IMG/VR virus record: IMGVR_UViG_3300020421_000008
Source of the DNA: an uncultured virus (IMG/VR IMGVR_UViG_3300020421_000008)
Lineage: Duplodnaviria > Heunggongvirae > Uroviricota > Caudoviricetes
Strand: one strand, 5' to 3'
Length of the DNA stretch: 20,000 nucleotides
Shown here piece after piece: positions 1-20,000 of the stretch (its first letter is position 1; the number at the start of each line of letters is the position of its first letter). Made by a program: the position numbers and the translations under genes. The notes beneath the pieces are model-generated. The model was not told the DNA's origin. It worked only from the letters and a program-made list of their open reading frames with translations, and did not search any database.

Positions 1-178
1 TCAATTGGAAGATTTTAGAATAGCAGCATATGAAGGAACGTATGCAATGATTGCCGTTTCCCCTCCTGTTGATACAGAGAAATCAGAAAAATTACCCCCA
101 ATGAGACATGACAGACATGGAGTAAACATCATTTGGGGCTTACATTTAGAGGGGAATTCTAATGACAAAGCCGGTTAA
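1..178 (+). CDS. 3' end of a hypothetical protein (partial, ...GVNIIWGLHLEGNSNDKAG*)
   Basis: Frame 2 is open from the window start to TAA at 176-178 and overlaps the next start codon. Confidence 0.6.
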   Translation, partial: QLEDFRIAAYEGTYAMIAVSPPVDTEKSEKLPPMRHDRHGVNIIWGLHLEGNSNDKAG

Positions 179-269
179 ACGCACACTATGGGCATTAGCT
201 ACCACAACTGCGGTGGTTATTGCTGGATATATTATTGCATCTCGTGCATTCGGGACAAGTAAATATTAA
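162..269 (+). CDS. 35-aa single-TM peptide (MTKPVKRTLWALATTTAVVIAGYIIASRAFGTSKY)
   Basis: Translated by hand. GAGGGG RBS upstream, hydrophobic core, TAATG coupling to the next ORF. Confidence 0.6.
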   Translation: MTKPVKRTLWALATTTAVVIAGYIIASRAFGTSKY

Positions 270-478
270 TGAAAATACTAGGTAAAGTTCTATTTGTAGT
301 AGTATTTATAGTATCCACCGTGCATGCAGTTATGTATAAGCAGTGGTGGGCTTTTGGGATACTCGTACCAATAGCAGTAGGCGTAGAGTGGGATAGAAGG
401 ATAAAGAGTAAATTTGTAGGTACTTCCACCACTCACGACACACTTCCACGATTCCTAAACAGGAAAAGAATACGATGA
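269..478 (+). CDS. small membrane protein (two hydrophobic segments)
   Basis: ORF track; translational coupling (TAATG) with the upstream peptide. Confidence 0.6.
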   Translation: MKILGKVLFVVVFIVSTVHAVMYKQWWAFGILVPIAVGVEWDRRIKSKFVGTSTTHDTLPRFLNRKRIR

Positions 479-608
479 CTGATCTATTTTGGAAGATAAT
501 CTACCGTAATGAACTCGAATCACGCTGGGAGAAAAAGGCTGAAAAACGTAAGAAACGGCAAACTTTCCGTTTGACGAAACCGGCCCTCTGGCGAAAAAGG
601 AGCAAAAC

Positions 609-932
609 ATGATAACTTTAACAGAAAAAGCATCAACTAAAGTAGCTGAATTACTAGCTGCTGAAGAAGATAAAACCCTTAAAGCCTTAAGGGTAGGAGT
701 TCGACCCGGCGGGTGTGCAGGCATGAATTACGAAATGCACTTTGAATCAGACATCACAGAAGAAGATATAGAACAACTATTCGGAGAAGTAAAGGTAGTA
801 ACAGACCCAGTAAGTGCAGACCTATTAGAAGGAGCAAGCCTAGATTACCATGACGGATTAGGTGAATCAGGGTTCAAAATATCCAATAATAGGGCCAAGA
901 AAACCTGTGGATGTGGTCAAAGTTTCTGCTAA
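609..932 (+). CDS. iscA: HesB/IscA/ErpA-family A-type Fe-S cluster carrier protein
   Basis: MITLTEKA N-terminus, LRVGVRPGGCAGMNY motif, C-terminal TCGCGQSF; AAGGAG RBS. Confidence 0.95.
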   Translation: MITLTEKASTKVAELLAAEEDKTLKALRVGVRPGGCAGMNYEMHFESDITEEDIEQLFGEVKVVTDPVSADLLEGASLDYHDGLGESGFKISNNRAKKTCGCGQSFC

Positions 933-1046
933 AAATAGTAACCACCTCTGATTAAAAGCGGCGCAAAACACCCCCACGATCACCAATATGTACTAAATTC
1001 CATAGTCACAGATACACTAATACACCTATATAAGGATACACCTATA

Positions 1047-1121
1047 ATGATAACACCGATAGCTTTAACCCTTTCTTTAGTATGCTTTATGCTTATAACA
1101 GACCTGATTATACGAAAATGA
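1047..1121 (+). CDS. 24-aa hydrophobic peptide (MITPIALTLSLVCFMLITDLIIRK)
   Basis: Translated by hand. AAGGA upstream, ATGA overlap with the next peptide. Confidence 0.4.
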   Translation: MITPIALTLSLVCFMLITDLIIRK

Positions 1122-1195
1122 TAACCAACCTAATCATCTGGTTTACCATATTATTGCTGATAGCGTTACTAGATTACATCCTTCACAATCTTTAA
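1118..1195 (+). CDS. 25-aa hydrophobic peptide (MITNLIIWFTILLLIALLDYILHNL)
   Basis: Translated by hand. ATGA coupling, single TM-like helix. Confidence 0.4.
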   Translation: MITNLIIWFTILLLIALLDYILHNL

Positions 1196-1205
1196 ATCAC
1201 ACTCC

Positions 1206-1234
1206 TTGACTTCTTTGTCACACTAATGTAACAT
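1206..1234 (+). promoter_or_regulatory. sigmaA-type promoter for whiB
   Basis: TTGACT-17nt-TAACAT. Confidence 0.55.
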
Positions 1235-1295
1235 AGAAATATAACAACATAAAGAGTCTACTATCCACAACATAACCCTGAAACGGATAAGACTC

Positions 1296-1682
1296 ATGAA
1301 TAAACTACACAAAATAACCAAAACCACAAAGACTACTATACAACCACACCCCTCCGAAAACGATCCCACTTCACCCCACAATAACCCACCAGAACCCACT
1401 CAACACTGGTCACAAGAAGCACTTTGCAAAGGTAAATCGGACAAGATGTTCCCCAAAGAACACAAAGACCTGTCCTATATATCAGAGGCTAGACGTATGT
1501 GTAGACAGTGTGATGTACGTAAAGAATGTCTCGATTATGCCCTCAGTTTTCCCCCATCAGACCTTCACGGAGTTTGGGCTGGTTTGACTCCCCGTCAGTT
1601 GGCTGCTGAAGCTCAACGTCGTGGTGTTAAGGCAGAGCGTTTCACATTAGCGCAGATTTGGTCGTATTTAAATCGGAGTTGA
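1296..1682 (+). CDS. whiB: WhiB-family Fe-S transcription regulator
   Basis: W..EALC...C..C.V..EC..YAL and GVWAGLT motifs; low-complexity N-terminal extension. Confidence 0.93.
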   Translation: MNKLHKITKTTKTTIQPHPSENDPTSPHNNPPEPTQHWSQEALCKGKSDKMFPKEHKDLSYISEARRMCRQCDVRKECLDYALSFPPSDLHGVWAGLTPRQLAAEAQRRGVKAERFTLAQIWSYLNRS

Positions 1683-1718
1683 TGACGATGTATAGCACGG
1701 CACTATACAATAAGTATT

Positions 1719-2408
1719 ATGGTTGAGTCTAACAAGCTTTCAAGAGAGTTCCTCGCTGAGAGGGATTTGCGGATTTTCTCGCTAAAGAAGTCTGGCTTGT
1801 CGAATGTTGATATCGGTAAACGGTTTAACATGTCGGCTGCAGCAGTAGCAGCTGCTTCTCGTAGAGTGTTAGGTAGGCTTAACTCTGAGGCGTTCCTTTC
1901 TTACCCAGAAGTTCTTAGGTTAGAATTAGAACGTCTTGATGAAATGCAGAAGTCTTTATGGCCTTTGACCCAGTTTCGACGGGAGACGTTGGACGACGGT
2001 ACTGAGATAATGGTGGAACCTGATCAGAATGCAGTGCGTACTGTATTAGGTATCATGGATCGCAGGTCGAAGTTACTGGGCATGAACGTGGAGCGTACTG
2101 AGGTTGCTATCTCTGGGCTTGATTCTCAGGAGGTTATTGAGGTACAATCTTCGTTGGTTGGTCAAGTGAAAGAAGTTGGCAATAAGGATGCAGCTAAGGA
2201 TGAGTCTTTGGCTTTATTAGAGTTAATGGCCTCTTCTGGTGTCTTGGATCAAGAAGTTGTTTCGAATATCTTAGATGAAGTTTCGGAGGAAGCCGTAGGG
2301 ACGCCATTGGGTGTTATAGAGGAAGATGATGGGACAGATAGTCCCGTCAAAGATGTTGAGATTGTTGATGTTACTATCGATGTAACCATTGATGAAGAGG
2401 AAGGGTAG
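1719..2408 (+). CDS. HTH DNA-binding protein of the actinophage terminase-small-subunit-like type; probably leaderless
   Basis: N-terminal HTH (SGLSNVDIGKRFNMS), LELERLD....LWP and A....L.IMDRRSKLLG motifs; TACAAT (1706-1711) lies 7 nt before the ATG; acidic tail. Confidence 0.65.
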   Translation: MVESNKLSREFLAERDLRIFSLKKSGLSNVDIGKRFNMSAAAVAAASRRVLGRLNSEAFLSYPEVLRLELERLDEMQKSLWPLTQFRRETLDDGTEIMVEPDQNAVRTVLGIMDRRSKLLGMNVERTEVAISGLDSQEVIEVQSSLVGQVKEVGNKDAAKDESLALLELMASSGVLDQEVVSNILDEVSEEAVGTPLGVIEEDDGTDSPVKDVEIVDVTIDVTIDEEEG

Positions 2409-2410
2409 TT

Positions 2411-2737
2411 ATGACTACTGAGTATATGAAGGAAGTTCTTCGCTCAGATGAAGTGAAGAAATCTAATATTGAGGCAGCTTTGCTTGAAGAGCTTAGCGAA
2501 CCTGAGGAGTTAATTGAAGAATCCCGTGATAAACAAGTTTTAATTAGGGTTTCTGAAACTCAGCGTGACCAGTGGGCGGCAGCTGCTGAAGCAGATAGTT
2601 GTTCTGTTTCTGAGTGGCTTCGTCAGATGGCTGATACAAGATGGCGTGAAATCTTTTCTTGTACACATCCGTTGGATGATCGTCAAGTTTATCCTTGGTC
2701 AGAGTTTTGTCTGAAGTGCGGTACTCGAATGCGCTAG
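2411..2737 (+). CDS. RHH-like DNA-binding protein with C-terminal Cys/His metal site
   Basis: KQVLIRVSE...W..AA.....SVSEWLR pattern; C.H...CLKCG; GGAAGGG RBS. Confidence 0.7.
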   Translation: MTTEYMKEVLRSDEVKKSNIEAALLEELSEPEELIEESRDKQVLIRVSETQRDQWAAAAEADSCSVSEWLRQMADTRWREIFSCTHPLDDRQVYPWSEFCLKCGTRMR

Positions 2738-2756
2738 CGGTGCGGTTGCCCTGCGG

Positions 2757-2778
2757 TAGGGATACCATAGGGATGCCA
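2757..2778 (+). repeat. tandem TAGGGAYRCCA 11-mers (boundary motif)
   Basis: TAGGGATACCA+TAGGGATGCCA. The same motif occurs at 2296, 3723, 12337, 12348, 16559, 16570 and 18992. Confidence 0.85.
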
Positions 2779-3007
2779 TTGAGCTAGTTTTGAACTTAGG
2801 AAACTTGGTGGATTAGTCCCGTTAGTGGTTGGCGGGCTGGTGTGAGCTTCGGAATTTATCGGTGTGGGTTCTGAGGCGGGGATGGATTGTCTTTCTAGAC
2901 TGGGTAAGTTTTCTACTTAATTTCGCCCAGGGGAGGGCCAAGTTTATTTTTTCGGATTTTGGATTTCACCCGTTCCCGTTTTTCTTCGTGATTTTTAACG
3001 TAGTTCC

Positions 3008-3036
3008 ACTCTATCACGGGGGTGAGACATTTGCAA
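3008..3036 (-). promoter_or_regulatory. promoter with TGTC element; no obvious downstream gene
   Basis: Minus strand: TTGCAA-A-TGTCTC-N10-TAGAGT. Confidence 0.6.
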
Positions 3037-3795
3037 CCTTTTCGCGGGATTTTCTTGAAACCCTGGATCGGTCTTCCTCGATTTGATCAAAAGTTGTAGT
3101 TTTTGAAAGTTTTCAGCTCAGCTGCAGCTGGCCTGTCAAAAACCTTAGGTAACTTTCTACTCTTCGAAGAATCTGAAGAAAGTTGCAGAAAGGTGCAGTT
3201 TTCGAGAGCTTTCCTGGGGGCCGGAGCTCCCGTCTCCTGGTTGGCCCCGTAAAATGGTGAAAAGTTGTGGTTTTTTAAAGTTTTGCGCTGCTATTGCCGC
3301 TGAGGAAGTGGATCAGCATTCTTAGAAAATGCAAAAAACGCCAGCTTTTGCAAACATTTGGGATGGGCCCCGTGCTGAGTGGCCCGCGGCTTCCCGTAAA
3401 TGCGGCAAAAATCTGACGTTTTTGAAAGTTTTATCGACTTTTACTTTTAGAAGCGGGATCGAAGTAGTTCTCTTTCGAGAGAATCGGTCCACATTCTACG
3501 TTCGGGGACGTTGATGTCATCGAATTGTCGATTGAATCGACGCTTTCTTGAGTTTTCCCGTTGTTTGTCGATTGCTTTTCGTAAGTTTTTCATTTAGTTT
3601 CACCTCTTCCGTTTAACTCCAGTATCTAATGTATAACATCTAGAGATTCTTGTCTAGTAAATAGCCTGTGTCCTTTGACACGTTTGGTAGTTTTAACATG
3701 GCTGAAACATTGTGGCCTGCCGTAGGAACACCATTGAGGTGGAATAGAAGGTTAGGAAGCCCCGATAGAATATAAAGGTAGGTTAGTCCCGCTTA

Positions 3796-3836
3796 CAAAC
3801 GAGCTGCTTGCAAACGAGCTGTATGCGGGCTACTAT
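3796..3836 (+). promoter_or_regulatory. promoter overlapped by an 11-bp direct repeat (likely operator)
   Basis: TTGCAA-17-TACTAT; CAAACGAGCTG at 3796 and 3811. Confidence 0.6.
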
Positions 3837-3854
3837 ATATAAAGAGGTGTAACA

Positions 3855-4076
3855 ATGAGAGATTCTTTTCACGTTATGAGAACGGGAAGACCGCCTAAAA
3901 AGGCAGACCTTTCTGAGCATAAAATTGGAATGTCGTTTAAGGTTGATCCTAAATTAAAGAATCTTTTACTTGAGATTTCTGAGGGCTACGATATTACGAT
4001 AACCGAACTTCTTTTGACCATGGCCTTAAAAGAGGCAGGGTTGGAAAGTTTGGATGATTTTGGATCAGAAGAATAA
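3855..4076 (+). CDS. small RHH-like DNA-binding protein with a GRP (AT-hook-like) motif
   Basis: RTGRPPKK followed by a beta-helix-helix pattern (MSFKVDPKLKNLL...ITITELL); GAGGTG RBS. Confidence 0.7.
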   Translation: MRDSFHVMRTGRPPKKADLSEHKIGMSFKVDPKLKNLLLEISEGYDITITELLLTMALKEAGLESLDDFGSEE

Positions 4077-4395
4077 ACTGACAAAGTTGCACATTTCGGT
4101 TCCTTTTTGGTTAAAAGAGCTTTTAGTTGATGCTGCTCAAAAAGAAGAGATGAGTACTTCCCAGTACTGTGCTCACAAGTTAGAGGAGAGCGCTAGGGAC
4201 ACCATTGGCATCATTAGAAAGCCCCCCGTTGCTTCGATACCTACGGTGAGTGATGTGTTAAGAAGTTATGTCGAAGGGACCAGCAAGCTCATAGGTCCTT
4301 GTGGCGAACCTTTTCCGTGCGACTACGATCCTGATCAAGTTAAAGTACTTGGAGACTACGAGTTTTGTCATGCTTGTGACATCTGTGTTCACTGA
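4054..4395 (+). CDS. RHH-like protein with C-terminal Cys-rich Zn-binding domain
   Basis: LHISVPFWLKELL..AA..EEMSTSQY; C....PC...CHAC. Confidence 0.7.
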   Translation: MILDQKNKLTKLHISVPFWLKELLVDAAQKEEMSTSQYCAHKLEESARDTIGIIRKPPVASIPTVSDVLRSYVEGTSKLIGPCGEPFPCDYDPDQVKVLGDYEFCHACDICVH

Positions 4396-4412
4396 AGAAC
4401 CCACACAAGGAT

Positions 4413-4748
4413 CTAACTATTTAACCACTCTTCCATCTCCTCCTCACCCTTCGTGTGAGTAGCGTAGATGTCTAAGAAATATTCTACCTTCTCTGCGTTG
4501 CGGAAGATGAGACTTAGATCGTGGTACTTCTTATTGGTTGGGTTCTGTCCGTTGTGCCATGCAGATAGCGAACACCCTTTGATAGCCTGCTTGCACTCCT
4601 CCATAGAGTAGTGTCGTAATGCAACACCGAGCTTTTTGCGCCGAGCCTCGTCAAAAACTGTAGATGATCTTTTGTTAAAGGTATCTTTCCAGTATTCAAA
4701 CAGTTCCTCTAGCGGACTCTCTATATCAAAGAGTGTTTCATTATCCAT
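4413..4748 (-). CDS. stand-alone phage replication-initiator (replisome organizer) C-terminal-like domain
   Basis: LFEYWK...AIKGC..S.WH.GQN....KY.DL.LIFRN.EKVE.F pattern. Confidence 0.6.
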   Translation of the reverse strand: MDNETLFDIESPLEELFEYWKDTFNKRSSTVFDEARRKKLGVALRHYSMEECKQAIKGCSLSAWHNGQNPTNKKYHDLSLIFRNAEKVEYFLDIYATHTKGEEEMEEWLNS

Positions 4749-4945
4749 TAGGCCTCGCTTGTGTGAATTGCATTTACTATCTTTAGATTAACTCGTTCTA
4801 GTTCCGCAGTCAAATGATGCATCTCATCATCATTGTCTAACGCTTGAACCTCCACGATATTCAAAGCAGTATGTATCAGCCTAGCATCTTCCTGTGTAAG
4901 GAATAACTTGACAGTATTATCTACTATGTTGTATTTCATATGCAT
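4748..4945 (-). CDS. hypothetical protein
   Basis: GGAGG RBS; TAATG coupling at both ends. Confidence 0.75.
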   Translation of the reverse strand: MHMKYNIVDNTVKLFLTQEDARLIHTALNIVEVQALDNDDEMHHLTAELERVNLKIVNAIHTSEA

Positions 4946-5085
4946 TATATCTCCTCCGTTTCGATATCAATAAGGGTACCCAGTGTCATATCTACTGTGG
5001 CTTCCGCCATTTCTGGATCATCTGCTTCAACCCTGAACACTTGTATACCGTGTTCGTGGATAAAACTTACGTTGTATGTTGCCAT
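4945..5085 (-). CDS. 46-aa hypothetical protein (MATYNVSFIHEHGIQVFRVEADDPEMAEATV...)
   Basis: Translated by hand. Fills the gap exactly, with TAATG overlaps on both sides. Confidence 0.75.
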   Translation of the reverse strand: MATYNVSFIHEHGIQVFRVEADDPEMAEATVDMTLGTLIDIETEEI

Positions 5086-5291
5086 TATTGTGTCACCACC
5101 TGATTTATACCGACCTGCTGGCCGTCTTTGTCTAATACCTTGATAGTAGTCTCTTCCCAGAACAAGTCACTGTCAATATCATCTACCATACCTTCGCCTC
5201 TATCCAAAGCTTCTTGTGGGCAAGTGATATCTTCCTCGTCTAGATTGAGCGATACTACTCTTTTAATTTCTATTTCTATTGTGTATTCCAT
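5085..5291 (-). CDS. acidic hypothetical protein
   Basis: AGGAGG RBS; coupled to the downstream ORF. Confidence 0.8.
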   Translation of the reverse strand: MEYTIEIEIKRVVSLNLDEEDITCPQEALDRGEGMVDDIDSDLFWEETTIKVLDKDGQQVGINQVVTQ

Positions 5292-5366
5292 TTAAACCTC
5301 CTATGGTTTAGTTAATTTTTTGTTAGTGTAATGATTTGAACGGTTAATGGGTTAGCCATTCAGAGT

Positions 5367-5406
5367 TAGGGCTGGAGGGTAGTAGAGATACACCTCCAGC
5401 CCTTTT
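5367..5406. terminator. stem-loop after the vWA gene
   Basis: AGGGCTGGAGG...CCTCCAGCCCT, with TTTT on the + side. Confidence 0.7.
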
Positions 5407-5408
5407 GC

Positions 5409-7043
5409 TTAACTCCTTTGACTTGGTTTAACTACGCCGGATAGTTTTTCTTCCCAGCGTTCCAAGATTCTAGGGCTAGGCTTTTGTCCCCTCTGCAAGC
5501 CTTTGAGATATTCAATGGCTCCTTCAGGTTCATACTCCATGTGTACATTGAACTTCTTTGCGTACAATGCACACTCACGCTCGTCGTAGGAACTTGCACC
5601 GGAAGGTCGGTAAACCATTCCGTCAGTTATCCATACAACTGGCGCTCCTATAGTTTGGCGTTTGCTAACAGCGTACTCTATCGCTGGCAAGTCGTTTCCG
5701 TTGCCATTGAAGAATCGTGGTAGCGAACCACCAAACACTTTACCTTTGTCAGCGAGGATAAAAGTGTTAAAGTCATCTGTATCCCAGCCACAAGAGTAAG
5801 CGATGACGGTACAACCGGGGGCTGCCATCATCATATCTTTTACCTGATCTTTTGATAAAGACATGGAGCCTGATACGTCAATCAGCACTACGCCTCCTTG
5901 AGCCTTTACCTTCTTATCAAAGATTCGTCTTTCAGGATCAGTCAGCAGTCTTTGTATCCTTCGTGGGTTTCTACCTACGTTTGATGCAACTCGCTTTTTA
6001 CCGATTGCTCCTTGTACGTTTAAGGTTAAAGGTAATCCAGTGTCCACTTTGACTGGTATCCAGTTTCCGAGTCCACCTTTGCGAGCAATTCTGCTGTTTA
6101 ATGCTTCTTTTGCTCGCTTTTGGATATCTTTCCGATCTATCATTTTAGCATCTTCTGAAAGTTCATCTTTCTTTGTGTCTTTGTCAAGACCTGCTTCATG
6201 ATCTACGGATATTTCTCCATCACCTTCTTGCCCACCGTCGGCTTCCAGTTCCTCTTGTCCTTCATCTGATTCATCTTCTTCGGATTCATCTGACGAGCTT
6301 TGGACTTGTTCTGGCATTTCCATTGGTGGTGCTGGTAAAGATGCAATACCTTCAATGAGCATTGCGAACTCTACCGTGTAAGACATTCCAGATATCCATT
6401 CAGGGTTTTGATCTGCTGATTCAGTAGAACCATAGATACCGAAAGCAGTTGAGTCGTCCGTTCTCTGAACGCCTGCGTAATGCTTTTTGATTTCCCTAAT
6501 CTGGTTTTTCTGGAACTTTACAAACTCTTTAGATATGACTCTTAGTTGATCTGCCCATGCTGGAGCCTCACGCCTCATACCAGTTAGTAGAGGACGAAGC
6601 CCACCAGTGTGAATGGAGGCCGCAACTGCATAGACTGATTCTGCCCATGAGTTGGTGGCTACCAATATTTCACCGTCATGCTTTTCTGATCCTGTAATCA
6701 TATCCTTCATGGGGAACCCTAAAGATTCCGCAATAAAGTTTACTCTTGCTTCTTCTGCTGCTCGGATTGCTCCCTCTGGAGTAACTTCGTTTATGTACGG
6801 AGTTAAGTCTTGGGGAGAAACCTTCACATGAATTTGCTCATGCCCTCTGATGCTTCTAGCAAGATTAGAGTCATCTAAAGGTACTCGCATGATACGACCT
6901 GAAACAGTAATAAAGGGTTCTCCTCTAACTGCTCTGGCACGTCCAACGTCCCAGCCACCAGTGTTACGGATATCTCTCCGTGTGAACACCTCTGGCATTG
7001 GTCGGTTTCTGTTTTCAATTTTTTCAATTATATGGTTTGTCAT
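5409..7043 (-). CDS. vWA-domain protein with N-terminal HEXXH metallopeptidase-like domain (CobT-like MoxR partner)
   Basis: GHEQIH and AAEEARVN; acidic linker; MIDAS DVSGSM and ITDG. Confidence 0.85.
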   Translation of the reverse strand: MTNHIIEKIENRNRPMPEVFTRRDIRNTGGWDVGRARAVRGEPFITVSGRIMRVPLDDSNLARSIRGHEQIHVKVSPQDLTPYINEVTPEGAIRAAEEARVNFIAESLGFPMKDMITGSEKHDGEILVATNSWAESVYAVAASIHTGGLRPLLTGMRREAPAWADQLRVISKEFVKFQKNQIREIKKHYAGVQRTDDSTAFGIYGSTESADQNPEWISGMSYTVEFAMLIEGIASLPAPPMEMPEQVQSSSDESEEDESDEGQEELEADGGQEGDGEISVDHEAGLDKDTKKDELSEDAKMIDRKDIQKRAKEALNSRIARKGGLGNWIPVKVDTGLPLTLNVQGAIGKKRVASNVGRNPRRIQRLLTDPERRIFDKKVKAQGGVVLIDVSGSMSLSKDQVKDMMMAAPGCTVIAYSCGWDTDDFNTFILADKGKVFGGSLPRFFNGNGNDLPAIEYAVSKRQTIGAPVVWITDGMVYRPSGASSYDERECALYAKKFNVHMEYEPEGAIEYLKGLQRGQKPSPRILERWEEKLSGVVKPSQRS

Positions 7044-7095
7044 TGTAATCCTCTCTACGGATTATTTAGTATCAAGCGACTTGCTTGATATAACA

Positions 7096-7129
7096 AATTT
7101 AGCAGACTTTGAGCTTTTTGTCAAGTCTT
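7096..7129 (-). promoter_or_regulatory. strong sigmaA promoter
   Basis: AAGAC-TTGACA-17-TAAATT, with TGC immediately before the -10 box. Confidence 0.8.
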
Positions 7130-7165
7130 TTATCTAATTTTTTGTGGTTGGTTTTTATAGACTGT

Positions 7166-7200
7166 GAGGGAGAGGGTAACCAACCAAACCCCTCTCCCTC
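7166..7200 (-). terminator. stem-loop after the AAA gene
   Basis: GAGGGAGAGGG / CCCTCTCCCTC inverted repeat. Confidence 0.7.
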
Positions 7201-7252
7201 TGTGCGATGGCTAGGCGAAAGAAATAAAACCTAACCACTTGGAGGCACGATC

Positions 7253-7972
7253 TTAGCCTTCTACAGATTGAAACTTATCAATGTTGATTGCTTCAATAAA
7301 TGCAGTGGCTCGTTCTCCTAAGATAAGTTTGGCTGCTTTTTCCTCACCCATCTGTTGAGCAAGTTTGCTCATGGATTGGAATAAGCGGAGCGACATACGC
7401 TCTGCGCCAGCGTCAGCCATACGATCAGCATAGCCTCTCCAGTGCATTGGCAATGTAGCCAGAGCATCTGGGTGAGGGCGATCTATTCGCAAGCGAACTG
7501 GGAACCTATCTATCAGTGCCTGTGGCAGTTCTTCAATGACTTCAACATTAGTTGTCATCACTACGGTATAACCCGGAGCCGGAGTTGTTTTTTCTCCAGT
7601 TACTGGGTGTTCCCATTCAGACGATCCGTCAGAATCAGTCATGTTTAGGAGCGTAGCGAATACGTCACCACCTGCCTTATCTATTTCGTCTACTACGAGT
7701 CGAGCTCCAGTACGACGAGCCTTGATCGCAACACCTTCAATCCATTGGAAGCCACCATCTGCTGATGGTAGGAACCCTCCAGTGACATCCATGTTCGTCA
7801 TGTCGTCAGTACAAGTAAGTCTGTGAGACTCTTGCCCTTCTCTCTTTTGAGTATGAAGTGCGGAGAAGGTCTTACCAGTTCCCGGAGGACCGTACAGAAT
7901 TACTCTGTCCACTCCTGCGTTAAGAATCTGTTTGTAAGTTTCCCAACAATTCTCTCTCTCTTGATTTTCCAT
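7253..7972 (-). CDS. MoxR/CbbQ/CobS-like AAA+ ATPase
   Basis: Walker A GPPGTGKT, Walker B LVVDEIDK, sensor MTTN, ALIDRF Arg finger. Confidence 0.92.
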   Translation of the reverse strand: MENQERENCWETYKQILNAGVDRVILYGPPGTGKTFSALHTQKREGQESHRLTCTDDMTNMDVTGGFLPSADGGFQWIEGVAIKARRTGARLVVDEIDKAGGDVFATLLNMTDSDGSSEWEHPVTGEKTTPAPGYTVVMTTNVEVIEELPQALIDRFPVRLRIDRPHPDALATLPMHWRGYADRMADAGAERMSLRLFQSMSKLAQQMGEEKAAKLILGERATAFIEAINIDKFQSVEG

Positions 7973-8040
7973 TGTGTGTACCTCCAGTACATTTCTTTAT
8001 GGTTTTGGTTGGTGGGAGGAACTTCCCCCCACCAACAACA

Positions 8041-8074
8041 ACGTTAGCAGATTATTGTATCGCTGTCAAGTCTT
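8041..8074 (-). promoter_or_regulatory. strong sigmaA promoter embedded in the 3' end of the upstream CDS
   Basis: AAGAC-TTGACA-17-TAACGT. Confidence 0.8.
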
Positions 8075-8540
8075 TATCTAAAATTTCTTTAGATAATCTA
8101 AATTTATTTATGAACTGCATAACGGTATAGGCGCTTTCAACACCGAGCTCGTTAGCATGATCATCTCCCCAGTAGTCCTTGTTGTAAAGTACAACTGGTT
8201 CTTCCGAGCCTTTGTTATACCAAACACATGGTGCTGGGTAGCCGATGTCCGCTGGTGCATGCGTGATCATAATTCCATATCCAGTAGTGTCATAGTGATC
8301 CTGTAGTTCAGGTTCTACAACTCTGCGAGGATTGGTTAATGTGTCAAAAATTATCCGACTTGCATACGCCTCGTCATCTATACGACCAGCGTCTACACAT
8401 TTTTGAAGTCCATCTGCAAGTATTTCGCAAACGCTATCTCCTGTCCAATGTGTGTAGAAGTGTACAACACCTCTTGACTTTGGTTGTCCTTCGCTATCTA
8501 GGTAGCCTTGATTAATTGAGATTACTGCTCGCTCTCCCAT
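8052..8540 (-). CDS. phage hypothetical protein (MG.RA.I...Y.HW.G type)
   Basis: ORF track; TAATG coupling. Confidence 0.8.
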   Translation of the reverse strand: MGERAVISINQGYLDSEGQPKSRGVVHFYTHWTGDSVCEILADGLQKCVDAGRIDDEAYASRIIFDTLTNPRRVVEPELQDHYDTTGYGIMITHAPADIGYPAPCVWYNKGSEEPVVLYNKDYWGDDHANELGVESAYTVMQFINKFRLSKEILDKDLTAIQ

Positions 8541-8947
8541 TATCGCAACACCTTCCTTCCTATTTCTAGTAGTGAGTCTAAACTATTCCACATGTCAGAG
8601 CAGAGTTCAGCCCACTCGTAGTCTGTGTAATTGTATTGTCCCAAGTATGATTGTATTTGAGTTCCTGCACCGTTGTCACGGTATCCCATGATGGGCAAGT
8701 CCTCAATTTGAGTTTTGTGGAGTTCATTCCACTGTCCAACACTTTCAGAGAATAGTGATACGGAACCCCATGATTGGAAGTCGTAACTATTCCTGCGAAT
8801 GTCGGCTTTTAACCTTCGGACACTGGTACCGTAGGTGAAACTCATAATGAGTGTTCCGATAATATCATTACTATGATTATCTATCCGAACATCAAAAAAG
8901 AGTTCATCTTCTTTAGTTCCTGATCCGATTGGCAATTTTGTTTTCAT
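8540..8947 (-). CDS. hypothetical protein
   Basis: GGAGGT RBS; own promoter at 8993-9021. Confidence 0.8.
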   Translation of the reverse strand: MKTKLPIGSGTKEDELFFDVRIDNHSNDIIGTLIMSFTYGTSVRRLKADIRRNSYDFQSWGSVSLFSESVGQWNELHKTQIEDLPIMGYRDNGAGTQIQSYLGQYNYTDYEWAELCSDMWNSLDSLLEIGRKVLR

Positions 8948-8992
8948 ATGTACCTCCAGTACATCTGTAGAGGGCTTTCCTCCACAAACAAA

Positions 8993-9026
8993 ACATTAGC
9001 AGAGTTTTTATACCCTGTCAAGTCTT
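8993..9026 (-). promoter_or_regulatory. strong sigmaA promoter
   Basis: AAGAC-TTGACA-17-TAATGT. Confidence 0.8.
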
Positions 9027-9028
9027 GT

Positions 9029-9481
9029 TTAAGATTTTTTCAAATTATTTAGTACATTGATTTCTGAATCCCAGTCATCTCCGTACTGTTCGTTTTCCTG
9101 CAAAAAGCTTATGATGTTGTCCAATACACGATTGTTGTACTGGTCATCTGTTTCTACTATTGGACTTATTGGACTCGGATCAGAAGATATCTTCTCATAA
9201 GCATCTAACTCTACGAGTTCTTCCTCTACGAGCGTATGAATGTCAAGGCCTTTATCATCAAGCCCTAATTCAAAAAGATTATCTAAGTTTTCAATAATGT
9301 AATCTAGGACTTCGTGAAACTGTTGTTTCTTTCCCCGATCTTTATATTGCTTATATTCCTTCCGAAGATCAATAAGTTTGTCTGTAGCTTTTCGCACGGC
9401 TTTCCAGCCGTAGAAGTTATCCAGTTCTTGATCTGCTTCTTGTTCTTGGTTTATTTGATTTTCATTGTTTGGTTTTTTCAT
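9029..9481 (-). CDS. acidic hypothetical protein (start revised to ATG at 9481, MKKPNN)
   Basis: AGGAGGT RBS before 9481; promoter at 9516-9544 lies inside the longer ORF call. Confidence 0.8.
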   Translation of the reverse strand: MKKPNNENQINQEQEADQELDNFYGWKAVRKATDKLIDLRKEYKQYKDRGKKQQFHEVLDYIIENLDNLFELGLDDKGLDIHTLVEEELVELDAYEKISSDPSPISPIVETDDQYNNRVLDNIISFLQENEQYGDDWDSEINVLNNLKKS

Positions 9482-9515
9482 TTTACCTCCTGTAAAATTG
9501 TTAGTTAATATTTTG

Positions 9516-9554
9516 ACTTTAGCATAGGGGAGAGGCTCTGTCAAGCCCCTCCCC
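9516..9554 (-). promoter_or_regulatory. hairpin fused with a promoter (-35 in the loop)
   Basis: GGGGAGGGGCT-TGACAG-AGCCTCTCCCC; TTGACA-17-TAAAGT. Confidence 0.75.
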
Positions 9555-9560
9555 CAAACT

Positions 9561-10463
9561 TTAGACTGACGCAAGTAGCATGTCGCCAGTCCGAATGGTA
9601 AGGCTTTGAGCCTTTGCCGGATCGGATACAACATTAACTTGTTTCAGTTGTTTGCTCTTACCTTTAGTACCGATGTGGTACTCGTAAGACTGTACTGCTT
9701 GATAGAGAGAGTAAGCGTTATGCCCGAAGGTATTTGCTTCTTCCTCGTAGTAGTACATGATTCCATCACGACGTTTTTGCGCAGCATTTTGTGCTTTGGT
9801 ATTAGCGTCTGGATCAAAGTCCAACAGTGGAGCAACTTCGTCAAGGATTGTGTTCCGTAGACCACTGGTCATCGGTAAACCTTTGAGCATAGTTGCATTG
9901 GTGATGAACCTATCAAAAGCATCAGCATAACTTGACATTATCTGAGCTTTTTGGAACAGTAAGCCATCGTGGTTACGAGTTCGCTTCTGTGCAATTTGGA
10001 GAGTACCTTGTCCCTCTTGGTTAGTACAGAAAGGTCGGAACGTAAAACCGATTGCTTTTGTTTTGTAGGTGCTGTTAAGACTAGCAGTGTACATAATGTG
10101 TTTAGTTAAAGAGTCACCGTCACCGAAAGAGAATGTATCTTCTATATCTTGAGTGAACACTAGAACTGCACCATTATCCCATGTCTGCATACCAGTAACA
10201 CTTTCAGGGAACATGGCCTCAGCCGTGTTCAGAAGTGATTGGTATGATCCAGCATAGTAGCCTTCTTTAACGCCAGCATTGAGAACAACTTGAGTACCGT
10301 CTGCCATATCACGGTAAATAGTAAATGACGAATCATCTACAGTTCCGTTAGGAAGAATAGTACCTGTTAGTTGTGGCTCAAAGAGAGCATCAGCATCTAA
10401 CGCAGCATCAGTGGCCGATAAGCCCTGATCCCATGTTTTATTTCTAGTTAGCATATGTGCCAT
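9561..10463 (-). CDS. DUF932/DUF945-like phage/plasmid protein
   Basis: FRPFCTNQ, KRTRN and NAYSLYQAV.SYEYH motifs; 300 aa; GGAGGT RBS. Confidence 0.8.
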   Translation of the reverse strand: MAHMLTRNKTWDQGLSATDAALDADALFEPQLTGTILPNGTVDDSSFTIYRDMADGTQVVLNAGVKEGYYAGSYQSLLNTAEAMFPESVTGMQTWDNGAVLVFTQDIEDTFSFGDGDSLTKHIMYTASLNSTYKTKAIGFTFRPFCTNQEGQGTLQIAQKRTRNHDGLLFQKAQIMSSYADAFDRFITNATMLKGLPMTSGLRNTILDEVAPLLDFDPDANTKAQNAAQKRRDGIMYYYEEEANTFGHNAYSLYQAVQSYEYHIGTKGKSKQLKQVNVVSDPAKAQSLTIRTGDMLLASV

Positions 10464-10519
10464 ATTTTTGGACCTCCATTAGGTCGGTGTTATTATCAAG
10501 CGATTTACTTGATAAGTAA

Positions 10520-10548
10520 ACTTTAGCATAGTTTTTTATATGTGTCAA
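10520..10548 (-). promoter_or_regulatory. strong sigmaA promoter
   Basis: TTGACA-17-TAAAGT. Confidence 0.8.
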
Positions 10549-10555
10549 GTTTTAA

Positions 10556-10873
10556 TTAAGATTTTCTGTCCTGATCCCAATCTTCGTGGTTAGGACCAGC
10601 CTCTCCAGTTAAGAACTGTATGCCACCATCTATGTCAAGAAAGCCTCGCTCGATTCCTTCCTTTACCCATGCTTCCGCAAAAGTTGGGCTAAGGTTTCTA
10701 TGGATTCTCTCTCGTGCGCAAGTTAATGCCATCATGTCATCAGTTGCTTCTGGATAAGCATCATCAGGATTCATAAGATCATTATGTTCTTCCATCTGAT
10801 TTAAGTGCGAGTCAATAGCAGCGCTAACTTGCTCCCACTCTTGTTCTGTTAATTCTACGTTTAGATTAGGCAT
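10556..10873 (-). CDS. acidic hypothetical protein
   Basis: AAGGAG RBS; ORF track. Confidence 0.8.
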   Translation of the reverse strand: MPNLNVELTEQEWEQVSAAIDSHLNQMEEHNDLMNPDDAYPEATDDMMALTCARERIHRNLSPTFAEAWVKEGIERGFLDIDGGIQFLTGEAGPNHEDWDQDRKS

Positions 10874-11033
10874 GTTGCCACGCTCCTTTAGGTGTTAGTG
10901 AACCTGCCCATTGCTCGACTGCTTCAAAGACTCCACACTCACTGCATATGTCAGTTTCATTGTCTGTCCGACTAAGAGCCGGATATTCTGTTAATTCATT
11001 TATCCCACATCGTGGGCATTTATCGGTATTCAT
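10866..11033 (-). CDS. 55-aa Zn-ribbon protein (CPRCG...PALSRTDN..ICSECG)
   Basis: Translated by hand. AGGAGGT RBS; promoter TTGACA-17-TAATAA at 11070-11098. Confidence 0.8.
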   Translation of the reverse strand: MNTDKCPRCGINELTEYPALSRTDNETDICSECGVFEAVEQWAGSLTPKGAWQHA

Positions 11034-11114
11034 TTTGGACCTCCTTGATCCTGTTCGTTGTTAATACAATTATTAGCACAAGTTTTCTGGCTTGTCAAGT
11101 CTTATTTAAGATTT

Positions 11115-11396
11115 TTACCAATTACGCCAATTTCTTCCCCATCTTGGAGAAGTAGAACGTAAGTAAAAAGCTAATTCAGGATACTTTTCCTCAATAGAAC
11201 TTGGTAGGTAAACGTGGACCAGCAGGTCCAGTCTTCTAATAAACTTACAAGGGGAGCCGAACCAGAACCTACTGCAAGGTTTCGTTTCGCTCTTAATGAA
11301 CTTGCGAATCCTTCCATGATCTATGTCCCAGTAGTCAATTCCTATCTTGTTTGCCAGCATCATGATGCCTATTTGGTAGTTGTTTAATTTATTCAT
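11115..11396 (-). CDS. basic hypothetical protein, leaderless
   Basis: TTGACA(11426-31)-17-CATACT, then 6 nt to the ATG. Confidence 0.65.
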   Translation of the reverse strand: MNKLNNYQIGIMMLANKIGIDYWDIDHGRIRKFIKSETKPCSRFWFGSPCKFIRRLDLLVHVYLPSSIEEKYPELAFYLRSTSPRWGRNWRNW

Positions 11397-11489
11397 AAGA
11401 ACAGTATGACATACTTTGTTTCAGTTGTCAAGTAATTTTTATTTAAGATTTACTTGCAATGGTATTCAAGACCTGCTACAGTGGAACAC

Positions 11490-11828
11490 ATGAAAGTAAA
11501 AGTTTATTACAACTTACATAAACATACATTTAGTATTCAAACCAAAACCCCGAAGGGGTGGAGGGTTACTGACTATGCTGACTCACTAAACCTGACAGAC
11601 GTTGAGTTTAGAGTGAGTGAGGCTGGCCGTAGAAGGGTGCTAAAGGAAGGCAGGAAGAATGTCCACGCCTTTGTAATCGGAACACTCACAGATGAGGAAT
11701 TAGACACGACAATAGATGTCTCTTACAATCCGTACAAGGCTGGTCATTTCTTTCGCAAGGATAACGGAGAGCCAGTTAAAAAAGCTCGTAAAGTTACCTT
11801 ACTTAATAGGCAAGTTAAAATTTCTTAA
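11490..11828 (+). CDS. conserved phage protein (VYYNLHK..FS...RKNVHAFV.G...YNPYK type); leaderless, start revised to 11490
   Basis: TTGCAA(11454)-17-TACAGT, then 7 nt to the ATG; motif pattern recalled from phage proteins. Confidence 0.85.
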   Translation: MKVKVYYNLHKHTFSIQTKTPKGWRVTDYADSLNLTDVEFRVSEAGRRRVLKEGRKNVHAFVIGTLTDEELDTTIDVSYNPYKAGHFFRKDNGEPVKKARKVTLLNRQVKIS

Positions 11829-11831
11829 AAA

Positions 11832-11865
11832 AAGACTTGACAAACCTTTAAGAGTCTGCTAATGT
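11832..11865 (+). promoter_or_regulatory. strong sigmaA promoter driving an ORF-free transcript
   Basis: AAGAC-TTGACA-17-TAATGT. Confidence 0.8.
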
Positions 11866-11871
11866 ATTTAT

Positions 11872-12312
11872 ATCCGGTAACAGGAGGTGGGGCGCTGCGG
11901 CTACCCCACCAAAGTTACAGGTAACATATCGGAACTATATTCGACCTTGCTGGTCTGGATTATATGGGAGCCTAGCGACCTGATTCAACCTCAAACGATT
12001 TGTATCCGGTATGTTACACACAATAGAATAAAAAACGGATACTGGAGTCACTACCAGTATTGAAGTAGAACCAAAAGGTTTCTATTAGCACCATAGTTAC
12101 TTAGAGTATGGGATGCTAAATATAGACTCCGAGTCGGTAAAGATACTATTTTGTAAGATGAGAGTGACGGCGTGAAAGCGTGCTGTTGATCTACTTCGTC
12201 GTTTGGCTTGAAGGCTGCTCGTGAGTACGAAAGCGCTTTCGTGGGTTCATCAGACCGCTTCAAGTCAGGCAAAGCCTCACCTAAAGTTATAAACACTAGG
12301 GTGGGGTTTCTT
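11872..12312 (+). ncRNA. candidate large structured ncRNA (about 440 nt), family not recognised
   Basis: Promoter upstream, no sense ORF, many nested stems (11921-33/12005-17; 12062-69/12190-97; GGCTTGAAG/CTTCAAGTC), terminal hairpin with U-rich tail. Confidence 0.7.
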
Positions 12313-12333
12313 CCTGGTTGCTGGTCTTGCCAA

Positions 12334-12445
12334 CCGTAGGGATACCATAGGGACACCATTGAGCTCATATAGCACTAAGGAAGTCCCGAAAGAAACTGGA
12401 CTATCTCACCCTTCTTTTGATTTTGACCAGATTTGACCAGACTTG
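12334..12445 (+). repeat. composite boundary element
   Basis: 2x TAGGGAYACCA, GTCCCG-AAAGAAA-CTGGAC (12383-12401), TTTGACCAGA x2. Confidence 0.75.
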
Positions 12446-12591
12446 GCCTGCTGCTGCTTTCGCTGCTGTTTGCTGGAGTTCAACAAAGCGCAGGGGAAGT
12501 CCTATCTTTTTTTTGTTTCGGTTTTGTCTCCGAAAATATATGTCTGGTTTTGGGTGAACAGTTTTGAGTCATGTTCAGGACTGTGGTGGAA

Positions 12592-12843
12592 TTAGAGGAC
12601 TGGGATTATCTGAAGTTCCTCTATGCTTGTGGCAAGAGAACCTCCGTCATTTCCTTCGTCATCTGACATGGGTATTATCCATGTTCCATCATCAAAAGTA
12701 ATTGCGATTGGTCGCTTGTACCAATAATTATCTTCTGCTTCTTTTGGAGAGAGATACTCAACACTCGTGATTGTCTTACCGACAAGCTCCTTGCTGATTC
12801 GCTCTATCCATTTTGTTTCAATGTCTTGCATTGTGTCGCTCAT
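12592..12843 (-). CDS. conserved phage hypothetical protein (DDEGNDGG motif)
   Basis: GGAGGT RBS; promoter TTGACA(12902-07)-17-TACCAT. Confidence 0.85.
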   Translation of the reverse strand: MSDTMQDIETKWIERISKELVGKTITSVEYLSPKEAEDNYWYKRPIAITFDDGTWIIPMSDDEGNDGGSLATSIEELQIIPVL

Positions 12844-12951
12844 AGTACCTCCATGAGTTATAGTTGTTTACGTCAGTAATGGTAGCAGGCCTGATTTACC
12901 TTGTCAAGTCATTATTCCAAAAATAATTATTTAATTTTATTGTGTTCGAGG

Positions 12952-12980
12952 TTGTCATTGTCACACCCATCTGGTAAATT
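12952..12980 (+). promoter_or_regulatory. promoter with TGTC element
   Basis: TTGTCA-T-TGTCAC-N10-TAAATT; AT-rich UP-like tract upstream. Confidence 0.6.
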
Positions 12981-13030
12981 GAATATACCGATGAGGAAGC
13001 AAATAAAATTTATTTGAAAAATCTTAGGTA

Positions 13031-13064
13031 AAGACTTGACAGAAAGAAAACGATCTGTTAAGTT
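13031..13064 (+). promoter_or_regulatory. strong sigmaA promoter
   Basis: AAGAC-TTGACA-17-TAAGTT. Confidence 0.75.
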
Positions 13065-13097
13065 GAAAACACACTAATAAGTCATGGAGGACTTAAA

Positions 13098-13481
13098 ATG
13101 AATACAACAGTAATTATTAACCAAACTAAAGTAGAGGAGTTAGCAGCCCAAAAAGTTGTTGAACTTCGTTCCGCTTTAGCAGATGCAAAAGATGCAGTTG
13201 AAGAAGCAGAAGCGCAATTCAAAGCGTTAGATGTTGAATCTGTAACTCTTGCAGACGGAACCAAAGTTGCAATCGTCACACAAAATAGACGAAGCATTGA
13301 CAATGAGGTTCTCAAAGATGTTCTTCCACAAGGACAACATCAAAGAGTAACCAAACGAGTCGGTGACATGAAACTCATTGACGGAGCAATCGAAGCAGGT
13401 TGGTTAGATGGAGACTTGGTAAACCAAGCAATCACCGTCAAAGAAGTACAATCGCTGAAAGTTACCCAACCAAAGCGATAA
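13098..13481 (+). CDS. hypothetical protein with N-terminal coiled coil; paralog of 19394-19774
   Basis: GGAGG RBS; about 74% aa identity to the paralog by manual alignment. Confidence 0.9.
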   Translation: MNTTVIINQTKVEELAAQKVVELRSALADAKDAVEEAEAQFKALDVESVTLADGTKVAIVTQNRRSIDNEVLKDVLPQGQHQRVTKRVGDMKLIDGAIEAGWLDGDLVNQAITVKEVQSLKVTQPKR

Positions 13482-13489
13482 GTTATTTG

Positions 13490-13528
13490 GGCTAGGGAGT
13501 TGCAATAGACTCCCTAGCCTGATACACT
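13490..13528 (+). promoter_or_regulatory. hairpin fused with a promoter (-35 in the loop)
   Basis: GGCTAGGGAGT-TGCAATAG-ACTCCCTAGCC; TTGCAA-17-TACACT. Confidence 0.75.
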
Positions 13529-13564
13529 CGTAATATGTTAAACAAACCAAAGTCAGGAGACTTT

Positions 13565-13726
13565 ATGAAAAACACAATAGAGGTAGAGGAAACTTTACCA
13601 GATGAAGAAATTGAAAGTATGTTAGCGGAGCTAAATGTTCCTAATGACATTCATTTCAGTGACGAGGTACCAGATTATCAAGGTATCCGAGACATGGCAG
13701 ATGATCTGCTAGAAAGTAGAGGCTAA
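13565..13726 (+). CDS. small acidic protein (alternative leaderless start at 13535)
   Basis: AGGAG RBS before 13565. Confidence 0.75.
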   Translation: MKNTIEVEETLPDEEIESMLAELNVPNDIHFSDEVPDYQGIRDMADDLLESRG

Positions 13727-13727
13727 T

Positions 13728-14363
13728 ATGCCGAACCATTGCGAAAACTACCTAGAGGTAGAAGGACCAGCGTCTGATGTAAGACGTTTCGAGGAAGCGA
13801 TCAGGGATCAGGTAACTGATGACGTTCGTATCGTAAACCTCATGCCCATGCCAGAAATACTTGAGGGTACTAAATCCCCAAGTCCAAAATCAGAGCAATT
13901 TGATGAAGATGGAAAGTATATGGAATGGGTGAACAATCCAACCAATGAAAATTGGAATATGGATAAGTACAATAAAGCAAAAGCGATTCATGCAGAAGAG
14001 TGGGCTGCTGGTATTGAGGCTAGAGAAACAACAGGTTTCAGTGACTGGTACTCGTGGGCAATCTCTGACGAGAATTGGGGAACCAAATGGGGAGACTATG
14101 AAACCCATCTGGACTCTTACTACGATGATGAACGTGGACAGATAGATGGTCGTTTTGAAACGGCATGGAGTCCATTAAGTAATTCATTCTGGGAGCATGT
14201 GTCTAAACAATTCCCTACCCTAAAAATTAGCGTATCTTTCCGAGAGGAAGGTATGTGCTTCGAGGGAGGGCAAGCGTACTTTGCCGGAGAGTGTCACTAC
14301 GATGAGACTAGCGAATTGTCTGCTCATCATAGTAGCGCTAGAGGAGCATTAGCGAATCTATAA
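13728..14363 (+). CDS. DUF1281/YubB ferredoxin-like-fold family protein
   Basis: MPNHCEN.L, WY.W...NWGTKW and FETAWSP motifs. Confidence 0.85.
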   Translation: MPNHCENYLEVEGPASDVRRFEEAIRDQVTDDVRIVNLMPMPEILEGTKSPSPKSEQFDEDGKYMEWVNNPTNENWNMDKYNKAKAIHAEEWAAGIEARETTGFSDWYSWAISDENWGTKWGDYETHLDSYYDDERGQIDGRFETAWSPLSNSFWEHVSKQFPTLKISVSFREEGMCFEGGQAYFAGECHYDETSELSAHHSSARGALANL

Positions 14364-14370
14364 TATCATG

Positions 14371-14408
14371 CCGGAGAGGTTGCAATGCCTCTCCGGTTTT
14401 GGTATCCT
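14371..14408 (+). terminator. terminator hairpin fused with a promoter (-35 in the loop)
   Basis: CCGGAGAGG-TTGCAATG-CCTCTCCGG-TTTT; TTGCAA-17-TATCCT. Confidence 0.8.
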
Positions 14409-14447
14409 TAAACTAACAACAAATCAGCCTAGACAAAAGGAGTCAAA

Positions 14448-14633
14448 ATGGCTAGAACTAAGAAAAAGCTAAAAATAGAATTAGAACCATATGACATACA
14501 CAAGTCAATACGGAAATTAGCGTATGAGTCCAAAGTGGCACACATGCAAGAAGGCCGTAGACAGCGTGCAGTCAAGTTTACTAATCGTAAAAAAGAAGCA
14601 AGTCGTAAGGCTTGTAGAAAGGGGAACTGGTAA
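14448..14633 (+). CDS. small highly basic protein
   Basis: AAGGAG RBS; TAATG coupling. Confidence 0.8.
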   Translation: MARTKKKLKIELEPYDIHKSIRKLAYESKVAHMQEGRRQRAVKFTNRKKEASRKACRKGNW

Positions 14634-14917
14634 TGAGTATTGAGTTTCAAGAACGAACAGATACCGAAGCACTACCATTTAGTGATCGTCTTTACCTAGT
14701 AATGGAATCCCTCAAGATGGTAGAAGAAGGTTTAGAAATCCTTTATCAAGAGGCTCTTGATGAAGGACATGATGACAATGAACTCCTAGAGGACTCGCTC
14801 ATGGAAATGAGAGAGACAGCCTTTATGACAGTTCTGCGGAGTCATACTAATGGAAGAACTGAAATCAGACAGATGGTTAAAGCAGTAGCAATAGAAGTAG
14901 GTGAGGACCTTGAATAA
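14633..14917 (+). CDS. acidic hypothetical protein
   Basis: Coupled to the upstream ORF. Confidence 0.8.
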   Translation: MSIEFQERTDTEALPFSDRLYLVMESLKMVEEGLEILYQEALDEGHDDNELLEDSLMEMRETAFMTVLRSHTNGRTEIRQMVKAVAIEVGEDLE

Positions 14918-15015
14918 AGATTGGGATACTATTTACTTCAGGAGACGCATAGGTGTCTCTATAATACTTGCCGTAGCAGTCTTTCTGTTTGCATTCATAG
15001 GAGGTAATCTCGTAC

Positions 15016-15546
15016 ATGGGTGCTAATAGAACTTTAGCGAGAGGAGACTTGCGGGTCGTCAATGGCGACTCGCTTGTTCTCGTTCTTGACATACACGAAG
15101 AAGATGGATACAAGTGGGCAGAAGTTATGCCTATCCACGACCAACTAGACATGGCTACAGCAGTAGACTTAGTTGTGTCTACAGAGTCTCCTTCTCTTAC
15201 CATTTTTGAGGGAAGTGAACTATTAGATCATCTGGTAGTACAGACTGATCTTTTAAGTACTTGTGATCTGGAGCATATCGGAGCATTAGTAGGAGAGTTT
15301 GGTGATCATGAATGTGACTGCCTAAACGAGCTCTGGAGTTCTAAAGAACGTAAACCAACAATTACTAGCGTCTACCACTACACTGGTGAACCTTTCAGTA
15401 ACAAAGGTTTAGAGGAAGCGAAGAAGGACCCACGCTGGTCATTCAAAGTAGATCAAGGTAAACACACTCAAGAGAGGCAAAGTAAGTCATTAACGATCTT
15501 ATTTGAGATGATGGATAACGGAGAACTACAGAACTTAACTCTGTAA
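15016..15546 (+). CDS. hypothetical protein
   Basis: AGGAGGT RBS; TATAAT at 14960. Confidence 0.8.
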   Translation: MGANRTLARGDLRVVNGDSLVLVLDIHEEDGYKWAEVMPIHDQLDMATAVDLVVSTESPSLTIFEGSELLDHLVVQTDLLSTCDLEHIGALVGEFGDHECDCLNELWSSKERKPTITSVYHYTGEPFSNKGLEEAKKDPRWSFKVDQGKHTQERQSKSLTILFEMMDNGELQNLTL

Positions 15547-15637
15547 AATCTTACCTAAAGACTTGCAATTTACTGTAGACGGTGTATAATGGAGTTATCG
15601 CAAGGAAGTACCGAGCGAAGTTAGGAATAGACAAAAG

Positions 15638-15856
15638 ATGTTAAAAGAACTAACAAAAGATACAGTACGAGTAGAACTTGAGGGCCAACTGCAAATGTTT
15701 ACCCAAGATGAACTACTCGGTAACAGAATAGCCAAAGAAGGTTGTACACGATGTTCTTGTGGCTCTAAGTATTGGGAAAATGATCACTGCCATAGTTGCG
15801 GAAAAATGGTCATAGTTGTTCGAGAGTTTCAATACGGAGAACAATTCCCCATCTAA
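15638..15856 (+). CDS. small Zn-ribbon protein (C.RC.CG...C.SCG)
   Basis: Promoter TTGCAA-16-TATAAT at 15563-15590; Cys pattern. Confidence 0.8.
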   Translation: MLKELTKDTVRVELEGQLQMFTQDELLGNRIAKEGCTRCSCGSKYWENDHCHSCGKMVIVVREFQYGEQFPI

Positions 15857-15867
15857 ATCCCAGCAGC

Positions 15868-15897
15868 GAACTCCGGCCCGAAAGGGTCGGGGTTTCT
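15868..15897 (+). terminator. intrinsic terminator with GAAA loop
   Basis: ACTCCGGCCC-GAAA-GGGTCGGGGT-TTC. Confidence 0.75.
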
Positions 15898-15916
15898 GCA
15901 TGTCCTTTTAGAGTGA

Positions 15917-16012
15917 TGTTAAGCCAACCTAACAAAAAGAGTTAAGCATACCTAACCGGGTCCCGATATAGTCGGGGCTATTAGACCTCAGGTAAACTTT
16001 GACCTGACCTCC
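15917..16012 (+). repeat. two GTTAAG-N4-CCTAAC boxes, a GTCCCG-N7-CGGGGC palindrome and GACCT repeats
   Basis: Boxes at 15918-33 and 15941-56; palindrome at 15960-78. Confidence 0.75.
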
Positions 16013-16217
16013 TTCATCTTTTGCTCCTTTTAGCTCTGCCTGAGCTGAGCAAAAACTGTCATTTTTGATTAGTTTTGCCAAATTTTCTACTGGCCTGCCC
16101 GCTGGTCTCCCGTTTTTTGTCAAAAACTTTCAAAAACGACAGATTTTCGCTGCTATTTTGCCGCTATTTTGCCGCTACTGGGAATAAAAAATTATTTAAG
16201 AAATTGTTGGACAAAGG

Positions 16218-16246
16218 TTGCTTTTGTCTCACCCTTATGTTAAGAT
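16218..16246 (+). promoter_or_regulatory. promoter with TGTC element driving an ncRNA
   Basis: TTGCTT-T-TGTCTC-N10-TAAGAT. Confidence 0.65.
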
Positions 16247-16251
16247 GGGCG

Positions 16252-16526
16252 TAGCCCGAAAGGGTGGCAGGGGGAAACCCCGAATTGACAACTGAATATC
16301 CATTCGGTTGGGTTGCAACTAAGGGCCCACCGAACTTCGTGGAAAGAGGTTCTTTTTACCAAAAAACCTACCAGAAGTGGAAACGGAAACCATCAAAAGA
16401 ACCGAAAGGTACGGTGCGGACTCCTCAAAAACCTTGCAAGGTGGAGGGCGAACCTAAATGGCAAACAAGATACCCTTCGCAAGTAGAGAGTGAAGAACCG
16501 ATCCACCGAAGTTCGGTGGGCTTTTC
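16252..16526 (+). ncRNA. candidate structured ncRNA (about 275 nt) rich in GNRA tetraloops
   Basis: GCCC-GAAA-GGGT, GGG-GAAA-CCC, ACC-GAAA-GGT; perfect 15-bp long-range stem 16325-39/16507-21 followed by TTTT. Confidence 0.7.
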
Positions 16527-16555
16527 GCCTGGTTGGGGTTGGGGCGAGCTGCATA

Positions 16556-16675
16556 GCGTAGGTACGCCATAGGGACACCATAGCAGTCTAATAGAAGGAG
16601 AAGAGTCCCGATAGATACGGGACTACTCGACCTTCGACCTGACCTGACCTGCTGCATGACCTGACCTGCTGGTCA
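16556..16675 (+). repeat. composite boundary element
   Basis: TAGGTACGCCA-TAGGGACACCA, AATAGAAGGA, GTCCCG-ATAGATA-CGGGAC (16605-23), (GACCT)n. Confidence 0.85.
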
Positions 16676-16705
16676 GAAATTGACAAAATCTCGCATACCA
16701 GGCAA

Positions 16706-16734
16706 AATCCACCGAGTGTTTAGTTCGGTGGATT
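16706..16734 (-). terminator. terminator of the 16743-17111 gene
   Basis: Minus strand: AATCCACCGA...TCGGTGGATT-TT. Confidence 0.75.
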
Positions 16735-16742
16735 CCCTTCGG

Positions 16743-17111
16743 TTAGCCAAGTGGTGGGATGTTCATTACGGTTCCGTAATCAACATAGTCGTTACCCCGA
16801 AATAAATCTAAAGACAATTTCGACAGTGTAACGAGTGCACTTTGTCGGTTGTTCCGTATTCCTGATTCTACAGGATCGGTACCTTCGACAGTAGTTCCTT
16901 CGATTACTTCCCATACGTCCTCTCCGTACTTCGTGATACGGTGCATTTGTTTAACTACGTATCGCATTTCAGAAGAGAGCATACCCTCTCTGACAGCGAC
17001 GTAGCCAAACCACTCGTCACGAGCTTTCGAGAACGAATAAGCGTAACCTAGAACAGGCACTTGTCCGTCTTGACTAATATCTATACAAACACTATCTGTT
17101 CGTGTAAACAT
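16743..17111 (-). CDS. hypothetical protein
   Basis: GAAAGGA RBS; TGTC promoter at 17219-17240. Confidence 0.8.
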   Translation of the reverse strand: MFTRTDSVCIDISQDGQVPVLGYAYSFSKARDEWFGYVAVREGMLSSEMRYVVKQMHRITKYGEDVWEVIEGTTVEGTDPVESGIRNNRQSALVTLSKLSLDLFRGNDYVDYGTVMNIPPLG

Positions 17112-17218
17112 TTCTATTCCTTTCCCACTCGAACCTACAGGCTTCTACTGTCAGGGGCTTTCCACTCATTCGAGAATTACGGCTAGTATGTAATGTCGGT
17201 ACTTTACCAACAAATAGA

Positions 17219-17254
17219 ACGATACCACGACTATGAGACAAAACCACCCGGTTT
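17219..17254 (-). promoter_or_regulatory. TGTC-element promoter lacking a canonical -35
   Basis: AAACCGGGTGGTTT-TGTCTC-N10-TATCGT; the upstream block is identical to 19266-19286. Confidence 0.65.
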
Positions 17255-17361
17255 TTGCAAAGAAATTAAAATTCTTTTTTTTTGCATTTGATGTTGCAAT
17301 GCTGGTCAAACGGTGGTATCCTGGAAGTACTGAAATAATTAACTACCGAAAGGAATTCAGT

Positions 17362-17511
17362 ATGCCAGTAAAATGTGATAATTGTGGAATCTTCTGCTCG
17401 TCACTCGATGCGATAGCAACCGAAGAAGGATTAGTCTTCTGTGGAAGCTTTCGAGGAAACGGATGCGACAAGAAGTACGACAACGGCGAATTCGAAATCG
17501 AAATCGTCTAA
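17362..17511 (+). CDS. 49-aa Zn-binding protein (CDNCG...FCGS...GC); start revised
   Basis: AAAGGA RBS; promoter TTGCAA-17-TATCCT at 17294-17322. Confidence 0.8.
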   Translation: MPVKCDNCGIFCSSLDAIATEEGLVFCGSFRGNGCDKKYDNGEFEIEIV

Positions 17512-17609
17512 TTGTCGAAGTAAGTAGACCACCCCGTAGACCAACGGGCCTCGCCACCTACGGGTGGCCTAGAGTGAGGGGGAGAAATCCTGAGTGGTCT
17601 TACTTATTT

Positions 17610-17705
17610 AGCCCCGTATAAATCGGGGCTTTACGGGGTGACCAGACCTGACCAGACCTGACCTGTGTTTGATCTGACCTGCACTCGACCTGACCTGCTG
17701 CTGCA
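17610..17705 (+). repeat. palindrome plus GACC(T/A) tandem repeats
   Basis: GCCCCG-TATAAAT-CGGGGC (17611-29), GACCAGACCT x2, GACCT repeats. Confidence 0.8.
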
Positions 17706-17845
17706 TTTTCAGTGGCTGCTATTTTCAACGGCTGCTAAAAATATTAATTAATTTTTATTTGGGGTTGCAATTATGAAGTGGTCATGGTAATCTGGATATA
17801 TCAGGCCTTCAAAGTGGAAGCTTGTAGATTCAGATCGGAGATAAA

Positions 17846-17980
17846 ATGACTGAATGGACCAGAAATGAAGACGGAGAGTGGGTCGAAGCAGAACCACTCA
17901 TGAGTAAGGAAGACCTTATGGAGATGATGTGGGATTGGGACGAAGATCTCCGCCACATGCATGATCTCTGTCACGGATAA
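17846..17980 (+). CDS. 44-aa acidic, Trp-rich protein (MTEWTRNEDGEWVEAE...)
   Basis: Translated by hand. GGAG RBS; promoter TTGCAA-17-TAATCT (17765); terminator at 17992-18023. Confidence 0.75.
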   Translation: MTEWTRNEDGEWVEAEPLMSKEDLMEMMWDWDEDLRHMHDLCHG

Positions 17981-18029
17981 CGTGTAGGTTCATCCCTCAG
18001 CACGAAAGTGTTGGGGGATTTTTCCTGGT

Positions 18030-18079
18030 TGGTCAGGTCAGGTCAGGTCGAGGTCAGGATGCCCCGACTATATCGGGAC
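18030..18079 (-). repeat. palindrome plus (GACCT)n in reverse orientation
   Basis: GGTCAGGTCAGGTCAGGTC followed by GCCCCG-ACTATAT-CGGGAC, the exact reverse complement of 15960-78. Confidence 0.8.
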
Positions 18080-18151
18080 TTCACGGGTAGTCGATTTTTA
18101 TTTATGGCCACCCAGGGAAATACCCCCGACCAGAAGGCCGGAGGCATCCGA

Positions 18152-18487
18152 TTAAGCAGCGATTCGTCGCAGGCCACGGGCTTCCGAAGCGTACTCGCTA
18201 AGGGTTTTCGTAGCCGTAAACCATGCATCACGTTCGAGGAACATATTTGCAGGAAGTGAATCAAATTCACTTTGAGAGACATAACCTAGTTCTGGAAACC
18301 CCAGACCAAGATCACATAGGCCGAAGAAGATTCCATCTTCGTCCATCTCTGTAAGCAACCATGTCGCCCCTGCCCCTGCCGTGAATATTTTCACTACAGG
18401 TTTGTGGTCGATCCCTCCTTCTCCTTCGAGATTGGCTTCGTGGTTTGCCAGAAGCCGTTTACGTTGATCAGCAGTGATTAGTTTCAT
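18152..18487 (-). CDS. DUF2958-family protein
   Basis: PVVKIFT..AGATWLLTE, FGLCDLGLGFPELGYVS and ERD.WF motifs. Confidence 0.9.
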   Translation of the reverse strand: MKLITADQRKRLLANHEANLEGEGGIDHKPVVKIFTAGAGATWLLTEMDEDGIFFGLCDLGLGFPELGYVSQSEFDSLPANMFLERDAWFTATKTLSEYASEARGLRRIAA

Positions 18488-18576
18488 GCTTTACCTTTCT
18501 ACTTGGGAGCAGTCCTTCGAGGCTTTCACTCGAACCAGTCCTTACGGCGGACTACTCGCTTTTCTTTATACATTCC

Positions 18577-18605
18577 ATGCTACAGGGCCCGTGAGACAAT
18601 TGCAA
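18577..18605 (-). promoter_or_regulatory. promoter with TGTC element
   Basis: TTGCAA-T-TGTCTC-N10-TAGCAT. Confidence 0.7.
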
Positions 18606-18709
18606 GTATTTAGCGTAAAAATAATTATTTAATTTTTTAGCTTTTCGGTGTTGCAATGTAGTTGAATCTTTGATACGGTGGTACTTGTCGTTAAAACGAA
18701 AGGTAAACA

Positions 18710-18847
18710 ATGACATTAGCACTTTACATAATAGGAGCGCTCTTATACGCTACGCTCGCCAAAACGATGCACAGGCATCATGAGCGTGAAGTAAGAGAGA
18801 AGACGCTAAGGGAGCACCCCAAACTAGCGAAACATCTCTCCTCATAA
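18710..18847 (+). CDS. 45-aa membrane-anchored peptide (MTLALYIIGALLYATLAKTMHRHHERE...)
   Basis: Translated by hand. GAAAGGT RBS; promoter TTGCAA-17-TACGGT (18651). Confidence 0.7.
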   Translation: MTLALYIIGALLYATLAKTMHRHHEREVREKTLREHPKLAKHLSS

Positions 18848-18909
18848 AATCGGAGGATCGCACTACTGATTAGTAACCTAGTTTTGCTAACTACTGATGC
18901 GATGTCCGA

Positions 18910-18951
18910 AAGCCCTAGCAGGTTTCACTCATTTTCCTGCTAGGGCTTCTT
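18910..18951 (+). terminator. intrinsic terminator
   Basis: AGCCCTAGCAGG / CCTGCTAGGGCT-TCTT. Confidence 0.75.
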
Positions 18952-18988
18952 CCTGGGCGGGTACTGGTCAGCGCTGCTGCAGGTCATG

Positions 18989-19070
18989 CGGTAGGGACAC
19001 CATAGAGGCTTAATAGAAGGAAGAGAGTCCCGTAATAATCGGGACATACTGACCTCGATTTTGACCTGCA
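18989..19070 (+). repeat. composite boundary element
   Basis: TAGGGACACCA, AATAGAAGGA, GTCCCG-TAATAAT-CGGGAC (19027-45), GACCT. Confidence 0.85.
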
Positions 19071-19131
19071 CGCTGCTTTCACAAAAACAACCTTTTGTCA
19101 AGTTTTTTTTATTTTTTTTTATTTTTTTATT

Positions 19132-19218
19132 TGTTAGCTCTGCTTAACATCGTTTGTTAGGTGCACTTAACATAATCTGTTCGCAAGCGTGAACATGGCC
19201 TGTTAGGCGAACTTAACA
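19132..19218. promoter_or_regulatory. array of four 18-bp palindromic boxes with a 23-bp period
   Basis: TGTTAGCTCTGCTTAACA, TGTTAGGTGCACTTAACA, TGTTCGCAAGCGTGAACA, TGTTAGGCGAACTTAACA. Confidence 0.75.
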
Positions 19219-19265
19219 AATATGTCATTTATGTTACGAAAAAAATTATTTGAAATTTTTTTGAA

Positions 19266-19301
19266 AAACCGGGTGGTTTTGTCTCACAACGATGGTAACC
19301 T
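19266..19301 (+). promoter_or_regulatory. TGTC-element promoter lacking a canonical -35
   Basis: GTGGTT-T-TGTCTC-N10-TAACCT. Confidence 0.65.
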
Positions 19302-19393
19302 GGATATATCAAAGAAAACAGGAGTCTAGCCATTAGGTGAAGAGTCAGGGTGAGAGTCCCAGATAGGCTTCTGAATTAGAGAAAGGGTCCGAC

Positions 19394-19774
19394 ATGGATA
19401 CTTTATTAGTGAATGATCGCAAGATCAGCGAACTAACCGCACAGCGAGTCGTGGAAGCACGGAGCGCTCTTGCAGAAGCAAGGGAAGCGGTTGAGGAAGC
19501 AGAACTTGCTTTCCGAGCGTTAGAAGTTGAAAGCGTAACCCTCGCAGACGGAACGAAAGTTGCAATAGTGAATCAAAACAGACGATCTATTGACAACGAT
19601 GTTCTGAAAGCGATTCTTCCGCAAGGGCAACACCAACGTGTTACCAAGCGAGTCGGTGAGATGAAACTTATTGACGGTGCGGTTGAAGCAGGGTGGCTAG
19701 ATAGCGATCTTGTTGGTAAAGCGATCAACATCAAAGAAGTTTCTTCCGTCAAAGTTACACAACCAAGACGGTAA
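19394..19774 (+). CDS. hypothetical protein; paralog of 13098-13481
   Basis: GAAAGGG RBS; shared VESVTLADGTKVAIV and LPQGQHQRVTKRVG blocks. Confidence 0.9.
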   Translation: MDTLLVNDRKISELTAQRVVEARSALAEAREAVEEAELAFRALEVESVTLADGTKVAIVNQNRRSIDNDVLKAILPQGQHQRVTKRVGEMKLIDGAVEAGWLDSDLVGKAINIKEVSSVKVTQPRR

Positions 19775-19796
19775 AACTTCTTAACCGAAGGAGGCT

Positions 19797-19824
19797 TCCA
19801 CCGCATTATGAGTGCGGTGGATTT
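19797..19824 (+). terminator. intrinsic terminator
   Basis: TCCACCGCA-TTATGAG-TGCGGTGGA-TTT. Confidence 0.75.
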
Positions 19825-19874
19825 CGCCTGGTATACGAGCTTTTGAGTGGCCGTTCGAGTTTCGAGGTCTTTAA

Positions 19875-19971
19875 GCCCCGATATATACGGGACTTTACGG
19901 GTGGGCGGGCAAGCTGACCGTGAGCTGACCGTAGAGTTTTCGACCTCAGAGGCCCCCGATATAATCGGGAC
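19875..19971. repeat. two CCCCG-N7-CGGGAC palindromes
   Basis: 19875-93 (spacer ATATATA) and 19953-71 (spacer ATATAAT); AGCTGACCGT x2 between them. Confidence 0.8.
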
Positions 19972-20000
19972 TTTTTGAGGCCAAATATCGACAAACTCCT

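What the first reader, a model, noticed from the sequence alone, without database searches (positions are those of the whole stretch)
11872..12312. ORF-free, multi-domain structured RNA of about 440 nt with its own strong promoter
Seen: a consensus TTGACA-17-TAATGT promoter, then no sense ORF, but dense nested pairing. Stems include GTAAC/GGTGGGG...CCCCACC/GTTAC; a 13-bp stem 11921-33/12005-17 enclosing a domain; TACTGG/CCAGTA; and GAAGTAGA(12062)/TCTACTTC(12190) closing a multibranch with TTAGCA-CCATA/TATGG-TGCTAA, GACT/AGTC and a UGAAAG-loop hairpin. GGCTTGAAG/CTTCAAGTC closes a GAAA-loop domain, and a terminal hairpin with U-rich tail ends just before the boundary element. Many G-U pairs on this strand indicate RNA-level structure. 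Known: phages encode large ornate RNAs (GOLLD, ROOL), but I cannot match this one to those, tmRNA, RNase P or an intron. Inference: candidate new large ncRNA class expressed early in infection.
Basis: partly seen in the sequence, partly recalled or inferred. Interest (0 to 1): 0.8.

Follow-up and report, generated by a model that had tools for sequence, protein, structure and literature searches.

The report
Expressed structured RNA gene, marine phage
An uncultured marine phage carries a stand-alone gene for a folded RNA of about 370-440 bases that makes no protein, turns up in ocean RNA libraries and keeps its folds between variants, but whose job is still unknown.

Summary
A TTGACA-17-TAATGT promoter, one of 8 copies of a phage promoter family in the window, is followed by about 440 nt with no translatable ORF. 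The stretch folds into six helical domains and ends in a hairpin with a U-rich tail. No Rfam family, tRNA/tmRNA or protein family matches.

New evidence:
- **Expression:** contigs from three marine metatranscriptome libraries (two studies) cover 11942-12312. One library also holds two diverged variants.
- **Structure conservation:** four base pairs change on both sides and stay paired. A GAAA tetraloop is swapped for UACG together with its closing pair. A 60-nt arm is replaced by 21 other letters.
- **No antisense gene:** the 105-aa frame gains a stop and mostly non-synonymous changes.

Most likely this is a real, expressed, structure-constrained non-coding RNA gene. It is the cargo of a promoter-terminator cassette in the early-gene array of an uncultured marine myovirus, probably an actinophage.

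Its function is unknown. My best guess is a stable trans-acting RNA that binds a protein, like the abundant early RNAs of mycobacteriophages L5/D29.

It was absent from 55 related phage records. The first 70 nt, the strand and the timing are untested. The scan noted the surrounding cassette array before on a near-identical record (e1-5922824), but not this RNA.

The parts
11837..11865 (+). Promoter: -35 TTGACA, 17-nt spacer, -10 TAATGT. One of 8 copies of a phage promoter family (AAGAC-TTGACA-N15-G[CT]TAA).
   Evidence: 7 matches against 0.01 expected; alignment of all 8 copies.
11877..11918 (+). 5' hairpin H1 (GUAAC / GGUGGGG...CCCCACC / GUUAC). It sequesters an AGGAGG that has no start codon behind it. 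Not covered by any RNA contig.
   Evidence: -21.1 kcal/mol, z -2.6. One search shows that sibling cassettes also begin with a hairpin at +1. One search shows no cover.
11921..12017 (+). Domain D1: a long irregular hairpin with a 13-bp base. RNA contigs begin inside it, at 11942, 11969 and 11973.
   Evidence: -33.9 kcal/mol, z -4.4 on +, -1.3 on -. table 8.
12038..12061 (+). Hairpin H2 (AUACUGG / CCAGUAU).
   Evidence: z -3.2, 0 of 200 shuffles.
12062..12197 (+). Domain D2: a multibranch closed by GAAGUAGA/UCUACUUC. It holds a variable arm (12075-12134, replaced by 21 other letters in variant B).
   Evidence: z -2.35. tables 5 and 5c.
12148..12168 (+). Longest stretch unchanged in the window and both variants (21 nt, AUUUUGUAAGAUGAGAGUGAC). 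A possible functional site.
   Evidence: table 3. By my own estimate such a gap has a chance probability of about 0.14, so the signal is weak. Folding does not settle whether it is paired or unpaired.
12166..12187 (+). Hairpin with a tetraloop. The window has GCGU-GAAA-GCGU, variant A GCGA-GAAA-UCGC, variant B GCGC-UACG-GCGU.
   Evidence: table 3 (12173, 12174, 12176, 12177, 12178, 12181). plus inspection.
12201..12270 (+). Domain D3: a 13-bp base stem, internal loops and a 12-bp hairpin with a GCGC loop. This is the best-supported domain. Three pairs change on both sides and several G-U pairs become Watson-Crick pairs or the reverse.
   Evidence: z -3.0 on +, -1.0 on -. tables 3 and 7..
12272..12312 (+). 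Terminal hairpin and U-rich tail (UUUCUU), followed by CCTGG. The same end pattern closes other cassettes. The two longest RNA contigs end at 12303 and 12312.
   Evidence: z -3.8. table 8. (similar ends near 16543, 18030, 18950). Not called by the simple terminator scan.
11942..12312 (.). Span covered by contigs assembled from RNA libraries (3 runs, 2 studies).
   Evidence: table 8, records 10, 11, 14 and 15.
12051..12368 (-). Antisense 105-aa ORF. It is not a gene. Its start lies in the repeated boundary element.
   Evidence: no family. (stop in variant A; codon positions 1/2/3 changed 4/8/7 and 3/5/8)..
12336..12372 (.). Repeated 'boundary' element (GTAGGGAYACCATWG...) that follows the cassette. 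It is outside the RNA.
   Evidence: families D3, D4, D8 (copies at 2754, 3720, 4194, 12345, 16567, 18989).

Best explanation
This is a stand-alone gene for a structured non-coding RNA of a family not yet described. It is carried as the cargo of one promoter-to-terminator cassette in the early-gene cassette array of an uncultured marine myovirus, probably an actinophage.

**Shown:**
- A sigma-70-type phage promoter of a repeated family.
- About 440 nt without a translatable frame.
- A terminal hairpin with a U-rich tail.
- Presence of 11942-12312 in contigs of RNA libraries.
- Helices kept by compensatory change in natural variants.

**Inferred:**
- The host RNA polymerase starts near 11872 and stops near 12312.
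- The terminal hairpins make the RNA long-lived, so it accumulates. The 5' 70 nt may be trimmed off.
- It acts in trans as an RNA, most likely by binding a host or phage protein as a sponge, decoy or scaffold. This would serve host take-over or counter-defence, rather than antisense pairing.
For: **Cassette without a protein.**
- 7 of the 8 promoters of the family are followed by GGAGG + ATG. This one is not.
- None of the 8 open frames of 42 aa or more that I scanned, out of 15 stop-to-stop frames of 25 aa or more, matches Pfam or PHROGs at a meaningful level. The best is E 0.2.
- No protein in the 5.8-billion collection corresponds to the 58-aa sense frame.

**No known RNA.** Rfam gave 0 matches at gathering score. 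ARAGORN found 0 genes.

**RNA libraries.** Contigs of X18 and X19 (one study) and X20 (another study) cover the element:
- 11942-12060 and 12031-12303 (X18), 0 differences.
- 11969-12312 (X19), 0 differences.
- 11973-12164 (X20), 1 difference.

**Variants in X18.**
- Variant A covers 12072-12259 with 25 differences.
- Variant B covers 12031-12074, then 21 other letters, then 12135-12282 with 21 differences.

**Test against the fold of the window sequence alone.**
- Variant B breaks 1 of 8 changed pairs. Random placement of the same changes breaks 4.3 on average (p 0.026).
- Variant A breaks 3 of 7 against 6.1 expected (p 0.064).

**Pairs changed on both sides and still paired.**
- 12226:12243, U-G to A-U, in both A and B.
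- 12173:12178, U-G to A-U, in A.
- 12211:12260, A-U to G-C, and 12210:12261, G-C to A-U, in A. These are read by eye from the loose end in table 7.

**Other structural signs.**
- A GAAA loop is replaced by UACG, with its closing pair going from U-G to C-G, in B.
- The 21 letters that replace the 60-nt arm in B can themselves form a short hairpin (by eye).

**Strand.** G-U pairs make up 20 of 150 predicted pairs. Four of five domains fold clearly better on +. The promoter and the end hairpin are also on +.

**Not antisense-acting within the phage.** No complementarity to the phage genome beyond 13-mers at E 0.68.
Against: - All RNA evidence comes from assembled contigs. They cannot show strand, ends or level, and DNA carried into an RNA library is not formally excluded (warnings).
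- No RNA contig covers 11872-11941, so the link between the promoter and the stable RNA is unproven.
- Covariation rests on three sequences, and the two variants share 4 changes. No R-scape-type statistic is possible. One small predicted hairpin (12136-12147) is half broken in variant A.
- Sliding-window folding energies are unremarkable.
- No homologue was found in any assembled collection other than identical copies.
- Nothing tested here bears on the proposed protein-binding mode of action.
Confidence: 0.7

Rival explanations
1. It is a transcribed but functionless or purely cis-acting cassette filler. For example, it could be the remnant of a decayed gene, or a structured spacer that insulates or terminates transcription between convergent units. 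It would accumulate only because it is hairpin-rich.
For:
- The element is absent from 55 related records, and in one relative the neighbouring gp82-like gene is followed by a protein gene instead. It is therefore dispensable for the lineage.
Against: - Compensatory changes, a tetraloop swap with its closing pair, and replacement of an arm by another hairpin all indicate selection on the fold across 12-14% divergence.
- No residual protein similarity in any of the 8 frames scanned.
- A plain terminator needs one hairpin, not six domains.
Confidence: 0.14
2. It is the RNA subunit or guide of a protein encoded elsewhere in the phage or host. That would make it part of a ribonucleoprotein such as a nuclease guide, a packaging RNA or a Ro/Y-RNA-like particle, rather than a free sponge.
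For: - Its size and multi-domain fold are in the range of such RNAs.
- A 21-nt stretch is unchanged in three variants.
Against: - No Rfam match to omega/HEARO RNA, the IS605-associated RNAs, pRNA or Y-RNA-like families. The best is IS605-orfB-II at 18.3 bits against a threshold of 88, on the opposite strand.
- None of the 25 window ORFs scanned is an IscB/TnpB, reverse transcriptase or Ro homologue.
- No extended complementarity to the phage genome.
Confidence: 0.08
3. The region is protein-coding, either the antisense 105-aa ORF (12051-12368) or a small sense ORF (58 aa at 11887, 43 aa at 12208).
For: - The antisense frame is open for 105 codons and has a 77%-identical relative, P0002.
- The length change in variant B (60 to 21 nt) is a multiple of three.
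- None of the 9 distinct changes in 12208-12259 falls on codon position 2 of the 43-aa frame. By my estimate p is about 0.03 before correcting for six frames.
Against: - Variant A puts a stop in the antisense frame.
- Non-synonymous changed codons outnumber synonymous ones, 10:5 in A and 8:4 in B. Changes fall at codon positions 1/2/3 as 4/8/7 and 3/5/8.
- P0002 stops aligning at query residue 69.
- The antisense ORF starts inside a repeated boundary element.
- No frame has the GGAGG + ATG signal that all 7 sibling cassettes have.
- The 43-aa frame would change completely after codon 17 in variant A, while RNA pairing is kept (table 7, by eye).
- No family match. The 58-aa frame matches nothing in the protein collection.
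Confidence: 0.03
4. It is a DNA-level element, such as an operator palindrome, a recombination site or a replication site. Its presence in RNA libraries would then be DNA carry-over of a sequence shared by many co-occurring phages.
For: - The core of D3 (ACGAAAGCGCTTTCGT) is a perfect 16-bp palindrome. Symmetric changes in a protein-bound palindrome would mimic covariation.
- Contigs cannot prove transcription.
Against: - Many helices depend on G-U pairs, which are mismatches in DNA and on the other strand. The strand asymmetry of folding points the same way.
- Observed changes run G-U to A-U and G-C to G-U, which has no meaning for a DNA palindrome.
- The element has a promoter in front and a terminator-like end.
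Confidence: 0.03

Closest known systems
Abundant, stable early non-coding RNAs made from Pleft at the right genome end of cluster A mycobacteriophages (L5, D29, StarStuff). Source: PMC5712189; I read the passages found with 'non-coding RNA'.
   Same: - An actinophage context.
- A roughly 500-bp transcribed region without conserved ORFs, directly behind a strong early promoter.
- A very abundant, stable RNA of unknown function.
- The gene next to the element here (11454-11828) is a homologue of L5 gene 82 (Pfam PF25735, E 3e-34).
   Different: - No sequence similarity. A distant-mode BLAST of 11400-12900 against 50,697 phage records gave no match.
- Here the unit is a mobile cassette inside an array, not at a genome end.
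- Toxicity to the host, shown for the L5 region, is untested here.
- No structure or covariation was reported in the passages I read.
PeSL (promoter-early stem-loop) regulatory cassettes in the hyperplastic regions of T4-type phages (Arbiol et al. 2010). Source: PMC2839356; abstract and outline read.
   Same: [quoted passage not shown]
- Units are gained, lost and shuffled between related phages. Here 8 promoter copies and 6 boundary repeats lie in 20 kb.
- The RNA cassette is absent from relatives.
   Different: - PeSLs flank protein ORFs. Here the cargo is a 440-nt RNA with no ORF.
- The spacers here are long and carry extra repeats.
- Mini-circle formation was not tested.
GOLLD and ROOL, large ornate RNAs often found in prophages. 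Source: bioRxiv 10.1101/2024.12.08.627333, search listing and start of abstract only. The rest is recalled.
   Same: Large multi-domain RNAs linked to phages, of unknown biochemical function, transcribed as stand-alone units.
   Different: - No match to either Rfam model.
- This RNA is smaller. ROOL at about 580 nt and GOLLD at about 800 nt are recalled figures.
- Self-assembly into multimers is untested here. The only hint is a palindromic GCGC apical loop.
T4 stable RNAs C and D, and phi29 packaging RNA (both recalled, from no call).
   Same: Phage-encoded stable RNAs that make no protein.
   Different: They are much smaller (about 120-175 nt, recalled). pRNA is in Rfam and did not match. 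The phage lineage and genomic setting differ.

Membership tests
Any Rfam 15 family (4227 models, including GOLLD, ROOL, HEARO/omega RNA, OLE, raiA, 6S, RNase P, tmRNA, SRP, Y-RNA-like, pRNA, group I/II introns, self-cleaving ribozymes, IMES and PhotoRC motifs) | Score at or above the family's gathering threshold against its covariance model | tested here: not met
   0 matches at gathering score in the whole window. At E<=10 over 11700-12700 there were only IS605-orfB-II (18.3 bits against a threshold of 88, opposite strand, E 2.3) and the MS2 hairpin outside the element.
tRNA / tmRNA | Cloverleaf, or a tRNA-like domain with a tag reading frame | tested here: not met
   ARAGORN found 0 genes in the window.
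HEARO / omega RNA and other transposon-nuclease guide RNAs | An adjacent IscB/TnpB-type nuclease gene | tested here: not met
   None of the 25 window ORFs scanned has such a domain. The flanks are a Phage_L5_gp82 homologue and an 83-aa protein without a family.
PeSL-type promoter/terminator cassette | Repeated strong sigma-70-like promoter | tested here: met
   7 copies of CTTGACA-N13-16-GCTAA against 0.01 expected, plus one variant copy.
PeSL-type promoter/terminator cassette | A stem-loop terminator closing each unit | tested here: inconclusive
   A hairpin at 12272-12309 with tail UUUCUU, z -3.8. Similar ends at three other cassettes by eye. The simple terminator scan does not call it. Terminator activity is not testable here.
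PeSL-type promoter/terminator cassette | The cargo is a small protein ORF | tested here: not met
   No ribosome-binding site + ATG, and no conserved frame.
Cluster A mycobacteriophage Pleft non-coding RNA | Sequence homology to the L5/D29 right-end transcript | tested here: not met
   No blastn match (word 11) of 11400-12900 in 50,697 phage records.
Cluster A mycobacteriophage Pleft non-coding RNA | An abundant stable transcript early in infection, toxic to the host | not testable with these tools
   Only contigs from environmental RNA libraries are available. There is no time course and no host.
Protein-coding gene (antisense 105 aa) | The frame is kept open and substitutions are biased to synonymous sites in relatives | tested here: not met
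   A stop in variant A. Non-synonymous to synonymous codons are 10:5 and 8:4. P0002 aligns only to residue 69.

The most novel reading that the evidence does not exclude
The RNA is the founding member of a new class of large phage RNAs that act directly on the host during take-over. It could be a decoy or sponge that disarms a host defence or RNA-processing factor. It could instead self-associate through its palindromic GCGC-loop hairpin, like the RNA-only assemblies of GOLLD and ROOL. In either case it spreads between phages as a self-contained promoter-RNA-terminator cassette.
Probability: 0.2. Interest if true: 0.8.

Novelty: new member of a known kind. Interest (0 to 1): 0.55.

Why it matters
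Stable non-coding RNAs are among the most abundant early products of some phages, such as L5 and D29, yet none of these has a known mechanism.

This one comes with three things that are rare for an environmental candidate:
- a defined transcription unit;
- presence in ocean RNA libraries from two studies;
- natural variants that map which helices matter.

That makes it a tractable model for what such RNAs do. It also shows that the shuffled gene cassettes of phage hyperplastic regions can carry RNA genes as well as protein genes. Annotation pipelines would mislabel this one as a 105-aa hypothetical protein on the wrong strand.

Tried and rejected
**1. Homologue hunting, all negative apart from identical copies**
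- blastn against phages and plasmids.
- 49 loci around gp82-like genes and 2 loci around the 83-aa gene, searched with nhmmer/blastn and with covariance model R1.
- 59 loci matching a strict promoter pattern; all were single matches, apparently by chance.
- Back-translated antisense ORF against viral contigs.
- The 19-mer core in viral contigs: 0 matches.
- The 18-mer in metagenome contigs: 5 loci, of which 1 is a scaffold identical to the window from 12034 on, and 4 are short matches in what looks like coding DNA.
- The 18-mer in genome contigs: 2 matches in Sulfuricurvum/Sulfurimonas genomes, with no R1 hit.
- The 15-mer in viral contigs: 15 loci, best R1 hit 14.6 bits and not at the matched word.
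- 50 of the 80 best capsid-related records (309 relatives in all): no hit by BLAST, by the 21-mer with up to 3 mismatches, or by R1. The 30 shortest records were not searched.
- The boundary-element pattern gave 61 loci, 6 of them true array-bearing relatives. I searched 5 of those whole records and none holds the RNA; L280 was not searched.

- No RNA contig lies on 11872-11941.
- Little or nothing lies on the flanking genes in the 4-kb stretch laid. I therefore do not claim that the flanks are silent or that the 5' end is at 11942.
- DNA run X17 covers the flanks but not 11474-12277, and it has unlike sequence next to 11440 and 12344. This hints that the cassette is missing in that population, no more.

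**3. The unchanged 21-nt core.** By my estimate its chance probability is about 0.14. Folding does not say whether it is unpaired.

**4. Antisense targets in the phage.** Nothing beyond chance.

**5. Hammerhead-like GAUGAG in the core.** The invariant C and U of CUGAUGA are missing (by eye), and there is no Rfam hit.

**6. An alternative promoter (GTTACA-16-TATATT, 11914-11941).** Contig 10 starts at 11942, too close to that -10 box to be its start site.

**7. The listing of cluster members for P0002** could not be run. Where P0002 comes from, and whether it is a cut gene, stays open.

Full report
**Setting**

The window is part of an uncultured viral record (nearest held record G001: 128 kb, 87% complete). 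G001 encodes a portal, large terminase, HK97-type capsid, tail sheath, baseplate J, family A DNA polymerase and ribonucleotide reductase. It is therefore a tailed myovirus.

In the window, a WhiB-type regulator and a homologue of mycobacteriophage L5 gene 82 point to an actinobacterial host. This is inference. The DNA occurs in marine metagenomes of several studies.

The window is an array of small transcription units. One promoter family (CTTGACA-N13-16-GCTAA) occurs 7 times against 0.01 expected, with an eighth variant copy. A 'boundary' repeat occurs 6 times.

**The observation**

Seven of the eight promoters of the family are followed within about 22-65 nt by a GGAGG-type ribosome-binding site and an ATG. 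Several of those also have a hairpin right at the predicted start. The copy at 11837 has the hairpin, but no start codon follows its AGGAGG.

| Measure | + strand | - strand |
|---|---|---|
| Full length, 441 nt | -147.3 kcal/mol, z -4.27, 0 of 100 shuffles | z -2.10, 2 of 100 |
| Domain by domain | z -2.6 to -4.4 | z -1.0 to -2.9 |

G-U pairs make up 20 of the 150 predicted pairs. Against this, 150-nt sliding windows inside the element are unremarkable (z -0.5 to -2.5), and other spots nearby score lower. Thermodynamics alone would not carry the claim.

**Not a known RNA, not a protein**

Rfam 15 gives nothing at gathering thresholds in the whole window. At E<=10 it gives only two chance-level matches. 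ARAGORN finds nothing.

- The antisense 105-aa ORF and the other open frames have no Pfam or PHROG match. I scanned 8 of the 15 stop-to-stop frames of 25 aa or more.
- The 58-aa sense frame matches nothing among 5.8 billion proteins.
- The antisense frame matches only a 99% copy and one 77% relative of 72 aa, which stops aligning at residue 69.

**Presence in RNA libraries**

A search of public runs with 11000-13500 listed 24 runs, 20 of which hold part of the stretch. Three of those 20 are metatranscriptomes, holding 0.15, 0.14 and 0.07 of the sampled words. I laid them on 10000-14000.

| Run | Study | Contig span | Differences |
|---|---|---|---|
| X18 | P6 | 11942-12060 | 0 |
| X18 | P6 | 12031-12303 | 0 |
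| X19 | P6 | 11969-12312 | 0 |
| X20 | P10 | 11973-12164 | 1 |

The tool's own cautions apply. Contigs cannot give strand, ends or level. DNA can be present in an RNA library. Uncovered parts prove nothing. I therefore claim only that the element is present in RNA-library assemblies of two studies. The two longest contigs end at the predicted terminator, which is a weak hint. No contig covers 11872-11941, so the 5' end is open. The cause may be processing or assembly drop-out.

**Natural variants keep the fold**

X18 also holds two diverged forms.
- Variant A covers 12072-12259 with 25 differences, 19 of them listed. It then runs on into unlike letters.
- Variant B covers 12031-12074, then 21 other letters in place of 12075-12134, then 12135-12282 with 21 differences, 16 of them listed.

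I tested both against the minimum-energy fold of the window sequence alone. The null model placed the same changes at random positions carrying the same reference base.
- Variant B breaks 1 of 8 changed pairs, against 4.3 expected (p 0.026).
- Variant A breaks 3 of 7, against 6.1 expected (p 0.064).

Two of A's three 'breaks' lie in hairpin 12170-12181. In a one-step different register the hairpin reads as follows (by inspection of table 3):

| Form | Hairpin 12170-12181 | Reading |
|---|---|---|
| Window | GCGU-GAAA-GCGU | reference |
| Variant A | GCGA-GAAA-UCGC | compensatory change at the closing pair |
| Variant B | GCGC-UACG-GCGU | GNRA-to-UNCG loop swap with a C-G closing pair |

Changes in domain D3:
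- 12226:12243 goes from U-G to A-U in both variants.
- 12225 G>A turns G-U into A-U.
- 12240 C>U turns G-C into G-U.
- 12252 A>G turns U-A into U-G.

I read A's 'loose end' after 12259 as the homologous 3' strand of the base stem. That gives 12211:12260 A-U to G-C and 12210:12261 G-C to A-U. It also gives three G-U pairs turned into Watson-Crick pairs, with 11 of 13 pairs kept (by eye, table 7). The 21 letters that replace the 60-nt arm in B can form a short hairpin of their own (by eye).

P0002, back-read from its amino-acid differences, adds 12266 C>U (G-C to G-U) and 12206 G>A (G-U to A-U). This is inference.

Limits: there are only three sequences, A and B share 4 changes, unlisted differences lie near contig ends, and the small hairpin 12136-12147 is half broken in A.

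**Coding test on the same variants**

In the antisense frame, variant A creates a stop. It has 10 non-synonymous against 5 synonymous changed codons, and B has 8 against 4. Changes fall on codon positions 1/2/3 as 4/8/7 and 3/5/8.

The 43-aa sense frame shows no position-2 change among 9 sites. However, its replacements are radical, it has no ribosome-binding site, and in variant A it would change completely after codon 17 while the RNA stem is kept.

**Distribution**

No assembled collection holds a homologue other than identical copies (see Tried and rejected). In particular, no hit came from BLAST, from the core word with up to 3 mismatches, or from a 138-position covariance model, in these records:
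- 50 capsid-related records with 64-99% capsid identity, two of them at least 90% complete;
- 5 array-bearing relatives.

In one relative the gp82-like gene is followed by a 116-aa protein gene where this phage has the RNA. The RNA cassette is thus confined to a narrow group of co-occurring marine phages. It behaves like the other shuffled cassettes.

**What it most likely is and does**

*Shown:* a promoter of the phage's repeated type; an ORF-less, multi-domain, strand-asymmetric fold; a hairpin and U-rich end; presence in RNA libraries; helices under purifying selection.

*Inferred:*
- Transcription runs from about 11872 to about 12312 by the host polymerase.
- The RNA accumulates because of its terminal hairpins.
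- It acts in trans as an RNA.

I found no antisense target in the phage and no partner gene nearby. I therefore favour a protein-binding sponge, decoy or scaffold role in take-over or counter-defence. Confidence in that last step is low.

The closest functional parallel is the abundant, stable, host-toxic early RNA made from Pleft of mycobacteriophages L5, D29 and StarStuff, whose function is also unknown (PMC5712189, passages read). It shows no sequence similarity. The closest architectural parallel is the PeSL cassette of T4-type phages (PMC2839356, abstract), with an RNA instead of an ORF as cargo.

**Verdict**

This is a real and apparently expressed non-coding RNA gene of a family not in Rfam. 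It is a new example of the known but unexplained kind 'abundant stable phage RNAs', and a well-documented case of an RNA cargo in a phage cassette array. Its function, strand, ends and timing remain to be shown.

Noticed in passing
window 16218-16560: A second ORF-poor, GNRA-loop-rich stretch of about 310 nt lies behind a TTGCTT-17-TAAGAT promoter. It ends in the same hairpin + TTTTCGCCTGG + boundary-repeat pattern. It folds at z -2.7 (+) and -3.5 (-), with a long-range stem CCCACCGAACUUCG/CGAAGUUCGGUGGG. It may be a second RNA cargo.
   Followed up: partly
window 7099-13064 (promoters at 7124, 8069, 9021, 9544, 10548, 11098 on -; 11837, 13036 on +): Eight copies of one promoter family (AAGAC-TTGACA-N15-G[CT]TAA), diverging from a point near 11400-11450. 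Several transcripts start with a hairpin directly at +1.
   Followed up: yes
window 2754, 3720, 4194, 12345, 16567, 18989: A repeated boundary element (GGTAGGGAYACCATWG). It is usually followed by a GTCCCG-loop-CGGGAC hairpin and GACCTG repeats. The same 16-mer pattern found array-bearing relatives in IMG/VR (6 of 61 loci).
   Followed up: partly
window 3089-3432 and 16123-16153: Four direct copies of a 25-nt iteron-like repeat (AAAAGTTGTAGTTTTTGAAAGTTTT) in a 1.2-kb ORF-poor stretch, with an inverted copy 12.7 kb away. This may be an origin-like or regulatory region.
   Followed up: no
window 13098-13481 and 19394-19774: Two paralogous genes of 127 and 126 aa (300 nt at 74% identity) with no Pfam or PHROG family, each in its own cassette.
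   Followed up: no
window 9029-9634 (-): A promoter copy (9519-9545) lies inside the listed 201-aa ORF. The real start is probably the ATG behind AGGAGGTAAA about 40 nt downstream of that promoter, which would make the gene shorter than the longest ORF.
   Followed up: no
window 11403-11440 and 12344 (DNA run X17): Contigs of one marine DNA run match the flanks but continue into unlike sequence at 11440 and before 12344. This hints that the gp82-like gene and the RNA cassette are replaced by other content in that population.
   Followed up: partly
L291 (G054:C1:11167-14365): In a higher-GC relative, the gp82-like gene (67% nt identity) is followed by a 116-aa protein gene and then a boundary-like repeat (GGTAGGTACACCATTGAG). 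There is no RNA cassette.
   Followed up: yes

Follow-up and report, generated by a model that had tools for sequence, protein, structure and literature searches.

Tyrosine recombinases act on partner sites whose overlap regions need to match, and their known arm sites are about twice as long as the 6- to 7-bp arms of the repeat described here. PeSL-mediated shuffling of T4-type phages is reported in PMC2839356 and PMC4122927, and the gain, loss, and movement of cassettes at the locus analyzed here resemble this type of shuffling, i.e., homologous exchange between scaffold repeats. Nick sites are found in T5, phiKMV-like, and tf phages; the phiKMV consensus, CGACxxxxxCCTA/CTCCGG, is given in PMC3517423 as cut after CCTA, which is also how the core described below ends. 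Our locus, a stretch of 20,000 nucleotides (the window), is the reverse complement of positions 70503-50505 of the virus record G001 (128,360 bp, 87% complete), with 99.875% identity (24 mismatches and 1 gap) and no difference within the palindromes. It is best explained as part of a hyperplastic early region in the genome (128 kb) of an uncultured marine myovirus, for which WhiB, an L5 gp82-like protein, and a copy of the element in Streptomyces hint at an actinobacterial host.

The eight 19-bp palindromes GYCCCG-N7-CGGGRC (P19) reported in the preliminary description were all recovered at their positions, six of them perfect and two with one arm mismatch, when 0.04 were expected and none of 200 dinucleotide shuffles reached eight. 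They are listed below, without strand, together with an operator copy beside one of them:

12383..12401, P19 palindrome GTCCCGAAAGAAACTGGAC with one arm mismatch (G001 58103)
15917-15934, copy of the TGTTARG-N4-CYTAACA operator, between the terminator of the 72-aa gene and palindrome 15960
15960..15978, P19 palindrome, 60 nt beyond the 72-aa gene terminator
16605..16623, P19 palindrome in a full composite copy
17611..17629, P19 palindrome with six (GACCT) units after it
18061..18079, P19 palindrome where the units of the 44-aa gene and the DUF2958 gene converge
19027..19045, P19 palindrome in a full composite copy
19875..19893, first of two P19 palindromes that lie 78 nt apart
19953..19971, P19 palindrome with one arm mismatch; TACGGT core 38 nt away on the window minus strand

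A scan of the whole G001 record gave 19 sites, all within a single gene-poor early region of 15 kb (42,872-58,121) and outside credible genes, while the pattern read backwards had no match in this genome. Mechanical coding density in the site region (42.9-58.1 kb) was 0.58-0.71, versus mostly >0.9 elsewhere. The 10 mechanical open reading frames (ORFs) that overlap sites scored poorly as coding (codon log-odds of -0.35 to +0.13 versus 0.34 +/- 0.13 for genes elsewhere that are 100 aa or longer) and none had a family match, in agreement with the original claim that the repeat never falls inside a credible gene. That the sites lie just past the 3' ends of transcription units also holds for the window as read from its letters, with the qualification that separate canonical terminators already stand 33-100 nt before the palindromes. 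The degenerate half-sites at 2816, 3759-3769, and 3786 are present too, each adjoining a TAGGGAYRCCA copy. Among the first 11 sites, distances alternate between 88-285 and 722-889 bp.

The geometry is rigid. The spacer is strictly 7 nt (CCCG-N7-CGGG, n = 18; N3 to N6 and N9, n = 0; N8, n = 1), 94% A/T, and comes in 14 distinct sequences among the 19 sites. Symmetry extends from the arms, only 6-7 bp long, into the flanks, with A before 15/19 sites and T after 13/19, so that the site reads (A)GYCCCG-N7-CGGGRC(T). Variation at arm position 2 is independent of that at position 18 (T-A 8, T-G 7, C-A 3, and C-G 1), with ca. 10 Watson-Crick pairs expected under independence. At positional homologues in the 90% identical relative L147, the arms are constant while flanks and spacers differ.

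The order TAGGGAYRCCA, AATAGAAGGA, palindrome, (GACCT)n, GCTGC was found twice, at 16559-16667 and at 18992-19075, with a partial version at 12337-12455. The first account stands as an observation in its sites, positions, and composite order. Its description of self-contained cassettes split by a repeated composite element was likewise supported as the layout of the region: the sites punctuate expression cassettes of ca. 0.7-0.9 kb with a common scaffold and small ORFs that are mutually unrelated except for two paralogue pairs. Each cassette runs from a palindrome through (GACCT)n, TGTTARG-N4-CYTAACA operators, and an A/T-rich UP tract with a sigma-70-type promoter to a small ORF (mostly an orphan), a terminator with TTCCTGG at its end, short repeats, and the next palindrome. 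The features of this scaffold in the window are as follows:

13098..15546, plus strand, early operon between palindromes 12383 and 15960 (genes of 127 aa, 63 aa, Api92-like 211 aa, 61 aa, 94 aa, and 176 aa)
16503..16533, plus strand, canonical terminator hairpin with T-run and CCTGG (TTYSCCTGG motif), 70 nt before the palindrome
16629..16667, plus strand, (GACCT)n run with GCTGC, marking the promoter-side flank of the cassette
16743..17111, minus strand, ORFan of 122 aa (coding score 0.29), its cassette flanked by palindromes 16605 and 17611
17640..17700, plus strand, (GACCT)n run, then GCTGCTGC
17992..18029, plus strand, canonical terminator of the 44-aa gene, GAAA-loop hairpin, TTTTTCCTGG
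18031..18058, minus strand, (GACCT)n run, seen as AGGTC repeats on the plus strand
18152..18487, minus strand, DUF2958 gene (E 6.9e-31), sole gene of the cassette that palindromes 18061 and 19027 enclose
18912..18957, plus strand, terminator hairpin with TTCTTCCTGG, end of the 45-aa gene unit
19131..19217, no strand, TGTTARG-N4-CYTAACA, an 18-bp palindrome, in three copies ahead of the 126-aa gene promoter
19394..19774, plus strand, 126-aa gene cassette between palindromes 19027 and 19875

The 126-aa gene is a paralogue (75% identical) of the 127-aa gene at 13098-13481, and the operon that starts with the latter contains internal hairpins with a TTGCAAT loop, a PeSL feature.

Half of this boundary element is in fact a promoter-like core on the opposite strand, which the preliminary description had missed. 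On that strand, the TAGGGAYRCCA / AATAGAAGGA half takes the form TCTAWT-N8-TATGGT-GTCCCT-A. In the window, all on the minus strand, it appears as:

12337..12358, two tandem 11-nt core units, TGGTGTCCCTATGGTATCCCTA (promoter-like -10, discriminator, and +1)
16559..16580, tandem core units TGGTGTCCCTA and TGGCGTACCTA; TATGGT 41 nt after the first base of the palindrome
16590..16599, AATAGAAGGA (TCCTTCTATT when read on the minus strand), TCTAWT box found family-wide, 8 nt before TATGGT
18992..19002, core unit TGGTGTCCCTA; TATGGT 41 nt after the first base of the palindrome
19012..19021, second copy of the TCTAWT box

The core is kept across the whole phage family, where 142 distinct copies give YC[TA]ATGGTGTCCCTA[SS]G with CTTCTAA 8 nt upstream. 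In all seven tRNA-holding loci among eight scanned, tRNA-Ile starts at the base after ...CCTA. The only copy in the genome of Streptomyces ipomoeae follows GTCCCG-N6-CGGGGC by 23 nt and consists of two tandem units, the last A of which opens the ATG start codon of a DUF1697 gene whose Pfam match begins at residue 1. In the composite copies, TATGGT starts 41 nt after the first base of the palindrome, which places the latter at about -53 to -35 relative to the core. A TAYGGT core lies at +38 to +41 from the palindrome in 4/19 sites (5/19 counting AATGGT); for the other 14, no fixed distance to any promoter was found, and an operator role at that promoter is inapplicable to them. Core copies also keep to one strand per genome regardless of local gene direction (158 versus 2 in 25 loci; exact copies 6/6 on plus in G001 and 4/4 on minus in a second genome, G002), and two in G001 are antisense within real genes, which is odd for a simple promoter. 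Several have another sigma-70-type promoter or a terminator hairpin 13-22 nt downstream.

From these patterns, we favor the second option of the preliminary description, an array of protein-loading sites. (A)GYCCCG-N7-CGGGRC(T) would be the recognition site of a putative dimeric sequence-specific factor, marking cassette borders and perhaps acting as an insulator or roadblock. In the composite copies, it may serve as an operator centered near -44 of the second conserved core on the window minus strand, if the core is read as TCTAWT, 8 nt, TATGGT (-10), GTCCCT, and A (+1). We hold this reading, a fixed-geometry operator or boundary site within a full cassette scaffold, tentatively, at a little short of an even chance. 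A serious rival, although on balance we judge it unlikely, is that the palindrome works as a folded RNA hairpin, i.e., a secondary bidirectional stop, an insulator, or a stem-loop that protects ends behind the main terminators; the purging of single stem mutations would then be the sole reason for its constant sequence. The sites stand between units of either orientation, 33-100 nt beyond canonical terminators, which suits this reading, as do the GC-rich stems with free A/T-rich loops, the stable core hairpin (mean of -8.1 kcal/mol on either strand), and pairing of positions 2/18 in 16/19 sites (G001 plus strand, G-U allowed); PeSL stem-loops are also repeated within one genome, according to PMC2839356. 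Moreover, in high-GC relatives the core is preceded at 46-48 nt by another 19-bp palindrome, GCGGG-N9-CCCGC (13/21 matches), and this fold-back, kept at an equal offset with other arms, fits a hairpin equally well. However, only 4/19 sites passed a lax hairpin-plus-T-tail scan, pairing beyond the hairpin core was significant in only three of the 19, a flank-swap control gave equal mean energy, and no Rfam family matched. Paired states are not in excess at the sole variable stem position, loop length is invariant where A/T-rich loops should tolerate indels, and the orientation of the element in composite copies is independent of transcription. The strand bias of the core invites another explanation, which we regard as improbable: that the composite of palindrome and one-strand core ending in ...CCCTA is a strand-specific DNA-processing signal, for example a programmed nick site, modeled on those of the phages cited above, that would render cassette borders recombinogenic. 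Known nick motifs are also one-stranded (PMC3517423), and copies of the core persist within antisense coding sequence across relatives of 42-62% GC. Yet a transcription start is the better match for the tRNA +1 and for the leaderless gene in Streptomyces, and it is not obvious what a nick would do at the single copy on the Streptomyces chromosome. Searches of G001 for HUH, relaxase, and Y1 enzymes had no match, and 14/19 palindromes lack the core.

Two further readings invoke a recombinase or a transposase. As first proposed, the palindromes would be core sites of an integron- or shufflon-like cassette exchange by a tyrosine or serine recombinase, which now appears very unlikely; the alternative, that they are selfish extragenic repeats of the REP/BIME kind which a Y1 (RAYT-type) transposase has spread without any function for the phage, is more doubtful still. 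Six-frame searches of the 87% complete G001 record for tyrosine or serine recombinases (PF00589 and PF00239), Y1 transposases, and relaxases gave none, PF00589 had no match in G002 and G003, and no such recombinase, transposase, or relaxase family (PHROG, Pfam) was present among 161 (146 + 15) scanned proteins. Selfish repeats would explain short, GC-rich, imperfect palindromes that are extragenic, just past gene ends, and often paired 78-285 bp apart, but not their restriction to one 15-kb region instead of all intergenic DNA, the fixed place of every site in an ordered scaffold, the fixed spacer length, or arms kept in L147 where flanks have diverged. Cassette exchange by a recombinase would account for inverted arms about a fixed 7-nt A/T-rich spacer and for 0.7- to 0.9-kb cassettes with one site per side, and relatives and natural variants do differ by whole cassettes. 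Of five large indels between G001 and L147, the largest (2.4 kb versus 0.6 kb) has palindromes at both ends, whereas the other four have none at theirs. Arms of about half the known length, different spacers at neighboring sites, and the five sites at a fixed distance from the core also speak against a recombinase. Among the best-supported joints listed for assembled public contigs aligned at a likeness of at least 85%, many of them on 21- to 30-nt anchors, the interpretable ones fell in other scaffold repeats and not at the 7-nt spacer; contigs of other runs connect L018 13943 to 18183, 7890 to 2108, 4204 to 3224, and 4656 to 870, all within scaffold repeats. Two weak 21-nt joints in run X7 touch a palindrome, and one contig of this run seems to connect 42.6 kb with 46.1 kb by way of a palindrome (21-nt anchors only).

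The swaps are better explained by ordinary repeat recombination than by a dedicated integron-like system. The palindrome would not be the crossover site, and cassettes would be gained, lost, or moved by homologous recombination between any of the scaffold repeats, an exchange that the UvsX-like recombinase and the pair of Erf-like annealing protein and exonuclease encoded by the phage could drive. Gene "C" (G001 43460-43768) occurs in three different contexts.

Reverse-complemented, the window matches a near-identical 128-kb virus record (G001) over positions 70503-50505, with 99.875% identity, 24 mismatches, and one gap. Mechanical calling of G001 (128,360 bp, rated "linear" and 87% complete) gave 194 ORFs of at least 45 aa. 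The 146 compared with PHROGs (the 150 longest minus four crossing piece borders) describe a myovirus, with tail sheath, baseplate, major head protein, portal, and TerL, together with DNA polymerase I, a primase-helicase, several DNA methyltransferases, WhiB, and a sigma factor. Its recombination genes, according to the same scan, are a UvsX-like recombinase and an Erf-like annealing protein with an exonuclease, and Pfam also recognized sigma regions 1.2, 2, and 4 and a mycobacteriophage L5 gp82-like protein. The best match of TerL among 50,697 GenBank phage records was 45% identical; therefore, the phage has no cultured relative among them and is unrelated to T4. Neither megablast (for near-identical genomes) nor tblastn with the DUF932 protein retrieved any GenBank phage. 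Near-identical DNA was present in marine and aquatic metagenome runs from nine studies (2014 to 2025), with depth, holes, and RNA-run shares (0.00 to 0.05) that are uninformative on expression.

In the preliminary description, eight copies of a 19-bp palindrome (GYCCCG-N7-CGGGRC) were reported in the window, and all eight were found in place with at most one mismatch, while shuffled sequences are expected to hold 0.04 and none of 200 reached eight. The scan of the whole contig that it had proposed gave 19 sites in G001, all between 42,872 and 58,121, and the pattern read backwards, used as a control, had zero matches in the same genome. This 15-kb stretch sits in the sole gene-poor part of G001, where mechanical coding density is 0.58 to 0.71 (40 to 56 kb) versus mostly >0.9 elsewhere. 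The sites were also said to avoid credible genes, and this holds: the ten mechanical ORFs that overlap them belong to no family and have codon scores of -0.35 to +0.13, compared with 0.34 +/- 0.13 for genes elsewhere. Likewise, we recovered the half-sites (window 2816, 3759-3769, and 3786) and, in the window sequence, the reported order of TAGGGAYRCCA, AATAGAAGGA, the palindrome, (GACCT)n, and GCTGC.

The geometry is strict. A search for CCCG-Nx-CGGG returned 18 sites with a spacer of 7 nt and one with 8 nt, and none with 3 to 6 or 9 nt. A and T make up 94% of the spacer bases, and the 19 sites have 14 distinct 7-nt spacers (11 with reverse complements merged). An A precedes 15 of the 19 sites and a T follows 13, so that the symmetry covers 21 bp. 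The lineage that bears the palindrome is represented by four genomes (G001 and the low-GC relatives L146, L147, and L149), and the sites of L147 that correspond by position retain the arms but have different spacers and flanks. No other IMG/VR contig matched the palindrome (GTCCCGANTATATCGGGAC), and the half-site-plus-core pattern gave two matches there, both by chance and within coding DNA. Matches in six high-GC loci (L150, L151, L163, L172, L175, and L180) may also be due to chance. As a separate observation, three loci of 58 to 62% GC (L150, L151, and L154) carry a counterpart with different arms, GCGGG-N9-CCCGC, and a conserved loop, TCAGCATCT. A tRNA arm or array as the source of the 6+7+6 layout was discarded; ARAGORN predicted no tRNA in the window, and Rfam returned nothing at the gathering threshold or at E values up to 1.

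The G001 region is a string of cassettes with a recurring order that starts with the palindrome, followed by a run of GACCT pentamers with GCTGC and the 18-bp palindrome TGTTARG-N4-CYTAACA, present once to six times. Then come an A/T-rich tract, a promoter (TTGACA/TTGCAA-N17-TAnnnT), a 5' leader, a small ORF, and a 3' region. Last come a canonical terminator with TTYCCTGG at its end, then a small hairpin, followed by one or two CTACGGTCAAG units and, before the next palindrome, ca. 45 nt. Cassettes were found in either orientation, and over the first eleven sites short distances (88 to 285 bp) alternate with long ones (722 to 889 bp). Their ORFs are mutually unrelated except for two paralogue pairs, and for this reason we rejected an origin of the repeats by tandem duplication of one gene module. 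Few belong to a family, namely DUF2958, an Api92-like protein, and, just beyond the cluster, DUF932. Terminator-like sites were more numerous than in shuffles (33 versus 16.8 +/- 4.0), while a generic promoter scan stayed at chance level (38 sites versus 34.4 +/- 5.5), so that the case for the promoters comes from reading the sequence and from their repeated occurrence among the cassettes.

Of the 30 copies of the 18-bp palindrome counted in G001, 27 lie between 40 and 59 kb; ten of these form a tandem array with a 23-bp period outside the window (G001 40,894-41,137). In the window it was seen at 15917-15934 and 19131-19217, and it also forms pairs upstream of cassette promoters. The set looks like an early-promoter operator or an iteron- or centromere-like array. 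Two unrelated cassette genes have a 5'-leader element in common, AGGTGAAGAGTC-GGGT-AGAGTCCCAGA (window 19335-19375 and G001 47430-47480). Two structured stretches of ca. 300 nt (window 16250-16560 and 12064-12330) are weakly coding, with codon scores of 0.08 and 0.04, had no match in Rfam, and are flanked by a sigma-70-type promoter (one strand) and a core unit (opposite strand); a sense/antisense RNA pair is a possible reading.

In phages, host-takeover and anti-defence genes show their fastest turnover in the early hyperplastic regions, and only T4-type phages have provided a detailed picture of how this turnover is organized. There, according to two reports, PeSLs (promoter-early stem-loops) frame orphan genes with a terminator stem-loop and a strong sigma-70-type promoter, and exchange proceeds by homologous recombination between the repeated regulatory pieces (Arbiol et al. 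2010, PMC2839356; Comeau et al. 2014, PMC4122927). The likeness is as follows: a lytic myovirus has a hyperplastic region crowded with small orphan genes, each flanked by a repeated composite of terminator stem-loop and early promoter, and relatives differ by entire cassettes, with exchange points in the repeated motifs (contigs at ≥85% likeness) as in homologous recombination between repeats. The likeness extends to terminator hairpins with a TTGCAAT loop that hold the -35 of the next promoter in the loop and its -10 in the tail, found within an operon at about window 13490-13530 and 14370-14405; many relatives have the same hairpin, with TTGACA as the loop-borne -35, downstream of the core. 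Unlike PeSLs, the scaffold of repeated pieces is multipart and far larger (300 to 400 nt), with an extra 19-bp palindrome at both cassette ends, pentamer runs, 18-bp operator-like arrays, and a second, one-strand core. The system is PeSL-like in its workings with a richer scaffold; in this uncultured marine family the scaffold is far more elaborate and standardized, adding boundary palindromes of fixed form, arrays of operators, and another promoter-like core.

The preliminary description had taken the palindromes as possible recombination sites of an integron- or shufflon-like system. What stands of this proposal is the general layout, gene-sized cassettes between imperfect palindromes in an array that varies between relatives, as with attC/IntI and sfx/Rci. 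The enzyme and the overlap were not found: the window was said to hold no recombinase, and the contig search that followed found none in six frames of G001 (87% complete), where tyrosine recombinases (PF00589) gave zero matches with positive controls in 14 of 14 genomes, and serine recombinases (PF00239) zero with 12 of 14. PF00589 was equally without matches in the related records G002 (69% complete) and G003, and no recombinase of this kind appeared among the 146 ORFs compared with PHROGs or 15 further proteins compared with Pfam; nor did the six-frame search of G001 (87% complete) yield a relaxase. Tyrosine recombinases need matching overlap regions, and here the arms span 6 to 7 bp and neighbouring sites seldom have a spacer in common (14 spacers for 19 sites), and partner sites generally lack a common crossover sequence. 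Moreover, attC sites measure 57 to 141 bp, compared with 19 bp here, and integron cassettes are generally promoterless, while each cassette here has its own promoter and terminator. Most indel ends also lack a site. With neither the recombinase (in the 87% of G001 available) nor the shared overlap found, we do not count this as a system of the integron or shufflon kind.

It had also been proposed to test whether breakpoints between relatives fall at the palindromes. In the alignment of G001 with L147, the DUF932 proteins of which are 90% identical, this was the case for one of five large indels. The largest, with palindromes on both sides, comprises 2.4 kb and four units in G001 versus 0.6 kb in L147; the arms are kept, spacers and flanks differ, and the sequence between is no clean excision product. 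The ends of the other four indels carry no palindrome:
G001/L147, a gene within the Api92 operon.
G001/L147, a 1.3-kb insertion at 57.5 kb.
G001/L147, a 109-nt repeat expansion.
G001 59.1-59.9 kb, an 870-bp block.

Cassette differences were read from G001 against L147, L146, and L149, and natural variants in at least four public studies have differing cassette sets. The gene at G001 43460-43768, for instance, appears in a different context in each of G001, L147, and L149, and a paralogue at 59.1 kb is 74% identical to it. Contigs from four other runs (at ≥85% likeness) provided joints. Among the best-supported ones listed, one joins L018 13943 to 18183 with 26 other letters between; a 4.2-kb block is missing, and both its ends lie beside a core unit. 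Others listed are 7890 to 2108, within TACGGTCA units; 4204 to 3224, within the terminator-CCTGG repeat; and 4656 to 870, within the TTTGTGAAA/TTTCACAAA palindrome. All four are located in scaffold repeats, and two joints of a single X7 contig, with anchors of 21 nt, touch the 19-bp palindrome; the interpretable joints listed sit in other repeats. These indels and joints mean that cassette turnover is real and employs many different repeats, which is the PeSL picture. At the smallest scale, the GACC/GACCT run next to the palindrome at 12383 (window 12436-12446) holds 4 of the 24 positions at which the window differs from G001, and the only indel lies in a T-run (window 19111); simple repeats are the fastest-changing part.

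The core, TCTAWT-N8-TATGGTGTCCCTA, may outweigh the palindrome in importance. Its unit TGGTGTCCCTA, the reverse complement of the TAGGGACACCA first noticed, has 142 distinct copies in the loci of the family, and the extended form reads YC[TA]A-TGGTGTCCCTA-[SS]G, preceded 8 nt upstream by CTTCTAA, which is weaker. These loci (39, from metagenomes) were collected by aligning the DUF932 protein (63 to 100% identity), and the core is kept over relatives from 42% to 63% GC. Copies of note are as follows:
Window 2757-2778, 3724-3734, 4194-4208, and 2296-2310, minus strand, core copies on one strand only (G001 50.0-68.2 kb); the last two are antisense within real genes (113-aa and 229-aa ORFs).
L146 8386-8473 and L147 13380-13467, tRNA-Ile(UAU) next to the core; likewise in L149, L156, L161, L163, and L167.
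L190 1960-2024, Streptomyces ipomoeae composite, GTCCCG-N6-CGGGGC, 23 nt, and two tandem core units.
L026-L144, IMG/VR stretches sharing a 14-nt word.

In all seven loci that hold the tRNA (eight scanned), tRNA-Ile(UAU) starts at the base directly after the ...CCTA of the core; the window and G001 have lost it at the homologous place (about window 3640-3723). A search for two tandem units in one genome per prokaryote species gave a single place, in the chromosome of S. ipomoeae, where the final A of the units doubles as the first base of the ATG of a DUF1697 gene; the product of this gene matches the Pfam model from residue 1 onward. The composite is the sole copy in that genome, among ordinary chromosomal genes. 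In actinobacteria, leaderless mRNAs and -10-only promoters are common. The arrangement in S. ipomoeae suggests that the promoter is leaderless and that there is a link to actinobacteria. With the last A of the core as +1, TATGGT occupies -12 to -7 as a TAnnnT hexamer and TCTAWT about -26 to -21, and GTCCCT would be the discriminator. Hexamer placement, the abutting tRNA, and the Streptomyces gene together suggest that the core marks a transcription start. The CTACGGTCAAG units in the region's left half share both the TAYGGT form and the habit of repeating in 11-bp tandem. Elsewhere, the composite pattern was seen once in a MAG of Acidimicrobiales and once in a contig that binning assigned to Bacteroidota, and an actinobacterial host is only a hint.

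Other features do not fit a plain promoter. In the 25 loci with three or more copies, 158 core copies lie on one strand and 2 on the other, regardless of local gene direction, and exact copies are all on one strand in G001 (6/6) and all on the other in G002 (4/4). Both antisense-in-gene copies are kept in relatives from 42% to 62% GC, and many copies have a sigma-70-type promoter or a terminator hairpin 13 to 22 nt downstream. The hairpin with TCTAAC and TGGTGT has what we take to be a resemblance to boxB-boxA-boxC (nut/rrn-like), a reading that we dropped because the strand of the element is independent of transcription. We also dropped a phage-encoded RNA polymerase that reads the core; the five large orphan proteins lack any Pfam match. 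A literature search for the core as a word returned unrelated primer matches only. In the IMG/VR stretches with the 14-nt word, the 11-nt unit forms two or three tandem copies in 56 of 119 (32 to 39% GC), 50 of them with an abutting inverted copy, and in the two contigs annotated (L036 and L049) it is upstream of a small-terminase-like gene; these contigs are an unrelated phage group with the same word. Should the core be a class of promoter, it would offer a way into assigning the host (Actinobacteria) and into a strand-wide programme of small or antisense RNAs; should it be a DNA-processing site, it would tie nicking to modular evolution.

For the palindrome itself, the best reading is a site for a putative dimeric DNA-binding factor, which we consider plausible, if short of probable. 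Fixed spacing, arms kept as spacers and flanks drift, and the position next to the core argue for it: in the composite copies TATGGT begins 41 nt after the first base of the palindrome, which therefore falls at -53 to -35 in 4 or 5 of the 19 copies. Of the protein-loading array proposed earlier as an alternative, the fixed N7 and the arms kept at L147 homologues fit such sites, and binding would be by this putative factor. Genes nearby encode WhiB and a protein with a weak match to NikA-like RHH proteins (24.5 bits against a cutoff of 27). For the other 14 palindromes, a border, insulator, or roadblock role is something we only infer. A folded RNA hairpin, which we regard as rather unlikely, would agree with the folding energy (-8.1 kcal/mol on either strand), with the placement behind unit ends, and with the GCGGG-N9-CCCGC counterpart 46 to 48 nt upstream of the same core in the high-GC loci (13/21 matches). 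Against this, the palindromes are for the most part not GC-rich hairpins running directly into a T-run as intrinsic terminators are, since a T-tail follows only 4 of the 19 sites even in a lax scan and canonical terminators are separate, upstream of the palindromes. The loop length is invariant, the strand of the composite ignores the direction of transcription, and the one variable stem position lacks any excess of pairing or covariation (T-A 8, C-G 1, T-G 7, and C-A 3). Pairing beyond the core stem equals that of a swapped-flank control, and an extended hairpin was rejected on the same grounds (significant at 3 of 19 sites, with the same mean energy after swapping). A family-wide hairpin upstream of the core was rejected as well, with perfect stems of at least 5 in 66 of 142 copies versus 172 of 426 control windows and fold z values near zero; only lineage-specific palindromes stand out there.

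The strand exclusivity, a property of the core and not of the palindrome, keeps alive a rival in which the composite is a programmed single-strand break site of the T5, phiKMV-like, and tf type. One-strand-only motifs mark the nick sites of these phages, and the phiKMV consensus likewise breaks after CCTA (PMC3517423). As described there, those motifs and our core are alike in being asymmetric, confined to one strand, and ended by CCTA at a putative break or start; the core differs in being clustered in ca. 18 kb rather than genome-wide, and any nick at it is putative. The tRNA and leaderless-gene contexts speak against nicking, as they indicate a transcription start. A REP/BIME element would come with a Y1 (HUH) transposase and be scattered over extragenic DNA, but PF01797 had zero matches in G001 (87% complete) and all 19 sites occupy one 15-kb stretch. 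We consider very improbable a broader scheme in which the cassettes between palindromes are true units of exchange: palindrome and one-strand ...GTCCCTA core would be recognized by a phage or host enzyme of unfamiliar sequence, a nickase or hairpin-specific nuclease and not a classical recombinase, which would open cassette borders for the homologous recombination machinery of the phage, as a dedicated cassette-shuffling device for anti-host genes partly common to other marine phage families with the 11-nt unit.

The palindrome-plus-promoter layout recalls actinophage operator arrays. In the Streptomyces phage phiC31, conserved inverted repeats lie beside near-identical early promoters and terminators, much like the arrangement here. 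Stoperators of Cluster A mycobacteriophages similarly occur as many copies of a short site in intergenic gaps across the early region, but they are asymmetric and bound by the monomeric immunity repressor of temperate phages (PMC9283540). Here, PHROGs and six-frame search of G001 (87% complete) revealed neither a repressor nor an integrase or lysogeny module, 4 or 5 of the 19 palindromes adjoin a core, and binding is putative.

Outside the cassettes, a noncoding stretch downstream of a core copy (about window 2640-2756, minus strand; ...CTCAGACCAAGGATA...CTCCAACGGATG...) is kept across relatives of very different GC, as in L146 9300-9400 and its homologues, and may be a small RNA gene. Searches of IMG/VR for further relatives gave nothing with the DUF932 and 544-aa proteins as anchors, two contigs with the helicase, both ending within the helicase gene, and one unrelated contig (55% GC) with the Api92-like protein. 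The 544-aa protein is paired with a MoxR-like AAA ATPase of 239 aa (window 5409-7972, minus strand), and the pair is syntenic in all relatives examined; Atlas placed the larger protein near VWA/CobT-type proteins, and it looks like the VWA/CobT-type partner of the MoxR-like ATPase.

Follow-up and report, generated by a model that had tools for sequence, protein, structure and literature searches.

What is made from a unit of some 300 nt that lies between repeated boundary motifs in a phage genome, begins with its own promoter, and could be read either as a small gene or as an RNA? An earlier note, which had only the letters of the DNA to go on, took it for a structured non-coding RNA (ncRNA) occupying its own cassette. 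That reading is borne out across the window (the whole 20,000-nt stretch that was analysed) and its homologues: homology is limited to the promoter, the RNA and the putative terminator, helices carry compensatory changes, and no reading frame is conserved. Positions 16224-16526 are probably a stand-alone gene for a structured ncRNA of an undescribed family, carried as cassette cargo in a marine phage.

Genome context and cassette array

With 24 mismatches and 1 gap, the window matches an IMG/VR record of 128,360 bp, G001, at 99.875% identity; that record is estimated to be 87% complete. Pfam scanning covered 83 of the 99 G001 ORFs of at least 110 aa; the other 16 lie inside the window, whose main ORFs were scanned separately. 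Portal, terminase, HK97-type capsid, tail sheath, baseplate J, RecA, a sigma-70 factor and a family A DNA polymerase are all represented among the G001 ORFs. For the capsid protein, the nearest relatives are in Gordonia phage GMA6 (48.1%) and Brevibacterium phage Cantare (46.6%), the window contains WhiB-like and L5 gp82-like genes, and the sequencing runs that carry the stretch are marine, with all or part of it found in 20 of the 24 listed runs (11 studies). From these features together, the genome is read as that of a marine myovirus, with actinobacteria as the likely hosts.

The RNA is located in a region of about 20 kb made up of small units with few long ORFs, where the small genes include DUF932, DUF2958 and NikA-like families, all of which are common in plasmid leading regions. 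No close relatives of the flanking genes (15016-15546 and 16743-17111) were found in viral contigs, and the conserved upstream neighbour, a protein of 176 aa, has seven database relatives, none of them named, and an AlphaFold model that is unusable (mean pLDDT 41.4). PADLOC assigned no family to 13 of 14 nearby proteins, the remaining one, an AAA ATPase, giving weak P-loop matches only. No tRNA or tmRNA was found in the window or in the homologous loci. The unit is framed by the following elements:

15960-15978, no strand assigned: upstream boundary palindrome, GTCCCG-N7-CGGGGC, with GACCT repeats after it; the window has 6 palindromes of this kind and G001 has 12
16528-16668, plus strand: cassette tail, made up of CCTGGTTG (16528-35), a TAGGGACACCAT box (16570-81), the palindrome GTCCCGATAGATACGGGAC (16605-23) and GACCT repeats (16630-68)

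The two palindromes proposed as boundaries, at 15960 and 16605, are thus present, at 15960-78 and 16605-23. The tail elements (CCTGGTTG, the TAGGGACACCAT box, the GYCCCG-N7-CGGGRC palindrome and the GACCT repeats) recur behind other units, and the tail falls outside the conserved RNA module, diverged homology ending at 16520-16526. Individual DNA contigs point weakly to rearrangement of the unit: one of them joins 15956 to 16558 without the whole unit (a single contig, with 32 letters on its shorter side), and in another the RNA follows a -35 element other than that of the window, the junction being at 16225.

Homologues and distribution

A pattern scan of metagenome contigs gave seven loci carrying the RNA, three of them near-identical to the window and four diverged, the latter with nucleotide identities to the window RNA of 80.0% (L098), 82.1% (L100), 75.5% (L101) and 81.9% (L103). 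Together with the window, these homologues represent three lineages. At L098 and L101, the upstream ORF is 33-34% identical to window 15016-15546 and a DUF2958 fragment is 53-54% identical to window 18152-18487; a downstream ORF on the opposite strand shares 45-49% identity with an ORF of G001 at 21938-22201 (window numbering). The predicted RNA (75-82% at the nucleotide level) is therefore kept far better than the neighbouring proteins (33-54% at the amino-acid level), and the host phages are, judged by these identities, related but distant. In L100 and L103, the neighbours of the RNA module are different ones, and L100 has a further conserved structured module adjoining the RNA.

Beyond these loci, the RNA is sparsely distributed. 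BLAST of 16200-16660 against 50 related IMG/VR phage records matched one of the 50, through a 28-nt piece of the tail box only; distant blastn against GenBank phages gave no match; and pattern searches returned 0 matches each for four exact or IUPAC patterns in viral contigs and for two patterns in genome contigs. Two covariance models were built, R1 for the core and R2 for the 5′ domain, and run against G001, the homologous loci (R1 also against L096) and the 50 relatives. They recovered only the five known copies, at 190-256 bits (R1) and 101-108 bits (R2), with extra matches at chance level: 14.7 bits at window 16044-16153 on the minus strand, 18.2 bits within the gene for the prohead protease and, among the relatives, 10.1 and 13.7 bits. 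Absence of the RNA from all 50 related records searched, two of which are at least 90% complete, indicates that it is dispensable.

Promoter and limits of the proposed gene

Three features belong to this part of the unit:

16123-16141, plus strand: 19-mer AAAACTTTCAAAAACGACA, 77 nt upstream of the -35 element; possible regulator site
16218-16246, plus strand: sigma-70-type promoter with extended -10, predicted to be active from its consensus match
16253-16526, plus strand: ncRNA of about 274 nt, with a predicted start 7 nt past the -10 element and a predicted end in the U-tract

The promoter, which had been recognised earlier as one of a TGTC class, is present at 16218-46 and consists of TTGCTT (16218-23), a 17-nt spacer containing TTGTCTCAC, TG (16238-39) and TAAGAT (16241-46). 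The class has five copies in the window, at 12950, 16216 and 19271 on the plus strand and at 17281 and 3059 on the minus strand. Promoters of the homologues are near consensus, with TTGACA, a 17-nt spacer and TACAAT, TACGAT or TATACT, and keep the upstream TG. The 19-mer AAAACTTTCAAAAACGACA has four matches in the window against 0.07 expected, the other three lying at 3095-3432 on the minus strand, and is not present upstream of the diverged homologues.

Homology with the diverged loci begins at 16224/16225 (in L100 at 16237, the contig end) and ends at 16483-16526, and no flanking similarity between the window and the four diverged homologues was found at E<=1e-5. As homology is confined to 16224-16526, the conserved block is exactly the promoter spacer, the -10 element, the RNA and the putative terminator. 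The ncRNA and its homologues are about 275-310 nt in size.

Fold and covariation

The plus strand at 16246-16530 folds with -102.7 kcal/mol (z -3.9; none of 200 dinucleotide shuffles reaches this), and the minus strand of the ncRNA region has a folding z of -3.57. RNAalifold, applied to the five sequences, gave 77 pairs, 9 of them compensatory on both sides. The working model has 70 pairs in 12 helices, with two weak RNAalifold helices at the 5′ end swapped for the GNRA hairpin P1. An extension of P3 by GUUGA/UAGCU was dropped, as it is not kept in the window lineage, and so was an RNAalifold helix GGUGGC/GCWACU, which is broken in two of the five sequences. The main elements of the model, all on the plus strand, are:

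16254-65, plus strand: P1, hairpin GCCC-GAAA-GGGU with GNRA loop
16270-81, plus strand: P2, hairpin GGGG-GAAA-CCCC with GNRA loop
16289-97/16302-10, plus strand: P3, 9 bp, CAACTGAAT/ATTCGGTTG, with AUCC loop
16312-16319, plus strand: self-complementary octamer GUUGCAAC, the linker between P3 and P4
16321-37/16509-25, plus strand: P4, the closing helix, 17 pairs, 5 changed on both sides, 96.5% of cells paired
16348-16355/16492-16499, plus strand: P6, 5′ strand GGUUCUUU with GAAGAACC, 7 pairs, 2 changed on both sides, 100% paired
16368-71/16483-86, plus strand: P7a, CUAC, 4 pairs, 2 changed on both sides
5′ strand within 16368-80, partner 16473-78, plus strand: P7b, GAAGUGG, 6 invariant pairs
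16390-93/16416-19, plus strand: P8, enclosing the hairpin ACC-GAAA-GGU; pairs mostly invariant
16421-24/16443-46, plus strand: P9, CUCC/GGAG, enclosing the hairpin ACCU-UGCA-AGGU (16431-42); pairs mostly invariant

Standard pairs fill 98.3% of the 348 cells (five sequences, 70 pairs), a proportion reached by 0 of 500 shuffles. Covariation among homologues, which had been put forward as a check on the RNA, gave 9 of the 70 pairs changed on both sides, a number that 2 of 500 shuffles reach, and a covariation score of 0.161 against 0.079 in shuffles (0 of 500 reach it). Sliding the 3′ partners by 1-3 columns left 0-1 both-side-changed pairs and 29-52% of cells paired. The five sequences make up three lineages, so that few independent events stand behind these counts; on those three lineages, compensatory pairs exceed both the shuffled and the slid controls, as is characteristic of structured ncRNAs in general.

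The perfect 15-bp stem described in the window (16325-39 with 16507-21, closing about 170 nt) is real, and flanking AAG/UUU extend it to the 17 aligned pairs of P4. A second pairing, between GGTTCTTTT and AAAAGAACC, fails on the homologues: the two are complementary in the window, but the homologues pair GGTTCTTTT with the 3′ AAGAACC, in GAAGAACC at 16492-99. In the L098 lineage, GGTTCTTTT changes G to A and U to C, both matched in the 3′ AAGAACC copy, whereas AAAAGAACC (16394-16402) is invariant. The two larger insertions in homologues, which fall in the inner branches, each form a hairpin: L101 has CCGCUCC-GAAA-GGGGUGG and L103 has GCCC-AAAGAAC-GGGC. The predicted fold has a 5′ domain of three hairpins, two with GNRA loops, and a multi-branched core closed by P4; compensatory changes establish the helices P4, P6 and P7.

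The hairpins listed at the outset (GCCC-GAAA-GGGT, GGG-GAAA-CCC, which extends to GGGG-GAAA-CCCC, CAACTGAAT/ATTCGGTTG, ACC-GAAA-GGT and ACCT-TGCA-AGGT) are all in the sequence. The 5′ domain, 16254-16310, is almost invariant in the three lineages (mean column identity 96%), its sole loop change being P1 GAAA to GCAA in L103, which keeps the GNRA form. As the pairs of P1-P3, and most inner helices, are invariant, covariation neither supports nor contradicts them. The octamer reads GUAGCUAC in the L098 lineage, where positions 3 and 6 have changed jointly, in a single event, with self-complementarity kept; both changes are also third positions of a frame that starts at a TTG codon (see below). 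Near-invariance of the 70-nt 5′ domain, set beside a core that is 20-25% diverged, suggests that the former may be a contact surface and the latter a scaffold.

Palindromes and repeats abound at the cassette borders, the upstream 19-mer is common to the iteron-like repeats at 3095-3432, and dyad symmetry is preserved in the octamer GTTGCAAC/GTAGCTAC. These are properties that could also belong to an element working at the level of DNA (an origin, a site of recombination or an array bound by a regulator, for example), with hairpins that are incidental or form in single-stranded DNA. Such an element is extremely unlikely in view of the pairing itself: the alignment holds 26 G-U cells, which would be C-A mismatches on the opposite strand, against 6 non-standard cells, favouring the plus strand as RNA, and the promoter and U-tract are on the plus strand as well. 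In addition, some 170 nt separate the two sides of the long-range compensatory changes, the GNRA form survives the change of GAAA to GCAA, the insertions are hairpins, and the promoter and U-tract frame exactly the conserved block.

Coding potential

An open frame spans the unit, and a product at the level of protein is the obvious competitor to the RNA. The longest plus-strand ORF over the RNA has 102 aa in the window (GTG start, 16264-16572), 57 in L098, 72 in L100, 87 in L101 and 90 in L103, with C-terminal parts that are unrelated. Comparison of the 102-aa ORF with 5.8 billion proteins returned its self-match only, and an ORF-based locus search in viral contigs found no relative. Substitutions are spread evenly over the codon positions (17/19/20 against L098; 16/13/12 against L103), and all five indels relative to L098 are of 1 or 2 nt, none being a multiple of three; hence the frame in which an invariant nucleotide block such as AAGAACCGAAAGGT is read varies with the lineage. 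Neither a frame kept among homologues nor a third-position bias was found. Protein-level conservation of the GTG ORF was one outcome that the earlier note had named as fatal to its reading, and no conserved frame emerged.

In favour of a short peptide from the conserved TTG at 16285 (LTTEYPFGWVATK...), the first 13 codons after this TTG are nearly invariant, the three substitutions within 16285-16323 are all at synonymous third positions of the TTG frame, and AGGGGG lies 11 nt upstream. These synonymous changes are a hint of a possible short peptide, two of the three also fitting self-complementarity of the octamer, and all being single events. From 16324 to 16339, changes are non-synonymous in the TTG frame yet compensated in the 3′ arm of P4; moreover, no ATG is available as a start, and hairpin P2 sequesters the putative ribosome-binding stretch. 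With this evidence, a small protein gene, whether the GTG ORF or the TTG peptide, is highly improbable. An 11-codon sORF behind GGAGG at 16458 was rejected, its AUG being missing in the L098 lineage.

The 3′ end and putative terminator

The 3′ end of the RNA is formed by one further element:

16503-16528, plus strand: 3′ arm of P4 with U-tract, GCUUUUCGCC; putative intrinsic terminator

A U-rich tail directly follows the 3′ arm of P4 in all five sequences, as UUUUC, UUUUCUUUU or UUCUUUC. The window tail has 4 T in 8, where a simple terminator scan applies a rule of 5, and its stem is long-range; the scan did not list it. The 3′ arm had been thought to alternate between the closing stem and a local terminator hairpin, the two folds being mutually exclusive, but this switch is not conserved. 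The local hairpin, CCACCGA-AGU-UCGGUGG, is stable in the window allele only, at -12.2 kcal/mol against -2.7 in L098, L100 and L101 and -4.9 in L103, while the two-arm duplex of P4 lies at -32 to -40 kcal/mol in all sequences. We infer that P4 itself would act as the terminator stem, the conserved feature being P4 with its U-rich tail and no switch.

This bears on whether the element might be a cis-acting leader or riboswitch, in which the choice between termination and read-through would fall to the long helix and the local 3′ hairpin as alternative folds. In the window, the 3′ arm can indeed either fold alone or pair with the 5′ arm, and multi-helix folds rich in GNRA loops are typical of aptamers. 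The weakness of the local hairpin in the other two lineages leaves no conserved terminator/anti-terminator pair, and homology ends at the terminator. Furthermore, the first recognisable protein gene beyond the RNA runs on the opposite strand, in the window (16743-17111) as at all four homologous loci, and not in the orientation expected of a gene under the control of a leader; no Rfam riboswitch appears even at E<=10. A leader is consequently very unlikely.

For the preferred reading, a stand-alone RNA gene, the following course of transcription is proposed. Host RNA polymerase would initiate from the extended -10, sigma-70-type promoter at about 16253, and transcription would end at about 16526, where the 3′ arm of P4 meets the U-tract. 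The product would be a stable RNA of about 274 nt with a hairpin at its 5′ terminus, acting in trans.

Contigs from an RNA library

Four runs were examined as contigs, which give no strand, ends or level. One RNA library (a metatranscriptome) contains two alleles over 16290-16383, one contig over 16364-16410 and one over 16761-16935, with DNA carry-over possible. One of the two alleles has T16320C, G16324A, G16325C and G16339A and is thereby of the L103 type. The same library has no contigs over 15600-16247 or 16411-16733; neither coverage gaps in the four runs nor the lack of such contigs over 16411-16526 counts as evidence of absence. The contigs over 16290-16410 speak weakly for expression of the RNA.

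Known RNA families and retrons

Rfam 15 (4227 models, gathering thresholds) gave no matches in the 20-kb window and none in the four homologous loci. With the threshold relaxed to E<=10 over 15700-17000, only mir-8510 (E 7) and RsmY (E 7.5) were returned, both at chance level and both outside the RNA. This comparison with Rfam, which had been suggested at the outset, thus places the RNA in no known family. A text search of the literature found no description of it, although an unnamed motif is unfindable by words, and novelty rests mainly on Rfam. The predicted structured phage RNA, with evidence from three lineages, is a new ncRNA family.

The long inverted repeat, which closes about 170 nt, had also called to mind the msr-msd template RNA of retrons, where it might prime reverse transcription. 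This likeness fails on two counts. A reverse transcriptase was sought in the whole record, where a six-frame search of G001 with PF00078 (RVT_1), positive in 3 of 14 control genomes, gave 0 matches over 128 kb; none of the 83 scanned ORFs of at least 110 aa (out of 99) encodes such an enzyme, the other 16 being covered by the six-frame search, and the flanks of the homologues hold no plausible reverse transcriptase ORF. Secondly, the 5′ arm of the repeat does not begin until 16321, which is 69 nt into the RNA and behind the conserved three-hairpin domain. The probability of a retron-like RNA is accordingly close to nil.

Possible function

Few ncRNAs longer than 200 nt have a complex fold, and those with a solved function perform sophisticated chemistry or assembly. 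The RNA described here would be made early in infection, be stable and act in trans, with its invariant 5′ domain as the binding site for a protein of the host or phage, or for a small ligand. A tentative proposal, offered as one possibility from the gene's sequence and setting, is that it might be a binding RNA of this kind, made early and acting in host takeover or counter-defence. Such a role is favoured by its place among small early-type genes and by its being dispensable in relatives; the surrounding region otherwise consists of small genes of a takeover or counter-defence type. Decoy or sponge, anti-defence RNA and ribozyme, the roles put forward in the earlier note, are likewise candidates.

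The same RNA gene could instead act as a ribozyme or as a self-assembling RNA, for example via its octamer, and not bind a protein or ligand at all. About 12 helices, three to four GNRA loops and invariant joining regions would suit such a molecule, as would the octamer, which stays self-complementary through a double change, and the large ornate bacterial RNAs GOLLD, ROOL and OLE are described as forming homo-oligomers (PMC12286853). No self-cleaving or large-RNA family of Rfam matches the RNA, though, and the octamer provides one covariation event, for which a coding-frame explanation also fits, so that this activity is unlikely. More speculatively, and in our view rather unlikely as a whole, the gene may encode an RNA-only effector that is mobile among marine phages, be it a ribozyme, a self-assembling RNA (a dimer via GUUGCAAC/GUAGCUAC) or an aptamer acting as a sink for an immune signal or protein of the host, and may be one of several RNA cargos in this phage group. 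Whichever of these applies, the RNA is a compact and well-delimited candidate for biochemical study, and a discrete unit exchanged among uncultured marine phages.

Comparison with known systems

By the tests run, the RNA is a member of none of the systems with which it was compared, namely the ncRNAs of Cluster A mycobacteriophages, PeSL cassettes and large ornate RNAs. In Cluster A mycobacteriophages, ncRNAs of unknown function are expressed early and are both abundant and stable (PMC5712189). Like the RNAs of L5, D29 and StarStuff (PMC5712189), the present RNA is a stand-alone actinophage transcript with a sigma-70-type promoter and no conserved ORF, its early timing and stability being predicted. 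The L5, D29 and StarStuff RNAs originate at the right end of the genome behind Pleft (PMC5712189), whereas here the RNA is mobile cassette cargo. No conserved multi-helix fold is reported for them, in contrast to the covariation-supported fold found here, and the RNAs are likened by description only.

GOLLD, ROOL and OLE (PMC12286853) resemble the RNA in having a complex multi-helix fold with GNRA loops, in being non-coding and discovered through comparative analysis of environmental DNA, and in being phage-borne in some cases. The present RNA differs in being smaller (about 275-310 nt), in lacking a match to an Rfam model, and in being known from three lineages. Further large ornate RNAs of comparable kind are raiA, HEARO and IMES. 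With retron msr-msd, the RNA has in common a long inverted repeat that encloses a structured region; it differs in that there is no reverse transcriptase, the repeat is not terminal, and the 3′ arm doubles as the putative terminator stem.

The closest parallel to the setting of the RNA is with PeSL (promoter-early stem-loop) cassettes, which are described from the hyperplastic regions of T4-type phages (PMC2839356, PMC4122927). In both cases, repeated promoter and terminator motifs frame small units that are gained, lost and reordered between related phages, although the present phage is not of the T4 type and its motifs are the TGTC-spacer promoter, CCTGGTTG, the TAGGGACACCAT box, the GYCCCG palindromes and the GACCT repeats. 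Repeated border motifs together with gain, loss and reordering of units are thus found at this locus as in a shuffling cassette, a likeness of function and not membership of PeSL. PeSL cargo consists of small ORFs, whereas here the cargo is a structured RNA. This demonstrates that shuffling phage cassettes can carry RNA cargo besides tiny ORFs, if the RNA gene is, as seems probable, what positions 16224-16526 encode.

Repeated elements around the RNA

The cassette tail follows a fixed grammar, in which the box TAGGRAYRCCAT lies between the CCTGGKYG-bearing terminator and the GYCCCG-N7-CGGGRC palindrome. The box is frequently tandem and occurs on the + strand without exception, with nine copies in the window and 11 in G001, the near-identical 128,360-bp IMG/VR record that extends beyond it. 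A second repeat, the 19-mer AAAACTTTCAAAAACNACA, is present in four copies in the window, against 0.07 expected; three lie upstream of a minus-strand TGTC-class promoter at ~3059, and the fourth precedes the -35 of the RNA by 77 nt. The 19-mer resembles an iteron or a site for a regulator.

Positions of the two repeats
2296, 2757, 2768, 3723, 4194, 12337, 12348, 16570, 18992 (+): box TAGGRAYRCCAT, within 2296-20000
3095-3113, 3266-3284, 3414-3432 (-): 19-mer AAAACTTTCAAAAACNACA
16123-16141 (+): 19-mer AAAACTTTCAAAAACNACA

One DNA contig from sequencing run X13 links 15956 to 16558, a junction seen in this single contig (n=1), whose shorter side spans 32 letters. A single 601-nt block is missing from it, comprising the palindrome and spacer along with the promoter, RNA and terminator.

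Variable elements within the RNA

The RNA carries the octamer GTTGCAAC at 16312-16319, in place of which the lineage of L098, a diverged metagenome locus with an RNA homologue, has GTAGCTAC; each octamer is a perfect palindrome. The octamer may serve for RNA dimerisation or act as a site in the DNA, or two synonymous changes may simply have coincided. A simple terminator scan also marked a terminator-like hairpin within the RNA (GAACTTC...GAGGTTC then TTTTT, 16332-16352), the pairing of which is lost in the L098 lineage.

A second conserved non-coding module

In L100, another metagenome locus with an RNA homologue, a second conserved non-coding module lies ~55 nt downstream of that homologue, and is 89% identical to its G001 counterpart. 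RNAalifold gives 62 pairs, with changes on both sides in three, and the module terminates with a hairpin followed by a T-run. This module may be another RNA cargo.

Copies of the second module
21297-21524 in window numbering, outside the window (- strand of G001; L011:8980-9207): G001 copy
L100:353-582: L100 copy

Other genes of the small-gene region

Two paralogous genes with ~75% nucleotide identity are each preceded by a TGTC-class promoter and a ~110-nt leader; no family match was found for either.

Paralogous genes
13098-13481: 127 aa
19394-19774: 126 aa

Further genes of the region (609-2737, 9561-10463, 11454-11828 and 18152-18487) have Fe-S biosynthesis-like, WhiB-like, NikA-like, DUF932, L5 gp82-like and DUF2958 matches, as well as a match to a PHROG family labelled RNase E. 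This mix, from Fe-S biosynthesis-like to DUF2958, is one that we take to recall plasmid leading regions.
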